Position numbers and translations under genes: made by a program
Notes under the pieces: generated by a model
The model's database searches: none
What the model saw: only the letters and a program-made list of their open reading frames with translations
Told to the model about the DNA's origin: nothing
Part shown: positions 1 through 64,000 of the stretch, one piece after another
Numbering within the stretch: position 1 is the stretch's first letter
Layout: each line of letters starts with the position of its first letter
DNA from: an uncultured Actinomycetota bacterium
GTDB taxonomy: Bacteria > Actinomycetota > Actinomycetes > JAFAQI01
Assembly (NCBI GenBank): GCA_963770565.1
Contig: CAVYQE010000006.1
Span: forward strand, 131,395 to 195,394
Direction: 5' to 3'
Length of the DNA: 64,000 bases

Positions 1-664
1 CAAGGACACCGACCGGACGGTGGATGTCGACGCGGCGATCGTCCGTCAAGTCTGCGCGCGGGAGCTACGCGAGTCCGACGAGAACGACACCGGAGAGAAC
101 GTCTTCTCGATGATGCGGCGGATCGGCCAGGCCAAGGCTGAGCTCGCGGCCGACTACACCGCCCAACTGTCCCGCAACGCCGGCAAGGTCGTGTTCTTCG
201 CCAAGCACATCGACGTGATGGATGCGGCCGAGCGGGTCTTCGCCAAGCGCGGCATCAGCTTCTCCTCGATCCGCGGCGGCCAGACCACCCGGGTACGGCA
301 ACAGAACCTCGACTCGTTCGTCAACGACGAGGACGTCCACGTCATTGTCTGCTCGCTGACCGCCGCCGGCGTCGGCATCAACCTTCAGGTGTCCTCCAAC
401 GTCGTGCTCGCCGAGCTGTCGTGGACCGCGGCCGAGCAGACGCAGGCGATCGATCGGGTCCACCGCATCGGTCAGGACCAGCCGGTCACTGCGTGGCGGA
501 TCATCGCCACGCAGACCGTCGACGCCCGGGTTGCCGAGCTCATCGGCGCCAAGGAGAGTCTCGCCGCGCGCGCACTTGACGGCGCTGACGTCGAGGTCGC
601 AAGCCTCGACCTCCAGCTCGAGACGCTCGTCAGCCTGCTGACCGACGCTTTGGCCCCTGGCTGA
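1..664 (+). CDS. SNF2/DEAD-box family helicase, C-terminal part (5' truncated by window)
   Basis: Helicase_C motifs KVVFFAKH, SLTAAGVGINL, QAIDRVHRIGQ; the ORF runs off the window start. Confidence 0.85.
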   Translation, partial: KDTDRTVDVDAAIVRQVCARELRESDENDTGENVFSMMRRIGQAKAELAADYTAQLSRNAGKVVFFAKHIDVMDAAERVFAKRGISFSSIRGGQTTRVRQQNLDSFVNDEDVHVIVCSLTAAGVGINLQVSSNVVLAELSWTAAEQTQAIDRVHRIGQDQPVTAWRIIATQTVDARVAELIGAKESLAARALDGADVEVASLDLQLETLVSLLTDALAPG

Positions 665-701
665 TACCTCCGACGCGCCGTGCGCACCGGGGTCGCCTGC
701 G

Positions 702-741
702 ATGGCGACTTAGGGGTCATAGACGACCCCTAAGTCGCCAT
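702..741. terminator. 17-bp perfect inverted repeat between convergent genes (bidirectional terminator / palindromic element)
   Basis: ATGGCGACTTAGGGGTC-6nt-GACCCCTAAGTCGCCAT. Confidence 0.7.
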
Positions 742-762
742 GATCTTGTACGAGGCGGTTGA

Positions 763-1632
763 CTAGTACGGCTTCTGCCAGATGCCGGCACTGGTCATGT
801 AGATCATGGTCGAGGCCATCGAGCCGGCCGACATCGCGTGGTCGACCGCGATCGTCGCGCCGTTGAGCTGGGCGTCGTCGGCGCACAGCAGCGCAAGGAC
901 CCGGGCCGCCTCGACCGGTTGGTAGACCAGCGGATTCGGCCGCTTCGGTCCGCTGTCGGCGGTCGGCTCGCCGGTGACGTACTCCGCGATCGCTGCCTTC
1001 GTCCGGTCGGCTTGCTCGGTCGCGACGCCACCGATCAGTACGGCGTTGACCCGCACCCCCTCGAGCACGTACTCGACCGCGAGGGTGCGGCTGAGCTGGA
1101 CCAGGCCGGCCTTGGATGCGCTGTATGCGGCCATCCGCGCCGGACCCTCGATTGCGTTGATCGACGCGATGTTCAGCACAACCCCGGAGTGCTGCTCGGC
1201 CATGACCCCGAGCGCCGATCGGCAGCAGAAGAATGCGCCTTTGAGGTTGGTGTCGAGGATGTCGTCCCAGTGCTCCTCGGTGGCGAGGTGCGAGGGCTGG
1301 ATCGGCGGAGCGCCTTCCGTACCGGCGTTGTTGATCAGGACGTCGAGCCGCCCGTGCCGGTCCACCGCCGCCGAGATCAAGGCGGCGCAGTCTGCGGTAC
1401 GGCGAACGTCGGTCGGCACGAACGTCACGTCGTGACCCCCGGTGCGAAGGTCGGACGCGAGCCGTTCCCCGAGCTCGGCCCTCCGCGCGCCGAACACGAC
1501 CCGCGATCCGGCCCGAGCAAAGAGCTCGACGATGCCGCGACCGAGTCCGGACGTCCCGCCGGTGACCACTGTCACCTTGCCGGCGACTGCCGCGATCGTC
1601 GAGGCGGACGGGGCGTCGTCAGCTGCTGCCAC
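763..1632 (-). CDS. SDR family NAD(P)-dependent oxidoreductase
   Basis: TGGTSGLG, NNAG, YSASK motifs. Confidence 0.93.
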   Translation of the reverse strand: MAAADDAPSASTIAAVAGKVTVVTGGTSGLGRGIVELFARAGSRVVFGARRAELGERLASDLRTGGHDVTFVPTDVRRTADCAALISAAVDRHGRLDVLINNAGTEGAPPIQPSHLATEEHWDDILDTNLKGAFFCCRSALGVMAEQHSGVVLNIASINAIEGPARMAAYSASKAGLVQLSRTLAVEYVLEGVRVNAVLIGGVATEQADRTKAAIAEYVTGEPTADSGPKRPNPLVYQPVEAARVLALLCADDAQLNGATIAVDHAMSAGSMASTMIYMTSAGIWQKPY

Positions 1633-2047
1633 AGGGATTCTGATCCTTGATGAACCCTTGGAATCCGCTCAGCTGCTCGCTGTAGTCGTGCTGGGTGAGG
1701 TGGGTGAAGACCGCGCGGTATCCGACCGTGTCGCCGGGGGTGATCTTGGAGTTGTTCTCGACCGGGGTCGCGGTGATCCGCTCGAGGTCGAGGCTGTCGC
1801 GGTTGAGCGCGGCGATGCTGACGACCGGGCAGTACGACGTCTTCCCGGAGCGGTTGCGCACGGTGACCTGTACCGATGCGATTAGCCCGTCGCGACGGAT
1901 GATCGCCTTGCTGACGACAAGCGGCGGCCGGTTGAGGGCCGCGACGAAGGTCAGCGCGATCGAGATGATCAACCCGACGGTGGTGATCGTGACGAAGGCG
2001 GTGACCGGGGTTCGCTTGGACTCGCGGACGCGGCTAAAGAGACTCAC
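1619..2047 (-). CDS. Hypothetical membrane-anchored protein
   Basis: One N-terminal TM segment; overlaps both neighbours (operonic coupling). Confidence 0.65.
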   Translation of the reverse strand: MSLFSRVRESKRTPVTAFVTITTVGLIISIALTFVAALNRPPLVVSKAIIRRDGLIASVQVTVRNRSGKTSYCPVVSIAALNRDSLDLERITATPVENNSKITPGDTVGYRAVFTHLTQHDYSEQLSGFQGFIKDQNPCGSS

Positions 2048-4290
2048 GACGCGCCGTCCGATTCGGTGCCGCGGATCATCAGCCGGGCCACCACACCCTC
2101 AGCGAGACCGGCCGGCGCGCCCAGATCGCGGATCCCGGCCTTGTCCATGAAGAGCACGTGGTCGGCGACCTGCAACGCCGCCGCGACCGACTGCTCCACC
2201 ATCAGCACGGTGGTGCCGTTCTCGACCACCCGGCGGATCACTCTGAGCAGCTCGTTGGTGATCACCGGCGCGAGTCCCATCGACAACTCGTCGATCAGCA
2301 ACAGGTCCGGCCCCGCCATCAGGGCGCGGCCGAGGCTCATCATCTGCTGCTCGCCGCCCGATAACGTGCCGGCCGGCTGTGACAGGTGGCTGGACAGTGC
2401 CGGGAAGACGTCGAGGACCTCGGCGAGCCGCTCCTCGACGAGCTCCTTATGCCCGGCGAAAGGATACGCACCGAGCCAGAGGTTTTCGCGCAACGTCAGG
2501 CTCGGGAAGGTGGCCCGACCGCCGCTCATCAGCGTGATGCCGAGCCGCGCGCGTTGCTCCGGCGGTACGCCGAGGATCTCGGTCCCGTTGAACCACGCCT
2601 TTCCGTCCTGCGGCTCGAGCAGGCCGGCGATCACGTTGAGCAGGGTGGTCTTCCCGACTCCGTTCCGGCCGAGCAGGGCATGGCAGCCGCCGCGTTCGAT
2701 CTGCAGGTTGACGTCGAACAAGACCCGGATCGCGCCGTAGGAGAAGTCGACGTCTTCGAGCACGAGCAGGTCGCCGGCGTACTCCGCGGGTGGCTGGTCG
2801 GGCTCGTCGGTGGGCTCCATGGTCTCGGCGCGACCCTCGCCGAGGACCACCGAGGTTGCCGCGTTGACCAGGTGGGGCGGGCGCTCGTCGTCGTCGCGCT
2901 TGTCCGCGTCGCTGCTGGTGCCGGCGACGTACGCCAGGACCCTTGCCTCGTCGGTCGGGTAGGTCCGGATCGCGAACACCAGCAGCAGCAGGCCGGCGGC
3001 GGCGAGCATCGGGATCAGGGTCAGGAAGGCGGCGCGGAGCCCGAACGCATCGGAGAGGAAGCCGAAGATGGCCGGCGACGCGGCCGAGCACAGGCTCTGC
3101 AGCACGGTGTCGAGCGCGGTGCCGCGGCCGCGCAGCTGCGGACGCAGGACGTCGAGCCGGACCGCGTTGAGCGGTGGGATCGCCGCGATGATCGCGAACG
3201 CGCCGAGGGTGAAGAACACCAACATGACCGGCGTACTGCCGACCGAGAACGCGACGTAGAACAGCGGCAGCCCGAGGAGTCGGGCCGCGCCCGCGACCAG
3301 GACCCGCGCCGAGCGCCGGCCGATGTAGGTCAGGTAGTCGGCGATGTAGCCGGCCGACAGCGCGCCGATCAGGCCGCCGAGGGCGAACAAGCTGGTGGCG
3401 ACCGACGCCTGCGGCACGGTGAGGTGGTGGTAGCGAAGCAGGAACGTGACCGTCCAGACCCCGATGCCGCCGAAGAAGATGCTGCCGACGGCGGAGGAGA
3501 TCATCGAGACAGTGAAGGTGGGCACCCGCAGGATCTCGCGGTAGGCGTCGCGCAGTGAGAGCGCGTCCTCGTCGACCGCGGCCCGCGCACTCAGGCTCTG
3601 GTGCCGGCGATCCTGCTCGCCCCGCGCCGGCTCCGACAGCCGCCAGGCCAGCATCGCCACGATGAAGCCCGGGGCGGCGAAGAAGTAGAACGCCGAGCGC
3701 CAGCCCCACGCCGCCGCCATCGCGGCGCCGACCGGGATCAGGAAGAACCCGATCAGCTGGCCGATCTGGTAGATGCCGAGCACCTTGGACCGCTGGTGGA
3801 CCGGGTAGTAGTCGGCCAGCAGCGACTGAGTGGTCGGGACGACGGCGGGCGAGGCGCTGCCCAGCACGATCCGGGCGAAGAACAGCGTGACGTAGCCGGT
3901 GGCCAGCCCGGTCCAGAGCATCGCGATGCCCCAGACCGCGCCGGCCCAGGCGATGACTTTGGTCCGCGAGGCCCGGTCGGCGAGCGTGCCGAACGGCACC
4001 GTGCCGATCGTGACGACGACGGCGTACGAACTGCCGAGCAGACCGAGCGCCGCGTCGCTGAGCTGGAACGACGTCTTGAGGTACGGGAAGACGGTCGACA
4101 GGAGGTATTGGTCGCTCACGCTGATCGCGTACGCGGCGGTCAGCAGGATCAGCGGGTAGCGCGAGACGCCGACCAGTCGGCGGGTGACCTGGAAGGCGAC
4201 CCGCGGAGTGCGGATCGGTGCCAGGGAGGTGCCGCCGTCGCCGCCCGACGAGCCCGCGCCGCGAGCCGACGGCGGCGCGGTTGCGGTCAT
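2044..4290 (-). CDS. MFS transporter fused to a C-terminal LivF-like ABC ATPase domain
   Basis: ~12 TM with MFS motif A (GTLADRASR), then Walker A GRNGVGKT, LSGGEQQ, LLLIDE. Confidence 0.88.
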   Translation of the reverse strand: MTATAPPSARGAGSSGGDGGTSLAPIRTPRVAFQVTRRLVGVSRYPLILLTAAYAISVSDQYLLSTVFPYLKTSFQLSDAALGLLGSSYAVVVTIGTVPFGTLADRASRTKVIAWAGAVWGIAMLWTGLATGYVTLFFARIVLGSASPAVVPTTQSLLADYYPVHQRSKVLGIYQIGQLIGFFLIPVGAAMAAAWGWRSAFYFFAAPGFIVAMLAWRLSEPARGEQDRRHQSLSARAAVDEDALSLRDAYREILRVPTFTVSMISSAVGSIFFGGIGVWTVTFLLRYHHLTVPQASVATSLFALGGLIGALSAGYIADYLTYIGRRSARVLVAGAARLLGLPLFYVAFSVGSTPVMLVFFTLGAFAIIAAIPPLNAVRLDVLRPQLRGRGTALDTVLQSLCSAASPAIFGFLSDAFGLRAAFLTLIPMLAAAGLLLLVFAIRTYPTDEARVLAYVAGTSSDADKRDDDERPPHLVNAATSVVLGEGRAETMEPTDEPDQPPAEYAGDLLVLEDVDFSYGAIRVLFDVNLQIERGGCHALLGRNGVGKTTLLNVIAGLLEPQDGKAWFNGTEILGVPPEQRARLGITLMSGGRATFPSLTLRENLWLGAYPFAGHKELVEERLAEVLDVFPALSSHLSQPAGTLSGGEQQMMSLGRALMAGPDLLLIDELSMGLAPVITNELLRVIRRVVENGTTVLMVEQSVAAALQVADHVLFMDKAGIRDLGAPAGLAEGVVARLMIRGTESDGAS

Positions 4291-4363
4291 GCGGGCGGCT
4301 CCTTTGTCGGGCTAGTGCCGGTGCAAGATGAGGATACTCATCTCGGGCCGACGGATGCTGCGA

Positions 4364-5488
4364 TCATCGAGATCCCCCGAGCCCGAGCGCGACCCGGGTG
4401 ATCAGGCCGCGCATGATCTCGGACGTACCACCCCCGATCGTCTCGCACAGCGACTGCCGCCACAGGAACTCCAGCCAGGTCCCGCGGACCAGCGCCTCCG
4501 GGGCGGCCAGGTCCATCGCGGTGCGCGCGATCCGCTGCGCCAGCTCGCTCCCGGCCAGCTTGTTGCAGGCCGCCTCGACCACGGCCGGGACCTGCGCCTC
4601 GACGGCGGCGAGCATCACCAGCGCGAGCGCCTGGACCTCGGCGAGGCCGACCGCGAGGTCGGCGAGCCGCGCGCGCACGATCGGGTCGCGATCACGCCCG
4701 GACTCGCGGGCCCACGCCACCAGGTCCTCGAAGTCGCGCAGGCAGCGCTTCGGGGCGAACTGCACGTGCCGCTCGGTCGCCAGCGCCTCGGAGATGATCG
4801 TCCACGCCGCGTTCTCGTCGCCGACCCGGTTGGCGACGGGCACGCGCACGTCGTCGAAGCGGAATTCGTTGAACCGCTCGCCGTCGATGGCCGGCACCGG
4901 CGACACGCTGATGCCCGGGCTGCGCCGGTCGACGATCAGCAGGGTCAGGCCGCGCGAACGGCTCTCGATTGTGCCGGTGCGGCACAGCATCCACAGATAG
5001 TCGGCCCGGTGCCCGCCCGAGGTCCACCGCTTCTCGCCGTTGAGCACGTACTCGTCGCCGACGAGCTCGGCCCGCAGCCGGACCCCGCCGAGGTCCGACC
5101 CGGCTTCGGGCTCGGAGTAGCCGAGGGAGAAGAACGTCGTGCCGGCGCGAAGCCCGGGCAGGAACCGCTCGCGTTGCTCCTCGTTGCCGTGGCTGATGAT
5201 CGTCTTGGCCACGATCCCGGACCCGAGCGGCGGTCGCGCGGCCCGCGCGTAGGCCATCTCGTCCCACAGCAGGTACTCGTAGACCGGCGACTTGGCCGCG
5301 CCGCCGGCGCTCTCCGGCCAGGCCAGTGACAACCAGCCGCGCTTGCCGAGTGCCTGGTAGAGCGCCCGTACGCCGTCGTCGTACGAGCCTTCGTGGTGAT
5401 AGAAGCCGTCCAGGCCCTGGAAGTCGCGGAGGAAGTCGACCACCTCGAGCCGGAACGCCTCCTGCTCAGGCGCGAGCGTTGGGTTCAC
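4364..5488 (-). CDS. Acyl-CoA dehydrogenase
   Basis: SLGYSEPEAGSDL, GEKRWTS, TIGGGTSEI; GTG start at 5488 overlaps upstream TGA (GTGA). Confidence 0.92.
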   Translation of the reverse strand: MNPTLAPEQEAFRLEVVDFLRDFQGLDGFYHHEGSYDDGVRALYQALGKRGWLSLAWPESAGGAAKSPVYEYLLWDEMAYARAARPPLGSGIVAKTIISHGNEEQRERFLPGLRAGTTFFSLGYSEPEAGSDLGGVRLRAELVGDEYVLNGEKRWTSGGHRADYLWMLCRTGTIESRSRGLTLLIVDRRSPGISVSPVPAIDGERFNEFRFDDVRVPVANRVGDENAAWTIISEALATERHVQFAPKRCLRDFEDLVAWARESGRDRDPIVRARLADLAVGLAEVQALALVMLAAVEAQVPAVVEAACNKLAGSELAQRIARTAMDLAAPEALVRGTWLEFLWRQSLCETIGGGTSEIMRGLITRVALGLGGSR

Positions 5489-6315
5489 GAATGCCCGTCG
5501 GTGTCGCGCGGCGGCTCGTACCACTCGGGCGTTCGCTTCTCGGCAAAGGCCTTCGGCCCTTCCTTGAAGTCCGGGTGCCCCCAGTGCATCCGCGCGAGCG
5601 CCCAGCCGTACTCCATCGAGTGGGTGTAGCCGGTCTCCAGCGAGTTCCATAGGGCCTGCATCGACAGCGTCACCGCGGCCGGCGAGTTGGCCGCGATCTG
5701 ATGCGCGATCTCGTCGGCGGTCTCCTGCAGCTTGTCCAGCGGGACGACCTCTTCGATCATCCCGAGCTGGTACGCCCGCTCCGCGGTGAGCCGAAATGCC
5801 TTGCCGCACAACGTCATTCGCAGCGCGGTGCCGAGCGGGAGGCGCTTCGCCAGCCCGATGTTCTCGATCGCGCCGACCATGCCGACGTTGACGTGGGTGT
5901 CGACGAAGGTCGCGTTCTCCGACGCCACGACGATGTCCGCGTCAACGACGAAGTGGAAGCCGCCCCCCGCGACCGTCCCGTTCACTGCGGTGACGGTCGG
6001 CTTCCACACCCGGTTCTGGCGCGGCGACCAGAAGACCTCGTCGGTCAGTGGGCCCTGACCGGCGCTCACCCCGCCGCGGCTCGCGACCGCACCCATGTCG
6101 GCGCCGGTGCAGAAGTGCCGCTCGCCGGCCGCGGTGACCATCGCCACCCGGATCCACGGGTCGTCGCGGACCTCGGCCCAGATCGCCTTCAGCGGTTCGA
6201 TCATGGTCGCGTGCAGCGCGTTCGACCGCTCGGGCCGGTTGAGGGTGATGTAGGCGATGTGGTCGCGCTTCTCGTAGATCAAGCCGGGCAGCTCGCCGGT
6301 CAGGTCGATGGACAA
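5485..6315 (-). CDS. Enoyl-CoA hydratase/isomerase (crotonase)
   Basis: ITLNRPERSNAL, FCTGADM, AVNGTVAGGG; TTG start after GGAGG RBS. Confidence 0.92.
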   Translation of the reverse strand: MSIDLTGELPGLIYEKRDHIAYITLNRPERSNALHATMIEPLKAIWAEVRDDPWIRVAMVTAAGERHFCTGADMGAVASRGGVSAGQGPLTDEVFWSPRQNRVWKPTVTAVNGTVAGGGFHFVVDADIVVASENATFVDTHVNVGMVGAIENIGLAKRLPLGTALRMTLCGKAFRLTAERAYQLGMIEEVVPLDKLQETADEIAHQIAANSPAAVTLSMQALWNSLETGYTHSMEYGWALARMHWGHPDFKEGPKAFAEKRTPEWYEPPRDTDGHS

Positions 6316-6329
6316 GGTTCCTCCTGTTG

Positions 6330-7268
6330 TCACAAGCCGTACGGAGCGAGGACGGCGGCGGTTGTGTCGGTGAGCATCGCGGCGAGCGCGGCGGTCTGGC
6401 GGATCTGCTGACTCAGGCCGCCGATCGGACCCTCGACCGTGAAGCCCATCGCGCCGAGCGTCTGGTGGGCGCGGTAGGCGGTCTCGGTCGCGGCGGTTGC
6501 GGCTGACTGGCGGGCGGTCACGGCCCGCGAGCGGCGGCCGGCGTCGTCGGTGTCGAACGCGTGCGCTGCAAGTCGAATCAGGGTGTCCGCGGCGGCCAGT
6601 TGCAGATGGCAGTTCGCCAGCGGGTGCGCGGTCGCCTGAAAGTCGCCGATCGCCCGGCCGAACTGCGTGCGCTGGCCGGCGTACGTCACAGCCGCGTCGA
6701 GCAGGCGCTGCCCGGCTCCGCGCAGGTACGCTGCCGCAGCGATCTCGCCGAGCGTCGCGGCCTCGGGCCAGGTCGGCAGCTCCTCGTCGCGTTCGAGTGT
6801 GCAGCGGCCCCACGGCTCGCCGGCCAGCGTCTCGACGGCTTCGATCGGACCGACGGCGTGCGCGAGGTACGCCGTACCTCCGTCGATCTCGACGAACACC
6901 TCCGCGACCGGCGCCCACGGCATGAGCGGCGGCACGCCCATCGAGACGAGGGTCTGGCCGGTCGCGATCCGGTCGGCGTCCGCTGGACCGAGCGCGCGGG
7001 CCGCGACCAGGGTCGCGATCAGCGGGCCGCGTACGCCGGCCCGGCCGAGCTCGATCCCGGTCGCCGCAAGCACGTCCGCGCTGCCGCCGTCCGGCGCGGT
7101 CAGCCCGAACACCCCCAACGCGGCCAGCTCGTTCCAGCGCTCGGGCGAGAACGCGGCCGGCTCGGCGCTACCGGTCTCGGCGCTCGAGGCATCGCTCCGG
7201 CTGCACATCGTGCGCACCGCGGCAGCGAGTTCGCGCGCCTCCGGCGAGTAGGAGAGGTCGATGCTCAC
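6330..7268 (-). CDS. Short acyl-CoA dehydrogenase subunit (FadE27/29/33-like)
   Basis: RTQFGRAIGDFQA, HQTLGAMGFT; shortened N-terminal/middle domains. Confidence 0.85.
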   Translation of the reverse strand: MSIDLSYSPEARELAAAVRTMCSRSDASSAETGSAEPAAFSPERWNELAALGVFGLTAPDGGSADVLAATGIELGRAGVRGPLIATLVAARALGPADADRIATGQTLVSMGVPPLMPWAPVAEVFVEIDGGTAYLAHAVGPIEAVETLAGEPWGRCTLERDEELPTWPEAATLGEIAAAAYLRGAGQRLLDAAVTYAGQRTQFGRAIGDFQATAHPLANCHLQLAAADTLIRLAAHAFDTDDAGRRSRAVTARQSAATAATETAYRAHQTLGAMGFTVEGPIGGLSQQIRQTAALAAMLTDTTAAVLAPYGL

Positions 7269-8194
7269 GCGGATCGAAGCGACCAGCGCGATTCGGCGAC
7301 GGCCCGGCCAGGTGGTGTCATCGCCTCAGCCTCCCGCACCAGGGCGGGAATCCGCATCGTCCACAGATGCAGGTCGTACTCGGTGGTGAATCCCATCGCG
7401 CCGGTGAGCTGATGGGTCTCGGTCATGATCCGCTTGGCGGCGGTCACCGCATGGGCGAGCGCGGCCGCGGAGTTCTGCGTCGGTGCGCCGTTCCAGGCGG
7501 CCTCCAGGGCGAGCCAGCGGCTGCCCTCCGCGAGCACCGTCGACTCGGCGAGGCGGTGTTGCAGGGCCTGGAACGAGCCGATCGGGCGCCCGAACTGGTG
7601 GCGGTCGCGGACGTAGGTGATCGTGTGCTCCAGGGCCGCCGTCATGGTGCCGACCAGCTCGATCGCCAGGGCCACCCGCCACCAGGCCGTCGCCCGCTCG
7701 GGCAGCACGCCCGGCACCACCTCGCCGGGATCGGATCCGACCCGTCCGATCGGATATCCGTACGCCGACCGGACCCGTTCGCCGTCGCCACTCGCGGCGA
7801 TCAGCCGGACCTCGTCGTCGCCCACGACCAGGATCGTGGTCGCATCGGCGACGTAGCGGGCCGGCCCGCGGGCGCCGGCGCGAACGACCGCGATCGGGCC
7901 GTCCGGCAGCTCGCCGATCGTGGCCGGCGCGATCAGGCAGGTCGCACCCGCAGTGATCACCCCGAGCGAGCGGGCGACCGCCTCGACGACGAGCGCGGCC
8001 TCGAGCGGTCCGGTGTCGGGACTCTGAAAGCAGCTCGTGTATCCGGACCGCGTCAGCTCCCACGCCAGCTCCGTGTCATAGCGCGGCTCGACCCCGCCGA
8101 GCGCGCGGATCCGGTCCGGCCCGGCGTGGCGATCGAGCAACGTGGTGACTGCGTCGAGCAGGGCCCGCTGCTCGTCATCGAGCACGAATCGCAT
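7265..8194 (-). CDS. Short acyl-CoA dehydrogenase subunit
   Basis: RHQFGRPIGSFQALQH, HQLTGAMGFTTEYDL. Confidence 0.88.
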   Translation of the reverse strand: MRFVLDDEQRALLDAVTTLLDRHAGPDRIRALGGVEPRYDTELAWELTRSGYTSCFQSPDTGPLEAALVVEAVARSLGVITAGATCLIAPATIGELPDGPIAVVRAGARGPARYVADATTILVVGDDEVRLIAASGDGERVRSAYGYPIGRVGSDPGEVVPGVLPERATAWWRVALAIELVGTMTAALEHTITYVRDRHQFGRPIGSFQALQHRLAESTVLAEGSRWLALEAAWNGAPTQNSAAALAHAVTAAKRIMTETHQLTGAMGFTTEYDLHLWTMRIPALVREAEAMTPPGRAVAESRWSLRSA

Positions 8195-8197
8195 CGC

Positions 8198-9343
8198 TCA
8201 GCGCTCCCGCGGAAGCTTCAACGCAAGCTGCGCGATCATGTTGAGCTGCATCTCGTAGGTGCCGGCGGCAACCCCGGCGACCATCGACTTGCGCAGCTGC
8301 TCGTCGGCGATCGACCCGTAGACCAGTCCCTCGTCGGCCATCAGCTCACCGGCGACCGCACCGACCGCGCGTTCGGCCTGCACCATCGCCGCTCTGGCGA
8401 GATAGACGTTCGGGCTCGGCGGCAGCCCGAGGCAGCGCTCGTCGATGACCCGGTACGCCAGCAGCCGGGCGGCTTCGCACGACGCCCGAGCCTGGCCGAT
8501 CCGCTCGGCCAATGAGGCCGAGAGCTCGATGCCGTTAGAGTCCGCCCAGTCGACCAGCTGGTCGAGGACGTACGCCGCCCGGGCGTACCGCGGCGCGCCG
8601 ACCCGCTCGAATGCGAGCGCCTCCCGGACCACCGCCCAGCCCTGGTCCTCGTCGCCGAGCCGGCAGTCGACCGGCACCCGCATGTCGGTGAAGACCAGTT
8701 CGTGGAAGGCGTGGCCGCCGACCACGGACGGGATCGCGTTGATCTCGAAGCCCTCGGTGTCGGTCGGCACAAGCAAGACCGAGATGCCCCGGTGCCGCTC
8801 CGCATCCGCGTTGGTGCGCACGAGCAGGTAGCAGAACTGCGCCGATGCGGCGTACGACGTCCAGACCTTCCGACCGTTGACGACGTAGTCGTCGCCGTCC
8901 CTCACCGCACGGGTGCGGAGCGAGGCGAGGTCGGAGCCGGCGTCGGGCTCGGAGAAACCCTGGCACCAGATCACGTCGCCCTTCGCGATCCGGGGCAGAT
9001 GCAGCCGCTTCTGCTCCTCGGTCCCGTGCGCCATGATCGACGGGCCGATCCAGTTGACGTTCATGTACTGCGGGCCGCGCGGCTCGCCGATCGACCACAT
9101 CTCCTCGGCCATGATCAGGTGCTGCCACGGCGAAGCGCCGGCGCCGCCGTACTCCTCGGGCCAGTGCGGCGTCAACCAGCCGCGGGCGGCGAGGGCTTTG
9201 GCGAATCCGAACGAATGCTCGACGTTGGCCTCGGATCCGAGCTTCTGGGCCTCGCCGGACCAGTCGTCACCGAGGTCGCTGGCGAGGAACGCGCGCAACT
9301 CCTTGCGAAAGGTGAGGTCCTCGTCTGACCACCCGAACTCCAT
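8198..9343 (-). CDS. Acyl-CoA dehydrogenase (FadE26/31-like)
   Basis: WCQGFSEPDAGSDLASL, NGRKVWTS, AAGTYEMQ. Confidence 0.93.
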   Translation of the reverse strand: MEFGWSDEDLTFRKELRAFLASDLGDDWSGEAQKLGSEANVEHSFGFAKALAARGWLTPHWPEEYGGAGASPWQHLIMAEEMWSIGEPRGPQYMNVNWIGPSIMAHGTEEQKRLHLPRIAKGDVIWCQGFSEPDAGSDLASLRTRAVRDGDDYVVNGRKVWTSYAASAQFCYLLVRTNADAERHRGISVLLVPTDTEGFEINAIPSVVGGHAFHELVFTDMRVPVDCRLGDEDQGWAVVREALAFERVGAPRYARAAYVLDQLVDWADSNGIELSASLAERIGQARASCEAARLLAYRVIDERCLGLPPSPNVYLARAAMVQAERAVGAVAGELMADEGLVYGSIADEQLRKSMVAGVAAGTYEMQLNMIAQLALKLPRER

Positions 9344-9442
9344 GCTCCACCTGCCCTCGGCACTGTCGGGGGATCTCGTTCAGTGGTCGGCGAGTATCCG
9401 TAAGAAGATTACAGGATACTAAATAGCGCGACAAGCGAACGA

Positions 9443-10996
9443 TCAAGCGCCGGCGCCGGGGTATCCGCCGCCGCCGTGTTCGGCGTCGACGGCGGCCCGG
9501 TCGACGAACCCGACCGCGGTGCGCGGCAGGGCGGCGACGAAGACGACCGAGGTCGGCTTCTTGTACGACGCGATCCGCTGCCGGCAGTGCTCGACGATGT
9601 CGGCCTCGGTCACGTCCGCGCCTTCGCGCGCGACGACGACCGCGCGTACCCGCTGCACCCACTTGTCGTCGGGGATCCCGATGACGCAGACGTCCGCGAC
9701 GCCGGGGTGGGAGCGCACCGCGTCCTCGACCTCGGCCGGATAGACGTTCTCGGCGCCGGACTTGATCATCGCGACCTTCGGCCCGATGAACGTGATCGAG
9801 CCATCGGGCTCCCGACGGCCGAGGTCGTTGCTGTGGTGCCAGCCGTCGCGACTGCGCTCGGTGTTCTCGGTGGTCCGGTTGAAGTACTCGGTCATGACGG
9901 TCGGGCCGCGCATCACGATCTCGCCGACCTCGGACCGGCCGACCTCGTCGCCGGCATCGTCGACAATCCGGATCTGGATCGCCGGCGAGGACCGTCCCGT
10001 GGTGCCGGTGCTGTCGCTGCCGAGACCGCGGAAGGTGGTGAGGCCGATCGCCTCGGTCTGCCCGTAGCCGCCGGGACGCCGGTCCCACGGCGTGCCGTGC
10101 GGCGTGACCATCGTCGTGTGGTGGTCATCGAGGTCCGGGCTGGTCCAGAGGCTGGACAGGTCGTACCGATGGTCGGCGTTGGCCGCGCGGATCGCCTCGG
10201 CGGTCGGCCCCGGGATGAACGCGTGTGTCACGCGGTGGCGCTGGATCAGCTCGCACATCTCCGGCGCGTCCGCCCGGGCGGTGAAGACGTTGAGCCCGCC
10301 GTGGTGCAGCGTGGCCAGCGTCAGCATCAAGGTCGCGATGTGAAAGAGCGGGCCGGCGTTGAGGTTCACCGACGTGTCGGACACGTCGTGGGTCCGGCCG
10401 ATGACCAGGTTCTGCAGGATCAGCCCGCCGTGGGTCAGCAGGGCGGCGTTCGGCCGGCCACCGAAGGCGGCGGTGTAGATCGCGAGGCAGGGCGTGTCGA
10501 ACCGGATCTCGCTGCTGCTGGCCGGCTCACCGGCACCGGACTGCGCGAACGCCTCGTACCCGTCGTCGCTGTCGTGCTGCAACCACAGTGCCTCGTCGGC
10601 GGACACCGACTCGGCGCGAGCCTGCGTCACCATCTCGCCGACCTGTGCCTCCTGCCAGATCGCAACCGCAGGTCGCAGGTCGTCGATGACGAACGCGGTC
10701 TCCTGGGCCGACTGCCGCCAGTTGACCGGGCAGAAGATCGCGCCGACCCGAGCGGCCGCGAGCAGGCTTTCGAGCGTGCGGAACGAGTTCTGGCCGAACC
10801 AGGCGACCCGGTCGCCGAGGCCGACACCGACCCGCGCAAAGGCGGCCGCGAGCCGCTCCACCCGCGCGTCGAACTCCGGATAGGTCAGCACGAGGTCGCC
10901 GTCCGCGACCGCCGGAAAGCCCGGATGGGAGCGAGCCCGTTCTTGCAGGACCTCGCCGAGTGTGAATGAGTGTCGGGCGTCGAAGCTGGTCGTCAT
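9443..10996 (-). CDS. AMP-dependent acyl-CoA synthetase
   Basis: Variant P-loop IYTAAFGGRPN, GYGQTE, MIKSGAENVYPAEVE. Confidence 0.9.
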   Translation of the reverse strand: MTTSFDARHSFTLGEVLQERARSHPGFPAVADGDLVLTYPEFDARVERLAAAFARVGVGLGDRVAWFGQNSFRTLESLLAAARVGAIFCPVNWRQSAQETAFVIDDLRPAVAIWQEAQVGEMVTQARAESVSADEALWLQHDSDDGYEAFAQSGAGEPASSSEIRFDTPCLAIYTAAFGGRPNAALLTHGGLILQNLVIGRTHDVSDTSVNLNAGPLFHIATLMLTLATLHHGGLNVFTARADAPEMCELIQRHRVTHAFIPGPTAEAIRAANADHRYDLSSLWTSPDLDDHHTTMVTPHGTPWDRRPGGYGQTEAIGLTTFRGLGSDSTGTTGRSSPAIQIRIVDDAGDEVGRSEVGEIVMRGPTVMTEYFNRTTENTERSRDGWHHSNDLGRREPDGSITFIGPKVAMIKSGAENVYPAEVEDAVRSHPGVADVCVIGIPDDKWVQRVRAVVVAREGADVTEADIVEHCRQRIASYKKPTSVVFVAALPRTAVGFVDRAAVDAEHGGGGYPGAGA

Positions 10997-11061
10997 CGGT
11001 TCCTTCCGGCCTCGCTATTCCGTATACTCTATCGGTCGACCCCGGCCCGAGAGGCGGCTGC

Positions 11062-12339
11062 ATGCCCAACGACAATCCGGACCGCGAACTATGGGACGAG
11101 TCGGTCCAGAGCGTTGATCCGGCAACTCTTCGGCGTCAAGCCGAGGAGGGACTGCAGGCCCAGTGGGAGCGAGTCTGGGAGTTGCCGCTGCAGTTCTATC
11201 AGGAGCGTTACGAGCGGGCCGGGTTCGATCGCACCCAGATGCCGCCGCTCGAGGACATCCCCCGTACGACGAAGGCCGACCACCGACAGAACGAGGCCGA
11301 GCATCCGCCGTGGGGGACCCATCGAAGCGTGAGCCTCGAGCAAGCGGCCCGGCTGGCCGTCACGACCGGTACGACCGGCAAGCCGTGGATGATCTTCTAT
11401 AGCGCGCGCGATCTCGACACGATGGTCGAGATGCAGTTCCAGCACACCTGGCGGACCGGGGTGCGGTCGGGTGACCACTTCACCCACAGCTGGCCGGGCG
11501 GGCTGTATCCGACCGCGGTGCTCGGCGGGCGGCACCTGCTCGCCCTCGGCATCCTCGAGATCCCGGTCGGGCCGCCGTTCACGCCCGAGCAGGCGGCCTC
11601 ACACGTCGAGCTGTGGCGCGACCTCGGCGTCGACGCGCTGATGTGCACCGGATCGCAGCTGCAGACCTACGACAGCGCGGCCCGTTCGATCGGGGTCGAC
11701 CTGGCCGACATCCTGACCGGCGCCAAGCTGATGTTCCTCGAGGCCAGCTGCCAGATGGAAGGGCCCCGCAAGCGGGTCGAGAGCGCGTACGGCGTACGGC
11801 TGCACAACATCAGCGGGGCCGGCGAGATCCCAGGCTTCGTCACCAGCGACTGCCGGTTCCACACCGGACTGCACGCGCCGGGCAGCAACTACCTGCTCCA
11901 GGTGTGCGATCCCGAGACCGGCAAGCCGGTCGCGCCGGGGGAGCGCGGCACGATGGTCATGTCGATGTGGGGGATGGACGCGTTCTATCTCCGCTACGAC
12001 ATCGAGGACATCGTCATCGAGTCGACCGAGCCGTGCCCGTGCGGGCAGACCGGGCCGCGCTACACCTTGATCGGTCGCGGTGCCGACAAGGCGATCGTGG
12101 ACGGCCGGATGATCCTGCCGCTCGACGTCCAGCTCGCTCTTGACGACCTCGGTGCGCCGGAGTTCGTCCTGAGCGCCGGCGAGCACTCCGAGCTTCAGGT
12201 CCGGGTCGAGTCGGAAGCGGCCAGCGCGGAGCAGGTGCGCGCCGCGCTCGCGGAGCAACTCGGCGTACCGGTCTCGGTCGAGGAAGTGGCGACCGGATCG
12301 CTGCCGAGAGCCACCTTCAAGCCGCGACGAATCGCGTGA
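11062..12339 (+). CDS. Phenylacetate-CoA ligase family protein (PaaK-like)
   Basis: TTGTTGKP, LRYDIED, CPCG, GRGAD. Confidence 0.85.
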   Translation: MPNDNPDRELWDESVQSVDPATLRRQAEEGLQAQWERVWELPLQFYQERYERAGFDRTQMPPLEDIPRTTKADHRQNEAEHPPWGTHRSVSLEQAARLAVTTGTTGKPWMIFYSARDLDTMVEMQFQHTWRTGVRSGDHFTHSWPGGLYPTAVLGGRHLLALGILEIPVGPPFTPEQAASHVELWRDLGVDALMCTGSQLQTYDSAARSIGVDLADILTGAKLMFLEASCQMEGPRKRVESAYGVRLHNISGAGEIPGFVTSDCRFHTGLHAPGSNYLLQVCDPETGKPVAPGERGTMVMSMWGMDAFYLRYDIEDIVIESTEPCPCGQTGPRYTLIGRGADKAIVDGRMILPLDVQLALDDLGAPEFVLSAGEHSELQVRVESEAASAEQVRAALAEQLGVPVSVEEVATGSLPRATFKPRRIA

Positions 12340-13160
12340 GCGCCGTCTTCTGGGTCGACGGTGCGCTGGTCGCCGACGGCGCGCCCGCGTTGCGGCCCGA
12401 TGACCACGGGTTGGTCGGCGACGGCGCGTTCGAAGCGATCAAGGTGCGCGCCGGCAAGCCGTTCGCGATGACCCGCCACATCAACCGGCTCCTGCGCTCG
12501 GCCGGGGCTCTTGGTATCAAGCCGGACCTCGAGCTGATCCACCGCGGCGTGGCCGAGATCGTCCAGCAGGACCTCGCCCGCGCCGGCAACTGCTGGCTGC
12601 GGATCACGGTGACCGGCGGCAGTGCACCGATGGGCACCGGCGGCGTCGGCACGGTGCCGACCGTCGTCATCGCGCTCGCGCCGATGGCGCCGTGGGGCCC
12701 GACCTGCGATGTCGCGATCACGCCGTGGTCGCGCAACCAGAACGCACCGACCGCAGGCCTGAAGACGATCTCGTACGCCGACAACGTGATCGCGCTGCGC
12801 TGGGCGCACGAGCGCGGCGCCGACGAAGCGCTCTTCACCAACACCGCCGGTGTGCTCTGCGAGGGAACTGGCACGAACGTCTATGTCGCCGTCGATGGTG
12901 AAGTGCACACGCCACCGCTGTCGGGCGGCTGCCTGTCCGGGGTGACCCGCGAGCTGTTGATCGAGCACGGCGTGGTTGCGGAAGGCGACATCTCGCCGGA
13001 CCAGTTCCGCAAGGCACCCGAGGCGTTCCTCACCTCGACCAGTCGCGACGTCCATCCCATCGCCACTGTCGACGGCGTACCGCTTCCCACCGCCCCCGGA
13101 CCGCTGACCGTGAAGGCCGCCGAGGCGTTCCGCGAGATCGCCAAGGCCGACGACCCCTGA
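12336..13160 (+). CDS. PLP-dependent aminotransferase class IV (ADC lyase/BCAT/D-AAT-like)
   Basis: GDGAFEAI, HINRL, LKTISY, EGTGTN, CLSGVTR. Confidence 0.9.
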   Translation: MSAVFWVDGALVADGAPALRPDDHGLVGDGAFEAIKVRAGKPFAMTRHINRLLRSAGALGIKPDLELIHRGVAEIVQQDLARAGNCWLRITVTGGSAPMGTGGVGTVPTVVIALAPMAPWGPTCDVAITPWSRNQNAPTAGLKTISYADNVIALRWAHERGADEALFTNTAGVLCEGTGTNVYVAVDGEVHTPPLSGGCLSGVTRELLIEHGVVAEGDISPDQFRKAPEAFLTSTSRDVHPIATVDGVPLPTAPGPLTVKAAEAFREIAKADDP

Positions 13161-13186
13161 CCACGCGCGTCCCGCCCGCGGCTGCG

Positions 13187-13347
13187 ATGGCGGTTTAGCA
13201 ACGCTAGAGCGTGGTTATCCCGCCATGGGCGTGGCCAACCCGCTACGCCGGCGCGGCCCGTGTCCCGCCGTCGGTTTCTATGGCCGTTTAGCAACGCTAG
13301 AGCGTGGTTATCCCGCCATGGGCGTGGACAACCCGCTACGCCGGCGC
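13187..13347. repeat. Two tandem ~68-bp palindromic (REP-like) units, 93-bp period
   Basis: GTTTAGCAACGCTAGAGCGTGGTTATCCCGCCATGGGCGTGG(C/A)CAACCCGCTACGCCGGCGC twice, between convergent genes. Confidence 0.85.
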
Positions 13348-14040
13348 TACGTGTGCGGCCGCAACGCGACCAATCGCCTCGCGAGCTACCCGCTCCTCAG
13401 TCGTCAGGGCGATCGGGTAGTCCGCCGAGAAGAACGTGAGGACCACTGCGGTGTTGCCGACGCGAACGAACACGACATCGGTGTAGATGGGATCGTTGTT
13501 GATACCGCCAAAAATAAGCTCCGTCAGCCGGAGCGCGACCGAGTCGCTGCCCATCGAGGGAAATGTCAGCCGGCTGCCCTCGTTCGGACTGACCACTCGC
13601 GCTTTCGTCCTCAGTACCTTGGCGGCTTTTGCAAGACAGCCGGGTGCGGTCGGCTGATGAAGAAGTGCGAAAGACTGCTCTTGGAGTCTGCTCGTTGCCA
13701 CTATGACGGCCTCGTCGATGGCTTCCAGTGCGCCGGTCGATGGGACGAACGTCGGATCGATCGCAATAACGGAGTCACTCGTGTCCCGGTTCGCCAGCAG
13801 TCCGGCTGGTGCGCGCAGACAGCTCGCGAGTGGGACCAGGAACGCAGCGTCGGGCCTACGCTCCGCGGCCTTGCGGCTCACCTGCCAGCCAGGGGGAAGG
13901 TCGCCGACCTGGAGCAGAGCGCTGTGTGCCGCGGTCCGTGCTGCCGCTACCGGAAACGCTGACGTGCCGCCGCTGTGACAACCGCTGAGAAGGAGCGCGC
14001 AAGCAAGGGCAACGGCGCTGGTCCTCATGTGGCCCCCCAC
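13336..14040 (-). CDS. Hypothetical lipoprotein
   Basis: Signal peptide with lipobox LLLSGC; ALLQVGDLPPGW. Confidence 0.7.
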   Translation of the reverse strand: MGGHMRTSAVALACALLLSGCHSGGTSAFPVAAARTAAHSALLQVGDLPPGWQVSRKAAERRPDAAFLVPLASCLRAPAGLLANRDTSDSVIAIDPTFVPSTGALEAIDEAVIVATSRLQEQSFALLHQPTAPGCLAKAAKVLRTKARVVSPNEGSRLTFPSMGSDSVALRLTELIFGGINNDPIYTDVVFVRVGNTAVVLTFFSADYPIALTTEERVAREAIGRVAAAHVAPA

Positions 14041-14083
14041 GTCGCCGACCCGCGACGGGAAGCTATCGGCTCAGTGCGGTCGC

Positions 14084-14131
14084 GGCGGCCGGTTGGCTGT
14101 CAAAGAGCGCAGCGAGACGGCCATGATCTTG
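14084..14131. repeat. Dispersed 48-bp intergenic repeat, copy 1
   Basis: 38/48 identical to 36746-36793, ends GGCCATGATCTTG. Confidence 0.65.
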
Positions 14132-14132
14132 G

Positions 14133-15005
14133 TCAGAGGCGGTAGGTGCGGGTTGCAGTGTTGACGAAGAGGTCGGTGCGCTCGGTGGGCGACAGGTCGG
14201 CGGCGATTTCGCGGTAGGCGGCGATCAGGCGGGGGTAGTCGCCGAAGAGGCTGTCGATCGGCCAGTTGGTGCCGAGCATGCAACGCTCGGTGCCGAAAGC
14301 ATCGACGCAGCCGAGGAACCACGGCCGGATGCTTGCGACCGACCAGTCCGGATCGGCGCCGCTCGCCAGCGCCGAGATCTTGCACACGATGTTCGGCTCG
14401 CGGGCGAGGTCGCCGATCGCCATCCGCCAGCGGCTGAGGTATTCGGCGTCCCGGGCGACCGGAAGGCCGGCATGGCCGAGGATCACGGTCGTGCCGAGGT
14501 TGCCACGGGCGAGGTCGCGGACGTGCCCGTAGTTCGGCCAGGGCGTCATCACCTCGATCGGCACGCCGAGAGCCGCGACCGCGTTGAAGCCGCGGATCAC
14601 CTCCGGCTGGTCGAGCCGCTCTCCGGCCGGCAGGTCCCGCACACCGCGGAAGATCGGTACGTCGAGATGCCGCCGGGCGGTGTCTGCGGCGTCCGGCGAC
14701 GCGAGGTCGACATAACCGATCGCAGCGTTCGGCCAGCCGGTGGTTTCGTACAGGTCTTGCATCCACCGCGTTTCGATGACCGGGTCGGCTGCTTTCGCGG
14801 CCTGGATGTGCACCACCTTCGTGACATCGCAACCGGCGCTGTCGCGGCGCAGCTCCTCGACCACGTAGTGGTCAGTGGCGATCTCGGGAAGGCGGCCGAG
14901 CCGCGGGTGCGAGAAGCCGGGTTCGAGCCAGGCCCAGCTGAGGCCCTCCACGCTGCGGTCCCAGAAATGCACGTGGGTATCGATCAGTGCTTCCTGATCG
15001 TCCAT
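14133..15005 (-). CDS. Amidohydrolase_2 family (lactonase-like)
   Basis: [28 protein letters not shown]. Confidence 0.9.
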
Positions 15006-15070
15006 GGAGCAAAAGAGTATCCTCCTTTTCTCGACGAGCTCTGCTCTCGAAGCCCGCGAAGGGGGCCGGT

Positions 15071-16498
15071 GTGATCGTCCGCAACGAGCTGTTCATCGAC
15101 GGCAAGTGGGTCCCGAGCACCGGCGCCGAGACGATCGATGTGATCAACCCGGCCACCGAGGAGGTCTGCGGCCAGGTCCCCGACGGCACGGTCGAGGACG
15201 TGGATCGGGCCGTCCTTGCCGCGCGACTCGCCTTCGACAGCTGGTCGCAACTGCCGGTCGCCGAACGCTGCGACCACCTGCGCGCGCTGCAGGAAGCCCT
15301 CGCCGCCCGGCAGGAGGACATCGCGGTCACGATCGCGACCGAGATGGGCGCGCCGATCGCGATGGCGCGGGCCGTGCAGCTCGGCTTGCCGCTCGCCGTC
15401 CTCGGCAGCTATCTCGCGATGTTGCCCGACTACGAGTTCGAGTCCGAGGTACGCAACTCGCTGATCCTGCGCGAGCCGGTCGGCGTGGTCGGTGCGATCA
15501 CGCCGTGGAACTACCCGCTGCATCAGCTCATGTGCAAGGTCGCGCCGGCGCTCGGCGCGGGCTGCACCGTGGTCGCGAAGCCGAGCGAGGTCGCGCCGCT
15601 GTCGGCGTTCATGTTCGCCGAAGCAGTCGAAGCCGCCGGCCTGCCGCCGGGCGTGTTCAACCTCGTGTCCGGCACCGGAATGGCGGTCGGCGAGCCGATG
15701 GCCCGGCACCCCGAGATCGACATGATTTCGCTGACCGGCTCGGTGCGGGCCGGCCGGCGGGTGAGCGAGCTCGGCGCCGCCACGATCAAACGGGTAACCC
15801 TCGAGCTCGGCGGGAAGTCGGCCTGCGTCGTCCTCCCCGACGTCGACGGCGAGGTCCTCGACAGCGCGATCGAGTCGGCGCTCTACAACGCGTACTACAA
15901 CACCGGTCAGACCTGCTCGGCCTGGACCCGGCTCCTGGTCAGCGCGGATCGTCATGACGAGATCGCCGAGCGGGTAGGAGCGGCCGCCCAGTCCTACCGG
16001 GTCGGCGATCCGTTCGACGAGCAGACCACGCTCGGCCCGCTCGCGTCGCAGGCGCAGCTGAGTCGCGTCCGCGGCTACATCGAGTCCGGCGTATCAGCCG
16101 GCGCGCGGCTGGTCTGCGGCGGCACCGACGCCCCCGAAGGGCTCGGTACGGGCTACTACGTCCAACCGACCGTCTTTGCCGACGTACGACCGGACGCGAC
16201 GATTGCACAGGAGGAGATCTTCGGCCCGGTCCTGTCGGTCATCGCCTACCGCGACGAGGACCAGGCGGCCGAGATCGCCAACGGCACTAGTTATGGTCTG
16301 TCGGGCGGAGTGTGGTCGAGCGATCCGGATCGCGCGAAGGCGTTTGCCCGCCGATTGCGGACCGGCCAGGTCGCGGTCAACGGCGGGAGGTACAACGTGC
16401 TCGCGCCGTTCGGTGGCTACAAGCAGTCCGGGCATGGACGCGAGCTCGGCACGTTCGGTCTGGAGGAATACCTCGAGGTGAAGTCGCTGCAATGCTGA
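15071..16498 (+). CDS. Aldehyde dehydrogenase
   Basis: [32 protein letters not shown]. Confidence 0.95.
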
Positions 16499-16522
16499 CG
16501 CCCCGACCCGACCGACGCCGAG

Positions 16523-18034
16523 GTGGCAATGCCTGAGGACTCTCGGCCGGAGACCTTGCTCGATCTGCTCGCGCGTCGCGACGACCATCCGGCGCTGATC
16601 GACCCGACGTCCGGAGCTGTTCTGACGTACGCCGGACTGCATGCGCAGATCCGCGCGGTCGCTGCACAGCTCGCCGGAGTCGGTGTCCGAGCCGGCGACC
16701 GGGTGGCGATCAGCCTGGCGAACGGGCCGGCGCTGGTCGTCACGGTGCTGGCGATCACCGCGTTGGGAGCAGCGGTCGCACCGATCAACCCGGCGCTGTC
16801 CGAGGCAGAGATGCGCGCGGAGATCGAGGACCTCGGCGTCTCGGTCATGGTGCACGGCGCGCCGGCGTCCGAGGCGGCGAGGGCGGCGGCCGCGGCGGCC
16901 GGTGTCTCTGCCTGGGCGATGTCTGCCGACGCCGACGGCGGGGTCGTCATCGAGGGGGCGGCGGCTGCCGATTCGGTCGAGTTGGTGAGTGACCCGGAGT
17001 CGCTGGCACTCCTGCTGCACACGAGCGGGACGACGAGCCGACCGAAGACCGTCCCGTTGCGGCAGCGCAACCTTGCCTATAGCGCGCGCACGATCGTCGA
17101 GTCATACGGGCTCGGGCCGGACGACGTCAGCTATTGCGTGATGCCGCTGTTCCACATCCACGGCCTGGTCGCGGCGACCCTCGCCGCCCTCGCGGCCGGT
17201 GGGACGGTCGTCGTACCACCGAAGTTCAGTGCGACGACGTTCTGGGACGACGTGCACACCTTCGGTGCGACCTGGTACACCGCCGTCCCCACGATTCATC
17301 TTGTCGTCGTCAATACCTGCGCGGACGGGCGGCAGAACGGCCACCACCTTCGCTTCGTGCGCTCGTGCTCGTCGACCCTGCCGCCCCCGCTGTGGCGACG
17401 GTTCGAGGCGGCGGTCGGCGTCCCGCTGGTCGAGGCCTACGGCATGACGGAGGCGGCGCACCAGATGACGTCGAACCCGCTGCCACCCGGTGACCGGCGG
17501 GCCGGATCGGTGGGCGTCGCGACCGGGATCGAAGTCGGCGTTCTCGACGAGCAGTGGCAACCGGTAGCGGCCGGGGAGAGCGGCGAAGTCTGCGTGCGGG
17601 GTCGGTCGATCGTCGATGGTTACCTCGACAACCCCGAGGCCAACGTCGCCGGCTTCCGGGATGGCTGGTTCCGCACCGGCGATGTCGGCACGTTGAGCCC
17701 GGACGGGTACCTGACGCTGGTCGGGCGGATCAAGGAGCTGATCAACCGCGCCGGGGAGAAGATCTCGCCGTACGAGGTCGAAGCCGTGTTGCTCGAGCAT
17801 CCCGCGATCAGCGAGGCGGCAGCTTATCCGCAGCCGGACGAGAAGTACGGCGAGCAGGTCGCGGCCGTCGTCGTTGCGACCGCCGACGTCACTGAGGCCG
17901 ATCTGATCAAGCATTGCGCGGATCGAATGGTGGCCTTCAAGGTGCCGGTCGCGATCGCGGTCAGGCGGGAGATCCCTAAAGGCCCGACCGGCAAGATCCA
18001 GCGGCGGGCGCTTGCGTCCCTGGTCGACACGTGA
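16523..18034 (+). CDS. Acyl-CoA synthetase, oxalate-CoA ligase (AAE3/Pcs60)-like
   Basis: LHTSGTTSRPK, WYTAVPTIH, RFVRSCS, EAYGMTEAAHQMTSNPLP, KELINRAGEKISP. Confidence 0.88.
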   Translation: MAMPEDSRPETLLDLLARRDDHPALIDPTSGAVLTYAGLHAQIRAVAAQLAGVGVRAGDRVAISLANGPALVVTVLAITALGAAVAPINPALSEAEMRAEIEDLGVSVMVHGAPASEAARAAAAAAGVSAWAMSADADGGVVIEGAAAADSVELVSDPESLALLLHTSGTTSRPKTVPLRQRNLAYSARTIVESYGLGPDDVSYCVMPLFHIHGLVAATLAALAAGGTVVVPPKFSATTFWDDVHTFGATWYTAVPTIHLVVVNTCADGRQNGHHLRFVRSCSSTLPPPLWRRFEAAVGVPLVEAYGMTEAAHQMTSNPLPPGDRRAGSVGVATGIEVGVLDEQWQPVAAGESGEVCVRGRSIVDGYLDNPEANVAGFRDGWFRTGDVGTLSPDGYLTLVGRIKELINRAGEKISPYEVEAVLLEHPAISEAAAYPQPDEKYGEQVAAVVVATADVTEADLIKHCADRMVAFKVPVAIAVRREIPKGPTGKIQRRALASLVDT

Positions 18035-19002
18035 GAATCGCCGTCGTCGGCGCGGGAGCGATCGGTGCATATGTCGGCGCCGCCCTGTCGCGCGGTGGCG
18101 CGGATGTCCACCTGGTCGCGCGCGGTCCGCACCTCGAGGCGATGGCCCGTGACGGCGTCGTCGTGCTCAGCGAGCGGGGCGACTTCACGGCTCACCCCGA
18201 GGTCACCGACGACCCGGCCAAGATCGGTCCGGTCGACCTCATCTTCCTTGGCCTCAAGGCATACTCGTACGCCGCCGCTGGTCCGCTGCTCGACCCGCTG
18301 ATGCACGAGCAGACCGCGGTGGTCGCGGCGCAGAACGGCATCCCGTGGTGGTACTTCCACGGCATCGAGGGCCCACTGGCCGGCACCCGGATCGAGACGA
18401 TCGACCCCGGCGGCGCGGTGTCCGACGTCATTGCGCCCGAGCGGGCGATCGGCTGTGTCGTCTACAGCTCGACCACGATCGAGCGACCGGGCGTGATCAG
18501 GCACGAGGAGGGCACCCGGTTCTCGATCGGCGAGCCGGACGGTTCGACGAGTCAGCGTTGCGCGGACTTCAGCGCGGCCATGATTGCCGGCGGCCTGAAG
18601 TGCCCGGTCGAGCCCGACCTCCGGCCGGACATCTGGCTCAAGCTGATGGGCAACATCTCGTTCAACCCGTTGAGCGCGCTGACCGGCGCGACGATGGTGC
18701 AGATCGCGCGGCACCCGCAGGCGCGGGAGCTCGTGGTCGCGATGATGGAGGAGACGCTGGCAATCTCGCGGGCGGTCGGCGCGGAGCCGACGATCTCGAT
18801 CGAGCGCCGGCTCGAGGGTGCGGAGCGGGTCGGCGACCACAAGACGTCGATGCTCATCGATCTCGAAGCAGGCAAGCCACTCGAGCTCGATGTGATCATG
18901 GCTGCACCGATCGAGATCGCCGGTCTCATCGGGGTCGACGTGCCGTCCCTGACCGCGGTGTACGCCGCGATCCGGCTGTTGGCCGACCAGAGGGGGCAGT
19001 AG
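18031..19002 (+). CDS. 2-dehydropantoate 2-reductase family (PanE2/oxalyl-CoA reductase-like)
   Basis: GAGAIG, QNGIPWWYF, WLKLMGN, HKTSMLIDLEAG. Confidence 0.9.
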   Translation: MRIAVVGAGAIGAYVGAALSRGGADVHLVARGPHLEAMARDGVVVLSERGDFTAHPEVTDDPAKIGPVDLIFLGLKAYSYAAAGPLLDPLMHEQTAVVAAQNGIPWWYFHGIEGPLAGTRIETIDPGGAVSDVIAPERAIGCVVYSSTTIERPGVIRHEEGTRFSIGEPDGSTSQRCADFSAAMIAGGLKCPVEPDLRPDIWLKLMGNISFNPLSALTGATMVQIARHPQARELVVAMMEETLAISRAVGAEPTISIERRLEGAERVGDHKTSMLIDLEAGKPLELDVIMAAPIEIAGLIGVDVPSLTAVYAAIRLLADQRGQ

Positions 19003-19005
19003 GCG

Positions 19006-19428
19006 ATGACCGAACCGGCCGCGTCCGGTGTGGGGCGAGTCCCGCTGGTGGACTACCTCGTGCTCGACCCCGAGCCGCACTTGGTGGCCAACGAGTGCGC
19101 GAAATGCGGCGCGCGGTATTTCGATCGCCGCAATGCCTGTGCCAACTGCGGCGGGATCGAGTTCACGGTCACGTCGATCGCGACCCACGGCGAGGTGCGG
19201 ACCTTCACGATCGTGTCGATGGCTGCGCCCGGCATCGACGTACCGTTTGTGGCGGCGGTCGTGGAGTGCGACGGCACGCAGGTGCGCGCCAACCTGATCA
19301 ACGTGCCGCCGGATCCGGAGCACGTGCACCTCGGGATGGCGGTACAGCTCGCGACGTACTCGCTGGGGATCGACGACGGCGGCGTCGAAGCGATCGGCTT
19401 CGGCTTCGAGCCGGAGAGCGCAGCGTGA
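19006..19428 (+). CDS. Zn-ribbon/OB-fold (DUF35) protein
   Basis: CAKC...CANC followed by OB-fold; directly upstream of a thiolase. Confidence 0.9.
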   Translation: MTEPAASGVGRVPLVDYLVLDPEPHLVANECAKCGARYFDRRNACANCGGIEFTVTSIATHGEVRTFTIVSMAAPGIDVPFVAAVVECDGTQVRANLINVPPDPEHVHLGMAVQLATYSLGIDDGGVEAIGFGFEPESAA

Positions 19429-19482
19429 GGTCAATGGAACGGGCGAAAGCAGGATCGGGCTTAGGCAAGGGAGATCGACGAG

Positions 19483-20679
19483 ATGGCTGACGACGTGTGG
19501 ATCCTCGGGATCACGATGACCAAGTTCGGCAAGCACCGGGACCGCGACGCGGTCGACCTTGCGGCCGAGGCCGCGACCGGCGCACTTGCCGACGCCGGCG
19601 TCACGATGGCCGACATCGGCGTCCTCGCGGCCGGGACCCTGCGAAGCGGAGCGGGCATCGGCCAGCAGCTGCAGAAGCAGATCGGGCAGACCGGCATCCC
19701 GGTCTACAACGTCACCAACGCATGCGCGACCGGCGCGACCGCGCTGCGGACCGCGATCATGGCGATCAAGGCGGGCGAGGCGGACTACGGCCTCGCCTTC
19801 GGCGTCGAGAAGCTGTCCGGGGTCGGGCTGCTCGCGGGCGCCCAACGGGCCGAGACCTCGACCTGGGAGCCGGCCGGCCGGTACGGCGCGGTAGCCGCGC
19901 TCGACGGCCGGGTCGGCACCGAGACGATGCCCGGTGTCTTCGCCCAGATCGGGATGGAGTACGGCCACCTGTACGGCGGGGCGAGCTTCGAGCTGTTCGC
20001 GCGGATCGCCGAGAAGAACCACGCGCACTCGACCCTGAATCCGCTCGCGACGTATCAGAAGCGGATGTCGCTCGAAGAGATCATGGGCGACGTGATGATC
20101 GCCTACCCGAACACTCGCTCGATGTGCTCGGCGAACTGCGACGGCGCCGCGGCGGCGGTCGTCGTGAGCGACGCGAAGCTGAAGACGCTGTCGCTCGAGC
20201 AGCGCCGACGGGCGGTGAAGGTCGCGGCGTCGGTGCTGACCAGCGACCCCTGGCAGGACGCCTGCCAGGTGTTGCCCGACGTCAACACGCTGACCAGGCA
20301 GGCGGCGGCCAAAGCGTACGAGCAGGCCGGCATCGGCCCGGCGGATCTCGACCTGGTCGAGTTGCACGACTGCTTCGCGACTGCGGAGCTCGTGCACTAC
20401 GACAACCTCGGGTTGTGCGAGCCCGGTGGGGCGGTCGACTTCTTCTCCTCCGGTGCGCCGTGGCGCGACGGGCGGATGCCGGTGAACGTCTCGGGCGGGC
20501 TCGAGTCGAAGGGCCACCCGATCGCCGCGACCGGGATCGCGAACATCTGGGAGGTGGCGACGCATCTGCGCGGCGAGGCCGGCGACCGGCAGATCGAGGG
20601 CGCCAAGGTGGGCCTGGCTCACGTCATCGGCCTTGGGTCGTCCTGCGGCGTGCACGTGCTGGAGAAGGCCGCCGCGTAA
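19483..20679 (+). CDS. Thiolase family protein (SCP2/lipid-transfer type)
   Basis: NACATG, ELHDCF, NVSGGLESKGHP. Confidence 0.92.
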   Translation: MADDVWILGITMTKFGKHRDRDAVDLAAEAATGALADAGVTMADIGVLAAGTLRSGAGIGQQLQKQIGQTGIPVYNVTNACATGATALRTAIMAIKAGEADYGLAFGVEKLSGVGLLAGAQRAETSTWEPAGRYGAVAALDGRVGTETMPGVFAQIGMEYGHLYGGASFELFARIAEKNHAHSTLNPLATYQKRMSLEEIMGDVMIAYPNTRSMCSANCDGAAAAVVVSDAKLKTLSLEQRRRAVKVAASVLTSDPWQDACQVLPDVNTLTRQAAAKAYEQAGIGPADLDLVELHDCFATAELVHYDNLGLCEPGGAVDFFSSGAPWRDGRMPVNVSGGLESKGHPIAATGIANIWEVATHLRGEAGDRQIEGAKVGLAHVIGLGSSCGVHVLEKAAA

Positions 20680-20709
20680 ATCCGCCACCGGGACCTTTGC
20701 CTAGGCACT

Positions 20710-20750
20710 GTGACAATTAGCCTAAAAGTCACCGGTCGGCTTATTGTCAC
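20710..20750. promoter_or_regulatory. Inverted repeat upstream of the large-protein pair (operator or terminator)
   Basis: GTGACAATTAGCC...GGCTTATTGTCAC. Confidence 0.4.
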
Positions 20751-20778
20751 GAGCGCACAAGGCGCCTAGGTTGCCGAC

Positions 20779-23700
20779 ATGGCCGAAGGTCACGGGGGGA
20801 CCGACCGGACCTTTTCGCGTCGGTCCTTCATCGTTTACAGCGCGGGCGCCGTCGGGGTGGTCGCCTACGGCGACGGAGTTCGCCCGACCGAGGATCGGCT
20901 CGGGCGATTCGTTCCCGACGCGATCGCGACACCGAAGCCGAACTTCGCGCTGATCATGCGGCGGGCCTCGGACCAGTGTGTCCTGACGCTCGGCTTCTGG
21001 AACATGACCGCCGACTTCACCAAGTCGCCGCCCGTGGTGAAGTCGCTCAACACGGCCAAGACCAACTACCTCACGGTGAGCTTCGGCGTCGTCGGAGCTG
21101 ACTTCGCCGCTGACCTGTCCTCGCCCGCGCCGCAGAACATCGCCGAGCAGGCGTTCCCGCTGGTGGCCAGTGGGCTCAAGAGCCAGACCGGCGGGCACAA
21201 GCCGCCGGCGTCGTCCAAGGCGGTCGGCGACCCGGCAGTCGATGCGCGGGTGTCCGGCGGGTCGCAACTCGCCTTCATCGTGCCGAACAGCGCGGTCGAG
21301 CCCGGCGCGACGTCGCCGCTGACCCTCGACGCCGACACCCTGCTGAGCTGGATCAACTACGAGCTGTCCGTCGTACCGGTTGCGCTCCCGCCATTGACCG
21401 CGATGAGCCAGGGGCCGAGCAACTTCAAGGGCCTCAAAGCTCCCTCGCCGACCCAGACCGCGATCGAAATGCCCTACCGGGTCGTGCTGTCGCCACCGGC
21501 CATTGCAGCCGAGGGCATTCAGTTCGGTGGTTCGCGCGCGACGACGGTGTTCGTGAACGCGACCGAGCCGGTGACCCACAACGGCTGGACCGAGCTCTGG
21601 CACACCAGAATGGCGGCCAAGCACGAGATCCTCGTCGTGCCCGATGCGCGGCGCGACGCCGATCCCGACATCATCATCGGGACGTACGAGACGATCGTCG
21701 ACGAGACCGACCGTGCCCTGATGACGGTTCGCGCGGTGTGGTGCACCGACCTGTCGTTCCCCGGCGACCTCGTCAAGGACCTCAGCGAGCCGAAGCAGGA
21801 CGCCCCCAAGTTCACGACGTCGCTCGCCTACGAGGACCGGTACGACATCGTCCGGCTCTCGTCGGACTTCACCAAGTCGCCGAAGGGCCCGTTCGGCCGG
21901 AAAGGTACGTCGACCACCGGCCGGGAGCTGACCACACCGTTCATCCCCTCGCCCGCGACGGTCGACCGTTTGATGCTGACGTCACTCGGTGGCTGGCTGG
22001 AAAGCGATGCGCACTGGAACCTGCCGAAACAAGCGGTACCGCGGACGAAGAAGGGCAAGCCGCCGCCGAAGATCTACAACTCGTCGCTGCTGTCGTGGCG
22101 CCATCGCGCGGTGCAGGGGCGGGACAGTTACGTGCGGGTGGTCCGCAAGGGTTATCTGTTCCCGTGGGGTCACCTCGCCTCGCTGGTCAAGATCACCGAG
22201 CGGGAGATCGCCGACAAGAACGGCCACCCTGGCGCCTACTTGAGGCAGAAGGTCTTCATCGTCATCTCGAACCCGGTGAAGAACTACGGGTTCTCCGGCG
22301 ACTTCGCGCCGCACGCCGGTCACGGCATGCCGTTCAGCTCGGTCGAGGCGCTCACGCTGGTCTCGCCCGACATCGAGGAGGGCAAGAAGCCACCCGAGGC
22401 GTACACCTCGCACCAGCACGGCAACGTCGAGCTGTGCTTCCAGCCCGACCTCGGCGACCACAAGCCGTTCCTGTTCCACTTCCGCGGCACCGACTGGGCC
22501 GGTGCGCCGATCGACTTCCACTCCCCGGTGGTCTGGGTGGACGACACCGTTGCCTACGGCGACGGCAACGCCAACCACGAGTTCATGAAGGCGCTGCTCA
22601 AGAAGTGGCACGACAACAACCCGACCATCACGCTCGACAACCAGCGGGTGAGCGTCGCCCCCCCGAGCAACCCGAACGCACCGAGTAACACCCAGCAGGT
22701 GCTGTCCAGCTTCAAGCTCGACGCGGTCTCACCGACGAGCGGTACGTCGGCACAGAGCCTGATCAACGCCAGCCAGCCCGCGTTCTATCCGTTCCTGCGC
22801 GAGATGACGGTCAGCTCACCCGAGGCCGAGGCCGCGTCCGGCAAGGCGATCGGTGGATCGGTCCTCGAATACAACTCGACCAACTATCTCAACCACAGCG
22901 GGTTCAACAAATCGAAGAACCCCGGTGGGATCTACCTCAGCCGGGTGTCCGGGGCCAAGCGGCAGGCCATCACTTTCAAGTCCGATCACTCCGGTGGCTC
23001 GATCACACCGAACATCGGCATCGACGGCATGTCGCGGGCGGTCGGCCCGGTCTCCGGCAATATCAACGACCTTGCGAAGGGCAAGTTCGAGCCGAAGGAG
23101 GTCTTCCCGACCTCCGGCCCGAATGCGATCAACGCGAAGCTGCTCGGCGGGATCCAGCTGGCGACCATCCTCCAGTCGGTCCCTTTCGGCGAGGACGCGG
23201 ACAACTCCTCGACCTTCACGATCATGACGCAGGAGCTGCAGAGCCCGCACCGGATCGTCACGACGGTCGACTGGCACCCGCCGATTCAGTCGGGCGGACC
23301 GCCCGGCGCGGACGACCTGTTCGACCCGACCGGCGACACCGACAACTCGATGGACCTGCACGCGGTGCTGGTCACCTCACTCGACCCGAGCCATCCGTCG
23401 ACCTCGACCGTGACCGGGCAGATCCTCGACTTCGACCTGAACCTCTACGGCACGGACGAGTCGACGTACTTCATCCAGATCCCGTTCGACAGCCTGACCT
23501 TCCGGTCCAAGACCGGCCAGAAGACCGACGTCCAGGTGCAGGTCAACGCCGACGGTGTCGCGTTCAAGGGCCCGCTGAGCTTCGTGCAGGACCTCGCGAG
23601 CTACCTCAGCTTCGACGGCAGCGGGCTCACGATCAGCACGGCTGGCTCGGCGATCACCGCCGACCTGACGCTGGCGATCCCGAACATCACCTGCGGGGTC

Positions 23701-24417
23701 TTCGCGCTCGACAACATCGCGTTCAGCGCAGGGGTTGCGATCCCGTACAACGGCGATCCGGTCGTCTTCGACTTCGCCTTCTGCTCGGTAGACAACCCGT
23801 TCCAGCTCGAGATCATGATCTTCACGGGCGGCGGGTACGTCGCCCTGACGATCGGCCCGAACGGGATCCAGTCGTTCGCGCTCGGCTTCGACTTCGGCCT
23901 CGGCTACTCGATCGATATCGGGATCGCGAGCGGCCAGGTCTCGCTCGTGGGCGGCATCTCCTACTCCTCCACCCAGCTGCAGCCGCACGGGCAGCAGGTC
24001 GACCTGACGGCGTACGTCAAGGCGAGCGGCGGCATTTCCGCGCTCGGCGTGATTTCGGTCTCGGTCGAGCTGTATCTCGGGTTGACCTACCAGTCGACGG
24101 ACGGCAACAGCGAGCTGATCGGCGAAGCGTCGATGTCGATCTCGGTGCACGTGCTGTTCTTCGGGTTCAGCGTCGGCATCGACGTCCAGGAGACCTTCGC
24201 CGGCAGCTCCACCAGCGGCGGCGGAGGGGCGATCGCGCACCATCAGGCGACGCACCGGGTCGGGCACAGCTCGGCGCATCGTGCGTTGCCCGGCGCCCTC
24301 CCGCGCGCAATCCGGCACGCCGACACACCCGACCCGACCGCCCCCAACACGTTCGGCGGTTCGATGACCGCCGACCAGTGGGCGGCCTACTGCACCTCGT
24401 TCGCGCTGGTCGGGTAG
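20779..24417 (+). CDS. Large hypothetical protein (1212 aa) with Tat signal and beta-rich C-terminus
   Basis: FSRRSFI twin-arginine motif plus hydrophobic stretch; strong GC3 codon bias. Confidence 0.85.
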   Translation: MAEGHGGTDRTFSRRSFIVYSAGAVGVVAYGDGVRPTEDRLGRFVPDAIATPKPNFALIMRRASDQCVLTLGFWNMTADFTKSPPVVKSLNTAKTNYLTVSFGVVGADFAADLSSPAPQNIAEQAFPLVASGLKSQTGGHKPPASSKAVGDPAVDARVSGGSQLAFIVPNSAVEPGATSPLTLDADTLLSWINYELSVVPVALPPLTAMSQGPSNFKGLKAPSPTQTAIEMPYRVVLSPPAIAAEGIQFGGSRATTVFVNATEPVTHNGWTELWHTRMAAKHEILVVPDARRDADPDIIIGTYETIVDETDRALMTVRAVWCTDLSFPGDLVKDLSEPKQDAPKFTTSLAYEDRYDIVRLSSDFTKSPKGPFGRKGTSTTGRELTTPFIPSPATVDRLMLTSLGGWLESDAHWNLPKQAVPRTKKGKPPPKIYNSSLLSWRHRAVQGRDSYVRVVRKGYLFPWGHLASLVKITEREIADKNGHPGAYLRQKVFIVISNPVKNYGFSGDFAPHAGHGMPFSSVEALTLVSPDIEEGKKPPEAYTSHQHGNVELCFQPDLGDHKPFLFHFRGTDWAGAPIDFHSPVVWVDDTVAYGDGNANHEFMKALLKKWHDNNPTITLDNQRVSVAPPSNPNAPSNTQQVLSSFKLDAVSPTSGTSAQSLINASQPAFYPFLREMTVSSPEAEAASGKAIGGSVLEYNSTNYLNHSGFNKSKNPGGIYLSRVSGAKRQAITFKSDHSGGSITPNIGIDGMSRAVGPVSGNINDLAKGKFEPKEVFPTSGPNAINAKLLGGIQLATILQSVPFGEDADNSSTFTIMTQELQSPHRIVTTVDWHPPIQSGGPPGADDLFDPTGDTDNSMDLHAVLVTSLDPSHPSTSTVTGQILDFDLNLYGTDESTYFIQIPFDSLTFRSKTGQKTDVQVQVNADGVAFKGPLSFVQDLASYLSFDGSGLTISTAGSAITADLTLAIPNITCGVFALDNIAFSAGVAIPYNGDPVVFDFAFCSVDNPFQLEIMIFTGGGYVALTIGPNGIQSFALGFDFGLGYSIDIGIASGQVSLVGGISYSSTQLQPHGQQVDLTAYVKASGGISALGVISVSVELYLGLTYQSTDGNSELIGEASMSISVHVLFFGFSVGIDVQETFAGSSTSGGGGAIAHHQATHRVGHSSAHRALPGALPRAIRHADTPDPTAPNTFGGSMTADQWAAYCTSFALVG

Positions 24418-24425
24418 GGATCCGG

Positions 24426-27400
24426 ATGAGCATCAAGCAGGCGATGATCTGGACCGTCCTCCCGGTCGGCCAGACCAAGGTCACCGGCCGCGTCAAGCCG
24501 GGCATCTACCTCGACTTCTCGGTGATCATCTCGCCGCGCCTCGAGTCGTCGAGCAGTGCCGAGCTCACGCTGTCCGACTTCCCCGACTGGTCGCAGACGC
24601 CGTCCACCGGGGTGAGTCAGGGCCGGACCTGGCCGGACACGATCGCGGCCCTCGAGCCGAGCTTCGAGCTGCACCTTCCGCAGCTGCCCGGCTCGCCGAC
24701 GTACCACGCCGAGTTCGTGCATACGACGAGCGGCGTGCTGTTCGGGTCGCAGTCGCCGGATCCGACCCGCTGGGCGGCAATGTTCCCACCCGATACGCCG
24801 GTGACGCCGTACGTCTTCAAGGGGATGGGGTCGCGGCAGATCCGGTCCGCGCCGGTGGGGCAGCTCAGCGACACGATCACGTCGCTGTACGGCAAGTTCG
24901 GCGTTTCGTCGCCGACCGCGTTCCCGCTGTATGAGCACCTGGCGCCGGCGGACGCGTTCGGCGCGATCGGCTTCCAGCAGCTCTTCACACTCAATCGCGC
25001 CCAGGGCGACCAGCATCCGGACCCGGGCATCCACGGCATCGGGGTCGACCGCAAGAAGCAGCTGACGGATCTGCTCGAGCACCAGATCAAGCAGTCGCGG
25101 GCGATTCCGTACGACCTGGTGACATTGGCGAAGTCGCTCGGCTCGAACGAGCCGCCGGGGGCCGCGACCTCGCTCGCGTTCATCCAGGAGCAGCAGTTCC
25201 TCCAGCGCGGGCTCAAGCCGCACAAGACGCCGGTCGCCCCGGTGACGCCGCCGCAGTGGGACTTCCACCAGATCGTCGCGGCGATCGGGAGCCAGCCGTC
25301 CCTGCTTCGCATTCTGGGTCTGGTGCTCGACCTCCGCGCCGGGCCGGTCGGCCCGGAGGTGCTGGCGGCGTGGAAGACCGCGGCCGCCAACAAGAAGCTG
25401 GTCCCGACCGAAGCGATCTTCGTCTTCAACGGCAACAAGCTGCTGTGGCCACCGGGTACGACGGCCAACCATACCCAGTCGGTCCGGCCGCCGACCGCGA
25501 CCGAAACGGATCTCGGGGTCTTCCGGGCCCAGCCGCTCGATCCGAGCAAGACCGATCTCGACGGCCGGATGCTCAAGCTCGGCGACCGCGCGCTGTATCG
25601 GATCATCCGGATCGATCACGACAACGCAGCCATCAAGGCGATGCAGTTCGCCGACAACCTGACCCGCAGCCGGCAGCAGGGCCAGAAGCTGACCCTCACG
25701 ACGCCGGATCGGTTCGCATTGCCTGCGTTGCGAACCGGTGGGTTTGCGATCGCTCGATCCGGTCGTGCGGTGCAGATGGCCGCGACGCTGGAGCGCCAGA
25801 CGACGGCGTTGCAGGACGCCTACTTCGGGAGCGCGACGAAGAAGCCGTTGTATGCCGAGGACATCACCCGCGGCTACCGCTTCGACGTCTTCTCCAAGCC
25901 GGACCCGGTCTGGCGCTCATTGATGTGGCGGCAGGGCACCATCACGGTGCTCGGGACGCCGCCGGTTTCGATCCTCGAGGAGGACACCGTCGTACCGGCG
26001 CCGACTACGGCGACGAAGTCCGGGGCCGGCGACCTGTATCTGCAGGAGACGCTCACTCGCTGGGACGGGTGGAGCCTCGGTGTGCCTCGTATCGGCACCG
26101 CCTTCTACGACCCGAACACCCAGTCGCCGCCGCCGTCGAACCAGGGCTCGAGCGGCTTCAACCTCGCCACCGCCTGGCAGGTGCCGGGCAGCACCGCGGT
26201 CGCAGACACCACCGAGACGGGCACCGACAACCTGCTGAGGCTGCCGAGGCTGCGCTTCGGCTGGCCGTACCAGCTGCGCGGCCGCGCGGTCGACCTGGCC
26301 GGGAACTCGCTGCTCCCGGCGCAGGCGCCGAAGACCGGCGGCGCGCTGATCAGTTCATACGAGGCCCACCTGCGGGTCGAGCCGGTGCCGGCCCCGCGGA
26401 TGCTGTTGCTGAACCCGCCGGGTCCGGCCGCCTCGGAAGAGGTCATGGTCATCCGCAGCGAGAACGCGACCCAGGACGGGACGCTGCCGATCGACACCGG
26501 CGTCTCGACCCGGATCATCCTGCCGGCCCCGACGTCGGTGTTCATGGCGGAGCAGCACGGCGCCTGGGACTTGTCGGCGACCGGCAAGCCGATGGACGAC
26601 TCGACCGGGCGGTACGACGACATCGCGCTGCGTGATGCGACCACGATCGAGAGCCTGGGAACGCTGGAGAACCCGAGCGTCGTACACAGCCAGACGAACC
26701 CCTACCTGTTTTCCGGCTACCAGCCGATCACCTATCTGCCCGAGTTCATCGGCCGGACCGCACTCGTCCGCGGCCTGCCGATCAACAGCAGCAAGCAGAC
26801 CGTGGCGAAGCTGCCGTTCGACACGGCGGGTGCGGGCTGGCCGAAGCTGCAGGCGTGCCGGATCCAGCTCACCCGTGGCGTGCCGAACTGGCACACCCAG
26901 ACCGTCACCGACCCGGGCGACTCGTCGAACGTCACGACCGAGCTGTTCCTGACCCTCGCCAAGGGCGACATGATCACCTGTCTGCTCAACTGCGAGATCA
27001 ACGCGGCGACGCTGGACGTGATGGGGGTCTGGGAGTGGATCCAGGCCGAGGCGGCGGCGGCCGGTCTGAGCAGCGCGAAGATCAACGCAATCCGGAACTC
27101 GATCCTGGCCGGCGAGCACTGGATGTTCACGCCGTGGCGCGAAATCCGTTTCGTGCACGCCGTACGCACCCCATTGCTGGCGCCGCGGCTGTTCCTGTCG
27201 CCGAGCAAGTCGGCGGTCGGTCAGACGTTCGCTGCTTTCCTGGGCCTGAAGAACGCGCTCTGGGGCACGGTCGAGATGAGCCGCAAGAGCACGGCGCGGA
27301 TCGACGTCGACGGGACCTGGGCGATGCCGATCGACACCGGGACGAACGCCGACCCGGTCACGCCGGTGCAGTTCGCCGGGCATGCGTTCAGCCTCGAGAT

Positions 27401-28937
27401 CCCGCGGATCGGGATCGGCAAGCGACCCGACGCGGCCGGCCTGTCGGGCGTCCCGCTGGTCGAGTTCGAGAACTTCGACGAGGCGCATCAGTTCGGCGAC
27501 ACGAAGTTCCGTGCGGTCAACTACTCCGCGACGGCGACCAGCTTCTACATCGAGTACTTCCGCCAGCAGCTCACCCTGAACTCGACCGCGGATCCGATCG
27601 CAGCGGTGCGCGGTGCTGGCGCGGTCAAGCCGGGCGTCGCGTTCGAGGGGACCACGGTCAAGCTGCTGCTCGTCGGCACGGACAACACCGACCCGAGCAA
27701 CCCGAAGATCCAGACCCGGCCGTTGGTCGAGGCGCCGGTCGGGACCGACCCGAACATCGCGGCGCCGACGCCCGGCGACTACGTGGTCGTGCAGGACCCG
27801 ACCCTGGCGAGCGACCCGTCCGGGGCGGTCAACGGCACGGTCCAGATCCTGACCAACAGCACGATCAAGTCTTCGGACGTCAACGGCACGCCGACCGTCG
27901 TCTTCTCCTATGTCGGGCCCACGATCCACACCTACTCGGACCCGTCGACCGACCACACGACCGCGAAGTACATGCATGTGCCGAACTCGGCCCGCCCGGC
28001 CGCACCCGACGTGCTCTACGTGATCCCGGTCTACAAGCGGGCGGCGACGAACAAGTCGATCACCCGCACCGGCGGCGCGCTTCGCGTCTACATGAACCGG
28101 CCGTGGTGGTCCAGTGGCGACAAGGAGCGACTCGGTGTCGTTTGCTGGCATCAGGGCTCGAAGAACAAGAACCCGTTGCCGCCTTCGAGCCTCGCGCCGT
28201 ACGTCACGCAGTGGGGCTTCGACCCGATCCATGTCTCCCGCGAGACGCTGACGTCGAAGACGAAGCAGCCGACACCGTCGTGCTTCCCGTTCGCGACCGC
28301 CAGCAGCGGCAACGGATCGCTGACGATCGCCGAGGTTTCCGGGAAGGTCGACGTTGCCGGCCACGACGTCGGCTTCGACAGCACCCGCAACCTCTGGTAC
28401 GCCGACATAAAGGTGACCTCACCGAGTGGCGCCGAGCTCGAGTCGTACACGCCGTTCATCAGGTTCGCGTTCGCGCGCTACCAACCGACGTCGATTCCCA
28501 ACACGCACTTGTCGAAGGTGGTCACTGTCGACTACGCGCAGCTTGCGCCGAACCGCCACGTGACGGTCGTCGGCTCGTCGAACGGCAACAACGGCGGCCA
28601 GTTCGCCGTCACGGTGGCCGGTTATGCGCCGATCACGACCCACAAGGGCAAGGCGTCGACGGGCGCGTCACGAATGCGGCTGACGGTCGAGTCGATGGAC
28701 GACCGGATCCTCGACGACGCGCTGGCGTGGAAGCCGATGACCGTCAACGGACGGCGGCTCAGCCAGGACTTGGTGTCGTCGGTAGCCGACACCGACCGGG
28801 TGACGTGGTCGGGGTCGGTCGTCATCCCGAGCGGCGCGGCGCCAACTCGGATGACGATCGAGGAGTTCGAGCTGATCGACGGCTCTGAGCGGCTCGCCTT
28901 CACCGACAGCATCCCGGTCGCCGGCCTCGTCACCTGA
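24426..28937 (+). CDS. Large hypothetical protein (~1503 aa), no evident signal peptide
   Basis: Long GC3-biased ORF starting 8 bp after the previous stop. Confidence 0.85.
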   Translation: MSIKQAMIWTVLPVGQTKVTGRVKPGIYLDFSVIISPRLESSSSAELTLSDFPDWSQTPSTGVSQGRTWPDTIAALEPSFELHLPQLPGSPTYHAEFVHTTSGVLFGSQSPDPTRWAAMFPPDTPVTPYVFKGMGSRQIRSAPVGQLSDTITSLYGKFGVSSPTAFPLYEHLAPADAFGAIGFQQLFTLNRAQGDQHPDPGIHGIGVDRKKQLTDLLEHQIKQSRAIPYDLVTLAKSLGSNEPPGAATSLAFIQEQQFLQRGLKPHKTPVAPVTPPQWDFHQIVAAIGSQPSLLRILGLVLDLRAGPVGPEVLAAWKTAAANKKLVPTEAIFVFNGNKLLWPPGTTANHTQSVRPPTATETDLGVFRAQPLDPSKTDLDGRMLKLGDRALYRIIRIDHDNAAIKAMQFADNLTRSRQQGQKLTLTTPDRFALPALRTGGFAIARSGRAVQMAATLERQTTALQDAYFGSATKKPLYAEDITRGYRFDVFSKPDPVWRSLMWRQGTITVLGTPPVSILEEDTVVPAPTTATKSGAGDLYLQETLTRWDGWSLGVPRIGTAFYDPNTQSPPPSNQGSSGFNLATAWQVPGSTAVADTTETGTDNLLRLPRLRFGWPYQLRGRAVDLAGNSLLPAQAPKTGGALISSYEAHLRVEPVPAPRMLLLNPPGPAASEEVMVIRSENATQDGTLPIDTGVSTRIILPAPTSVFMAEQHGAWDLSATGKPMDDSTGRYDDIALRDATTIESLGTLENPSVVHSQTNPYLFSGYQPITYLPEFIGRTALVRGLPINSSKQTVAKLPFDTAGAGWPKLQACRIQLTRGVPNWHTQTVTDPGDSSNVTTELFLTLAKGDMITCLLNCEINAATLDVMGVWEWIQAEAAAAGLSSAKINAIRNSILAGEHWMFTPWREIRFVHAVRTPLLAPRLFLSPSKSAVGQTFAAFLGLKNALWGTVEMSRKSTARIDVDGTWAMPIDTGTNADPVTPVQFAGHAFSLEIPRIGIGKRPDAAGLSGVPLVEFENFDEAHQFGDTKFRAVNYSATATSFYIEYFRQQLTLNSTADPIAAVRGAGAVKPGVAFEGTTVKLLLVGTDNTDPSNPKIQTRPLVEAPVGTDPNIAAPTPGDYVVVQDPTLASDPSGAVNGTVQILTNSTIKSSDVNGTPTVVFSYVGPTIHTYSDPSTDHTTAKYMHVPNSARPAAPDVLYVIPVYKRAATNKSITRTGGALRVYMNRPWWSSGDKERLGVVCWHQGSKNKNPLPPSSLAPYVTQWGFDPIHVSRETLTSKTKQPTPSCFPFATASSGNGSLTIAEVSGKVDVAGHDVGFDSTRNLWYADIKVTSPSGAELESYTPFIRFAFARYQPTSIPNTHLSKVVTVDYAQLAPNRHVTVVGSSNGNNGGQFAVTVAGYAPITTHKGKASTGASRMRLTVESMDDRILDDALAWKPMTVNGRRLSQDLVSSVADTDRVTWSGSVVIPSGAAPTRMTIEEFELIDGSERLAFTDSIPVAGLVT

Positions 28938-28967
28938 GGCACCGTTCGGCGTAGGGCGAGCGTTGAT

Positions 28968-29028
28968 GGGGCCGTTGCGCCCTTTGGTTTCGGGACCTAT
29001 GCGCGTTCCGGACGGGACCTTTGGCTCT
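28968..29028 (+). promoter_or_regulatory. Tandem GGGACC-type boxes (DosR/DevR-like operator candidate)
   Basis: GGGGCCGTTGCGCCC (28968), GGGACCTATGCG (28992), GGGACCTTTGGCTCT (29014). Confidence 0.35.
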
Positions 29029-29127
29029 CCCGGCTCAGTCCCGGCTGAGCGACTCTAACTGCAGTGGGATCTGCCGACCGGTGGTCCCGGGAATGCCGGG
29101 GAACCGGCCGTGTAGAAGGAGATCATC

Positions 29128-29739
29128 ATGAAGCGGAGGACATTCGACGCGATGCTGGCCCTCGCTGGCGTTGTGATCGCGATCGTGCTCGTCGTCGCGG
29201 GTGGGCTGCTCAGCTGGGGCCACTCGTTCATCGACAACCAGGTGCACTCGCAGCTTGCGGCGCAGAAGATCTTCTTCCCGCCCGCATCAGCGTTTGACCA
29301 CGCGAAGGCCGGCACGGAGATCACGCCGGACATGAAGCAGTACCTGGGCAAGTACGCCGGCAAGCAAATGACGACCGGTGCCGAGGCTGGTGCCTACGCC
29401 AACCACTTCATCGCGGTTCACCTCCAGGAGATTGGCGGCGGCCAGACTTACGCTCAGCTTTCCGCGAAGTCCCTTGCCGACCCGAACAACACCGCCCTCG
29501 CCGGCCAGGTTGCGACTGTCTTCAAGGGTGAGACGCTGCGTGGCCTGCTGCTCAACGCCTACGCGTTCGGCAAGATGGGCACCATCGCGGGTATCGGCGC
29601 GATCGTTGCCTACATCGGTGCTGGCTTGATGCTGCTGCTCGCGGCACTCGGGTTCCTGCACCTGCGCCGGACCACACCAGAGGCCGAGGTCCTTCCGAAG
29701 CTCGGTGCACACACGCCGGCTCCGGTTGAGAAGGTCTGA
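29128..29739 (+). CDS. Conserved-looking actinobacterial membrane protein (2 TM)
   Basis: AAGGAG RBS; N- and C-terminal TM; FKGETLRGLLLNAY block. Confidence 0.85.
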   Translation: MKRRTFDAMLALAGVVIAIVLVVAGGLLSWGHSFIDNQVHSQLAAQKIFFPPASAFDHAKAGTEITPDMKQYLGKYAGKQMTTGAEAGAYANHFIAVHLQEIGGGQTYAQLSAKSLADPNNTALAGQVATVFKGETLRGLLLNAYAFGKMGTIAGIGAIVAYIGAGLMLLLAALGFLHLRRTTPEAEVLPKLGAHTPAPVEKV

Positions 29740-29758
29740 CGCAAGTAGCAAATACGGA

Positions 29759-29792
29759 CGAAGGCCCCGCCGATCCCCCGGCGGGGCCTTCG
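29759..29792 (+). terminator. Intrinsic terminator hairpin
   Basis: CGAAGGCCCCGCCG-6nt-CGGCGGGGCCTTCG 20 bp after stop. Confidence 0.8.
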
Positions 29793-29806
29793 CCGCGTAC
29801 TGCGTT

Positions 29807-29869
29807 TGTTGATCATGGCGAACCGAGCGATTTTCGGAGCAATTTCGGCTCGGTTCGCCATGATCAACA
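29807..29869. repeat. 22-bp perfect inverted repeat (GATCATGGC...GCCATGATC palindromic element)
   Basis: TGTTGATCATGGCGAACCGAGC ... GCTCGGTTCGCCATGATCAACA. Confidence 0.8.
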
Positions 29870-29904
29870 TTTCGTCACGGCCGGCCGCCTGGGCTGGTGG
29901 GAAG

Positions 29905-30303
29905 ATGAGTGTTGTGGATGCGGACCCGGCTGTGACGCGTCTTGCCGATCTCGTTCGGGCGGCGCTGGGCGCCGCGGATCTCGATGCGTTCGCTGAGCTC
30001 CTCGACCCGGAGGTGACGTGGGGGGCTCCTGGCGACCCGGCACCCGCCTGCCAGAACCGCAAGCAAGTACTCGACTGGTACAAACGGGGTCGCGCCGATG
30101 GCCGCCGCGCACACGTCACCGAAGTGCTCACCAACGCAGACAAGATCCTGGTCGGTATGCAGGTCACGACGTCGCGAAGCCCCGACCGCGATCTGGTTGC
30201 CGATCGGTGGCAGGTGCTTACCGTCCGGGCCGGCCGGATCGCCGACATCCGGGGCTACGAGGCCCTAGGTCCCGCGCGAGCAGCAGCCGGACTCACGCGC
30301 TGA
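29905..30303 (+). CDS. SnoaL-like / NTF2-fold protein
   Basis: DLDAFAELLDPEVTW, VLTVRAGRIADIRGY. Confidence 0.75.
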   Translation: MSVVDADPAVTRLADLVRAALGAADLDAFAELLDPEVTWGAPGDPAPACQNRKQVLDWYKRGRADGRRAHVTEVLTNADKILVGMQVTTSRSPDRDLVADRWQVLTVRAGRIADIRGYEALGPARAAAGLTR

Positions 30304-30362
30304 GGTGCCGGGCAGGTCCGCGGGGGTTGGGCACTCGCGCAATACGCAGCAATGATGTGTCC

Positions 30363-30938
30363 ATGAGGGTCGAAGGCGTCGTCGTGTTGACGACTGATCG
30401 GCTGACGTTGCGTACCTTTCGAGCCGATGACCTAGCTCTGTACGCCGCACTCAATGCCGACCCCGAGGTGGCTCAGTATCTCGGTGGACCGGCCTCGCGT
30501 GAGTACTCCGACGAGATCGCTGAATGGGCCAACGAGTGTTACGAGAAGGCCGGTCTTGGCCTGATGGCGATCGAGCGCACGGAGGATCAACGGTTTCTCG
30601 GCATGTGTGGGTTGCACGAACAGGATTGGTATCCCGACGACATCGAGATCGGGTGGCGGCTTGCCCGCGAGCACTGGGGCCATGGTTACGTGACCGAAGC
30701 CGCCGAGGCTTGGCTCGGCTATGGGTTCGGCGTGCGGAACCTGTCGCGGGTGATCTCGATCACCGACACCGACAACGCGCGCAGCGTGGCGGTCATGCGG
30801 CGGATCGGCATGAGCTTTGATCACGAGGCTGCGGTGCCCGATGAGGTGACCGGGGAGCCGGTCGACGCGGTGATCTACTCCATCTCTGCGGCCGCCTGGC
30901 GTCATCGGCGCCAACCCGACCGAGACTCCCGGCCGTGA
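30363..30938 (+). CDS. GNAT acetyltransferase (RimJ/RimL type)
   Basis: TDRLTLR, EIGWRLAREHWGHGY, NARSVAVMRRIGM. Confidence 0.92.
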   Translation: MRVEGVVVLTTDRLTLRTFRADDLALYAALNADPEVAQYLGGPASREYSDEIAEWANECYEKAGLGLMAIERTEDQRFLGMCGLHEQDWYPDDIEIGWRLAREHWGHGYVTEAAEAWLGYGFGVRNLSRVISITDTDNARSVAVMRRIGMSFDHEAAVPDEVTGEPVDAVIYSISAAAWRHRRQPDRDSRP

Positions 30939-31135
30939 GCGCTTCCGTTGCTGGCGGATCGGCTGACAACGGTTGCCCGCCCCGCTAGGTTGAGCCGGCC
31001 GGGTCCCAGCAGGCGACGCTCCCAAAGTTGCAGTCAGGACCGGTGCCCGCTGCGAGTGTCGGCGTACCCCGGTACGCCAAGGCGGCGTCACGGGGAGTCG
31101 CGCCGGATGGCGCTCGACGGGGAAGGTTCGTGGAC

Positions 31136-32320
31136 ATGCGGGGATTCATGGCGAGTGGTCGGCGGGTGCGTGTGGTCGGTGCGATCGGAGCCGGCCTGGC
31201 CGGCCTGAGCGCTTTGGCCCTGGGTCTTGCCCCGGCTGCGTCCGGGAGCATTGCCGCCACTTCGCGGCCCGCAGCCACGCACTTTCCGGCAGGGGTGTCG
31301 GGGCAGATCTCGGCGATTGCGGCTGTGCCGCACTCAAGTGATCTCTGGGCGCTCGTTGACGACGGGACCACGAGCTGTGCCTCGGGCCACTTCTTTCTCC
31401 TCCATCGACACCATGGCCACTGGACCAAGGTGAAGGCGCCAAGCATCGGACACTGCGGTGAGTTGACGTCGATCGCCGCCGCTTCGGCGCACGACATCAT
31501 CCTCGGCGGCGGCCGGACGGCCGAGCAGATCCAGAACATTCCCTCGGTCTATCGCTCCACCGGCGGCAAGTTCACCCGGATGAAGACCCCCCAGTACTGC
31601 GACGGCGCGTCGGACGTCCAAGCCGTTGCGGCCAGCTCGACGAGCAACATCTGGGCGGCCGGCGCGATGTGGCCGTGCCCGGCCAACACCGGCCAGGCAA
31701 TGTTGCACTGGCGGGGGAAGTCCTGGGGATCCGTCACATTCCCGAACTTCAACAACGATGGCATCAGGTCGATCAGTACGTCGGCGGCAAACAACGCCTG
31801 GGCCCTCAACGAGGACGGGACCGTCCTTCAGTGGAAGGGCACGAGCTGGGTGCAGAACGGCTCTGCGCCGACGGGCGACCAGTTGAACGGAATCGCCACC
31901 AGTTCGCCGAAGCTGGCCTATCTGGTGGGCTCCGCCCAGAACCCCACCACGTTCAAGAACTCTCCGGTGATCCTTCGGTACAACGGGACTAAGTGGGCGC
32001 CCGCACCGATGAGCAAGGGGCTGGTCGGGATCCAGCTGGAGTACGTGGCGATGCACGGCAAGACCGCCTGGGCGATCGGCTCCCGTTACAACACGGCCCG
32101 TGACATTGATCACCCGGTCGTCATGCGGTCGACCGGGGGCACCTGGTCGGTGCTGAAGAACACGCTGCCGAAGAACGTCTCCTTCGACTCGATCAGCGCG
32201 GTCTCGTCGTCGCACGCATTCATCGGTGCGGCGCTCGAGAACGAGGCGGCCCGAACAGTGAAGACGCTCGTCATCGAGATCACGGGCACGCACCTCAAGT
32301 TGCTCAGCTCGCGCCCCTGA
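31136..32320 (+). CDS. Secreted beta-propeller-like repeat protein
   Basis: Signal peptide; repeated S-x-x-N-x-W-A and W-x-G-x-x-W units. Confidence 0.75.
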   Translation: MRGFMASGRRVRVVGAIGAGLAGLSALALGLAPAASGSIAATSRPAATHFPAGVSGQISAIAAVPHSSDLWALVDDGTTSCASGHFFLLHRHHGHWTKVKAPSIGHCGELTSIAAASAHDIILGGGRTAEQIQNIPSVYRSTGGKFTRMKTPQYCDGASDVQAVAASSTSNIWAAGAMWPCPANTGQAMLHWRGKSWGSVTFPNFNNDGIRSISTSAANNAWALNEDGTVLQWKGTSWVQNGSAPTGDQLNGIATSSPKLAYLVGSAQNPTTFKNSPVILRYNGTKWAPAPMSKGLVGIQLEYVAMHGKTAWAIGSRYNTARDIDHPVVMRSTGGTWSVLKNTLPKNVSFDSISAVSSSHAFIGAALENEAARTVKTLVIEITGTHLKLLSSRP

Positions 32321-32399
32321 CCTGCTGAGCGCGGGGCCAGAGCCGTCGTACCGTTGTGCGGTGCACAAGCACGAGCAGAATGTCGCGGGAGGGGTCTTG

Positions 32400-32744
32400 A
32401 TGAGCGGGATCGAAGTCGTGCGATCAAACAGTCGAGAGGGCTGGGTCCAAGAAGAGGATCCGCCCGGCGAGATCCCTTCGCTCTGGCGGGAGTTGACCAC
32501 GTTCTCGTCGGGCGACGGCAAGTTCACGACGGGGCTCTGGGAACGCGAGCCTGACACCTGGCCCTTCGAGCGCCCGTACGACGAGGTGGCCGTGATTCTG
32601 CAGGGAGTCGCGGACATCGAGACCGAAGATGGGCGGGTCCTGTCGGTCGGCCCGGGCGACGTCTTCGTGACAGCCAAAGGCACCAAAGGTGTCTGGCACG
32701 TCAAGGAGACGATCGTAAAGTTCTTCGCGATCTACGAGTCCTAA
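32400..32744 (+). CDS. Cupin domain protein (DUF861/EutQ-like)
   Basis: TGLWEREP, DEVAVILQG, GPGDVFV, GVWHV. Confidence 0.88.
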   Translation: MSGIEVVRSNSREGWVQEEDPPGEIPSLWRELTTFSSGDGKFTTGLWEREPDTWPFERPYDEVAVILQGVADIETEDGRVLSVGPGDVFVTAKGTKGVWHVKETIVKFFAIYES

Positions 32745-32767
32745 TCCTGCGTCGTGCGCGGTTGTCC

Positions 32768-33424
32768 TCACACTGGACGGGTCGGCTCCCAGCGCGCCGA
32801 TTGGTCGGACAGATCGACGATCAGCTGCCCGTCCGGTTCCTCGCGGTTGAATCCGGTCTGAGCATCCACGCCGGTGAGTGTGAAGGTCAGCACTCGGGCG
32901 CCATCGGGTATCGGCCACGCGCCTCGCGAACCATAAGTGCGAGTGCCACCCTCGGCTGGAGCCATCGCGCCGCCGTCATTGACCTCCCAGGGCAGTTCGC
33001 GGTCGGCGGTGTATTCGACGCCGACGAGAAACGCGAACATGCCTCCCGCGGCATCAAGTTCGGGCTCGGTCACTCCCGGGACCAATTCGTACTGGAAGGC
33101 GAATCCGGGCACCTTGCGCGCATGCTCAATCGCCTCTCGGTGGCTGCGGACCCGCCTCCAGATCGTGGCCTCAAGGGAGTCGTCGTCGGTGGCGAAGCCA
33201 CCGGGCGGAACCGTGAAGCTCACGAAGCCGCCGGCATTATGAAGCGCGTCGAGGCGCGGGTTTGCCTCATCCCAGGCAGCGAGATCATCGGGATGCGGGA
33301 TCGCGATCGAGGACAGACCTCGCGCGACGAAGTGATGGCTGGCGACCAGTTCGCCGCAGTCGATGTCGAACGAGACCAGCATCGGCATGTCGGCGTACCT
33401 GGGGCCACGCGGCGGGAGGTCCAC
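32768..33424 (-). CDS. Hypothetical protein (start uncertain, possibly 33388)
   Basis: Plausible composition; fills the gap between cupin and tRNAs. Confidence 0.55.
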   Translation of the reverse strand: MDLPPRGPRYADMPMLVSFDIDCGELVASHHFVARGLSSIAIPHPDDLAAWDEANPRLDALHNAGGFVSFTVPPGGFATDDDSLEATIWRRVRSHREAIEHARKVPGFAFQYELVPGVTEPELDAAGGMFAFLVGVEYTADRELPWEVNDGGAMAPAEGGTRTYGSRGAWPIPDGARVLTFTLTGVDAQTGFNREEPDGQLIVDLSDQSARWEPTRPV

Positions 33425-33571
33425 CGTGACATCGTGCCGACGCCGAGCGGGCTTGTCGCCTCGGTTTCCCGCGCCGCCTTGCTCGACGAGCCACTGCGAG
33501 CCGATCCGAGAAGGTTCATTGCAACACCGAGGTCAGAGGCCGATAAGTCTCTGACCTGCCGCAACGCTGAG

Positions 33572-33645
33572 CGGTCCCGACGGGACTTGAACCCGCGACC
33601 TCCGCCTTGACAGGGCGGCGAGCACTCCAACTGCTCCACGGGACC
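33572..33645 (-). tRNA. tRNA-Asp (GTC)
   Basis: GGTCCCGTGGAGCAGTTGG...CCGCCCT-GTC-AAGGCGG...GGTTCAAGTCCCGTCGGGACCG cloverleaf. Confidence 0.95.
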
Positions 33646-33658
33646 TCGGATGAGGTCG

Positions 33659-33731
33659 TGCCCCCAACGGGATTCGAACCCGTGCTACCGCCTTGAAAGG
33701 GCGGCGTCCTAGGCCTCTAGACGATGAGGGC
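33659..33731 (-). tRNA. tRNA-Glu (TTC)
   Basis: GCCCTCATCGTCTAGAGG...CCGCCCT-TTC-AAGGCGG...GGTTCGAATCCCGTTGGGGGCA. Confidence 0.95.
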
Positions 33732-33848
33732 AAATCCACGCCTCGGCGTCCGCCGTCGGGGACCGGGCCAGTGTAGGGGACGATGCCCCGATCGTGGGCA
33801 TGGCATTTGCCGGGCCCAGGTCCGGGCGCGGTCCAGGAGGTGGTCGAG

Positions 33849-34604
33849 GTGGCGGTCGACGAGGTGCGGTACGAGCGGGTGGGTGCGGCTTCGCTGGTCA
33901 CGATCGACCGCCAGCATCGCCGGAATGCGATCGACGGGCCGACCGCCGACGCGCTCGTGGCGGCGCTCGAGCGGTTCGAGGCGGACGACGAGTCCCGCGC
34001 AATGGTGCTGACCGGCGCGGGCGAGGCGTTCTGTGCCGGCGCTGACCTCACCGCGCTCGAAACCCTGACGCCTCGCCTGCTCGCGGGCGAGGGCCCGCTC
34101 GGCTTCACCCGCCGGGTCTCGTCCAAACCCGCGATCGCCGCGATCGACGGCTGGGCGGTCGCCGGCGGGCTCGAGCTCGCGCTCTGGTGCGACCTGCGGG
34201 TCGCCTCGCCTCGCTCGCAGTTCGGCTGCCTGGAGCGGCGCTTCGGCGTACCGCTGGTCGACGGCGGCACCTGGCGGCTGCCGCGGGTGGTCGGCCTCGG
34301 CCGGGCCCTGGACCTGATCCTCATCGGCCGGACCGTCGCCTCCGACGAGGCGCATGCGATCGGCCTGGTGACCGAGGTCACCGACGACCCGGTCCGCCGG
34401 TCGCTCGAGATCGCCGAGCTGCTTGCGTCGTATCCGCAGGCCGCGATGCTCTCCGACCGTGCCTCGGCGTACGACGGCTACGGCCTGTCCCGCGAGGACG
34501 CGTTGGCCCTCGAGGGGCGGTACGGCGCCTCGACCCTTGCCGAGGGCGCGAGCGGGGCGGCCAGGTTCGTGAGTGGCGAAGGCCGCGGCGGGGCCGCCGA
34601 GTAG
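33849..34604 (+). CDS. Enoyl-CoA hydratase/crotonase
   Basis: RRNAIDG, FCAGADL, AVAGGLELALWCD, GVPLVDGG; AGGAGG RBS. Confidence 0.92.
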   Translation: MAVDEVRYERVGAASLVTIDRQHRRNAIDGPTADALVAALERFEADDESRAMVLTGAGEAFCAGADLTALETLTPRLLAGEGPLGFTRRVSSKPAIAAIDGWAVAGGLELALWCDLRVASPRSQFGCLERRFGVPLVDGGTWRLPRVVGLGRALDLILIGRTVASDEAHAIGLVTEVTDDPVRRSLEIAELLASYPQAAMLSDRASAYDGYGLSREDALALEGRYGASTLAEGASGAARFVSGEGRGGAAE

Positions 34605-34731
34605 TTTCCGGAATGGCTTGCGGGGGCCTCTGGGCTCTGTTTCACTGACCGCCATTGGATCGGAGCCGCGGGGGCGGCATCAGGGTGGGACGACGACTCG
34701 CTGGCGAGCGTCGAGGGGGAAGCAGGCGACC

Positions 34732-36720
34732 GTGTCGTTTCACCGAGCAGGCACGGTTGCGGCCGTGGCGGCGGTCCTGCTGGCGTGTTTCATCCCCGGC
34801 CGGGCACTCGCCGCGACCCCGAGCGCCGATTTGATCGGCTACGTCTCTGCCAACGCGACCGGCCCTGACCCGACGATGGCCGCGGTCGGCGCCGACGCGC
34901 TGTTCGAGGTCTATGCCTACAACTACGGACCCGATGCGGTCGCGGCCCATGTCGCCATCACCGTGACCGGGGCGTCGATCACCTCCGTGGCCGCCGAGGA
35001 CTTCGACATCGGCGCCACCTGTTCGGTCACGACATCGACCACGGCGACCTGTACGACGGATTCGCTGCCGGGTGACGGCGAGAGCTCGACGATCGACCTG
35101 CATACGACCGCATCGTCGGCCGGGACGATTACGGCGACCGTCGACGTGTCATCGGCCGCAACGGACCCGGACCCGAGCGACAACAGCGGCGACGCGGAGA
35201 TCACCGCGGTCGTGCCGCCACCGACCACCCTGACCGCGACCACGTCGTACGACACGGACAGCGGGATCGGATTCAACCTCGACATCGACGGGCACCTGAC
35301 CTTCACCGGCAGCGGTGACGATGTTGCCTACACCGAGGTCGACGTCTCCTACCGCATGGCCGGGAGCTCGACCTGGCAGGACTACTACGACACCGACACT
35401 GACGACACCGGTCACCTCATCGTCTCGATCGGGCAACTGGCCTCCGGCGACCTGGATGTTCGGCTCGTCCACCCCGGTACGGCGCAGGCCGCCGCCGTGA
35501 CGACGATCGTCCACGTGGTGGCTCCGGCCACGACGCTGACGGCGACGGTTGCGCCAACGGCGGTGAACCGGCTCGGGTCGGTGAAGGTCCGCGCCGCGCT
35601 GAGTCTGACCGGCAGCGGCAAGCCGATCGCTGCCTCCTTGCTCACCCTTCAGCGCCGGGCCACCGGCACATCGGCGTGGCACACCGTGACGACCGACTAC
35701 ACCGACGCCAAGGGCATCCTCAGCGTTCCCGACTCGCCCTCGCAGCCGTCGGACTACCGCTTCGTCCATGCCAGCGAGATCGGCGCTGCCGCATCGGTCT
35801 CCTCGGTCGTGTCCGTGGCGCTCAGCCCATCGCTGCACGAGACGTTGTCGCCGGCCATCGAGCCGCCCGGCTTTCACTCGGTCCTCACTGCGCAGGAAGC
35901 ACCGCGGGCCGCCGGTGGAACCGCGAGCCTGCAGCAGCTGAAGGCGGGCAAGTGGGTCACCATCCAGAGCAAGTCGGTGCCGGCCACCGGCCTGGTCTCG
36001 TGGACGATCCCGGCTCCCAAGAAGGGTGTCTTCAGCTATCGCGTCGCGGTGCAGCCAGGGCTGAACTACGTCGCGAAGGTCGGCAAGACGCTGACCATGA
36101 AGGTGACCACCCAAGGTCTAGGGAGCCGGTCGGCGTACACGTTCATGCAGATGTACAACGGCCACCCGATGCGCTGGAACCCCTGCCGGGCGATCGGCTA
36201 CAAGGTGGATCCGAGGCTCGGGCCGACCGGCTCGCTGGCCATGGTCAAGGAGACGTTGCGCCGGATCCACATCGCCAGCGGGTTGAGCTTCCACTACGAG
36301 GGCCGGACCAAGTCGCACGCGGTGTGGGGCGTCATCCGTCATCAGGCGGCTCCGCTCGTCATCTCGTGGGTGACGCCCAAGCACAGCAACGGGCTGTTCG
36401 ACTACGGCAACGAGGTCGGGTACGGCGGTGCGACCGAGTCGACCTATCGCGACGGACGCGACGTCATCGAGCAGGGCGGGGTGATCCTGCTCGACAAGTC
36501 CGACCCGAGAACCAGCGGGATCGAGCCGGGCTTCGGGGCTGGCGTGACCTGGGGACAGCTGCTGATGCACGAGCTCGGCCACGCGATGGGGCTGAACCAC
36601 ACGAACGGCAAGTGGCAGATCATGCAGCCGATCCTGGAGCCGCTGCCGGCCGCGATGTACGGCGCGGGCGACCTGCACGGCCTGCACCTGCTGGGCCGCT
36701 CCCAAGGCTGCCTGCCCTAG
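34732..36720 (+). CDS. Secreted metzincin (matrixin-like) metalloprotease with DUF11/Ig-like N-terminal domains
   Basis: Signal peptide; DPDPSDN; HELGHAMGLNH zinc motif and Met-turn QIMQP. Confidence 0.85.
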   Translation: MSFHRAGTVAAVAAVLLACFIPGRALAATPSADLIGYVSANATGPDPTMAAVGADALFEVYAYNYGPDAVAAHVAITVTGASITSVAAEDFDIGATCSVTTSTTATCTTDSLPGDGESSTIDLHTTASSAGTITATVDVSSAATDPDPSDNSGDAEITAVVPPPTTLTATTSYDTDSGIGFNLDIDGHLTFTGSGDDVAYTEVDVSYRMAGSSTWQDYYDTDTDDTGHLIVSIGQLASGDLDVRLVHPGTAQAAAVTTIVHVVAPATTLTATVAPTAVNRLGSVKVRAALSLTGSGKPIAASLLTLQRRATGTSAWHTVTTDYTDAKGILSVPDSPSQPSDYRFVHASEIGAAASVSSVVSVALSPSLHETLSPAIEPPGFHSVLTAQEAPRAAGGTASLQQLKAGKWVTIQSKSVPATGLVSWTIPAPKKGVFSYRVAVQPGLNYVAKVGKTLTMKVTTQGLGSRSAYTFMQMYNGHPMRWNPCRAIGYKVDPRLGPTGSLAMVKETLRRIHIASGLSFHYEGRTKSHAVWGVIRHQAAPLVISWVTPKHSNGLFDYGNEVGYGGATESTYRDGRDVIEQGGVILLDKSDPRTSGIEPGFGAGVTWGQLLMHELGHAMGLNHTNGKWQIMQPILEPLPAAMYGAGDLHGLHLLGRSQGCLP

Positions 36721-36745
36721 ACCCGTTCTGCCCCATCGCCCGCCC

Positions 36746-36793
36746 GGCGGCCGCCTGGGTGCGTTAGAGCGCAGTGAAATGGCCATGATCTTG
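36746..36793. repeat. Dispersed 48-bp intergenic repeat, copy 2
   Basis: 38/48 identical to 14084-14131. Confidence 0.65.
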
Positions 36794-36840
36794 ATGGTTT
36801 CCCGGCTACCCTGCAAACCTGTCGGTGGACCTCATCGATC

Positions 36841-36913
36841 GGGCCGTTAGCTCAACTGGCAGAGCAGCGGACTTTTAATCCGCGGGTTCTGGGTTCGATC
36901 CCCGGCGGCCCAC
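36841..36913 (+). tRNA. tRNA-Lys (TTT)
   Basis: GGGCCGTTAGCTCAACTGGCAGAGCAGCGGACT-TTT-AATCCGC...GGTTCGATCCCCGGCGGCCCA. Confidence 0.95.
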
Positions 36914-36972
36914 TGATCTGCGCAGGTCAGATGGGGTTTAGCGTGGACTGGTCGGCTCCAGTTTTCTAGGGC

Positions 36973-37021
36973 TGGCAGCCAAATTGGCAGCCAATTGGTT
37001 TGCGACGTTGTTTGCGACGTT
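36973..37021. repeat. Paired 12-bp-period direct repeats (integrase arm-type site candidates)
   Basis: TGGCAGCCAA x2 (36973, 36985) and GTTTGCGACGTT x2 (36998, 37010). Confidence 0.7.
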
Positions 37022-37049
37022 GTCGTGGTCGGTGTCAGTTTGCCCACGC

Positions 37050-38184
37050 AGCGTCGTCGTCCCAGAGTGCTTCGGGTCATCGCTGCGGCCGCCCCGTCGC
37101 GAGCTCGGGCACGACGTGGCTGTAGGTGCCGAGCGTCAGCGTGATCTGACTGTGGCCGAGGATCTGCATCACGACGCGCGCGGCGACGCCCTGGATCAGC
37201 AGCAGGGTGGCGGCGGTGTGGCGGGCGTCGTGCAGACGGGCTCGCCGAACCCCGGCGGCATCCAGGAGCTGCCAGGTGCGGTGATCGTTGCGCGGGTCGA
37301 TCGGCTTGCCGACTGCGGTTGCGAAGACGAAGTCGCCGTCCTCCCACATCGCGCCCGCGAGCAGCGCTCGCGGTTCTGCGCGGCGCGGTGTTCCTTGAGG
37401 TGCGCAACCAAGGGGCTGGCAGGAGCATGAGTGCGGCGGCCGGCGCGGCTCTTCGGCGGGACCAGGACGAGCCCTCCGCCGGCCTCGCGCTGCAGCGCCC
37501 GCCGTGACGGTGAGCGTCCGCGATCGAGGTCGATGTCCTGCCACAACAAACCGAGCGCCTCACCTTGGCGAAGGCCAAGGGAGAGCGCGACCGACCATCG
37601 TGCGGAGTTCCGCTGCCCAATGGCGGTCAGCAGGATGCGGCGTGCCTCGTCGGCACTGAGCGGTTGATCTCGTCGCGATCGACGCTGGGCGCGTCGACCA
37701 GGGTGGCGACGTTGCGGCCAACTCGGCCGCGGCGGTGAGCGATCTTCAGAGCCCGAGAAATGATGCGGTGCATATGAAGGACGCTCGCTGGCGCCATGCC
37801 GTCGCCTCGTCGCGCGGTAGAAGGCCTCGAGGTGCTCGGGTTGCAGTCGATCGAGACGGTGCCGGCCGAGTGCCGGGATGATTCGGTTGTTGATGTAGCC
37901 GCGATACGTCGTCAGAGTCGACGGTCGCACCTTTGCCGAAGCAATCGAGTCGACCCAAAACGTGAGCCACTCGCCAAGGGTGAGGGTGGCGTGGCCGATC
38001 GAAGGTTGCCGGTGTCGCGGGCGTCCACTGCTCGTCGCAGCTGCGCCGCGACCTCTTTGCGCGTGCGACCGGTCACATACTTGCGGGCGCGTTTGCCGTT
38101 GACGTAGCCGAGGTCAACTGACCCGCGCCAGCGTCCGTTGCTGTCGCAGTAGATGCTGCCTTCGCCGTTGCCTCGGCGGCTCAT
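37050..38184 (-). pseudogene. Tyrosine integrase, multiple frameshifts
   Basis: Fragments in different frames: RRGNGEGSIY, RPSTLTTY, GLRQGEALGL, LHDARHTAAT, LGHSQITLTLGTYSHV. Confidence 0.9.
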
Positions 38185-38194
38185 CCCAGCTCCT

Positions 38195-38377
38195 CTATGA
38201 CGCGAACTGCTCGCGCAGCACCGCGATGTATGCGTCGAGTGCCTCGACCGGCACGCGGCGCGCTGCGCCGATCAGAACCGACTCGACCTTGCCGGCCCTC
38301 ATCAACTCGTACAGCTTCGAGCGGCCGATGCCAAGCACTTCGGCGGCTTCTGTGGGTGTCAGAAGCATCCTGTTCAT
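38195..38377 (-). CDS. Excisionase / HTH_17 DNA-binding protein
   Basis: LLTPTEAAEVLGIGRSKLYELM...RRVP; GAGGAGG RBS. Confidence 0.9.
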   Translation of the reverse strand: MNRMLLTPTEAAEVLGIGRSKLYELMRAGKVESVLIGAARRVPVEALDAYIAVLREQFAS

Positions 38378-38407
38378 AACTTCCTCCTCGGTTGGTGTGG
38401 CGTCCAG

Positions 38408-41036
38408 TCATCGAGATGGGCCGAAGTCGCGGCCGCTCTCGCGGTCTCGAGATCGGTGGGCGGGCTCGTAGGGGTAGGCGGGTGCTTGGTCGCGGGCGAG
38501 GGCGTGCCGGCGGTTGACGCGAGCTGCTGGGCGAGCCGGCTGGCGACGTCGGTGGGGTCGGGTCCGAGCAGCTCGAACCGTGCCGGGGCTTTCCGGATGC
38601 CGGCCCGATCGGCGACGAGCGAGGTCGCGCTCGTGTAGAGGTGGTTGGCCTGCCGGCCGCGGGACAGCGCGACGTAGCCGGCTTGCTGACAGAGCGCGTC
38701 GGTGCCGTAGAGCAGCGCGACCTGGGTGGTCAGGCCCTGGGCTTTGTGGACGGTCATGGCGTAGCCGTGGTCGAGATGATCCGCGGCCCAGCTGGTCGGG
38801 ACCGTGATGGCCGTTCCGGTTTCGGTGCGCAGGCGTCAGCTCGCGGTCGGTGGCGCGGGTCAGGGTGGCCCGGGTGCCGTTGAGCAGCCCGCGCGGATGG
38901 TCGTTGCGGGTGACGATGACCAGGTCACTGGGCGCGTACTGGCCGGCCGTCGCGCCGCTCGCGTGGTGGTGTCGGGGCCGAGCCGACCGGCGGCGCGTAG
39001 CTGCGCGCGGATCGCGGTGTTCAGCGCCGTGGCGTCGGCCGGCTGGAGGCGAGCGCGACCACGGCGTAGGGGTCCGGATGGTCGACGCGGTGGTCGAGGT
39101 AGTCGTCGGCGAGCTGTTGCCGGCGTCCGGCGCCGTGGTGGCTCGAGGTGGATCCGGCCGTTGCGAGGTAGGTAGTGCGGAGCGCGGGTCGATCTCCCGG
39201 TCGCGCAGCAGGTCGAGCGCGGCGCGTTCCCAGTCCGCGGTCTGCCGCTGGTTGCCGGTCAGCGACAGCGGTTGGCGCGGTGCGGGCGAGCGCGGCGAAC
39301 AGCCCGCCGGCGTCGATCTCGGGCAGCTGCGCGGGGTCACCGACCAGCACGAGCTTGCCGCCGGCTGCCTCGACGTGCGTCAGCAGTCGGCTGAGGTGGC
39401 GGGTGCCGACCATCGACGCCTCGTCGACCAGCACCACCGACCGTGGCGCGAGCCCGGCTGGCTTGCCGGTGCGTCGGGTCGGGGCGGTCAAGGTCGGCGA
39501 GCAGCCGGGCGATCGACGAGCTCGGGACGCCGGTGGCCGCTTCGAGGCGTCGGGCGGTGACCGCCGCGAGCGAACACCCGACGACCGGTATGCCGTCGCC
39601 GTGCCAGGCGTCGGCGGCGGTGCGCAGCGCGGCGGTCTTGCCGGACCCGGCCGGTCCGATCACCACGTCGACCAGGTCGGGCGAGGCGAGCAGCCCGGCG
39701 ACCACGGCCGCTGCTCGACCGACAGCCCGTGCTGACCGGCGACGTCAGCGACGGTGGTCGGTGCCACGGCGCGGTGCGTTCGAGGGCAAGCATCGATCGC
39801 GGCGTCTCTCGGCTGCGAGCAGATCCCGGGTCGACCATCGCCGGCCGCCGTCACGGTCCGCCGGCTGCAGCAGCGGCGATCGCCTCGGCGTGGGCGAGGA
39901 GCCGGTCGGCGGTCGCCTCGAGCTGCGCGGCGGTGACTCGCGACGCCGGCCGGGAGGGTTTCGGTGAGTGCCTGGATGACGTCGCGGCGGTCGAACGAGG
40001 TCTGCGCGTTCGGTCAGCCCGTCCGGACCGAACAGCTCGACGCCGACCCGCTCGAGGTCCGGCAGTGCCGGTGCGACGGTCCGCTGCGTGACCAGCGCGA
40101 TGGTCGACGCGGCCGGGTGGCCGAGCTGTCCGGCACGCGTCGGCCCACTGCTGGCGCAGCGACGCTTGCGGGGTGTGGGACTTCACCGGGCGGGTGACGT
40201 ACGCGGCGCGTTGCGCGGCCTTGCGGCCGCGGGTCCCGGTCCGGTCGAGCTCGGCCTCGATCTCCCGTCGCCGGGTCGAGAACTCCTTGACCAGCACCTT
40301 CGGGATGCCGGCGATCTCCGCGACGCCGCGGCTGACCGGCCCCCAGCCGACACCGAGGGTCCGGGTGAGCTCCCCGCGTAGCACCGCCTGGTAGACGCAG
40401 CCGGCGGTGCGGGCCTGGCGGTGCATCGCCCGGGAGTCCACCGCGGACCATTTCCCGTCCACACCGTGCACCAGATTCGCGATCACCAGGTGGGTGTGCA
40501 GCTGCGGGTCATCCGACCGTGAGGTGTGATGGGTGAACCCGGCGGCGATCAGCCCCTCGGTTTCGACCCGGGCTGCGCGCTGATCACCGCCCTGATGTCC
40601 GCGCAGACCCGTGGCCGGCGTGCCGGTCCAGATACCCCAACGCCTCGTCGACCGCCCGGTCATGTGCCGCGAGCACCGTGGCCGCGACCTGTGGGTCGGC
40701 GAGACCGAACAGCACCGAGGCGCTCTTCGGGGCCGAGACCACGACGTCCAACCCGGACCGGCGAACATCGACCGGTCCATCCGGGCCCGCGCGCAGCACC
40801 GGGCGGGCCACCACGGTGCCGTCCGGGAGGGCACCGTCAAGCAGCCGCGCGAACACCTCCGCGTTCCCGGCGCCGACCGGCCCGTCGAGACCAAGAGCCT
40901 GCGCACCGCGACCGCACCACCGGCCGACCTGCTCTGCCTCGCCGGTGTAGTAGGCGACCTGGGCGCACTCCGCGGACCGCTCCAAGTAATACGCGGCGCT
41001 GACGGTGCCACCGCGAAGCATCCCGATCGAGATCAC
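38408..41036 (-). pseudogene. MobF (TrwC) relaxase-helicase, multiple frameshifts
   Basis: AAYYLE, DVVVSAPKS, FTHHTSRSDDPQLHTH, GPAGSGKT, VLVDEASM, VGDPAQL, TVHKAQG spread over several frames. Confidence 0.88.
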
Positions 41037-41112
41037 GACGACCACCCCGCACAAGCGCGGGATCGCTGCCTGAGGTCTTCCCTGATCTGCATGCCGAGAC
41101 CGTGCCGGGCGG

Positions 41113-41350
41113 GCGCACCACAAACGTCACCACGAACCCGGCTGGTCCGCACCACCCTTCCGCGGTGCGCACCAAAAACGTCACCAAAAACGTCACCACC
41201 GCGTGGCCCGTCACCGCCCGCGCTCCAGCAGCGGGCGAGGTAAGGGGTAGCGGGGACCTGAACGAGCGAGCTCATGGGCCGCAGGATCAACCAGGGACGT
41301 ACCCCCAGACGTACTGCTCGACGTACCGCTAGACGTACCCCCAACGTAGA
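41113..41350. repeat. 12-bp-period iteron-like repeats upstream of the relaxase (oriT/arm-site candidate)
   Basis: CACCAAAAACGT-type units at 41113-41199; (G/A)ACGTA at 41296, 41308, 41320, 41332, 41344. Confidence 0.75.
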
Positions 41351-41498
41351 AATCGGTCGAGGGCGCACTATCGCGGCGCGATGGTCATACCGCACCAGGC
41401 GCCGCGAGGCCTCCCTGAAGTTGTCCACCGATCGGCCGGCGAGATGGAGCCGACGGACATTGGGGGTGGATCGTGAACGCAGACCTGAAGGAGCCAGC

Positions 41499-41693
41499 GT
41501 GGACGACGACCCGACGCGTGAATATCCATGGCTCGCCGAGCGCGACCAGCGATTCACCCTCGCGCTGGTGCTCGACGTTGCCGAGGTCCTGACCCGCCAC
41601 GGCTACCCGGCGCCGACCGGGACCACCCTCGTCGACCTCACCGCCGGGCTGCACCACGCCCTTCACGGGTACCGGCCGCCATCGCTGTACTGA
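41499..41693 (+). CDS. Small hypothetical protein (64 aa)
   Basis: AAGGAG RBS before GTG; LVLDVAEVLTRHGYP. Confidence 0.55.
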   Translation: MDDDPTREYPWLAERDQRFTLALVLDVAEVLTRHGYPAPTGTTLVDLTAGLHHALHGYRPPSLY

Positions 41694-41706
41694 GTCGCCA
41701 CCACGA

Positions 41707-41818
41707 CCGACGACCGACGACCGACGACCGACGACCGACGACCGACCACCGACCACCGACCACCGACCACCGACCACCGACCACCGACCACCGACCACCG
41801 ACCACCGACCACCGACCA
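41707..41818. repeat. 7-bp tandem repeat, 16 units: (CCGACGA)5(CCGACCA)11
   Basis: Counted directly. Confidence 0.95.
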
Positions 41819-41853
41819 CCCCATCCCCCGGACACAGTGGTATCGGGATACGG

Positions 41854-42381
41854 GTGTCCCGTGGTGCGCTTCAAAGGGAGGTTGCGCACCACGGCACCGG
41901 CCGGGAAACTGCACTGGTGACCGGCAACACGAAGACGAAGTTGGACGCTCGCGCAGAGACGCTGAAGGGTCTTGCCAGCGGTGGCGATCTTGACGACGCG
42001 CACGAGGCGTTGGCCCTGGCTGCGATCCGAAGCCGAGACGCCCAGCCCTACCTCGAGGAGCTCCTCGACCTCGCCACCGATGCGTACGTGCTGACCGGTG
42101 CGAGCCCGGATCAGACGGTCGAACTCGCCGGACTAGCCGAGCGATACCTGCCGGAGTATGAGTACAGCGGCAAAGTCGACCACCGAAACCTGCGCTACGC
42201 GTTGACCTACCCAGCCTTGCGCGCTGGCGGACTCAATCCTGACATCTGGGATGACGTCGTCTACTGGCGATCCCAGGTCTGGCCATACGCCCAGCAGGCG
42301 GTCCTCGCCTACCTGCGGATCGCCGCCGCGCGCACCGGGACGTCCGTCGAGGACCTGGCCAAACTGCTCCAGGACCCGTAG
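41854..42381 (+). CDS. Hypothetical protein (start uncertain)
   Basis: Helical, GC3-biased ORF. Confidence 0.6.
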   Translation: MSRGALQREVAHHGTGRETALVTGNTKTKLDARAETLKGLASGGDLDDAHEALALAAIRSRDAQPYLEELLDLATDAYVLTGASPDQTVELAGLAERYLPEYEYSGKVDHRNLRYALTYPALRAGGLNPDIWDDVVYWRSQVWPYAQQAVLAYLRIAAARTGTSVEDLAKLLQDP

Positions 42382-42504
42382 CCGAAGAGCGGCATCGCGG
42401 AGATCCGTCGACATCGTTGGGTGAGCGAGAACGGCACCTATCGCGCGGTACAGAAGCCGATTGGTGAGAGCCAACCTTCAGAGGCTTGACTACGTCACAC
42501 TGTC

Positions 42505-43110
42505 ATGATGCGCATCACGTCGGTGGCGGCCGCATGCGTCGCGGTGTGGCTCCTCACCGGGTGCTCGGGATCGGCGTCGGGACCGACCCAGACGCCGCCA
42601 ACGTCGACGCCACGGGCCACGACGGCCCGGACAACGGCACCCGTTGGCCTCGTCGATACGCCTCTGTCGAGGTGTGCTCCGGCGGTGGTCGCGATCACCA
42701 TGGATGCCACTGGGCACGTTGTCGACAATCACGAATCGGCGTACGTCCTCGGATTCCGCAACCGTTCGCGACGCGCCTGTGCACTCCAGGGCTACCCGTA
42801 CCTGCGCCTGACACGTACCTCCGCACCACGTTCATGGACTCGCGTTCACCCATCCACAAGGTGGCCATACCCGCCGATCGTCGCTGGCGCCACGAGCGCA
42901 CTCCATTCCGAAAGCGTGGCCGTCGCGGCGGGCGGCACCGCCTACGCCTATCTCATCGTTGACCGGGGAGCGGAGTGTGGCGCTAGCCTCTCGGCCGATC
43001 TGCGCGTCGGAACTTCGCGGGCCTCGGCATCCCTGATCGCAAGGAGGAATGTCGGCGTCTGCCGTGGCGACCTGATCGATCTATCGCCCTACACCGAACT
43101 CCGCGGCTGA
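42505..43110 (+). CDS. DUF4232-like lipoprotein
   Basis: Lipobox LLTGC, Pro/Thr linker, FRNRSRRACALQGYP. Confidence 0.75.
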   Translation: MMRITSVAAACVAVWLLTGCSGSASGPTQTPPTSTPRATTARTTAPVGLVDTPLSRCAPAVVAITMDATGHVVDNHESAYVLGFRNRSRRACALQGYPYLRLTRTSAPRSWTRVHPSTRWPYPPIVAGATSALHSESVAVAAGGTAYAYLIVDRGAECGASLSADLRVGTSRASASLIARRNVGVCRGDLIDLSPYTELRG

Positions 43111-43159
43111 GCGATCCATACCGCGAGTTCGAGTGCTATGTATCGGCGCTTCGGCGTGC

Positions 43160-43579
43160 CTACCCAACGGGGCAGATCAGGACGACTCGCGCGACGTGAC
43201 CCGCCACCACGTTGACACGCTGGGGAGGCGTGGGCCCAACATGACACGGCAACTTCTTGAGCGCGATCGCGCTCAATGCGTAGCGACCGGGTCGGAGCGC
43301 GAAGTGGAACCTGCCGGTCGTGTCGGCGTGTGCGGAGGCGACGACGCGCCCGCCAATCGTGTGCAGCCTGACCGTAACCACGCCCGGTAGCGGGCCGCCC
43401 GAGCCACCATCCGGCCCGGCTCCCGCTCTGAAACTACCAACGACAGTGCCGAGCGCAGGGCTGGTTGGTTCGGCGACAGGGCTCGAAGCGGGCGCGGCTG
43501 CGTGAGTGCAACCAGCGACCAGCGCGGCCGCCGCTGTGGCGGACGCGGCCCATCCAACCCTCACTCGCATGGTCTTCAT
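43160..43579 (-). CDS. Lipoprotein with carboxypeptidase-regulatory-like (prealbumin-fold) domain
   Basis: LVAGC lipobox; ADTTGRFHFALRPGRYAL. Confidence 0.7.
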   Translation of the reverse strand: MKTMRVRVGWAASATAAAALVAGCTHAAAPASSPVAEPTSPALGTVVGSFRAGAGPDGGSGGPLPGVVTVRLHTIGGRVVASAHADTTGRFHFALRPGRYALSAIALKKLPCHVGPTPPQRVNVVAGHVARVVLICPVG

Positions 43580-43620
43580 GGTGATACGACGCCCCGTGCC
43601 GGTCAATCGTTCCCCAGCGG

Positions 43621-43648
43621 CGCGGACAGAACGCCGGTTATGGTCGCT
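43621..43648 (+). other. dif-like site (left of SIR2-like gene)
   Basis: CGCGGACAGAA-CGCCGG-TTATGGTCGCT. Confidence 0.55.
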
Positions 43649-43809
43649 TTCAGATCGGCGGCGGCCAACGGCTGAAGCCGGCCTGTGTCATTCCGTGGGG
43701 TCTGTCATGCTCGTCGATCTCCTCGTACCTGATGACGCTCCTGTGGGCCGGCACGCCAGAGCCGGCAAAGCAGCCGGGTCGCATTACCACCAAAAGAAAT
43801 GACTGGCCG

Positions 43810-45013
43810 TCAGGGCAGGTCGACGTGCTCGATTGGCTCCTCGGAGAAGTCGCCTACTTCAGGGTCGCGCTCCACCCATGGCGCTTTACCCGCCAAGACC
43901 AAGTCGATCGCTGCCTCACTCTCACCCGGCCGCGCCGAGAACAGACCCGAGAAGCAACTGCCAAGCAGCCTGTAGCGATTGAACTTCGAGGTAGGCCACA
44001 GCTGATCAACTGTGTGCTTGGCGGCATCCTCGCTTTCCGCAACGACCGTCACTGGGGTCGAGTGCCGGATCGTCTCGTGCAGGAGCCGCAAGAAATGACG
44101 CTCGGCTCCTCGCCATCCGATGACGAGAACCTCGGTAGCTTCCGCGATCGCGACCCTCATGTGCTCGATGTGGACCGCAGGTGCCTCGTATTCCTGCTTA
44201 TGGACGGTCGGGATCGCAAGCGCTGGAATCCATATCGCGGTACTTCCGCTTCGATCTGATGTATCGATTGGGCCTGCCCAATCCCGAATCGCATAGTGGT
44301 TCCTCACCGGTTGGATCGTCGCCAGCTAGACAATCAATCAATGTCGTTCTCGGCCTGCACGCCGCCGTCATCGCCGTAGGACCGGGCCGCTGCCAATCGT
44401 CGGAATGCACGGCTGCCTTGCGAAGCCAGTTCACCGATCCGTGTGGTTTGAAGAGTTGGGAGTCGGGCCGGGACGTGTAGTCCTCGATGGTGCCGAACCT
44501 GGCGTGCAGCACGTCCGTCAACGCGCGGTCGATCAGGGTGTCGTAGTTGAAGGTCACTATGCGGACTGGAGTTGCTCGGGCGGTCTCGTGGTAGTGGCGT
44601 GCGAGCCGGTCGATGAGCGTGAGGTAGTTGGTGACGTGATTGAGTTCCTCGCGCCAACGCTCCTCGACACCACCGATGGTCCAGCGCAGGTAGTACCGGA
44701 TGGCCGCGAGTTGAGCGTTGGCTTCCGAACCGAGGAATCGCTCGTCGCCGAGGCGCCCTAGACCGTCCTCGACCGAAATGCCCTCCTGTACCCAGGCGCG
44801 AAGACGGTCGACGGCCGGAGCGGCGCGCGGGTATCGAGCAATTGCCTCAAAGTACGGCGTTTCGGACGGATGCCACTCGAACAAATCCTTGGCTAAGGGT
44901 GGCCTGTAGTACTCGAAGTCTGCGCTGACGGCGTATCGCCCATTGCCTTCGATCGGGAACTCCCGGCCGCCGTCGTAAGAGGCTCCCGCACCTGCGATGA
45001 CGAGCAAAGTCAT
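43810..45013 (-). pseudogene. SIR2-like (SIR2_2) NADase-domain protein, split by one frameshift near 44260-44310
   Basis: VIAGAGASYD, IVTFNYDTLID, LFKPHGSVNW in ORF 44198-45013; IPALAIP and VLVIGWRG in ORF 43810-44307. Confidence 0.8.
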
Positions 45014-45213
45014 ACCGCAATCGTGTCACCCGGGGACGACACGTTCCGTCAGCTGAGCGCAGACGCGGCGGCGAGGTCACGCAGCCGAGGGTCGAGCGGC
45101 GGCGCCGGTTGTTGAGCGCACTTGAAGATCGGGGGTCGCTCGGCGCGGGATTGTGAACCGGTCGAACCGGCGCGGGTCTATGGAGTTGCCCCCGCCGTTA
45201 GCGTGTCGACCGA

Positions 45214-45241
45214 ACCGAACATAACCGGCGTTATTCGACGG
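45214..45241 (-). other. dif-like site (right of SIR2-like gene)
   Basis: Minus strand CCGTCGAATAA-CGCCGG-TTATGTTCGGT. Confidence 0.65.
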
Positions 45242-45275
45242 CCTGTCCGAGCCCTCTGGCTGCGAGGATGAGGTC

Positions 45276-45650
45276 ATGCCCCGTCTCACGGTCGTCACAT
45301 CGTTGTCGGATCGGGAGTTGAACGGGCCGACTGCTGAGGATGTCATTGCCGCTATCCAGGCACTGCACGGTGACGGCGAAGTCGGACTCGGAGAGCCCAC
45401 CTCCATCTGGCTTGGTATCGCCGGTGGCCCCGACCGCTACTTCGTCGCTTACGCAGACGCACACGCTGGACTGACCTTGCAGGCGCGGACCGAGACGACC
45501 GGCGGACAGCCCGTCGAGGCCCTCATTGGCGGCCAGTCGACGACATTGCCGCCCGCGTACCTCGTGTCCATCGACGTGGCAACGTCGGCGGCGCTGCACT
45601 TCCTGGAAACGCAGGAACCTGCACCGGCCGTCACGTGGGACCGGATGTAG
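45276..45650 (+). CDS. Imm1-like immunity protein
   Basis: IGGQSTTLP...VSIDVA..AALHFLETQEPAPAVTW C-terminal pattern, recalled from the Imm1 family. Confidence 0.65.
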   Translation: MPRLTVVTSLSDRELNGPTAEDVIAAIQALHGDGEVGLGEPTSIWLGIAGGPDRYFVAYADAHAGLTLQARTETTGGQPVEALIGGQSTTLPPAYLVSIDVATSAALHFLETQEPAPAVTWDRM

Positions 45651-45705
45651 GAGAAGTGCCTGTTCGCGATCGCGTTTCGCTTCGGAAAAGGGCAGGATCT
45701 ATCTC

Positions 45706-46044
45706 ATGCGCCCACTCTCCGAGGTCGAGCGTGAGGTCCTGAATGTGATGCTTGCTGGGGACTTCCCCGGCGCATTCGAGTTACGTGGCCAGGTGGACGC
45801 GGCACGCGTGTCGCGTCGATGCGATTGCGGCTGTCCGTCCGTCGACCTGGTGGTCGAGGGCGACGTTCCGCTAGCTCCCGTCGTGAGCCGCACGCCGGTC
45901 AATGCCAATGTCGATGGGGTTCTTGGGGGCGGGCTGATCGTCTTTGTCGATGATGGCCGGCTGTCGGGCTTGGAGTACTACACCTCCGAGGATCAGACAC
46001 CTGGCTCATTCCCCGACCTGGGTCAGATCCGGCCTTACTCCTAG
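45706..46044 (+). CDS. Small hypothetical protein with CxCGCPS motif
   Basis: MRPLSEVER...CDCGCPSVDL...IVFVDDGRLSGLEYY. Confidence 0.75.
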   Translation: MRPLSEVEREVLNVMLAGDFPGAFELRGQVDAARVSRRCDCGCPSVDLVVEGDVPLAPVVSRTPVNANVDGVLGGGLIVFVDDGRLSGLEYYTSEDQTPGSFPDLGQIRPYS

Positions 46045-46196
46045 CAGCGCCGAAGTGCCGTTCCGCGACGTACAGTCTCGGCGCTACGTCACATCCCGTC
46101 GCTGGGCATTGTCGGAGCCGCAGAGGTCCGGACACGGCTTGGTTGGCCACGGTCGCGGATCGGGACGGGGCGCTTCCGGTTGAGTTGTCCTTTCTA

Positions 46197-47582
46197 CTAC
46201 CCGGATGCGGCGGTGCATTGCGTCCAAAGGGCGCTTTGGCTGCCGGGCTTGGCTGTGGAAACGCCCAGCGCGAGGACGGTCTGGTCGTTGGCGACGGTGA
46301 TCGCGGACAGACCGCCGGGCAGTGTGACCGGTGCTGAGTTCGCGGGCGTCGTCCAGGAGGTGCCGTCCCAGTGCATCAGGAGCGGGCCATGCTGGGAGCC
46401 AGCGACCCATAGGTCGCGATCGGTGACGGCGCTGAGGCCGTTCAGCGTCGCGGCGGTGGACAGGACGGTGTCCCATCGCGTTCCGTTCCATCGCATCACC
46501 GAACTCGGACCTTGCCCACCCCAGCGCGTTCCGTTGGGCGAGGTGGCCAGGGCGGGGCGACGGATCGCAAAGACGCTGCGTCCTGCGGAGGAGATGGCGT
46601 CCAGCGGGACGGAACCCGTCGGGGTTGGTTCGTCGACCCAGTTGTTGCCGGTCCACGTGCCGAACAACGCGCCGTCGAAGCTGAAGCTCTCGCCGCCACC
46701 GTGCAGGTGGCCGCCCACCGCCCACGGGAATCCGGTGGCAGGGTCAATCGCGACTGCGGTGAGCAGTGAGATGGAGCCGAGCCCGGACGTTGAGGAGGGC
46801 TCCGGAGCCGCGACACGAGTCCAAACCTGACCGTTCCAGTGCAAGAGACGGTTCACGTAGGTGGCGCCGTTCACAGACGCGTTGCCGACTGCCCACACGT
46901 CATCCGATGACGTACCGGCGACACCGACGAGGGTCTGTTCGTGGTGCCGGCCAGCATTGGCCAAGGCAGGGACCGGAGTAAGCGACCACGACACACCGTT
47001 CCAATGCTCAACCAGTGGCCCGTTGCGCATCGTCGGGGTCTCAGCTTCAACGCCGCCGACCGCCCATGCATCGGTCGAGCTAATGACCGTGATGTTGTAC
47101 AGCGACCCCGGTAAACGGTTCGGGTTCCCCACCGGCACGACCGTCCACGCCCGGCCGTCCCAATGCTCGATCAAGGGGTAAGGCACCTGGCGCGGTCCCG
47201 AACTGTAGGGCGAATCCACCCAACGCTCACCCACCGCCCAAACGTTGCTTGAGGAGGCCGCCCCGATCGCGAACAGGCGATGCTGGCGATCCCCAGCAGC
47301 GAACGGCTCCGGCGCGAAATGCCAACCCGATCGACACGCCACGATCGGCGGGGACACCTGGTGTGTTGGTCCTGGGTTGTCGCGGAGCGCCAGAGGCACG
47401 AGAACCACCGCGACCGCCGTAATGACAGCGGCGACCGCACAGACGGCGAGCGTCTGCTGTCGGCGCCCCCGCCCCCGCCCGCGGCTAGCAGCGACGATCC
47501 GCGCCATCGGATCGGGCCAGGTCGGCAGCGCCCAGTCGTCGTCGTGGAGGACCCGGCGAAGCCGGTCGTCGAGATCGGTCAC
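46197..47582 (-). CDS. Membrane-anchored beta-propeller protein, probable anti-sigma partner
   Basis: DLDDRLRRVL N-terminus, single TM, WAVG / HWNG repeats; coupled to sigma factor by ATGA overlap. Confidence 0.75.
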   Translation of the reverse strand: MTDLDDRLRRVLHDDDWALPTWPDPMARIVAASRGRGRGRRQQTLAVCAVAAVITAVAVVLVPLALRDNPGPTHQVSPPIVACRSGWHFAPEPFAAGDRQHRLFAIGAASSSNVWAVGERWVDSPYSSGPRQVPYPLIEHWDGRAWTVVPVGNPNRLPGSLYNITVISSTDAWAVGGVEAETPTMRNGPLVEHWNGVSWSLTPVPALANAGRHHEQTLVGVAGTSSDDVWAVGNASVNGATYVNRLLHWNGQVWTRVAAPEPSSTSGLGSISLLTAVAIDPATGFPWAVGGHLHGGGESFSFDGALFGTWTGNNWVDEPTPTGSVPLDAISSAGRSVFAIRRPALATSPNGTRWGGQGPSSVMRWNGTRWDTVLSTAATLNGLSAVTDRDLWVAGSQHGPLLMHWDGTSWTTPANSAPVTLPGGLSAITVANDQTVLALGVSTAKPGSQSALWTQCTAASG

Positions 47583-48106
47583 GGCAGTGCTCCTGTCAGA
47601 TCGTCGCCGGCGCCAGCGACAGGCGCGAGGACACGTTCCAGATGCGCGATCGCGCGGGATGCGTGGCTCTTCACCGTTCCGCGCGAGATGCCCATCACCG
47701 CCGCGATGTCCGCTTCGCTCAGGTCCGCGTAGAACCGCAGGACAATCACCGCTCGCTGCTTCGCGGGAAGGGTCGCCAGAGCCCGCACGATCGCGTCACG
47801 TTCATCCGACGCGCCACTCGGATCCTCAACAACCGACGCGACCACCGTCAGCGTCGATTCCTTGCCGCTCGATCGCCGCCACCAGGAGGCGTAAGAGTTC
47901 ACCATCACCCGGCGGACATACGCCGACAGGTCCTCGATCGCAGGACCGGAGCTGCGATGGGAGACCACCGACCACGTCTTCACGAGAGCCGTCTGAACCA
48001 GGTCCTCGGCCGTCGACGGGCTCCCCGTCAACACATGTCCGAAACGGAGGAGCGCAGGCAACGCCGCGCCCGCCCAGCGCGCAAACTCCACCTCGTCCTG
48101 CGCCAC
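47579..48106 (-). CDS. ECF RNA polymerase sigma factor (SigE-family)
   Basis: AEDLVQTAL, AYVRRVMVN, LPAKQRAVIVLRFY, GTVKSHASRA. Confidence 0.93.
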   Translation of the reverse strand: MAQDEVEFARWAGAALPALLRFGHVLTGSPSTAEDLVQTALVKTWSVVSHRSSGPAIEDLSAYVRRVMVNSYASWWRRSSGKESTLTVVASVVEDPSGASDERDAIVRALATLPAKQRAVIVLRFYADLSEADIAAVMGISRGTVKSHASRAIAHLERVLAPVAGAGDDLTGALP

Positions 48107-48403
48107 ACCCGCCTCCGATACCCCTTCACCTACGATGAGCCATCGGAGCGTCGAACGGTTGTCACACCCACCAAGATTTCTTCCAAAAGCGACACGTCCG
48201 CGCTGTCGTCAAAGGACGCGAAGCAGTCCTTCGATGCCTCTCGAGCATTGTTGTGACCGTCGGTTAAGTGCCGATATCGTCCGCGACGATGGTCGGCACC
48301 GTGCCGCAGAGGTGATGCCATAACGGAGCGGGGCCTCCCGCTCCTGTGAGTACCGCAGGAGACTGCGGTTGCTCATAAACCCACATGGTGAGGGAGGCCA
48401 CCA

Positions 48404-49450
48404 ATGAGTGACGGTATCGCTAGGAAGAAGCAGTTCGTCGGCGTCGACCTGCATCTGCACCGGTCGGTGATCGTGCGGATCGACAACCGCGGTCGCGAGC
48501 TCGAGTGCGTGCGGATCGACAACTCTGTGTCCGGCCTTGTCGCTGAAGTGGCGAAGGCTGGGCAGGGTGCGCCGGTCGCGATCGAGGCGACATATGGCTG
48601 GTACTGGGCGGTCGACGCGTTGCAGGCGAAGGGTTTCGAGGTGCATCTCGCGCACCCGTACGGGATGAAGCAGATGCGGAAGCGGCGCCGGGTGAAGACT
48701 GACCATGCGGATGCGCTGGAGTTGGCGCGGCTGATGCGGCTTGGTTCACTGCCGGAGGCCTACATCGCCCCGGTCGAGCTTCGGGAGCTGCGGGAGCTGG
48801 TCCGCCACCGCCAGCAGCTGACGAAGGTCGCGACCTCAACCAAGGGCGGGATCCGCGCCGGGTTGGCGAAGCACGGGATCCGTCTGCCGGTCAGCAAGCT
48901 GAACACGGTTGCTGGGTCGGATCTGCTCGATGAGCTACGGCTTCCGGGCTACTACGGGCAGCGGCTCGCCGCGCAACGCCGGATGATGATGCTCGTCGAA
49001 GACGAGCTGGCTCGGGTGGAGCGCGAGCTGGACCGTCGGTTGAAGACCGACCCGGACTACCGGCGGCTGCAGAGGATCAAAGGGATCGGTCCGATCCTCG
49101 CGGCGGTGTTCGTCGTCGAGATCGGTGATGTGAGCCGGTTCCGCAACGCGGCCGCGATCACCTGCTGGGCCGGGCTGACTCCACGGGTGCATGAGTCCGA
49201 CCGGCGCCGACACGACGGCTCGATCAGCAAGGAAGGCTGCGCCCTGGTCCGGTGGGCCGCAGTCGAATCGGTGCAACGCCAATGCGAACCAGTCATCCGA
49301 GCCGTCCGGGACGACATCCTCGCCCGCCGCGGGAAGAGAGCGAAGAACACCGCGAAAGTCGCCGCCGCCAGGCGGATGCTCGAGGTCGTCTACTACACGC
49401 TGCGTGACGGTGAGGCCCGTTGCCTGACCAAGCCGGTCGCCGCCGCGTGA
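48404..49450 (+). CDS. IS110 family transposase
   Basis: VGVDLH, IEATYGW, KTDHADA, IKGIGP, AGLTPRVHES. Confidence 0.95.
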   Translation: MSDGIARKKQFVGVDLHLHRSVIVRIDNRGRELECVRIDNSVSGLVAEVAKAGQGAPVAIEATYGWYWAVDALQAKGFEVHLAHPYGMKQMRKRRRVKTDHADALELARLMRLGSLPEAYIAPVELRELRELVRHRQQLTKVATSTKGGIRAGLAKHGIRLPVSKLNTVAGSDLLDELRLPGYYGQRLAAQRRMMMLVEDELARVERELDRRLKTDPDYRRLQRIKGIGPILAAVFVVEIGDVSRFRNAAAITCWAGLTPRVHESDRRRHDGSISKEGCALVRWAAVESVQRQCEPVIRAVRDDILARRGKRAKNTAKVAAARRMLEVVYYTLRDGEARCLTKPVAAA

Positions 49451-49815
49451 ACACCGTCAAGACTTCGTGCGGGTCGAAGTAGCGGCATGACCCACCCTCG
49501 GGTGCGGTCGACGAAGTGAATGACCCCACGACCCTGGAACCCAGGGACGCTCGCACGGCTTCATGCTGACCACCACGTCGCGAAGGGATGCCTGACAGCA
49601 AACTGGCTGTCGCCGAGCTCTGCCATTTCAAACTGAAGCCGAACCTGACAACCACATAGCGACGCCGGCAACACAGTCTGCGTCAACCACGAGACGGCCT
49701 CAACACCGTTCGTCCTCGCGCTCCGCGCTCCGGGCGCTGCGTGTTGACCCCGCCCCGCGATCGACGCCGCCCTTGATCTGCCGACCATCGCCGAAGAACG
49801 CTCAAAACAAACAGT
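49451..49815 (+). ncRNA. Candidate bridge/seekRNA in the IS110 right non-coding end
   Basis: ~380 bp structured non-coding end with AGCGGCAT (49481) and AGGGATGCC (49584), matching target and donor junction. Confidence 0.55.
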
Positions 49816-49870
49816 TGACGGCCCCACTCCGTTCAGGGATGCCGTTCTTCGATGGAGAGCCCTGGCGCTA

Positions 49871-50993
49871 GTGTCGCGCGTCATTAGTTCCTTTACATTG
49901 GGGTGAGTTCGCGTCATGCTGTGGCATGGCGCTGTTGACTGCAGGTGTGCAGATCCCTGAGGCGGACCGGGCGACGCTTCAGAGCTGGTCTCGGTCGACG
50001 TCGATCAAGGCCGGGCTGGTGACTCGGGCCAGGATCGTCCTTGCTGCCGGTGACGGCTTGGGCACGACCTCGATCGCTTCGAAGCTTGGGGTGTCCAGGC
50101 CGACGGTGATCCAGTGGCGTGAGCGGTATGCCGCCGAAGGCTTGGCCGGGCTGCAGGACGATCCGCGGTCGGGTCGGCCGAAGACGGTCGACGACGCGGC
50201 GATCCTGGCGATGACGCTCGACCCGCCGCCGGAGCGCCTTGGGGTGACGCACTGGTCCACCCGCCTGCTGGCGGCGGAGCTGAAGGTCGGCGATGCGACC
50301 GTGGCGCGGACGTGGCGCAAGTACTGCGTGCAGCCGTGGCGGCGCGGGACGTTCAAGTTCAGCACCGACCCTGAGTTGGTGGCGAAGGTCCACGACGTCG
50401 TCGGCCTCTACCTGAACCCGCCGGAGAAGGCAGTCGTGCTCTGCGTCGATGAGAAGAGCCAGATCCAGGCACTCGATCGGACCGCCCCGATCCTGCCGAT
50501 GCGCCCAGGGCTGCCGGAGAAGGCCACCCACGACTACAAGCGCAACGGCACCGCGACCTTGTTCGCCGCTCTAGAAGTCGCGACCGGCAAGGTCACCGAC
50601 GCCGTCTATGAACGGCACGGAAAAGCCGAGTTCCTCGCGTTCATGAAGCAGGTCGCGAAGGCCTACCCGCGACGTGAGCTCCACGTCGTGCTGGACAACT
50701 ACCACACCCACAAGCACACCGAAGTCCAAGCCTGGCTAGCGAAGAACCCTCGCGTCACCTTGCACTTCACACCCACATCGGGGTCGTGGATGAACATGGT
50801 CGAGATCTTTTTCGGGATCATCACCCGCCAAGCGATCCGGCGCGGCAGCTTCGCCAACGTCAAAGAACTCATGGTCGCGATCAGCCGCTTCATCGACGGC
50901 TGGAACAACCGCTGCCACCCATTCACCTGGACAAAAACGGCGGACGAGATCCTGCCTCACGCCACCCGTCAAGCAACTTCAGACGCGCGACAC
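49871..50993 (+). mobile_element. IS630-family element
   Basis: IRs CTAGTGTCGCGCGTC / GACGCGCGACACTAG with TA duplication in CTAG. Confidence 0.92.
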
Positions 50994-50996
50994 TAG
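49926..50996 (+). CDS. IS630 family transposase
   Basis: RSGRP, THWS, VDEKSQIQALDR, LDNYHTH, SWMNMVE. Confidence 0.95.
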   Translation: MALLTAGVQIPEADRATLQSWSRSTSIKAGLVTRARIVLAAGDGLGTTSIASKLGVSRPTVIQWRERYAAEGLAGLQDDPRSGRPKTVDDAAILAMTLDPPPERLGVTHWSTRLLAAELKVGDATVARTWRKYCVQPWRRGTFKFSTDPELVAKVHDVVGLYLNPPEKAVVLCVDEKSQIQALDRTAPILPMRPGLPEKATHDYKRNGTATLFAALEVATGKVTDAVYERHGKAEFLAFMKQVAKAYPRRELHVVLDNYHTHKHTEVQAWLAKNPRVTLHFTPTSGSWMNMVEIFFGIITRQAIRRGSFANVKELMVAISRFIDGWNNRCHPFTWTKTADEILPHATRQATSDARH

Positions 50997-51034
50997 TTGG
51001 CACATGCTGACTGTCGGTCGGGCAGAATCTACGT

Positions 51035-51520
51035 ATGGCCCTCGCCAAAGTGGCTGCAACGCTGAGGGTGGCTGGGGCGATGTCACTTCTGGTCGTGCTA
51101 GCGATAGCAGCGATCGTGGTTGGTGTGGTCTTCCTTGTCCGCGGACCGTTGCGGCACGCGAGCGACGTCGTGCCGTGCCTTGGCTGTGAAAGCCAGGCTC
51201 TCGTCGTGCAATCAAGCGCCAATAGCTGGGGTTCGCTCGCTGTCGTCCACTACGGCGCGGCGCTGCAAGGGCACTTGCGGTGCGTGATCCCTGCCAGGGA
51301 CGCGAACCCGAATGGCCGGTTCTACCCGGTCACTTGTCACGGGGTCACTCGAGCAGGCGTGCTCGTTGAACTCGACGGAACGCACGCTGGCATCGAGGGA
51401 AACGACTACGAGTATCTGTCCGGCCAGTGGACACTCGCTGTGGGATTTGTCAGCCATCAGCTGTCGTGCCTGCCCTCGAACTGGCACCATTCTCACAACT
51501 GCGAGCAGACACCCGGGTAG
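51035..51520 (+). CDS. Hypothetical membrane-anchored Cys-containing protein
   Basis: N-terminal TM; leaderless-type CAGAAT 6 nt upstream of ATG. Confidence 0.6.
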   Translation: MALAKVAATLRVAGAMSLLVVLAIAAIVVGVVFLVRGPLRHASDVVPCLGCESQALVVQSSANSWGSLAVVHYGAALQGHLRCVIPARDANPNGRFYPVTCHGVTRAGVLVELDGTHAGIEGNDYEYLSGQWTLAVGFVSHQLSCLPSNWHHSHNCEQTPG

Positions 51521-51632
51521 CCTCCTGACACAGCCCAGGCGGATCTAGCCGACCGGCAGACACCTCGTTTGTCAACGGGCAGAGGTGCCGCTCGCGAGCA
51601 GATTCTGACTGACGCAGGCGGGTGAGGCCAAG

Positions 51633-52421
51633 ATGCGACATGCTCTGGGAGTGAACGACGGACCGAGCGACCCTGAAGATGATGAGGTCGACCGTGTGGA
51701 GCGGTTCGTTTCCGAGGTCGTGGCCTGGGAGCTAGCGCTTGGCATGGGGATGGGCCGTGAACTTCGGGACATGCCTTCGTTGATCGCCGACGAGTTGATG
51801 CGATCGCGCGGCCTTGACATTCGGGGCACGGCCAGCCTGGAGGATTCTCCTGCTGAGGACGCGCTTCCCTGGCCCTGGCCTGTGGTGCGAAGGGTTACTC
51901 ATAACGAGGTGACCGACACTGCTCACGTCGAGCTGGGCAATTTCAACCATTCAGCGATGATGCCGTCCATCCCGCACCAGGTTCTCGAGTTTCGGACCCC
52001 GGACGCTGGCCGGATCCTAGTTCGCCTCGAAGACGGTGACCGGATCGGAAGGATCGAGATCTGGCCGGCGAGCAGGCTGCTGCCCCGCGACGTGTGGAGC
52101 GAGTTCACCGAAGAACTCGACACGGATGGAGAACCGGAAGGCGTGGTGGTACCGGACTCCGCCTTATTGGACCGCCCCCAGGTCCAGATCGATGTTCACG
52201 TCACCTTGCCAGACCGTGACGACCGGGTGGTCGAGCTCCGCGCTACCCACGACGAGGGCACCGACATACCCGCCAAGATCTACCGCGATGGTGACAGGCT
52301 GATGATCTCGATTCTCGGACAACCCGGCGGGACTCCGAGACAGTACACAGTCAATCAATTCCTCAGGGCGATCGTGCAGGCAACTGGCGTACTCACCGAA
52401 GCCCCAACGCCCAGCGCATAG
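51633..52421 (+). CDS. Hypothetical acidic protein
   Basis: ORF lies between two repeat sites; its TAG is inside the downstream site. Confidence 0.6.
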   Translation: MRHALGVNDGPSDPEDDEVDRVERFVSEVVAWELALGMGMGRELRDMPSLIADELMRSRGLDIRGTASLEDSPAEDALPWPWPVVRRVTHNEVTDTAHVELGNFNHSAMMPSIPHQVLEFRTPDAGRILVRLEDGDRIGRIEIWPASRLLPRDVWSEFTEELDTDGEPEGVVVPDSALLDRPQVQIDVHVTLPDRDDRVVELRATHDEGTDIPAKIYRDGDRLMISILGQPGGTPRQYTVNQFLRAIVQATGVLTEAPTPSA

Positions 52422-52483
52422 GTGCCGCTCCAGGCCAGTAAACCCGGCGTTCTTCAGGGCTGACTGATGGGATGATCGTTGGC

Positions 52484-52753
52484 GTGGCCGCCGAACTCCA
52501 CCGCTACTGGATAACCCTTGCTGACTCTGGCCGCGCCTCACCTTTGGGCTACGGCATAACTGCCTACGACGAGGCGGACGCACGGTCGATCTTGAGTTTC
52601 GTGGCCTTCGACGGCGAGGCGCCCGAGATCTCGGAAGTCAAAGTCGATGTGGACGTGCGGGATCTTGACCAAGGTCACGTCATCCCGAACATGAACCCGC
52701 CCAACTGGCGCGGCATCTGGTACCCGAAGGGCCTTGACCGCCACCGGCCTTAG
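52484..52753 (+). CDS. Small hypothetical protein
   Basis: LGYGITAYD...DVDVRDLDQGHVIPNM...RGIWYP; GATGAT 7 nt upstream of GTG. Confidence 0.75.
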   Translation: MAAELHRYWITLADSGRASPLGYGITAYDEADARSILSFVAFDGEAPEISEVKVDVDVRDLDQGHVIPNMNPPNWRGIWYPKGLDRHRP

Positions 52754-52798
52754 CCGCGCAGAGGTGCCGTTTACCTATGCCGACCGTCCGCCTGTCAA

Positions 52799-53262
52799 GG
52801 GTTTGTGTTCTTTTCGTTCTTGTTCTTCGGCGTCGTTCTCGCAGGCGCGTTCCTTCTGGCGGGCGGAAACGGGGTCAAGGTGGAGCGCCCTACTGGACGA
52901 ACGACCTTGACGCCGGCGCCGCCCACCAGATTCTTGTGCGCTGAGAAGAACGCCAGGTGTTTGTTCGTTAGCGCATGGCGTGTCCTCACCGGTCGTGGGT
53001 CTGATTGTGTCGACGGTTGACGGTGAGAGCGCCGCGGGCGCCCAGGCTTACCTTGGCGCGCGGGCGCGTGCTGCGCCCGGTCACAAGAGGAGTGATGGGG
53101 TGCCCCGCGACGGGCATGAGGGTGCGGCCGTTCAATCTAGTACGGGTCGTCCAGCCGGGGCTGGCGAACAACGGCATATTGGGAGCTGGTCGCACCGGTC
53201 CCTAAGGTCCTCGGTGGTGGGCTGGTAGGCGGACACGGTCACCGTCCCTCGTCGTTGGTTTG
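52799..53262 (-). ncRNA. Candidate bridge/seekRNA in the IS110 element 2 non-coding end
   Basis: ~490 bp non-coding end downstream of tnp; minus strand contains ATGCCGTT (53170-53177), resembling the target. Confidence 0.45.
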
Positions 53263-54294
53263 CTAGGTGGGAATCTCGATCCAGGCCTGGTCGCCGAGCG
53301 CACGTAGCCGGTGGTGACAGCGGCGTGCGAGTTTACGGGCGACCGACAGCCGCGCTCGACCGCCACCGATGCGATGAGCCAATCGCAGGTAGTAGCCGTT
53401 GTCCGGGCTGGTCTTCTTGTGGGCATGCAGCGCGCCCTCATAAAGCGCCCAGCGCAGCACTGGTGGTCCTTGGCGGGTGAGCCTCGGGCGGCCACGGTTC
53501 TTGCCGTCGGAGTCATAGACGGAGATGTCCAGTCCGGCGTGACGCACCGCTTGTCTAGACGCGGAGAACCGGCGGGTGTCGCCGAGTTCTTCCCAGACCA
53601 TCGTGGCGAGCAGCGCACCCAACCCGTACTCATGAGACAGCTCCCGCGGTCCGGGATGACGGCGACCAAACGCGGTGAGCTCCGCGCGCAGCGGCACCAG
53701 ATCGGCGTCGATCGCCGCGATCATCCGCACCGCCACGTCAACAGCCTGCGCGCCGGCCGGGGACAGGTCCGGATCGTCAAGCCCGATCTGCACCCGGTCT
53801 CCTCGCAACAGCTTGCCGTCAGGCTTGGGCACGCCCTGATGAAAGAAAGTGGCGTGGATCCGTTTCTGCCATGCCTGCTTGCCCTGGACCAAATCCAGAT
53901 ACAGCCGGACCTTCTCCCGGATCTCCAGGACCTGCCGCGGCGGGATCCACGAGTCGTGGATCTCACCCTTCTCCAGTTGCTCCCGAAGCTTGCGTGCATC
54001 GATCCGGTCGGTCTTCGCCCGCTGCTTACGGCTTCGTGCACCGGCCGCCTCGGCCGGATCAGCGACATGCACCTCGGCGCCAGCGGCGAGACATTCCTCC
54101 GCGATGAACCGCCAACCGGTGCAACCCTCCACCACCAGCTCGACCTTCTTCTCATCGAACTGAGCGAGCCACTTACGGAAACCGACCCGGTCCGCCGGGC
54201 TGATCCGACCCCGCCCAGACTCCCCGTTATCGCAGTCCACCCAATCGAAGGTGATCTGTTGCCGATGAATGTCCAACGCTCCTACGATCGCCAT
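53263..54294 (-). CDS. IS110 family transposase
   Basis: GALDIH, VEGCTGW, KTDRIDA, AGLDISVYDS; GGAGG RBS. Confidence 0.93.
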   Translation of the reverse strand: MAIVGALDIHRQQITFDWVDCDNGESGRGRISPADRVGFRKWLAQFDEKKVELVVEGCTGWRFIAEECLAAGAEVHVADPAEAAGARSRKQRAKTDRIDARKLREQLEKGEIHDSWIPPRQVLEIREKVRLYLDLVQGKQAWQKRIHATFFHQGVPKPDGKLLRGDRVQIGLDDPDLSPAGAQAVDVAVRMIAAIDADLVPLRAELTAFGRRHPGPRELSHEYGLGALLATMVWEELGDTRRFSASRQAVRHAGLDISVYDSDGKNRGRPRLTRQGPPVLRWALYEGALHAHKKTSPDNGYYLRLAHRIGGGRARLSVARKLARRCHHRLRALGDQAWIEIPT

Positions 54295-54423
54295 ACCCGG
54301 ACCTCCTCCAGCTCCTGTTCGAGAACTGCACCTAGCGCAGATCCTTCTCTGTGCGGAGGGGGTCCGGCATATGTCCGTTACTTCACATGGTTGACCCTGC
54401 AAACAATGCGTGAGTAGCGGCAC

Positions 54424-54744
54424 CTATTCGACGCCCTGCCAGGTGATCAGAACGGCGTTGCCGCTTCGGTCGGGTCGACGTAGCGCGGCGAGTGCAGCCG
54501 TGCGCGCCTCCTCCACGTCGTTGTTACCCGACGGTCGGTAGTCGCTCCATGCAGTCTCAAAGAAGTTGCCCTGGTCGTCGTATTCGCGCAGGTCGAGTCC
54601 CAGAACCACCAGACCCGTGTCGGCCAGCGCGTTGATCGCACGTTCGGCATTCTGCGCGTGCCACCAGACTTCGCCGTTGGCGTCCACGTTCGCGGCGGCG
54701 GCAACCTCGTGTGGAAGAGAAGCCAGATCGTCGACGGTGGACAC
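54424..54744 (-). CDS. Small hypothetical protein, Imm40-like by eye
   Basis: GEVWW...AINAL...VVLGLD pattern; TAGCGT 6 nt upstream of GTG. Confidence 0.6.
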   Translation of the reverse strand: MSTVDDLASLPHEVAAAANVDANGEVWWHAQNAERAINALADTGLVVLGLDLREYDDQGNFFETAWSDYRPSGNNDVEEARTAALAALRRPDRSGNAVLITWQGVE

Positions 54745-54785
54745 GAGTGCACGCTAACGCCGGGTCTCGCGTGCGCGAACGGCAC

Positions 54786-55004
54786 CTATTCGCTCGACGC
54801 ATCCTCGACCGCGACCACGTCCTCGGCGTCAAACGGGAGTTTCTCGAAGCCCGCAACCCGAATGATCTCGTGGCCCCACGCAACGGTCACATTGTCGAAC
54901 GTGCGGCCATCTGTGAGCGTGACCCTGATCGTCTGCGCTCCCATGTGAGTTTCTGGAAAACAACTCACCGCTTCGCCCAGATCCTGCGGCAGTCGATTGG
55001 TCAC
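54786..55004 (-). CDS. Small hypothetical protein (72 aa)
   Basis: PETHMGAQTIRVTLTDGR; TAG inside a repeat site; AATAGT 6 nt upstream of GTG. Confidence 0.65.
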   Translation of the reverse strand: MTNRLPQDLGEAVSCFPETHMGAQTIRVTLTDGRTFDNVTVAWGHEIIRVAGFEKLPFDAEDVVAVEDASSE

Positions 55005-55101
55005 GCCGTCACTATTGCGGATCTTGGCTTGTTGAGCCAATGCACGGTAGCGCCGGCTCGGCACGGATCGTTCGGGGCCGCTCCTGCGAACAGAGTGGAT
55101 C

Positions 55102-56847
55102 TTATTGTCCGTTGCCGTCCGTCCTGATCCACGCCGTTGGCAGTTCCCCATGAACGAGAAGCCCGTCGCCAACACGTAGGCGTCGTAGTAGGTCGGCCGG
55201 CGCGTACGGCACTGAGGTCGCGACCCGCTGCGCTTCCTGCCCGCCACCCGGATCAAGCAGCTGAGGACGCGTTAGGTCAGCACGGACGTGTTCGTTGCCA
55301 ACGAGAACGCTCAAGTAGTCGGTGGTCGTCGTGTCGGTCAGCCCACTGGGATAGAACAGCTTGCTTCGGTGGTTGGTCAGGACGCTGTCGGCATCACGGC
55401 CGTAGGCGGTGTCGAGCTGTGCCCGTGATTGCCACACGGTAACGAGTTGGATACCGGCCCCGCTGACGGTGGCTGCCCACTGCGGGAGCTTTGGTAGTGG
55501 CGTGTTGGCCGCTTCGTCGCAGACGACGAGCAGACGTGGGTCGAGCGGCGTGCCGCGACGGTTGTACGCCGAGAACGCGTCGCTGATCAGGTCGTGCAGG
55601 ACCGCAGCGAACACCAGGCCGATGCGGCTGTCGTCGCCGAGGGGCGCGACGAGGTAGAGCGTGTTGGTGCCGGCGAGCAGCCAGTCGAGGGTGAGCTGAC
55701 AGTCTTCCGCACTGTCGGCGATCACCGGATCAGCCCAGGGCCAGACGGCGTTGCGGGCGGTGGCGTAGACACTGCTGGTGGTGCGCGGGTCGCTGCTCCA
55801 CTGGCCATGCAACCAGCCTTGGACTTGGGTGGCGGCGAACGCGACCTGCGGATCATCGTGGTCGGTGAGCAGCCGGACCAATGGTGCAAGGGTGCCGCCG
55901 CTGCCGTCGCCGGGCCGGTCCAGGTCGAGTACCCACCGGACGACGTGACGCATCGTGTGGCCGTCGGTGTTGGCTGCGGTGTAGAGCATGCCGGCGAGGA
56001 GCTGTTCGGCTTGGCCCCGCCAGAACCGGTCACCGGCCGTGCTGTCGTCGGCTCCGGTGCGGGCGAGGATCGCGGCCGCGTTGACGGCACCGGACAGCGT
56101 GCGGGCGGCGCGTAGCGGGCTCCACGTGCTGGACGGGTAGCCAGTGACGCCGAGCGGGTCGAACACACGGACCTCGCCGATGCGCTGGCGGGCGTCAATG
56201 GTGGCGCGAAGCAGGTCGGCTTTGACGCTGGAGACGATCGCCGGGCCGGTCCAGGCGCTGACGCCAGTGATCAGGCCGGTGGTCTTGCCGGACTGGCTAG
56301 GTCCGAACACGGCGACGGCTCCGGCGACACCGCGTCGGCCGCGGTGGCTGGACGCTTCCGTGGACAGGTAGCCACGGCCGTGACGGGCGAGCACGAACCG
56401 GTTCGGTTCCGGGCGCCGGGCGTAGAGCGGGGTGAGGTCGCGGCGGGTGGCGAGCCGCGGTTGGGTCGGTACCCCGAGGCGGCGCCGCTTGTCGATCGGG
56501 ACCTGCCGGTTGCGACTCACCAACGACAGCACGGCGAACCCGGCAACGGTGAGTGCTGCGAGGACGAGCGCGGTGGCGATCCAGTACAGGACGGGCCCGG
56601 GCAGGTTTCCGCGTACCCGCACCGGCCAAGCGACAGCAGGGTCGCCGAAGTGGTGAACCAGCCTGGGCAGGGAGCGGACCGCGTCGACCGGGCTGGCGTG
56701 CAGCAGCCTCGCGCGGCCGAGCAGCGCGGCGAGGGTGCCGATCAGCCATTGCACGAGGCCGATCGCGAGGACCGCACCGAGGAGAAGCGCGATGGTTAGA
56801 TCGATCCCATCGGCGCCCCTGGACCGGTTGGCCGTGGAGCGGGTCAT
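55102..56847 (-). CDS. TraG/VirD4-family type IV coupling protein
   Basis: 2 TM, GPSQSGKT, SSVKAD, VFDP, WSPL, DEAAN, WQSRAQL. Confidence 0.9.
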   Translation of the reverse strand: MTRSTANRSRGADGIDLTIALLLGAVLAIGLVQWLIGTLAALLGRARLLHASPVDAVRSLPRLVHHFGDPAVAWPVRVRGNLPGPVLYWIATALVLAALTVAGFAVLSLVSRNRQVPIDKRRRLGVPTQPRLATRRDLTPLYARRPEPNRFVLARHGRGYLSTEASSHRGRRGVAGAVAVFGPSQSGKTTGLITGVSAWTGPAIVSSVKADLLRATIDARQRIGEVRVFDPLGVTGYPSSTWSPLRAARTLSGAVNAAAILARTGADDSTAGDRFWRGQAEQLLAGMLYTAANTDGHTMRHVVRWVLDLDRPGDGSGGTLAPLVRLLTDHDDPQVAFAATQVQGWLHGQWSSDPRTTSSVYATARNAVWPWADPVIADSAEDCQLTLDWLLAGTNTLYLVAPLGDDSRIGLVFAAVLHDLISDAFSAYNRRGTPLDPRLLVVCDEAANTPLPKLPQWAATVSGAGIQLVTVWQSRAQLDTAYGRDADSVLTNHRSKLFYPSGLTDTTTTDYLSVLVGNEHVRADLTRPQLLDPGGGQEAQRVATSVPYAPADLLRRLRVGDGLLVHGELPTAWIRTDGNGQ

Positions 56848-59232
56848 GCGATCTCGGGTGCGGCGAGGATGTCGATGGCGGCGGTTTTCGCTCGGCTGGT
56901 GTCGAGCGCGGCGATCACGTGGGCGAGGTCGTGGGTGCCGTCCTCGCCCACGTCGAGGCTGCTGGTGACGGCGTAGAGGTGGTTGTGCTGGCGGCCGCGG
57001 GTCAGTCCGGTGTAGCCGAGCTCGGCATACAGGGTGTCATCGCCGAGGAGCAGCGCGACGTCGCAGGTCAGTCCTTGCGTCTTATGGACGGTACGGGCGT
57101 AGGCGTGGCTCAGGTGGTCGGTGACGTAGTCCATCGGGACTTCGAGTTCACGGTCGCCGATCCGGACCCGGAGGGCGGGGTGGTCGGCCGCGATGCCGGT
57201 GATGACACCGAGGTCACCGTTGATCAGCCCGAGGTCGTAGCGGTTGCGGCCGGCGAGGACCGGTTCGCCGACGCAGATATCGGCGGTCGTCGACGAGGGC
57301 GACGAGCGGCCCAAGTTGCCCGGATGCTTCGAGGTGGTGGTGCGCGCGGCGGTTGAGATCGGCCGCGTCGGCGCGGCGGACGGCACCCATGACAACGTCC
57401 GAGCCTGCGTCGCGGTGGGTGAGCCAGTCGGTGACCATTTGGTCGCGGAGTGTGTCGCTGTTGGCCGCGACCGTGACCTTGCCGCCGCGGTCGAGATGCC
57501 GGACAGCGAACCGGGTGTGACCGTGGCGCAGCGCGGTCACGGCGAGTCGTTCCTCCGGGTCGTGCTGGCGGCGGTTGTCGACCAGCTCGACACGCGGGCC
57601 GCGGTTCGCAAGGGCGGTGAACAGGCCACCGGCTTCCACCGCGGGCAGTTGTTTGGGGTCACCGACCTGGATCAGCTTTGCGTCGGCGCGTGTGGTCTCG
57701 GTGGCGAGACTGGCCAGCAGCCGGGTGCCGAGCATGCCAGCCTCGTCCACGACTAGCACGTCACCGGGCCGTAGCCGGATCGTCCCGGTGGCTAGGGCCT
57801 GGTGGAGGGCGTGGGCGGTGGTGGCAGGGATGCCAGATCCGGCTTGCAGCTCGCGGGCGGCACGAGCCGCGGGTGCGGCGCCGATGACCCGGTGACCGGA
57901 TGATTCGAATGCGTCGCGCACGGCGTCGAGGGCGAACGTCTTGCCAGTACCGGCGTGCCCCACGACAACATCGATGCGCCGGCCGCTGCCGCATAGCGCC
58001 TCGACCATGCGTCGCTGCTCGGCGGACAGTGATGGACGGTCCGCGATGGCCGCGGTGACTGCCTGCGGGTCCGCGGTCAGCCGGGAGGCAGCTTGCTGCT
58101 CGGCGAGGGCGACGACGCGGGCTTCTAGCTCGAGGATCTCCGGCGTGGTCCACCGGTTCTCGCCGAGTGGGATCGCGAGGTCACCGGCGAGGTAGGCGTC
58201 GGCGCGGTCGAGGATGTCGGTGACGGTCGCGCCCTGCCGGGCGGCTCGGGCAACGGCACGGATCACATCGCCGCGGTCGTAGCTGGCATGCTCACTCGTC
58301 ACCGCGACAGCGACGTCCTCGTCGCCGGCCCGCAAGGTTGGGGTGCGAGGGACGCGGACCACATGGGAAAGGTCGAACCGGGCATCCAGCGCCCGAGAGC
58401 GCCACTCGGCCCGCAACTCGGTCTCGGAGACGCCCTTCGGTTTCGGTTTGCGGCTGGTGAGCGTGGCGATCCGGGCGGCGCGGCCGCCGTGCGCTCCGAG
58501 CCGGTCCATCTCTTCGACGATCTCGGCCCGGCGGCGGGAGAACGCGCGGCGCATCGCCGGGGAAATGCCGGCGATCTCGGCGACGCCGTGCCGGTCGATC
58601 TCGTCGAACACGACCCCGAGCCGCACGGTCAGCTCGCGGCGCAGCGCGGCTTGGAAGATCGCCTCGGCGGTGTACCGCTGGTCATAGAGCAGCCGGGCGT
58701 CCAACGCGGTACGCCGCCCGTCGGGGCCTTCGGCGACGTTGAACACGACCCAGTGCAGGTGGATGCCAGGGTCGCCCAGCCGGCTGGTCCGGTGCCGGAA
58801 CACCGCCCCGAGGAACCCCGTGCCGGGTTCGGTGCGCTCACCGGCGTGCCCGCGCCGGACCGCGCAGGCGGTCTGCTCGAGATAGATCTCGACCTGATCC
58901 CGTGCCGCGTACAGCGCGGCTTCGACCTCGGCGGCGTCATGCTCGGAGCCGAGCGCCCACAGCAGCGACACCGACTTCGACGGTGACAGGGTCAGGTCGA
59001 ACCCGGTCACTGTCGTGGCATGTTCGGTGAGCCGGCCACCGGCCGGGTGGTGGCCGGCGAACGCCGCGGCGAGCGCCTCCCGGCCGGCTGGACCGGTCAG
59101 CCCATCGGCCGCGGCGAGAGTCCCGACCCAGGCACCGGGCGCGGTCCCGGCCTCGGAGAGGTAGTCCTCGCGGCCGTCGATGACCTCGCGCTCGTAGTAG
59201 CCGAGGTTCTGGCACTTGCCGATCGACAGCAC
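56844..59232 (-). pseudogene. MobF (TrwC) relaxase-helicase with a single frameshift near 57280
   Basis: MLSIGK..YYE, DLTLSPSKS, HRTSRLGDPGIHLH, GHAGTGKT, DEAGM; C-terminal TVHKTQG in the next frame. Confidence 0.9.
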
Positions 59233-59347
59233 GAGGTGGCGTCCTCACCTTCAGGTGCATCGGTGTGGAGGTTGCTGATCTGTCCGGCGGTCACGCTGCG
59301 GGAGGGATCGAGAGGCCGCCGCGAGGCGGCCGGATGGGAGCCGCGGG

Positions 59348-59581
59348 TCAGGTTGCGGGCTGCGCCTCGGGGGCGGGCCGGCTGGGCAGGACGCGTTCGA
59401 TGAACGCGGCCAACGCCGCGCGCGGGACGCGTTTCTGGCAGCCGAACCACACGAACGGCAGCCCGGACTTGCCGCCCGACCGGTCGTATTCGACAGTGAG
59501 CTCATACACCTTCGACCGGCCCAGCTGCAGGACGGCCGCAGCCTGAGCCACCGTAAGGAACGGGGGGAGATCGTCTAGCAT
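59348..59581 (-). CDS. Excisionase / HTH_17 protein
   Basis: FLTVAQAAAVLQLGRSKVYEL...KRVP; GAGGTG RBS. Confidence 0.85.
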   Translation of the reverse strand: MLDDLPPFLTVAQAAAVLQLGRSKVYELTVEYDRSGGKSGLPFVWFGCQKRVPRAALAAFIERVLPSRPAPEAQPAT

Positions 59582-59672
59582 CACGTCACCTCGCTGTACT
59601 TCACAACCGTGGGGCAATGTCGCTATCATAACAACACGGTTGTCAAGTACAACGTGAACGAGTGGAGGATCT

Positions 59673-60371
59673 GTGGCGCGACGACGCGCACCCGAGAAGG
59701 ACGCACCGTCCAGCTCGCCCGGCGGCCTGGATGTGAACGCGGTCGTCTCCTACAACCTGCGCACCATCCGGCAACGGCAAGGCTGGACCCAGGAAGGTGT
59801 CGCGCAGCGGCTGGCGCAGCTGAGCGGGCACGAGTTGCCGCAGGCGTCGATCTCGGCGATGGAACGCGGTTTCGAAGGTGGCCGGCGCCGCCGCTTCGAC
59901 GCCCACGAGCTGTACCTGCTCTCCGTCGTGTTCGGCGTCCCGATCGTCTACTTCTTCATCCCGCCACCCACCGAGGAGCGCGAGGACCGCTCCCTCGCTG
60001 ACACCGGACAACCGGTCAGTGATCTCTACGCCGCGTTGCTGGGCGCGGACGACCAGCTCGCCGAAGTTGACCAGCGGCTCACGGACCTGGGCCGAACGAG
60101 TCCGGCCGAGGCCGAGATGACCCTGGCGCTCATCTACGGCCCCGAGGGCGGCCCGGTCCGTGACTGGTACGCCGCGTTCCGCACCTGGCGCAAGCGCCGA
60201 CTGCTCGCCCTCGCCCGCGACCACGGCGACCGGCTCGAGGACATCGCCGAGTTCCTCACCACCTTCGGCACCGAACTCAAAAACGTCGGACCCCAGGCCT
60301 ATCTACAGATGAAAGCGCACCGCGCCGGCGAAGACGTGCTGCCGGCAGCCATCGAACCCGAGGAGGGATAG
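59673..60371 (+). CDS. XRE-family HTH regulator, divergent from xis
   Basis: NLRTIRQRQGWTQEGVA...SISAMERG. Confidence 0.85.
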   Translation: MARRRAPEKDAPSSSPGGLDVNAVVSYNLRTIRQRQGWTQEGVAQRLAQLSGHELPQASISAMERGFEGGRRRRFDAHELYLLSVVFGVPIVYFFIPPPTEEREDRSLADTGQPVSDLYAALLGADDQLAEVDQRLTDLGRTSPAEAEMTLALIYGPEGGPVRDWYAAFRTWRKRRLLALARDHGDRLEDIAEFLTTFGTELKNVGPQAYLQMKAHRAGEDVLPAAIEPEEG

Positions 60372-61739
60372 ATGCGCGGGTCAATCGTGAAGAAAGGCGG
60401 CCGCTACTACGTCAAGCTCGAACTCGACCCCGACCCGGCGAGCGGCCGACGTCGGCAGAGGTGGCACTCCGGATACGCGACGAAACGCGAAGCCGAACGC
60501 GCCCGAGTCGACCTACTCTCCAAACTCGACCGCGGCGAGTACGTCCCGCCAACCCATCAGACCCTCGGCGCCTATCTCACTGAGTGGCTCATCACGATCG
60601 AGCCGACCGTTCGCCAATCGACGTTCGACTCCTATCAGCGCAACATGCGGCTGCACGTCATCGACCACGTCGGCGAGACGAAGCTTGCGCGCGTCGATGC
60701 GGGTGTCCTCAACGGTCTGTACGCGACGCTGCTCAGGAGCGGCCGGCGGCCGTCGTCACGGAAGGGGAAAGGACATCCGCCGACCGTCGTCGATCGTGTG
60801 GTCGCGCTTCGCCGCGAAGGACATGCGTTGAGCGACATTGCCTCCCGGGTGTCCGCAGAAATGGCGGACCGCGAGCCGTTGACCAAGAACGCGGTCGCGG
60901 CGCTGCTGCGACGACAAGCGCAACGAGACGGCGAGGGTCCTACCGGGCGGCCGGGGCTAGACGCGAGGACCGTCGCGTACGTGCACACGATCCTGCACCG
61001 CGCGTTTAAGGACTCGGTCCGCTGGGGGCGCCTCGCCCGCAACCCCGCCGACGCAGCCGACCCCCCGCGTGCACGGCCCAAGCCGGATGCGGCGCAGGCC
61101 TGGGATGCGACGACCCTGCAGCGCTTTCTCAAATCCTCCGCAGAGCGGGGGGACCGGCTCTACGCGCTGTGGGTGGTGTTGTCGACGACCGGGATGCGTA
61201 GGGGAGAGGCACTCGGTCTTCGGTGGGCGGACGTGGATCTCGAGGCAGGCCGCGCACAGATTCGGCAAACGGTGATCCAGGTGCGTGGCCAGGTTGTGCT
61301 CGGCGAGCCGAAGACGGCGCAGGGTCGCCGAGCGATCGACCTCGACACCTGGACGGTGGCTGCGTTGCGTACACACCGGATCCGGATGGCCGAGGAGCGG
61401 TTACTTGTCGGCCCCGACTTCGCCGACAGCGGGCTGGTGTTCCACGACCCGTCCGGTGCGCCGCTTCGCCCGGAGTCAGTGAGCCGCTCGTTTGCGCGGC
61501 GCGTCGCGGCCGGGGGTCTGTCGCCGCTGACGTTGCACGGGCTGCGTCACACCTGGGCGACCCTGGCGCTGCACAACGGTGTACATCCCCGCGTCGTGCA
61601 GGAGCGGCTCGGCCACGCAACGATTGCCATCACCCTCGGGATCTACAGCCACGTGTCGCCGACGTTGCACGCCCAGGCAGCGCAGTCGATCGCGGACACA
61701 ATGTTCGGGGCAGTTCGCCCGGGTCCGTCGAACGGTTGA
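60372..61739 (+). CDS. Tyrosine integrase with N-terminal arm-binding domain (intact)
   Basis: MRGSIVKKG, TGMRRGEALGLRW, PKT, LHGLRHT, LGHATIAITLGIYSH. Confidence 0.95.
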   Translation: MRGSIVKKGGRYYVKLELDPDPASGRRRQRWHSGYATKREAERARVDLLSKLDRGEYVPPTHQTLGAYLTEWLITIEPTVRQSTFDSYQRNMRLHVIDHVGETKLARVDAGVLNGLYATLLRSGRRPSSRKGKGHPPTVVDRVVALRREGHALSDIASRVSAEMADREPLTKNAVAALLRRQAQRDGEGPTGRPGLDARTVAYVHTILHRAFKDSVRWGRLARNPADAADPPRARPKPDAAQAWDATTLQRFLKSSAERGDRLYALWVVLSTTGMRRGEALGLRWADVDLEAGRAQIRQTVIQVRGQVVLGEPKTAQGRRAIDLDTWTVAALRTHRIRMAEERLLVGPDFADSGLVFHDPSGAPLRPESVSRSFARRVAAGGLSPLTLHGLRHTWATLALHNGVHPRVVQERLGHATIAITLGIYSHVSPTLHAQAAQSIADTMFGAVRPGPSNG

Positions 61740-61808
61740 TCCGCGGGCCACAGTGGCGGTGCGGCCGTGGATCGCAGGGTCCGCGTACAGCGGGGTGAGG
61801 GCCTGTCG

Positions 61809-62096
61809 CTAAGACACGCGTTCGATCAGACGGACGTCGGCATCGAGGGCCTCGGCGATGCGCTGCAGCGTCTTCGTCGTCGGGTGTGTCGAACCCCGCT
61901 CGATTCGGCTGATGTCCGCTTGAGCGACGCCGGACCGCTCGGCCAGTTGAGCCTGCGTGAGCCCGTGCTTCTCCCGCAGGTCGATCAGCTGCAGGGCGAT
62001 GTCGTAGGCCTCCACGAACACCTTCTGCTGTTCGCGGGCTTGGGGCGACAGCCGCGACCGACGTTTGGCGACGACGTCCTGGTAGCTCGGTGCCAT
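61809..62096 (-). CDS. XRE HTH antitoxin (HigA-like)
   Basis: LREKHGLTQAQLAERSGVAQADISRIERG; downstream of the toxin. Confidence 0.85.
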   Translation of the reverse strand: MAPSYQDVVAKRRSRLSPQAREQQKVFVEAYDIALQLIDLREKHGLTQAQLAERSGVAQADISRIERGSTHPTTKTLQRIAEALDADVRLIERVS

Positions 62097-62143
62097 GCGA
62101 CCGCACCTCCTCCCGACCAGTATGGGGAATTCCCTATCAACGG

Positions 62144-62590
62144 TCAATGCCGTCGCGTCGATCGCTTCTCCCGGCGTCGCCGCTCCTTGAACTGGGCAAG
62201 CAGCTTGCGCGCGGCTGCGATCTCCCGTTGCTGACGACGCTCCTTGGGATCCTCGCCCTTGTCGTAACCGCCCAGCAGCAGGACGACCTTCTCACCGTAG
62301 AAGTGAACGAAGACGCGGAGCAGCACTTTCTCGACAGGTGCCGTGACATCCGGCGGATCACCCCCGAACATGTGCGCAATTTCCTTGGCATCGTGGCGAA
62401 TCCGGAACTCGTGGAGGCCGTCGCCCAGCGGTTTCAACCACTCCGTCCGTGCCAGGTCGAGGCCACGCACCGCCAGCACCCGCTCGAGCGCAGCGTCGAG
62501 CGCGACGAACTTGAAGTCGGAGAGATCCTCAGCGAAGACAGCGAACGGAACCGAGCCGTCGTCGGCCTCAAATGGCTCAAGGGTCCACAT
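62144..62590 (-). CDS. RelE/ParE-superfamily toxin (HigB/Gp49-like)
   Basis: KPLGDGLHEFRI, RVFVHF, VLLLGGYDK; toxin-first order. Confidence 0.85.
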   Translation of the reverse strand: MWTLEPFEADDGSVPFAVFAEDLSDFKFVALDAALERVLAVRGLDLARTEWLKPLGDGLHEFRIRHDAKEIAHMFGGDPPDVTAPVEKVLLRVFVHFYGEKVVLLLGGYDKGEDPKERRQQREIAAARKLLAQFKERRRREKRSTRRH

Positions 62591-62737
62591 CGGGGCCTAT
62601 CTTGCCGGTCGTTCGGCCGGACGAACGTACGACGCGGCGGTCCGGAAGCGACCGACTCGCCAGGGCCACCTGCCTCGGAGCCTCGGACTGCACCTCCGAT
62701 ACCCGACACGGGCGCGCCGGCCGAGTTGCGCCAGCGC

Positions 62738-62758
62738 TCCGGTAGAAATCCGGTAGAA
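62738..62758. repeat. Direct repeat TCCGGTAGAA x2 (arm-type site candidate)
   Basis: Lies ~50 bp inside the att-like core. Confidence 0.6.
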
Positions 62759-62805
62759 GTCAAGGGTTTTTGCGAGGTCGATGTGCCCTCTGACCTGCGG
62801 AAACG

Positions 62806-62826
62806 TGGTGTCGGAGGGGGAACTTG
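62806..62826 (-). other. att-like duplicated 3' end of a tRNA (probably tRNA-Leu)
   Basis: Minus strand CAAGTTCCCCCTCCGACACCA: T-arm half, acceptor 3' strand and CCA, with no 5' half. Confidence 0.7.
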
Positions 62827-63115
62827 CAACTTGATTACACGACCCGTCGTGTTGCGAAGTGGCTGGTCGGAGCTCAGGCGAGTCTCTTGATCAGAGGGGC
62901 TAGCGGCCCATTGGAAGGTGGCCTAGGAACCGCGGCAGCGCAGATCGCCGAGCCTGTTTTAGCGAATAACCATATATCACAATAACTCCGTATTAACGCC
63001 ACCCGGCATCGCTCCTCGTCGTGTTACGGCGATGATCTCACTTCTTGCACTTTCCGCGTGTGAACGCTACCTTTGGCCCGCCTCCTAACCCAGTCACCCG
63101 TTTGGCGGTTGACAT

Positions 63116-63499
63116 TTGGGAGAAGGCGTGTTCCGAGCACTTGCCGCAGGGGCGTTGATGGCCACGGTCGGCGTTGTGCTCGTCGTGAACCACTCAAGCG
63201 GTGCCCAGAGCAGGGCTGAGAGTGCCCGCATCGCTGCTGACCCGCGAACCGTAAACGTTAACGTCGCGGATCTTGTCCCTCTCTATCGAGGCGACGTCAA
63301 AACCTCCTGGAAGTACGTCGATGAGCTGAGAGAAAGGGGAGACGCACAGGTCATTTATCTCTACGCCGATAAGAGTGGAAATTATGCATATGTCTTTGAT
63401 ACCCATCGCCAGTTCGTCTCGTGGGCATGCGCCCCAACACAACCGAAACGCCCACTATGCAGCGACGCAAAAGACTTCGCCGCCCATAGCAATTCCTAA
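63116..63499 (+). CDS. Hypothetical exported protein, lower GC
   Basis: N-terminal hydrophobic segment; atypical codon usage. Confidence 0.6.
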   Translation: MGEGVFRALAAGALMATVGVVLVVNHSSGAQSRAESARIAADPRTVNVNVADLVPLYRGDVKTSWKYVDELRERGDAQVIYLYADKSGNYAYVFDTHRQFVSWACAPTQPKRPLCSDAKDFAAHSNS

Positions 63500-63529
63500 T
63501 TCTTCTTCCCGCCACAAGGAGATGAAGAC

Positions 63530-63958
63530 ATGCACGCTAAGCAACTAACGACGCGGGTGTCCGTCATTATGACAATGATGCTCGGCCTATTTGGAACTGC
63601 AGCCGTCGCGATGCCGAGCGCAGCCTTCGCGACATGTTCTACAAGCCCGAACCTGACGGGCATTTACTACTACACCAACATCAACTGCGGGAGCTACCTC
63701 GACAAGATCAACGCGGATGTTGAGATCGACAGTCTTGCCGACTACGCCCCAGGATGGAATAATTCCATCTCGTCCGTCGATGAATCTCCGCAAATCGGTG
63801 ATGAACGATGGCGGCTATACATGTACAACGCAATAGACTTGAGTGGCGCTTCAATCGGCCTGTCGAACGCGAGTACAACCGCGAGCAAGTTCTGGAATAT
63901 GACCGAGCTCGGCTTCAATGACGAGGCCAGTTCTCTGATTCAGACATACAGCGACTGA
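63530..63958 (+). CDS. Secreted protein, beta/gamma-crystallin / peptidase inhibitor I36-like
   Basis: AAGGAG RBS, signal peptide AFA, two (W/F)N(N/D)xxSS repeats after Yxxxn motifs. Confidence 0.7.
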   Translation: MHAKQLTTRVSVIMTMMLGLFGTAAVAMPSAAFATCSTSPNLTGIYYYTNINCGSYLDKINADVEIDSLADYAPGWNNSISSVDESPQIGDERWRLYMYNAIDLSGASIGLSNASTTASKFWNMTELGFNDEASSLIQTYSD

Positions 63959-64000
63959 GCGGTTATGCAACAGTCTGGGGACTAACGCCCCAGGCTGTTG

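Follow-up and report, generated by a model that had tools for sequence, protein, structure and literature searches.

The window, by which we mean the whole 64-kb stretch of DNA analysed, contains between 42.4 and 54.8 kb a run of small genes interspersed with insertion sequences (IS) and with short oriented sites that share a GTGCCG core (Table 1). The run is bounded by a type IV coupling protein gene, and an ECF sigma factor gene and its downstream partner are carried within it as cargo. Most of its small genes are without a family match, and 22 of 30 other proteins that we examined from the arrays and their flanks gave no Pfam match.

Table 1 Features of the site array and its surroundings (positions in the window; sites are written with the core set off by hyphens).
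Feature	Position	Strand	Remarks
Site GATAG-GTGCCG-TTCTCG	42430-42439	-	Exact match; unoccupied isB target; end of two homology blocks
Two-gene module	42505-43606		Duplicated in contig C2; DUF4232 lipoprotein 42505-43110 (+), CarboxypepD_reg-like lipoprotein 43160-43606 (-)
Weak variant AAGCGCCGAT	43142-43151	-	9 nt past stop of ORF 43160-43606; membership uncertain
Dif-like site ..AACGCCGG / TTATGGTCGCT	43619-43649	+	Inverted partner of 45214-45241; C2 duplicate breaks there
Dif-like 28-mer CCGTCGAATAA-CGCCGG-TTATGTTCGGT	45214-45241	-	
Imm1 immunity protein gene	45276-45650	+	Pfam PF14430, 28.6 bits (cut-off 22.4)
Weak variant AAGTGCCTGT	45654-45663	+	Directly after Imm1 gene; two core mismatches; membership doubtful
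Cassette gene, 112 aa	45706-46044	+	No family match
Site	46053-46062	+	Exact match; 9 nt past stop of ORF 45706-46044
ECF sigma factor (47579-48106) and 461-aa downstream partner (46197-47582)	46197-48106	-	Pfam Sigma70_r2, r4; cargo within array
Composite gene-less unit	48266-48314	+	Palindrome AAGTGCCGATATCGTCCGCGACGATGGTCGGCACC, then second core GCAGAGGTG^, where isB is inserted (^)
isB, IS1111-type IS, 1527 bp	48315-49841	+	Transposase 48404-49450; Pfam DEDD_Tnp_IS110 and Transposase_20
isC, IS630-family IS	49868-50996	+	DDE_3 transposase 49926-50996; 29-nt terminal inverted repeats; 4 full copies in the genome
Cassette gene, 161 aa	51035-51520	+	No family match; hydrophobic N-terminus by eye
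Site	51583-51592	+	Exact match; separates ORFs 51035-51520 and 51633-52421
Cassette gene, 262 aa	51633-52421	+	No Pfam or PADLOC match
Site	52420-52429	+	Exact match; ORF 51633-52421 stops at its TAG
Cassette gene, 93 aa	52472-52753	+	Nearest Atlas clusters unnamed
Site	52762-52771	+	9 nt past stop of ORF 52472-52753; left half of palindromic element split by isA
isA, IS1111-type IS, 1608 bp	52772-54379	-	Transposase 53263-54294 (Pfam)
36-nt spacer and converging site GAATAG-GTGCCG-CTACTC	54380-54425	-	Site TAG is the stop of ORF 54424-54744
Cassette gene, 106 aa	54424-54744	-	Imm40-like as a lead only; Atlas score 0.86 to Imm40 clusters; no Pfam match
Site	54778-54787	-	Exact match; its TAG is the stop of ORF 54786-55256
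Cassette gene, up to 156 aa	54786-55256	-	No family match
Type IV coupling protein	55102-56847	-	Bounds the array
TrwC relaxase, intact	57214-59232		Behind coupling protein
HTH gene	59673-60371		Behind coupling protein
Integrase	60372-61739		Behind coupling protein

The pattern ARGTGCCGYT has eight exact matches in the window against 0.48 expected (sd 0.69, largest 3), and none of 100 dinucleotide shuffles of the window attained this number, so that the oriented motif on which the original prediction was built is real and non-random. Seven of the eight matches lie within 42.4-54.8 kb and the eighth at 6113, outside that region. Compared with 77 matches in the 4.43 Mb of the genome, or about one per 57 kb, the seven matches in 12.4 kb represent a roughly 30-fold enrichment. 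This enrichment is local only, since the totals of TAGGTGCCGYT did not exceed those of the reversed-pattern control in any of the 36 genomes of the family. In the window, plus-strand sites trail plus-strand genes and minus-strand sites trail minus-strand genes. Ten positions had been proposed for the site, of which seven proved exact (42430, 46053, 51583, 52420, 52762, 54416 and 54778) and one, 48266, is a variant (AAGTGCCGAT) that is a genuine member and recurs in relatives, while those at 45654 and 43142 are weak. GCGCCG centres with flanks similar to the 43142 variant were also seen in the metagenome locus L039. The lengths of 399, 837, 342 and 362 bp given for the units between sites are arithmetically correct, and the TAG of the site is indeed the stop codon of three ORFs, ending at 52421, 54424 and 54786. 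The 54778 and 52420 sites are 73% alike in their 44-nt context. What had been read as two cassette ends at 52762 (+) and 54416 (-), by contrast, are sites that converge at a distance of 36 bp within one palindromic element of about 56 bp, which is split by a 1.6-kb IS.

The proposed arm-6-arm layout of the sites received weak support. The three strings quoted for it are present as written, the inner triplets TAR-GTGCCG-YTA are symmetric around the core and, among 22 dyad centres compared, GTGCCG scored highest (4.30 of 11 versus 2.47-3.58 for the others), but the outer arms are poorly conserved, with a symmetry over the outer 9 positions of 2.96 versus 2.52 in controls (z 2.3). In many sites the left arm is simply an ORF end, and the TAR triplet of the site terminates an open frame of 60 codons or more in 24 of 45 sites, compared to 161 of 565 other same-strand TAR triplets. 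The consensus of this arm resembles that of a dif-like site in the window, where a genuine inverted pair of such sites (43619/45214) flanks a module; no such likeness exists between the right arm and the XerD arm in the genome's own dif.

Eight arrays of the site were found in other genera of the family (G003:C156 with 7 sites, G023:C34 with 4, G022:C106 with 12, G013:C269 with 9 and G019:C69 with 4) and in soil metagenomes (L191 with 12, L211 with 6 and L274 with 5). All 59 sites are on the majority strand of their array, at a median spacing of 444 bp; three of the eight arrays had been found by a same-strand pair pattern, a bias that is limited to the founding pair of each. There is roughly one small gene per unit, which agrees with the modular cassette layout that had been predicted. 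The arrays in L191 and L211 have site-plus-leader segments in common, in different order. G022, G023 and G019 have arrays though their genomes have no IS110 match.

Homology between genomes was expected by the original prediction to break at the sites, and it does so in independent comparisons. The match between G004 and window positions 41001-42439 (1480 nt at 92.5%) stops at 42439. Window positions 42435-43645 (1211 nt) are 100% identical to G000:C2:463596-464805, a duplicate that starts at the site, the C2 copy of which is occupied by isB. A match of 78 nt at 90% between window positions 52421-52498 and G003:C156:1872-1947 begins at GGTGCCG, and a 34-nt palindromic unit (around 48268) is found in G000, G002 and G003, its left flanks in the latter two being unrelated. 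Such breaks may have been produced by site-specific recombination. Many of the common segments are just 45-78 nt long, starting at the site, and could just as well represent the termini of some small repeat element. In the comparison of cassettes between genomes, the C2 module was the only whole cassette seen in two contexts, because the compared cassettes are otherwise unrelated at the DNA level.

Two IS1111-type IS, isA and isB, have the site as their point of insertion, and for each of them there is a paralogous site that is unoccupied. All three copies of isB are flanked by ARGTG on one side and CCGTTCT on the other, the unoccupied site being the one at 42430, and the long non-coding region downstream of its transposase contains 9 nt that are exactly complementary to the right target flank, resembling a guide. 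All three copies of isA are flanked by ARGTGCCGT, with the unoccupied site at G000:C6:6155; its insertion point is ambiguous within CCGTT and its target is carried on a 56-nt palindrome. Constant flanks and unoccupied sites of this kind characterise IS110/IS1111 targets. Known targets of the IS110/IS1111 family include attC sites and REPs (PMC11187229), and other IS target pdif sites (PMC10132070).

With regard to the recombinase, the absence of IntI that had been predicted was confirmed for the window's genome, in which the best TIGR02249 match scored 77.9 bits versus a cut-off of 265 and the top matches were two Xer-like genes; the genome also has a chromosomal dif. The attC boxes R'' and R' were absent from the sites by eye. 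The five array contigs gave no match to PF00589, PF00239 or PF01548, and 38 metagenome loci (239 kb) gave no tblastn match from eight queries (both Xer-like proteins, four integrases, isA and isB). Nothing ties the integrase at 60372 to the sites, and its domains are those of an ordinary element integrase. Given that the arrays have no linked recombinase and that the right arm differs from the XerD arm of dif, the originally proposed capture, whether by XerCD or the island integrase, can only be presumed; host XerCD or an unlinked tyrosine recombinase acting on asymmetric sites are candidates for the enzyme.

We put at about even the chance that the sites serve site-specific recombination and mark the limits of mobile single-gene cassettes, in a manner akin to integrons or to the dif modules of Acinetobacter. 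The oriented GTGCCG sites would then look like an unrecognised means of stockpiling and swapping single genes in related soil bacteria. The core-type site would consist of an invariant asymmetric 6-bp centre, GTGCCG, with inverted triplets, TAR on the left and YTA or YTC on the right, and loose outer arms. Single-gene cassettes, many of them ORFans or immunity-like, would be stockpiled in one-direction arrays, which appear to belong to the cargo of an integrative mobilisable element at tRNA-Lys. Strands would be exchanged within or next to GTGCCG by a trans-acting recombinase, the identical centre supplying the spacer homology needed by tyrosine recombinases, and cassettes between two direct sites could be excised, inserted or reshuffled between arrays.

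Alternatively, the sites might be the conserved 5' ends of small intergenic repeats (REP/BIME-, MIRU- or MITE-like, 35-80 bp, some of them tandem) behind genes of accessory DNA, which would serve as safe targets for the IS1111-type IS and whose ends, or ordinary short-repeat recombination between them, would account for the breaks. We consider this rather unlikely. A MIRU is an intergenic repeat that supplies overlapping stop and start codons and thereby translational coupling, whereas the site's GTG does not serve as a start codon: frame 0 has 60 or more open codons in 19 of 67 sites, versus 16 and 25 in the other frames. Like REP/BIME and MIRU elements, the sites are intergenic, located at gene ends, sometimes palindromic and sometimes tandem with units of around 50 bp. 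Tandem gene-less units of 51-53 bp occur in G015, G023 and G013, and an inverted CGGCAC lies within 61 nt in 15 of 55 sites. The 34-nt palindromic unit, the palindromic isA target, the short segments common to arrays, the lack of a linked recombinase on the array contigs and in the 38 metagenome loci, and the reported targeting of REPs by IS110/IS1111-type IS (PMC11187229) point in the same direction. Unlike REPs, however, the copies are few and confined to accessory regions, without the genome-wide excess over the reversed control; the other 40 of the 55 sites, including most of the gene-associated ones, have no palindrome or second arm; homology blocks on the kilobase scale end at the site, too; and arrays with one gene per unit and all sites on one strand are atypical of a scatter of REPs or MITEs.

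The shortness and asymmetry of the site, its location in short intergenic gaps or across stop codons, the strand that window sites share with the preceding genes and the HTH gene adjoining the integrase would also suit asymmetric operators for a regulator of the mobile element, located at gene ends along transcription and silencing or insulating the cargo, for which stoperators are an analogy. This appears improbable to us, as it leaves unexplained the homology breaks, the gene-less tandem units and the existence of sites with the same flanks and different central regions. Furthermore, the orientation of genes relative to the site is not strict, several cassette genes being opposite to it, and no relaxase, integrase or comparable backbone is in view on contigs that carry arrays in other genera. 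It is hardly credible that the sites arose by chance, from base composition or from a coding repeat. In reverse complement the motif translates to N-G-T-Y, as found in repeated protein domains, and among the metagenome matches to the paired pattern many represent coding domains repeated with a 3-nt periodicity (for example L181, L258, L260, L173 and L189). The majority of the 77 genome matches look coding by eye, and a 14-mer excess across the class may be coding as well. Against such an origin, all eight window sites are intergenic or on stop codons between unrelated ORFs, their number was not reached in the shuffles and the flanks of sites in true arrays are unrelated to one another. For the window, L031, L033, L039, L191 and L211, it is largely refuted.

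The putative recombination sites bounding cassettes can be compared to several known systems. In published accounts of the Acinetobacter dif modules (pdif sites, XerC/XerD), short dif-type sites bound small accessory modules in mobile DNA without a dedicated integrase, and, as here, their centres differ from the chromosomal dif and they are specifically targeted by IS. While both 11-bp arms of pdif sites are well conserved, and these sites are found on a Rep_3 plasmid with alternating orientation around modules, the sites described here are conserved in just the 6-bp centre and the inner triplets, are direct in the arrays, with only the separate 43619/45214 pair inverted, and lie in a chromosomal island of an actinobacterial host. 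With integrons and CALIN, the arrays share the one direction, the mostly single and often ORFan genes and the recombination-type site that follows them and sometimes contains the stop codon. Reports on CALIN describe arrays without a nearby integrase, and integron sites are reported as targets of IS1111-family IS. The linear core of about 14-28 bp differs from the folded attC of 57-141 bp, as does the genome without IntI; all Actinobacteria genomes in the survey of Cury et al. 2016 were without complete integrons (PMC4889954). The rAID-1 clusters of Bacteroidales consist of orphan immunity-type genes in arrays, whose repetitive intergenic sequences were called reminiscent of integrons (bioRxiv 10.1101/471110). 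The Imm1 gene and the Imm40-like lead of the window recall these clusters; in contrast to them, most cassettes here have no immunity annotation, and the XerD-like recombinase gene conserved at the 5' end of rAID-1 has no counterpart linked to the arrays on the five contigs (PF00589) or in the 38 loci (tblastn). A precedent for a conserved centre next to a loosely conserved arm in coding sequence may be seen in the sfx sites of shufflons, which are recombined by the tyrosine recombinase Rci and have a conserved spacer and one conserved arm, the other arm being coding and variable. In shufflons the sites are inverted and cause inversions inside a single gene.

A search of the window with the strict pattern of the site, ARGTGCCGYT, returned 8 exact matches where 0.48 were expected, and none of 100 dinucleotide-preserving shuffles reached this number. 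The cluster of sites proposed in the original prediction is thus real, and seven of the matches lie exactly where it had placed them. The lengths of the units and the arm strings that it quoted are also correct, but two of its eleven sites are doubtful. Since the complete 4.43-Mb assembly contains 77 matches, the 12.4-kb site-bearing stretch is enriched about 30-fold. This enrichment is local, as the totals of TAGGTGCCGYT were not above those of a reversed-pattern control in 36 out of 36 genomes of the family. All eight good sites are located between the best-supported ORFs or span their stop codons; the ORFs ending at 52421, 54424 and 54786 use the TAG of the site as their stop codon. Reading the motif as an opposite-strand coding motif (N-G-T-Y) was rejected for the window, but applies to many of the metagenome matches.

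Locations of the site, of neighbouring features and of arrays in other genomes. Positions without a contig refer to the window; G and C numbers denote genomes and their contigs, G000 being the genome of the window.
Feature	Location	Strand	Remarks
tRNA-Lys	36840-36913	+	
Integrase	37077-37930	-	frameshifted
Helicase fragment	38374-38757	-	
TrwC relaxase	39851-41123	-	frameshifted
Site-bearing stretch	42.4-54.8 kb		
Site	42430	-	exact match
Site	43142		variant, AAGCGCCGAT
dif-like site	43619-43649	+	inverted partner of 45214-45241
SIR2-like gene	44198-45013		
dif-like site, CCGTCGAATAA-CGCCGG-TTATGTTCGGT	45214-45241	-	
Site	45654		variant, AAGTGCCTGT
Site	46053	+	exact match
Site	48266		variant, AAGTGCCGAT
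isB	48315-49841		IS1111-type
Site	51583	+	exact match
Site	52420	+	exact match
Site	52762	+	exact match
isA	52772-54379		IS1111-type
Site	54416	-	exact match
Site	54778	-	exact match
Type IV coupling protein	55102-56847	-	intact
TrwC relaxase-helicase	57214-59232	-	
HTH gene	59673-60371	+	
Tyrosine integrase	60372-61739	+	
Xer-like gene	G000:C10:146785-147615		
Probable chromosomal dif	G000:C10:167876	-	ATCGCCGATAA-TGGACA-TTATGTCAAGT
Array	G003:C156		7 strict sites
Array	G023:C34		4 sites, spacings 413-466 bp, one small gene per unit
Array	G022:C106		12 sites
Array	G013:C269		9 sites
Array	G019:C69		4 sites

The features around the site-bearing stretch show that the sites belong to the cargo carried at tRNA-Lys by one or two integrative mobilisable elements; a second copy of the end of this tRNA gene (attR) was not found in the window. 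The cargo comprises an Imm1 immunity gene and, as a lead, an Imm40-like gene, two lipoproteins, a SIR2-like gene, an ECF sigma factor, two insertion sequences (IS) of the IS110/IS1111 type and one of the IS630 type, and several small ORFs without family match. Rfam gave no family at E values up to 0.1 within 41-56 kb. The region 36840-41123, in which the tRNA gene is followed by the frameshifted integrase, the helicase fragment and the frameshifted relaxase, resembles the decayed remains of a mobilisable element, arranged in tandem with the set of intact relaxase, coupling protein and integrase genes found at 55.1-61.7 kb. Directly upstream of the ORF 41854-42381, about 24 seven-base units (ACGACCG changing to ACCACCG) occupy positions 41675-41842.

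Among 55 array sites from the family, conservation spans approximately positions -4 to +9 around GTGCCG. As 10 of the 12 sites in the metagenome locus L191 read TAR-GTGCCG-YTA, the inner triplets are inverted repeats of one another, with an asymmetric centre of 6 bp between them. When 22 possible dyad centres were compared, the maximum fell on GTGCCG with a 6-bp spacer, with a score of 4.30 out of 11, about one match of which is forced by the search pattern, compared to 2.47-3.58; the outer nine positions scored 2.96 versus 2.52 in genome controls (z 2.3). Searching with an nhmmer profile of the sites gave examples of similar flanks with other centres (GCGCCG, GTGCAG, GTGATG). In 24/45 cases, the TAR of the site terminates a frame that is open for 60 codons or more, compared to 161/565 for other TAR triplets. 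Three further readings of the motif were rejected: the GTG of the site shows no frame preference that would fit TAG-GTG coupling or a start codon, AGGTG as a Shine-Dalgarno sequence would, by eye, lie 33-50 nt away from the start codons, and an arm core GGTGCCG...CGGCACC with a 10-nt spacer, forming a hairpin or REP, fits only the gene-less units (15/55 sites).

Within the family, same-strand arrays of the site were found in four genera besides that of the window, as well as in G003, a second species of the latter genus. A scan of metagenomes for paired sites yielded at least 120 loci, many of which are repetitive coding domains showing 3-nt periodicity; among the loci listed, L191 (12 sites), L211 (6) and L274 (5) are true arrays whose flanks are unrelated. 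In the eight arrays outside the window, the median spacing is 444 bp and 59/59 sites lie on the majority strand, a count to which each of the three metagenome arrays contributes a founding pair that had been chosen by strand. No Pfam match was obtained for 22 of 30 proteins from arrays and flanks, and one unit of L191, 2.2 kb long, consists of an inserted DDE IS. At contig ends of G015, G023 and G013, units of 51-53 bp without genes occur in tandem. A tandem unit of 51 bp is common to the ends of two G015 contigs (C75, L036 1-140; C100, L037 1-120), which are identical over 67 nt, and an assembly break within a longer tandem series of such units is probable. A 34-nt palindromic unit resembling the one at 48268 recurs in G002 and G003.

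The 119 matches of a 15-mer scan of genome contigs were spread across all phyla, essentially as by chance, and the only locus with three or more sites was from Sphingomonas, where three copies follow each other at regular intervals of about 1.06 kb. In 401 genomes, a rough class-level tally of a 14-mer, which can be coding, gave about 157 matches, compared to about 45 with the control; one genome flagged as unpublished (G066) was included in this tally, on which none of the claims depends. In 14 soil and rhizosphere sequencing runs, at most 0.17 of the sampled words were present.

According to the original prediction, homology between related loci should break at the sites, and this is where the breaks fall in three comparisons. 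The match of window 41001-42439 to G004 (92.5% over 1480 nt) stops at the first base of the site, while window 42435-43645 is 100% identical to 463596-464805 of contig C2 of the same genome and the match begins inside the site. Window 52421-52498 matches G003:C156 at 90% from GGTGCCG onwards, the sequence to the left being unrelated. The left flanks of the palindromic unit are also unrelated among three genomes, and L191 and L211 have two kinds of site-plus-leader segment in common, in different order. The interpretation offered in the original prediction is partly supported. Recombination-type sites bounding cassettes are the best reading of these data, and we regard this reading as about evenly balanced between right and wrong. 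Its main rival, a family of REP/MIRU-like repeats that merely mark recombination-prone gene ends, is rather unlikely in our estimate; the short shared segments starting at the site might alternatively be termini of a small repeat element, and the two longest of the matches above extend over more than a kilobase. That the sites act as operators appears quite improbable. The 78-nt segment in common with G003 (window 52430-52498; L031 1881-1947) takes in the start and the first nine codons of the ORF 52472-52753. Since the frame closes after about 20 codons in G003, a conserved leader is joined to different or decayed genes.

If the sites bound cassettes, we infer that a recombinase acts on them in trans. 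The absence of IntI assumed in the original prediction was borne out, as no integron integrase was found in G000. By Pfam, the five array contigs of the five array-bearing genomes encode no tyrosine recombinase, serine recombinase, IS110 transposase or TrwC relaxase, and tblastn with eight recombinase queries gave no match in 38 metagenome loci (239 kb in all). None of the tests speaks for the enzymes named in the original prediction. XerCD is a candidate for the enzyme, and G000 has two Xer-like genes, one of which lies about 20 kb from the probable chromosomal dif. The array site differs from this dif, having only the inner TAA/TTA logic in common with it. The inverted dif-like pair within the window brackets a 1.6-kb module with the SIR2-like gene; in their right arms, the two sites are similar to the XerD arm of the chromosomal dif. 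As the duplicate of 42435-43645 in C2 breaks exactly at AACGCCGG^TTATG, the region contains a second kind of Xer-type breakpoint.

Integrons and the dif modules of Acinetobacter are two known bacterial routes for stockpiling and trading single genes at short sites. Together with CALIN, they are the systems closest to the arrays described here. The site lacks, or cannot be shown to have, the features that define integrons and CALIN (IntI, attC) and dif modules (two conserved Xer arms, alternating orientation), and is therefore set apart from both as a case of putative cassette arrays at short recombination sites. We tentatively propose, as a possibility short of probable, that actinobacteria of the family and soil relatives carry their own cassette-capture system. 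In this system, single genes, often ORFans or of the immunity type, would be bounded by a minimal, asymmetric site TAR-GTGCCG-YTA. A recombinase encoded away from the array, either the housekeeping XerCD on a non-dif centre or an unrecognised enzyme, would excise and insert them and reshuffle them within one-direction arrays. No account of the site or of such actinobacterial arrays was found in the literature searched, with partial coverage, and a search by the letters of the site returned unrelated primers only. If true, the arrays would represent a third system, with a much shorter and different site and without linked integrase, and a testable route by which soil actinobacteria acquire ORFan and immunity genes; the site would also be a sequence handle for mining cassette metagenomes. 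Because the stop codon of the ORF is often part of the site, they would moreover be relevant to the unsolved origin of gene cassettes. They would be an integron equivalent in a phylum for which a genome survey reports a lack of complete integrons (PMC4889954).

The GTGCCG site is a recognised IS target. Both isA and isB are present in three genomic copies. The paralogous locus C6:6155 is free of isA and thus reveals that the sites 52762(+) and 54416(-) converge, at a distance of 36 bp, within a single palindromic element about 56 bp long, which was split by isA. Each copy of isB is flanked by ARGTG to its left and CCGTTCT to its right; as its copy in C2 sits in the duplicate of window 42435-43645, site 42430 is the unoccupied target of isB. 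As CCGTT leaves the exact insertion point of isA ambiguous, GTG^CCG may be the point of entry for both IS. A long non-coding region downstream of the transposase and sub-terminal inverted repeats are found in both, as in the IS1111 arrangement described in PMC11187229, and in isB, 9 nt of this downstream region are exactly complementary to the right target flank. According to the same paper, attC sites and REPs are known targets for IS1111-family elements; pdif sites are targets for other IS (PMC10132070). Arrays are also present in G022, G023 and G019, genomes without any IS110-type match, which argues that the IS exploit the site and do not create it. If the cassette reading is true, this would be a natural case of two RNA-guided IS1111-type elements converged on one recombination-type target.

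Two paralogous segments of G000 share 96-97% identity, C6:3297-8011 with a length of about 4.7 kb and C2:888546-894941 with 6.4 kb. The difference between them is isA, which is present in the C2 segment, and each is situated close to a contig end, next to copies of isB and a 153-bp tail common to both. A second accessory patch at C2:463040-472412 contains integrase fragments, the duplicated lipoprotein module, isB and an IS630 copy, as well as a complete hairpin-type site at 468211.

Follow-up and report, generated by a model that had tools for sequence, protein, structure and literature searches.

Inverted recombination-type sites around a SIR2-like pseudogene point to a formerly mobile module in an uncultured member of the Actinomycetota

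The closest described counterparts of the locus studied here are the dif modules of Acinetobacter, small accessory-gene modules that lie between inverted 28-bp sites with an arm-centre-arm layout, one module being found in several contexts with sequence breaks at the sites. These features recur in the stretch of 64,000 nucleotides that we analysed (the window). Besides, the neighbouring blocks in the window alternate outer and inner arms facing inward, which is comparable with the C and D modules in the available part of one report (PMC13141974), and insertion sequences adjoin the sites, as in the available part of another (PMC10132070). The locus differs from the Acinetobacter modules in belonging to a different phylum, in having sites that are not copies of the host dif, in the association with a dedicated Xer-related recombinase that occupies a module of its own, and in the additional occurrence of direct arrays of sites. 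The literature on dif modules, mostly at the level of abstracts, deals with Acinetobacter only, with no mention of 'Actinobacteria', and at that same level it yielded no published description of a recombinase-in-module system or of dif-type modules outside Acinetobacter.

Integrons share other features with the system described below. In some of the genomes that carry the sites (L053, L045), single accessory genes stand between sites of the same orientation, and orphan sites outnumber recombinase genes, like the clusters of attC sites that exist without an integrase. In contrast to the integron integrases, the recombinase relatives P0127 and P0172 reach only 54 and 64 bits, respectively, on the model TIGR02249 (cut-off 265), which places the enzyme outside that group, and the recombinase is itself bracketed by the sites, with no attI-plus-promoter platform identified. 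The sites also differ from attC in their length of approximately 28-41 bp and in the mixed orientation of the genes between them, and no Rfam match was obtained for L053, L036, L045 or L061 at E ≤ 1, although Rfam may lack an attC model. The shufflon of plasmid R64 (Rci, sfx) has asymmetric sites in which the centre and one arm are conserved and the other arm varies, and these sites act as inverted pairs. The sites reported here are likewise asymmetric, with one variable arm, and occur in inverted pairs, but they surround whole unrelated genes in several genomic contexts, whereas the shufflon swaps alternative ends of pilV. A resemblance to MITE-like cargo elements is found in the related inverted ends around an enzyme or a passenger gene, and in the orphans present where the enzyme is absent or decayed, while the tyrosine recombinase, the conserved outer arms, the breakpoints at the centre and the absence of target-site duplication set the system apart from them.

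The window is the terminal part of a 195-kb contig in which mobile DNA abounds, and it carries TrwC relaxase genes (one whole, one fragment), one coupling-protein gene, two IS110-family elements, one IS630-type element and a 455-aa integrase with an arm-binding domain. An earlier note on this DNA had described a SIR2-like gene between inverted sites with a common centre, and both this arrangement and the letters of the two 28-bp strings were confirmed. Site 1 (S1; 43621..43648, + strand) consists of the outer arm CGCGGACAGAA, the centre CGCCGG and the inner arm TTATGGTCGCT, and site 2 (S2; 45214..45241, - strand) of the outer arm CCGTCGAATAA, the same centre and the inner arm TTATGTTCGGT; both thus have the arm-centre-arm layout. 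The 13-mer AACGCCGGTTATG has just two perfect copies in the whole 4.43-Mb genome, one at 43630-43642 (+) and one at 45220-45232 (-) of the window; 6 matches were found at ≤1 mismatch and 87 at ≤2 mismatches. With both 13-bp inverted cores included, the module is a 1.6-kb unit (43630..45232). The repeat extends inward, with 18 of 20 bases alike, but not outward, since the outer arms of S1 and S2 agree at 1 of 6 bases. Both sites are intergenic and promoter-proximal, S1 being located upstream of a lipoprotein gene and S2 between the divergent starts of the SIR2-like gene and an Imm1-family gene. The flanks (GGACAG / ATTCGA) hold no direct repeat, and thus no target-site duplication. Taken alone, the inverted repeat is not beyond chance: the window, counted in its real sequence, holds 16 distinct 13-bp inverted pairs 50-2000 bp apart, one of them being the ends of the IS630-type element, so the repeat alone proves nothing. 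The case for the sites as real entities is made by the breakpoints and the family membership, not by the repeat itself.

The genome holds five related sites with the common sequence AACGCCGG-YTADGKTCSG. Two of these, S3 (C2:462600, +) and S4 (C2:463610, -), are the halves of a 19-bp inverted pair that encloses a Phage_integrase pseudogene of approximately 1 kb on contig C2, with flanks (GAAGGT / CTGTCC) that show no direct repeat or target-site duplication; the fifth, S5, is located on contig C11. The block that ends in S1 (segment A, 42435..43637) contains a DUF4232 gene (42505-43110, +) and the lipoprotein gene (43160-43579, -), and recurs at C2:463604-464805, where it adjoins the recombinase module. 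Over approximately 1200 bases the two copies differ by 2 substitutions, and their homology ends at 43637|43638, exactly at CGCCGG|, after ...GGACAGAACGCCGG|, that is, at the family sequence ...AACGCCGG|. Past the break, the window reads TTATGGTCGC and C2 reads CTAGGTCCGGG. One contig of metagenome run X1 matches 43200-43637 without a difference and beyond it carries a third sequence, CTCGGCGTGATTCG..., similar to the inner arm found at two other sites in the genome; segment A is thus joined at 43637 to three different partners (window, C2 and X1). In run X2, a contig stops at 43637.

The module itself was found in a second context. Seven contigs of run X4, another soil metagenome, are approximately 90-95% alike and cover 43630-45227 and nothing outside it, and their loose ends (35 and 199 letters) are unlike the window flanks on both sides. 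The flank change at S1 falls at 43630, outside the centre, and the divergence at S2 falls at 45227, within the centre; the right-hand site of these contigs has a different and apparently shorter centre. Among the contigs of four metagenome runs, which hold ≤17% of the sampled words at low depth, no inverted arrangement, no joint at the sites and no recombination product was seen. The left flanks of S3 and S5 are 84% identical, and their homology stops at the site. All homology breaks lie in, or a few bases from, the 6-bp centres, and on these sequence comparisons the sites around the SIR2-like gene appear to bound a discrete, formerly mobile module.

The recombinase is represented in the source genome by one gene of approximately 300 aa on C2 with several frameshifts and by one 5'-truncated fragment. 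As the SIR2-like gene and both recombinase copies are broken, the module and the site/recombinase system of this genome are fossil. An in-frame stretch of 129 aa from the C2 gene, used as the query, gave 279 related proteins at E ≤ 1e-10, most of them of approximately 300 aa with Phage_integrase and SAM-like domains, named XerD or integrase in their source and mostly located on short contigs. With P0127 as the query, 46 loci were obtained in species genomes, nearly all from uncultured Actinomycetota (Mycobacteriales, Frankiales, Sporichthyaceae and Nocardioidaceae), and the gene was multi-copy in several MAGs (e.g., L015 and L023; L037, L042 and L057). Two-domain enzymes of this kind are 'simple' tyrosine recombinases (PMC8138268); in the available part of that work, a recombinase-in-module unit was not found. 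P0127 scored 120.5 bits on the XerD model (cut-off 329.6) and 114.3 bits on the XerC model (cut-off 335), both far from equivalog level, and together with the integron-integrase scores this points to an enzyme that is Xer-related but neither a XerC/D orthologue nor an integron integrase. By a simple search, inverted repeats approximately 1.0 kb apart were found around the recombinase in 31 of the 32 loci with enough flank. The best were those of L018 (20/20), L019 (15/15), L028 (22/23), L038 (13/14) and L047 (12/13), the rest being short; the L018 repeat has the same sequence as that on C2, and the L028 repeat a different one.

Two site types were defined in other genomes by reading the locus ends with a loose pattern and an alignment (A1). 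The left type, upstream of the recombinase gene, reads (G)ACCGAGCGGTAG-TGCCAG-CTCGG, and the right type, downstream of it and inverted, reads CTCGGTAA-TGCCGG-TTGCGTTCGGTGCC. S2 agrees with the right type at nearly all conserved positions. The outer arms are kept across genomes (CGGTAG, CGATAA and TCGAATAG), and the left arm CCGTCGAATA, which is also the outer arm of S2, recurs as an outer arm in L020 and L056. From 30 recombinase-flanking sites of other genomes, with none from the source genome, we built a model (R1), whose E-values, according to the tool, are approximate. In the scan of the whole 4.43-Mb genome, S2 ranked first (17.4 bits; genome E 0.018, window E 2.6e-4). The third best hit was a family site that the window holds besides S1 and S2, GCACGGTAG-CGCCGG-CTCGGCACGG (55042..55070, +; 15.7 bits; genome E 0.062, window E 8.9e-4), located beside the coupling-protein gene. 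S3 and S4 scored 14.7 bits (genome E 0.124) and 13.0 bits (genome E 0.478), respectively, and S1 matched only weakly (6.4 bits, window E 0.95). A further hit (C11:539036-539057, -; 14.4 bits, genome E 0.159) is located directly upstream of a paralogue, with 49% identity, of the Imm1-family gene (45276..45650, +; PF14430, E 2.7e-6) that opens the next block just outside S2.

In the recombinase loci (277 kb), R1 gave 46 hits at E ≤ 0.05, 30 of them the training sites and 16 new. The four sites of L053 share one orientation and are spaced by 669-957 bp; four were also counted in L045 and in L036, and three each in L052, L056 and L014. The sites are separated by single accessory genes in mixed orientation, including those for F420H2 quinone reductase, SnoaL-like, O-methyltransferase, cupin, GNAT acetyltransferase, MST/DinB, APH-like, beta-lactamase-like and zinc dehydrogenase proteins. 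In contrast to the inverted pair in the window, the arrays of other genomes consist for the most part of direct repeats; a genome of the same genus (G002) has an inverted pair 1.9 kb apart around two RidA genes and one unknown gene. A survey of 38 genomes of the order, which are incomplete MAGs with repeats often unassembled and for which 150 candidates were scored per genome, gave sites (E ≤ 0.05) in 30 and the recombinase in 8. In genus g6, all 12 genomes had sites and none had the recombinase, and three recombinase-bearing genomes of the order had no site hit. Sites and recombinase are thus uncoupled genome by genome, a distribution that would also accommodate a different enzyme or numerous orphan sites.

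The gene between S1 and S2 is a broken SIR2_2-like gene (43810..45013, -), with two changes of frame and an intervening stop between approximately 44390 and 44320. Its SIR2 identity, proposed earlier, is upheld by the agreement of PF13289 (E 1.7e-4, 22.2 bits for the fragment, under the cut-off of 24.5), the PADLOC SIR2 models (E down to 7e-7) and 279 homologues of approximately 340-400 aa (E ≤ 0.001, among 1397 candidates), most of which carry PF13289. The breaks were located by three-frame translation and alignment with the closest homologue, P0003, which matches frame 0 (66% identity) as far as ...DDWQR, passes into the third frame and continues in frame 1 (61%). Duplicated segments in the assembly differ by substitutions and not by scattered indels, so the breaks are taken as real. 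The gene in the window is a pseudogene, in keeping with the suggestion that its reading frame requires repair. Relative to the window, the X4 contigs carry one additional base at 44383 and a net additional base at 44327-44339, which by our own arithmetic puts the three SIR2 pieces back in one frame, so intact copies of the module probably circulate elsewhere.

The module contains this one gene and no second, a partner of the known SIR2 defence systems (HerA, Argonaute, TIR/SLOG or a DSR-type long protein) is absent from it, and no recombinase remnant was found inside it. The PADLOC check recommended earlier returned SIR2 models for the gene and no matches for its neighbours. With the domain present and the gene broken, the window holds no intact SIR2-domain effector; a defence role for the gene is putative. 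The locus of P0003 had no match in a metagenome scan, the same query gave no SIR2 relatives in the remaining 37 genomes of the order, and DNA relatives of 42400-46100 were absent, apart from short pieces, from 40 related genomes; the flanks of SIR2 homologues are therefore visible solely through the X4 contigs.

In our judgement, these data are probably best explained by a SIR2-like gene in a discrete, site-bounded module of a tyrosine-recombinase site family, on which a Xer-related enzyme would act in trans. The ends of the module would be inverted core sites of approximately 28 bp, in which the outer arm varies, the inner arm is conserved and the 6-bp centre is GC-rich, and the same site family flanks, in inverted orientation and approximately 1.0 kb apart, the Xer-related 'simple' tyrosine recombinase of approximately 300 aa in many soil Actinomycetota. 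The sites, their family, the breakpoints and the second context of the module are seen in the sequences; which enzyme acts, and how, we infer: the recombinase, supplied in trans, would exchange strands in the centre of two sites. Exchange between inverted sites would then invert the module, and exchange between molecules would lead to fusion and re-resolution, by which modules may change neighbours, as has been proposed for the Acinetobacter dif modules. The designation of the locus as a pdif-like module, made in the earlier note, is therefore partly supported: the inverted sites, the occurrence of the unit with other flanks and the breaks at the centre make the analogy apt for the architecture, but it does not extend to the enzyme or to a relation with dif.

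The enzymes that would be expected from that analogy are the host XerC and XerD, moving or inverting a pdif-type module at plasmid-borne dif-like sites. Xer genes do exist in the host (323 and 265 bits on Xer models), and the pattern ATAA-N6-TTATG is found in two places only in the genome, S2 and the string ATCGCCGATAA-TGGACA-TTATGTCAAGT at C10:167869. The latter is the probable chromosomal dif: it fits the actinobacterial dif consensus, a XerD-like gene with a score of 323 bits on the XerD model is found 21 kb away, and the cumulative GC skew of the contig has its maximum nearby. The inner arm of S2 matches its XerD-side arm at 8 of 11 bases, and the excess of genomes with sites over genomes with the recombinase (30/38 against 8/38) would be expected if a host enzyme were acting. 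However, by our own counts S2 as a whole agrees with the probable dif at only 14 of 28 bases and the left-type consensus at 10 of 28, no closer than chance, while the two arms of S1 agree at 5/11 and 6/11 bases. Besides, TTATG is not conserved in the site family, in which CTAGG, TTAAG and CTCGG are found instead, and the scan with R1 did not find the probable dif in the genome at E ≤ 10. All close recombinase relatives with both flanks in view lie between the sites, which would not be explained if the recombinase were mere cargo. A comparison with the host dif thus went against the earlier proposal that the sites are Xer/dif-dependent: dif lies elsewhere, TTATG is not kept, and the recombinase with which the sites are associated is a separate, Xer-related one. 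A dedicated Xer-related recombinase, and not XerCD, is the likely enzyme, and we regard the action of XerCD at these sites as improbable.

A non-autonomous, transposon-like element would also have inverted ends. The 13-20-bp ends would then be terminal inverted repeats, the tyrosine recombinase of an autonomous member would be the transposase, and the unit with its ends would excise and insert at favoured target sequences, while strands would not be exchanged reciprocally in a common centre. This would fit the conservation inward, and not outward, of the core, the left X4 boundary outside the centre, the compact recombinase units (approximately 1.0 kb) that are multi-copy in several MAGs and located on short contigs, and the two different units that abut segment A at one base. 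Yet both inverted pairs lack a target-site duplication, the conservation of outer arms across genomes would be unexpected for transposon flanks, the breaks with C2 and X1 are at the border of the centre and the inner arm, the right X4 break falls inside the centre, and solitary direct sites stand in arrays between genes. We therefore consider this explanation unlikely. A different role would be that of an invertible on/off switch (phase variation), in which a flip connects or disconnects the SIR2-like gene or its neighbours with an outside promoter. The inverted orientation of S1/S2 and S3/S4 would permit only inversion in cis, and the recombinase is located inside its own invertible unit, as is the Hin recombinase. 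This role is nevertheless very doubtful: the inverted arrangement is in no contig (contigs only, at low depth), the unit contains a whole gene with spacers of 200 bp and 170 bp, from which a separation of the promoter by flipping is not obvious, and a module with wholly different flanks implies movement, not flipping alone. A reading without any recombination, in which the inverted repeat arose by chance or serves as operators for divergent promoters, would agree with the number of similar 13-bp pairs in the window and with the intergenic, near-promoter position of both sites. It is contradicted by the breakpoint on C2, the R1 ranking and the X1 and X4 contigs, that is, by three independent homology breaks within a few bases of the site centres and by the first rank of S2 under a model trained on other genomes, and the 13-mer is found nowhere else in 4.43 Mb; we give this explanation hardly any credence.

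Beyond the favoured reading of the window as a site-bounded module, we tentatively raise the possibility of an undescribed gene-shuffling system in soil Actinomycetota, in which a Xer-derived recombinase in its own module acts in trans. Such a system would move, invert and string together single-gene modules on plasmids, conjugative elements and chromosomes, and the modules shuffled would include defence, detoxification, antibiotic-modifying and immunity genes. It would represent a functional counterpart of integrons and of the Acinetobacter dif modules, with the SIR2 block of the window as a decayed cassette, and modules bounded by short sites would then not be peculiar to Acinetobacter plasmids or integrons. 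The changes of neighbours of single accessory genes (SIR2 here; acetyltransferases, phosphotransferase-like, beta-lactamase-like and DinB/MST genes elsewhere) would also be explained. The biology of the window itself is modest, as gene and enzyme are both dead, but the site model provides a simple sequence signature for locating such modules, and the recombinase with its 28-41-bp sites forms a compact pair that is directly testable.

The earlier note had linked S1 and S2 to a second class of sites with the centre GTGCCG, based on the likeness at 9 of 11 bases between the left arm CCGTCGAATA and the arm at 54416. This likeness is present, but the GTGCCG class consists at least in part of ends of IS110-family elements: the motif at 54416 follows the arm-like GGGCGTCGAATAG and is the transposase-proximal end of the first such element (52759-54427; three copies in the genome), whose other end also begins with GTGCCG. 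Past the shared arm, no extended homology was found between 45181-46200 and 54381-55200. The insertion of IS110-family elements into family sites would explain the GTGCCG class, and this was the idea behind an in-silico removal of IS-A and IS-B; with 121 boundary choices each, the rejoined flanks scored only 5.3, 4.3 and 1.1 bits, and the idea stays a mere lead. In each of its three genomic copies, the second IS110-family element (48306-49852) is preceded by ...AGAG, ...ATAA or ...ATAG; IS110 transposase genes were present in only 1 of the 46 recombinase loci.

The sequence ATCGCCGATAA-TGGACA-TTATGTCAAGT, located at G000:C10:167842-167869, is probably the chromosomal dif of this genome. It lies close to the cumulative GC-skew maximum of contig C10, and the best XerD-like gene (G000:C10:146761-147660) is 21 kb away.

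Family sites were also detected next to other genes. In genome G002, which belongs to the same genus, two inverted family sites (22.5 and 16.4 bits) at positions 4212-6172 of locus L062 (G002:C9) enclose two RidA/L-PSP genes and one unknown gene. This site-bounded block has two IS110-family transposase genes at one flank and a fragment of a DDE transposase at the opposite flank. On contig C11 of G000, a full-length TrwC relaxase gene has its stop codon within a site-like string, CCGTCGAATAG-GTCGTT-GTTATCG (opposite strand). At 40 bp beyond this string there is a second family site (both within ~5990-6060 of locus L009, i.e., G000:C11:538990-539057), and directly downstream of it are an Imm1 paralogue and an MST/DinB gene. 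On contig C2, the decayed, site-bounded recombinase module is found ~8 kb from a Cas1-domain protein (530 aa; E 3.7e-35 for the domain), which is adjoined by an NYN-domain protein (positions 960-3384 of locus L008, G000:C2:452000-468000).

The window itself carries a truncated TrwC relaxase gene at 39851-41011, detected by a profile match that covers profile positions 127-283 only, which is one more mark of decay in this part of the window. Further along, at 60372-61739, there is a tyrosine integrase of 455 aa that contains an arm-binding domain; the relaxase and coupling-protein genes are nearby, and this integrase probably belongs to the conjugative element. The block at 55053-60731 shares 86% identity with C2:759842-765512.

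Two IS110-family elements, at 48306-49852 and 52759-54427, are each present in three copies in the genome, and all copies of both are preceded by an arm-like ...AGAG, ...ATAA or ...ATAG. GTGCCG, the string noted earlier at 54416, starts each of the two ends of the second element. A 66-bp miniature at C6:6160 (G000:C6:6160-6211) consists of the two ends of this second element, and the locus holding it is a copy of the C2 insertion site, 'empty' apart from the miniature. Elsewhere in the window, a tandem duplication at 13166-13347 comprises two 89-bp copies side by side with 91% identity.

Follow-up and report, generated by a model that had tools for sequence, protein, structure and literature searches.

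Two IS1111-type insertion sequences of the IS110 family with predicted guide RNAs share a ten-base target motif at accessory gene ends in an uncultured Actinomycetota bacterium

The stretch of DNA analysed here (64,000 nucleotides, hereafter the window) belongs to an uncultured Actinomycetota bacterium and contains, in a conjugative-element region, two insertion sequences, elements 1 and 2, whose shared target is the ten-base motif A(G/A)GTGCCG(C/T)T. Their parts and the neighbouring copies of the motif are distributed as follows.

42430..42439, minus strand: unoccupied motif copy, corresponding as empty-site paralogue to the element 1 copy on C2
48310..48314, plus: left half of the element 1 target, AGGTG, with a copy of the TG core at 48313-48314 (flanks of three copies compared, and empty paralogue)
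48315..49841, plus: element 1, IS1111-type, IS110 family, 1527 bp, its position ambiguous by the 2-nt TG core
48322..48335, plus: left sub-terminal inverted repeat of element 1, AACGGAGCGGGGCC, partner at 49820-49833 (read from the sequence; equivalent scripted in relatives)
48404..49450, plus: element 1 transposase, 348 aa (PF01548, 1.2e-20; PF02371, 8.2e-21)
49464..49531, plus: predicted target-binding module of the element 1 guide RNA, in the order outer stem, 5' loop strand, inner hairpin, 3' loop strand
49476-49487, plus: its 5' loop strand, GAAGUAGCGGCA, complementary to core and right flank
49511-49518, plus: its 3' loop strand, ACGAAGUG, of the same sense as left flank and core
49584..49592, plus: second guide-like segment, AGGGAUGCC, identical to the right IS end followed by the initial 2 nt of right flank
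49842..49851, plus: right half of the element 1 target, CCGTTCTTCG (flanks of copies, empty paralogue)
49866..50999, plus: IS630-family element, DDE_3 transposase at 49926-50996 (Pfam), 24 bp beyond element 1, with no part in the mechanism
51583..51592, plus: unoccupied motif copy, AGGTGCCGCT, 62 nt 3' of the stop of ORF 51035-51520
52420..52429, plus: unoccupied motif copy overlapping the TAG stop of ORF 51633-52421
52762..52770, plus: motif part adjoining element 2, AGGTGCCGT, 9 nt 3' of the stop of ORF 52472-52753
52771..54378, minus: element 2, IS1111-type, IS110 family, 1608 bp, 1-nt ambiguity (natural empty site; ends common to metagenome relatives)
53122..53194, minus: predicted target-binding module of the element 2 guide RNA (RNAalifold on relatives)
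53180 to 53170, minus: its 5' loop strand, AAUAUGCCGUU, complementary to A|ACGGCA
53140 to 53135, minus: its 3' loop strand, CUAGAU, left-flank TA and first 3 nt of the IS
53263..54294, minus: element 2 transposase, 343 aa (PF02371, 1.1e-13; PF01548, 3.9e-09)
54379..54431, plus: remainder of the interrupted hairpin; the converging motif copy at its end, 54416-54425 (minus), overlaps the stop of ORF 54424-54744 (minus)
54778..54787, minus: unoccupied motif copy overlapping the TAG stop of ORF 54786-55256 (minus)

Both transposases match PF01548 and PF02371 above the cut-off, in agreement with the two IS110 elements recognised in an earlier note on this DNA, and in both proteins the N-terminal DEDD (RuvC-like) and C-terminal Transposase_20 domains are present, with only 29% identity between the two over 237 aa. 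The non-coding region 3' of the transposase gene comprises 391 nt in element 1 and 492 nt in element 2, versus 89 and 84 nt upstream. Element 1 has sub-terminal inverted repeats of 14 bp with one mismatch, 7-8 nt from its ends, and those of element 2, of about 9 bp around TATGCCG, were recognised by eye. For both, insertion is site- and orientation-specific, without a long target duplication. Elements 1 and 2 are, then, IS110-family members of the IS1111 type, distantly related to each other. No abutted-end form or other joint across either element was present in Logan contigs of four soil runs, contigs being unable to show rare forms.

The boundaries of element 1 were deduced from its three copies (99.7-100% identity), whose ends are common to 12 relatives and which are flanked as xAGGTG|ATGCC...GGGATG|CCGTTCT. 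The window site at 42430 (minus) is an empty site that matches the C2 copy's left flank at 365/365 bp as far as AGGTG and then continues as CCGTTCTCG. A TG core occurs in all 13 elements with both ends available (element 1 and the 12 relatives). Taking into account these copy flanks, the empty paralogue and the TG core in 13/13, element 1 extends from 48315 to 49841, and the restored site reads ..AGAGGTGCCGTTCTTCG.. and not ..GGTGATGCCGTT..; the GATGCC junction previously assigned to it had been mis-bounded by 3 bp. Since the element lies between AGGTG and CCGTT, the restored site is an exact copy of the motif. The junction of element 2 was placed correctly, as confirmed by the natural empty site of its C2 copy (C6:6153, ..AGAAGTGCCGT^TACTTCAC..). 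Copies of this element occur on C2 (97%) and C1 (96%), and the CCGTT direct repeat is confined to the window copy, whose odd left end, ACGG where the others have GATG, creates it. Differing true ends, which the earlier note had named as one point on which its reading could fall, were therefore found for element 1 and not for element 2.

The misplaced GATGCC repeat and the odd end of the window copy of element 2 illustrate how easily such ends are misread, and the shared target might be an artefact of mis-set ends, its conserved bases belonging to the elements themselves. This is scarcely credible, being contradicted by uninterrupted sites with the intact motif (window 42430, C2:887572, C2:888545 and C6:6153) and by five further unoccupied copies within the window.

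Reconstruction of empty sites in copies and homologues, proposed earlier as a check for the motif, gave different outcomes in the two lineages. In that of element 2 the motif was recovered: of ten independent insertions with a captured right end, nine start with (A/G)CGGCAC, its reverse complement, and the tenth with GCGGCCC. In the lineage of element 1, 5/13 members are inserted at GTG|CCG(T/C/A)T and 8/13 at other sites; the guides of these eight are re-programmed, the loop strands of relatives with other targets changing with the target while the stems are kept. Few relatives were found in family- and order-level searches because those genomes are fragmented.

The clustering of insertions could also reflect a regional preference or a rearrangement (recombination between IS copies, co-assembled strains) instead of sequence targeting. 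The homology of a 1.2-kb duplicate (window 42435-43645 = C2:463596-464805) ends precisely at the IS, C6:1-8011 and C2:887658-894941 are 96-97% paralogues differing in the IS carried, and some of the copies may represent alleles from co-assembled strains, the genome being an 11-contig assembly with 3.97% contamination. Against it, insertions whose distal flanks are unrelated, both in genomes of other families and in soil metagenome contigs, hit the same bases, and one soil contig adds a further, fourth right flank for element 1 (CCGTTCTT..), which makes this explanation very improbable. In four soil runs, exact pieces of element 1 and of the IS630-family element are present and the interval 51.1-54.6 kb is almost absent; copies of the IS630-family element with 100% identity are found on C11, C1 and C2.

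A covarying module of stems and internal loop, resembling published seekRNA and bridge RNA, lies 3' of each transposase gene. In element 1, the RNAalifold consensus of 12 relatives has 22 pairs, with 8 compensatory pairs in the outer stem. The 5' loop strand matches core and right flank at 8.25/10 positions for cognate and 5.36/10 for non-cognate combinations, and the 3' loop strand at 5.33/8 versus 4.07/8; none of 10000 label permutations reached either value, counts that overstate independence because the relatives are phylogenetically related. In L024, a relative with another target (CGAACTG|GCACTACC), the loop strands read GGUAGUGCCA and CGAACUG. The second guide-like segment also tracks right end and flank in relatives (GGAAUGGC with flank GC.., GGGAUGAAU with flank AAT..). 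It resembles, in combining donor end and flank bases, the published donor and handshake guides, and by analogy a handshake role may be suggested for it. Elsewhere in element 1, positions 49792-49800 form a 9-nt perfect complement to its right flank (rough chance estimate about 0.1); as a guide this was discarded, not being conserved as such in relatives.

For element 2, ten relatives gave 38 pairs, 10 of them with compensatory changes. In L033 the loop reads CUGGCACU versus the flank GTGCCAG, flank and loop having changed together. Agreement between 3' loop and flank is seen in 11/12, and left-flank recognition involves only 2-3 nt. The covariation depends on two divergent relatives, L033 and L038. 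The sequence GAACGGC of the non-coding region, considered as a bottom-strand guide, was rejected, the alignment fold placing it in the outer stem with a compensatory change in L033.

In both elements the two target strands are matched, the top-strand match coming first, as judged from sequence and covariation. The earlier proposal that these IS110 elements are programmed against the site family is in this sense upheld, guide-like loop segments being complementary to the target and covarying with it in relatives. Because each carries its own short guide matching the motif, both would work like known RNA-guided IS. Very probably, they are IS1111-type IS110 elements in which a DEDD recombinase and a 3' guide-RNA module direct insertion into the shared motif. 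Each element encodes the recombinase and carries, 3' of its gene, a predicted non-coding RNA module in which two stems enclose an internal loop. Of the loop strands, one is complementary to the target top strand (core and right flank) and the other repeats left flank and core. On the model of the published seekRNA and bridge RNA systems, this RNA would pair with the two DNA strands at the site and send the recombinase there to insert the circularised element. The two guides differ and would specify overlapping parts of A(G/A)GTGCCG(C/T)T. Element 1 inserts between GTG and CCG (TG core), in the orientation of the motif, and element 2 four bases further, after CCGT, in the opposite orientation. 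Boundaries, target sites, complementarity and covariation of loop and target, and stem covariation are direct observations; that the RNA is made, bound by the recombinase and required is presumed by analogy. No RNA sequencing runs containing the region were listed, and the guide RNAs are predictions from sequence.

It might be argued that the recombinases need no guide RNA and read the site through protein-DNA contacts or through DNA structure (a small hairpin whose loop is GTGCCG), the loop/target matches being a by-product of target-like sequence within the elements. Restored targets are indeed palindromic around the motif in several cases, such as L060 (GCGCACC..GGTGCGC) and the window hairpin. 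The latter, described earlier as of about 60 bp, is real: 56 nt, with -17.1 kcal/mol (DNA parameters) and z -3.45, 1/300 shuffles being as good; the natural empty paralogue folds more weakly (-8.4 kcal/mol, z -1.39, 17/200 shuffles). Moreover, the guide of element 1 fits its sites imperfectly, its 5' loop strand matching its three real sites at only 7/10 positions; it would fit ..TGCCGCTACTTC better, and its perfect match would be ..AAGTGCCGCTACTTC. However, relatives with unrelated targets change their loop strands in step, their stems are conserved via compensatory changes, and published IS1111 and IS110 elements require the RNA, according to passages of PMC11187229. Recognition without a guide is thus improbable.

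With respect to the motif itself, its clustering is genuine: the window has 6 occurrences of AGGTGCCGYT where 0.28 are expected, and 0/100 shuffles reach 6. The earlier suggestion that the sites are abundant is not supported, since genome-wide enrichment is absent (77 matches versus 33-112 for composition-matched patterns; 27 versus 2-30 in a further count; 33-46 versus 26-33 for reversed controls in five genomes). A REP family, whose extragenic, palindromic members number tens to hundreds of copies per genome, can be discarded on these same counts. The motif has a low copy number and clusters locally, its sites lying at the 3' ends of small accessory genes, at stop codons or 3' of them; it recurs, conserved, in different families of the class. 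Some sites have 3-7 bp stems flanking GTGCCG and others lack them.

The analogy with integron attC sites does not hold in sequence or structure. An attC site is an imperfect palindrome (R''-L''...L'-R') with a GTTRRRY core, in a single orientation along an array next to intI. Here, the sites read TTCTTCG, TTACTTC or CTCGCGA after the G, a long hairpin exists in only one pair, and orientation tracks each gene and flips within the array. In passages of PMC4889954, no complete integrons were detected in Actinobacteria. As regards the adjoining genes, 0/7 ORFs next to sites in other genomes were above the cut-off, without an informative family, and at the G098 loci only RraB, GNAT, NUDIX, AlkZ-like and sulfate permease proteins were matched. 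Tyrosine recombinases neighbour the sites at window 60372-61739 and, as fragments, at C2:463040-463515. Rfam 15 gave no match on 41000-56000 at E up to 1; a literature search for the motif as letters returned only unrelated primer-type matches among those listed, and one on cassettes, immunity and Actinobacteria nothing relevant among the matches listed.

It is tentatively proposed, as a rather unlikely possibility, that the extended form GCGCATA(G/C)GTGCCG(T/C)TC is the 3' boundary of mobile units, namely cassettes of small orphan and immunity-like genes on Actinomycetota conjugative elements, moved by an undescribed recombination system.

Among known systems, IS621 offers a bridge RNA with, as here, an internal loop whose two strands read both target strands around a 2-nt core. 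Its RNA lies in the 5' end and its core is CT, whereas here the predicted RNA is in the 3' end and the core is TG (element 1) or a single A (element 2). In passages of PMC11187229, the seekRNA of IS1111-type elements is located in the 3' non-coding region, with the top-strand match 5' of the bottom-strand match, and in part of PMC11208160 93% of IS1111 elements have a predicted bridge RNA, situated in the right end. The IS1111-attC group (ISKpn4, ISPst6, ISPa25) shares with the present elements a DEDD transposase, a 3' non-coding guide RNA, sub-terminal repeats and one insertion position in a short site, which in that group follows gene cassettes; its diverged transposases (46% identity) have one common target (PMC11187229, in part). 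In contrast, here the target is no attC site, the transposases are only 29% identical, the guides differ, and the insertion points lie 4 bp apart in opposite orientations. ISPa11 (PMC11187229, in part) and, in partial accounts, the REP-targeting ISPpu9 and ISPpu10 likewise insert into extragenic palindromes downstream of genes, but their REPs are high-copy, unlike this motif. Close relatives of ISEc11 and ISXne4 keep stems and change loop bases together with the target (PMC11187229, in part), as do E1w, L024, L059 and L070, here in high-GC Actinomycetota hosts and with other targets.

On sequence grounds, this work would provide two, possibly three, natural guide-RNA IS from high-GC Actinomycetota with ends, cores and guide/target pairs fully mapped, and its family series with joint change of guide and target is a useful resource for work on bridge RNA and seekRNA. 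Guides unrelated to one another have converged on a single ten-base motif, with insertion points staggered by two bases each, which singles it out as a dependable find for these elements: conserved, low-copy and at accessory-gene ends across families. The mapped sites and arrays put its function within reach of direct testing. If it were a mobile-unit boundary, guides against it would have arisen independently in at least two, probably three, lineages of the IS110 family, a situation comparable to integron attC sites attracting the IS1111-attC group.

The two IS110-family elements, both of IS1111 type, lie within the final 64 kb of contig C6, in a source genome of 11 contigs (4.43 Mb, 68-69% G+C, 94.9% completeness, 3.97% contamination), and are surrounded as follows.

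45276-45650, Imm1 immunity protein, left side, where an ECF sigma factor is also found
48315-49841, element 1, 1527 bp, with a TG core (2-nt junction ambiguity)
48404-49450, + strand, element 1 transposase ORF, 348 aa, PF01548 and PF02371
49926-50996, DDE_3 transposase of an IS630-family element between the two IS110 elements
52771-54378, element 2, 1608 bp
54294-53263, - strand, element 2 transposase ORF, 343 aa, PF01548 and PF02371
55102-56847, - strand, type IV coupling protein, right side
57214-59232, - strand, TrwC relaxase, right side
60372-61739, tyrosine recombinase, right side

Identity between the two transposases is only 29% over 237 residues, and the nearest annotated ones are IS110-family genes of Rhodococcus plasmids (49-51% identity). 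Three small ORFs between the elements have no Pfam family. Given these neighbouring genes and a G+C content that, over 50.5-55.5 kb, is down to 0.61-0.63 in the majority of 500-bp windows (0.65-0.67 inside element 2), the setting resembles the cargo part of a conjugative element. The coupling-protein/relaxase stretch (55053-60731) is 86% identical to C2:759842-765512, followed by a 73% identical integrase, so that the genome contains either a pair of related conjugative elements or two strains assembled together.

Three copies of element 1 (window, C6:1772-3298 and C2:464806-466333, the last frameshifted) are 99.7-100% identical and are flanked as xA(G/A)GTG^ATGCCATAACGG...TTCAGGGATG^CCGTTCT(T)CG, where ^ marks the insertion point; a fourth right flank, CCGTTCTT.., comes from a soil metagenome contig. 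The C2 site has an uninterrupted paralogue at window position 42430(-), identical over 365/365 bp up to AGGTG and then continuing CCGTTCTCG, and the C6:1772 site has uninterrupted relatives at C2:887572 and C2:888545. Since these flanks and paralogues agree with 12/12 relatives in other genomes, which show ..TG^ATGC(C/G)AT....ATG^.., the element is placed at 48315-49841 with its TG core, and its restored site is an exact copy of the motif A(G/A)GTGCCG(C/T)T. The earlier note, largely right in seeing both elements in one motif, had misplaced this junction by 3 bp, at a GATGCC reflecting a chance likeness of the IS end to the flank. The duplication that includes the 42430 paralogue is a 1.2-kb block (42435-43645), 99.7% identical to C2:463596-464805, with the motif at one end and ..CCGGCG^TT.., a motif-like box of like orientation, at the other; its C2 copy lies 80 bp from tyrosine recombinase gene fragments (C2:463040-463515).

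Element 2 has further copies on C2 (97%) and C1 (96%), each with indels, and the C2 copy has a natural empty counterpart at C6:6153, AGAAGTGCCGT^TACTTCAC.., where the flanks continue on both sides. The site restored for the window copy is the one previously reconstructed, and the hairpin that it was said to form with the converging motif copy is also predicted here (-17.1 kcal/mol, z -3.45); the C6 paralogue gives a marginal one (z -1.39). At its left end (54375-54378, IS orientation) the window copy starts ACGGACATATG, against GATGACATATG or a single-substitution variant in 14 relatives. The four deviating bases are also those with which the right flank begins; this accounts for the CCGTT direct repeat described earlier, and a staggered or mismatched exchange may have left them there.

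The two lineages differ in how far other copies repeat this target, which the earlier note had proposed as a check. A metagenome scan for element 2 gave 28 loci, and 9/10 close relatives with a captured right end have right flanks starting (A/G)CGGCAC, the reverse complement of the motif (window, C2, C1, L025, L026, L027, L029, L031 and L037; L030 deviates with GCGGCCC), the distal flanks differing in every insertion. More distant relatives lie at GTGCCAGCT (L033) and GTGCCGTTCGG (L038). Relatives of element 1 were drawn from a class-wide search (13/401 genomes at E 1e-70, including one unpublished genome whose locus was left out), one MAG locus and genome G018. Among the 13 with both ends, five, which come from two families, are at GTG^CCG(T/C/A)T (window, G018, L058, L069, L060), one is at GTG^CCAGT and seven are at unrelated sites, e.g., CTG^ACCTGCGG.

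Both elements have the IS1111 layout, with a long 3' non-coding region and sub-terminal repeats. For element 1, the first 160 nt past the stop codon can be aligned across 12 relatives, and their predicted fold combines an internal loop with an outer stem showing 8 compensatory pairs and an inner hairpin that does not vary. The 5' loop strand, ending in CA, is complementary to TG and the right flank (8.25/10 positions in cognate vs 5.36 in non-cognate pairs), and the 3' strand repeats the left flank and TG (5.33/8 vs 4.07); the observed sum was reached by 0/10000 permutations for each strand, counts which are not true probabilities because the relatives are kin. The clearest case is L024, with target CGAACTG^GCACTACC and loop strands GGUAGUGCCA and CGAACUG. 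In each relative an additional segment, CGAAGG(G/A)AUG plus 2-3 nt, tracks the right end of the IS together with the bases that open the right flank. The weak point of the guide reading is element 1's own 5' strand, which agrees with its sites at only 7/10 positions. Outside the conserved module, 49792-49800 (CGAAGAACG, distal non-coding region) is a perfect 9-nt complement of the right flank CGTTCTTCG; at the homologous place G018 has a 7-nt match to another part of its flank, and the complement may be either chance or a second contact.

The predicted fold of element 2 (10 relatives) is analogous, with 10 compensatory pairs. Its 5' loop strand, AAU(A/G)UGCCGUU, is complementary to A^ACGGCA(C), and L033, flanked by GTGCCAG, carries CUGGCACU at the same positions; the 3' strand, (T/G)AGAU, equals the last two flank bases and first three IS bases in 11/12. 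Architecture and order are those of the published IS1111-type seekRNA (PMC11187229), and the modules likewise correspond to the bridge RNAs that PMC11208160 predicts at the right end of IS1111 elements. We infer that guide RNAs exist for both elements. That the elements are programmed against the site, as had been suggested, is well supported at the sequence level by the loop/target matches and covarying stems.

A third IS110-family element adjoins the C1 copy of element 2 (C1:~973050-974490, minus strand, locus L074/L075), with a frameshifted transposase and a 5' non-coding region of ~230 nt, as in the IS110 type. With four relatives (L076-L079, 74-79% aa identity) it shares the flanks xxxGTGCC^TGAT(A/G)GATGG...AGGCTTC^G(T/A)TC, and (N3)GTGCCUG and GAACGAAGC in its non-coding region match the two junctions. 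From these putative ends, the restored site would be ..GTGCC^G(T/A)TC.., which places the cut in the same motif, 2 bases away from that of either other element. In G110, one flank has a 74% paralogue that is uninterrupted, ..GGCCGTTCGCG..; no true empty site was found, and the ends are therefore not proven.

Within the window, AGGTGCCGYT occurs 6 times vs 0.28 expected (0/100 shuffles reached 6). With the site interrupted by element 1 there are seven copies, aligned as (G)CG(C/A)A(G/T)AGGTGCCG(C/T)T. At 52420, 54425- and 54787- the copy overlaps the TAG codon closing an ORF, the one at 52762 lies 9 nt past a stop codon and two lie 55-62 nt past one; each is oriented as its gene, and the array is therefore convergent around element 2. 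Hairpins accompany several copies: a 32-nt GTGCCGA..N..TCGGCAC directly left of the element 1 site (48268-48299), found again beside motif copies at C1:808585-808636 and C1:811673-811720, and a conserved ..CACCTAT(T)AGTCTGCCGCC..GGCGGAC.. adjoining copies at C6:6215-6260, at C1:1556480-1556543 and in a soil metagenome contig (L032:~1340-1400). A 7-bp unit is repeated in tandem at 41698-41829, with a longer relative at C1:407118-407422.

The sites had been supposed to be abundant, and no genome-wide excess supports this: A[AG]GTGCCG[CT]T has 77 matches vs 33-112 for five patterns of similar composition, adding upstream A(G/T)A leaves 27 (8 on C6) vs 2-30 for shuffled cores, and five genomes carrying these elements give 33-46 vs 26-33 for the reversed pattern. 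The motif is conserved and clustered, though not abundant. Of 401 genomes of the class, 63 carry the 14-mer GCGCATASGTGCCG, at 77 places in all, one of them in an unpublished genome (reversed control ~21, table count); in G098, of another family, small genes are followed by four copies on the same strand within 2.3 kb; two sites stand in tandem on C2, ~970 bp apart and with a common 51-bp right part; and at several sites a second direct box, GGCGTT/GCCGCT, follows 24-50 nt downstream.

An attC identity was rejected, as the GTTRRRY core is lacking, the inverted partner is mostly absent and orientation is mixed; PMC4889954 reports that no complete integrons were found in Actinobacteria. REP sequences were rejected on copy number. 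It is improbable that the motif is a cassette recombination site. The mechanism of target choice is already known, and both elements are new members of it; we provisionally regard the motif as a conserved element at the ends of mobile accessory genes, serving these insertion sequences as a harmless, recurrent landing site.
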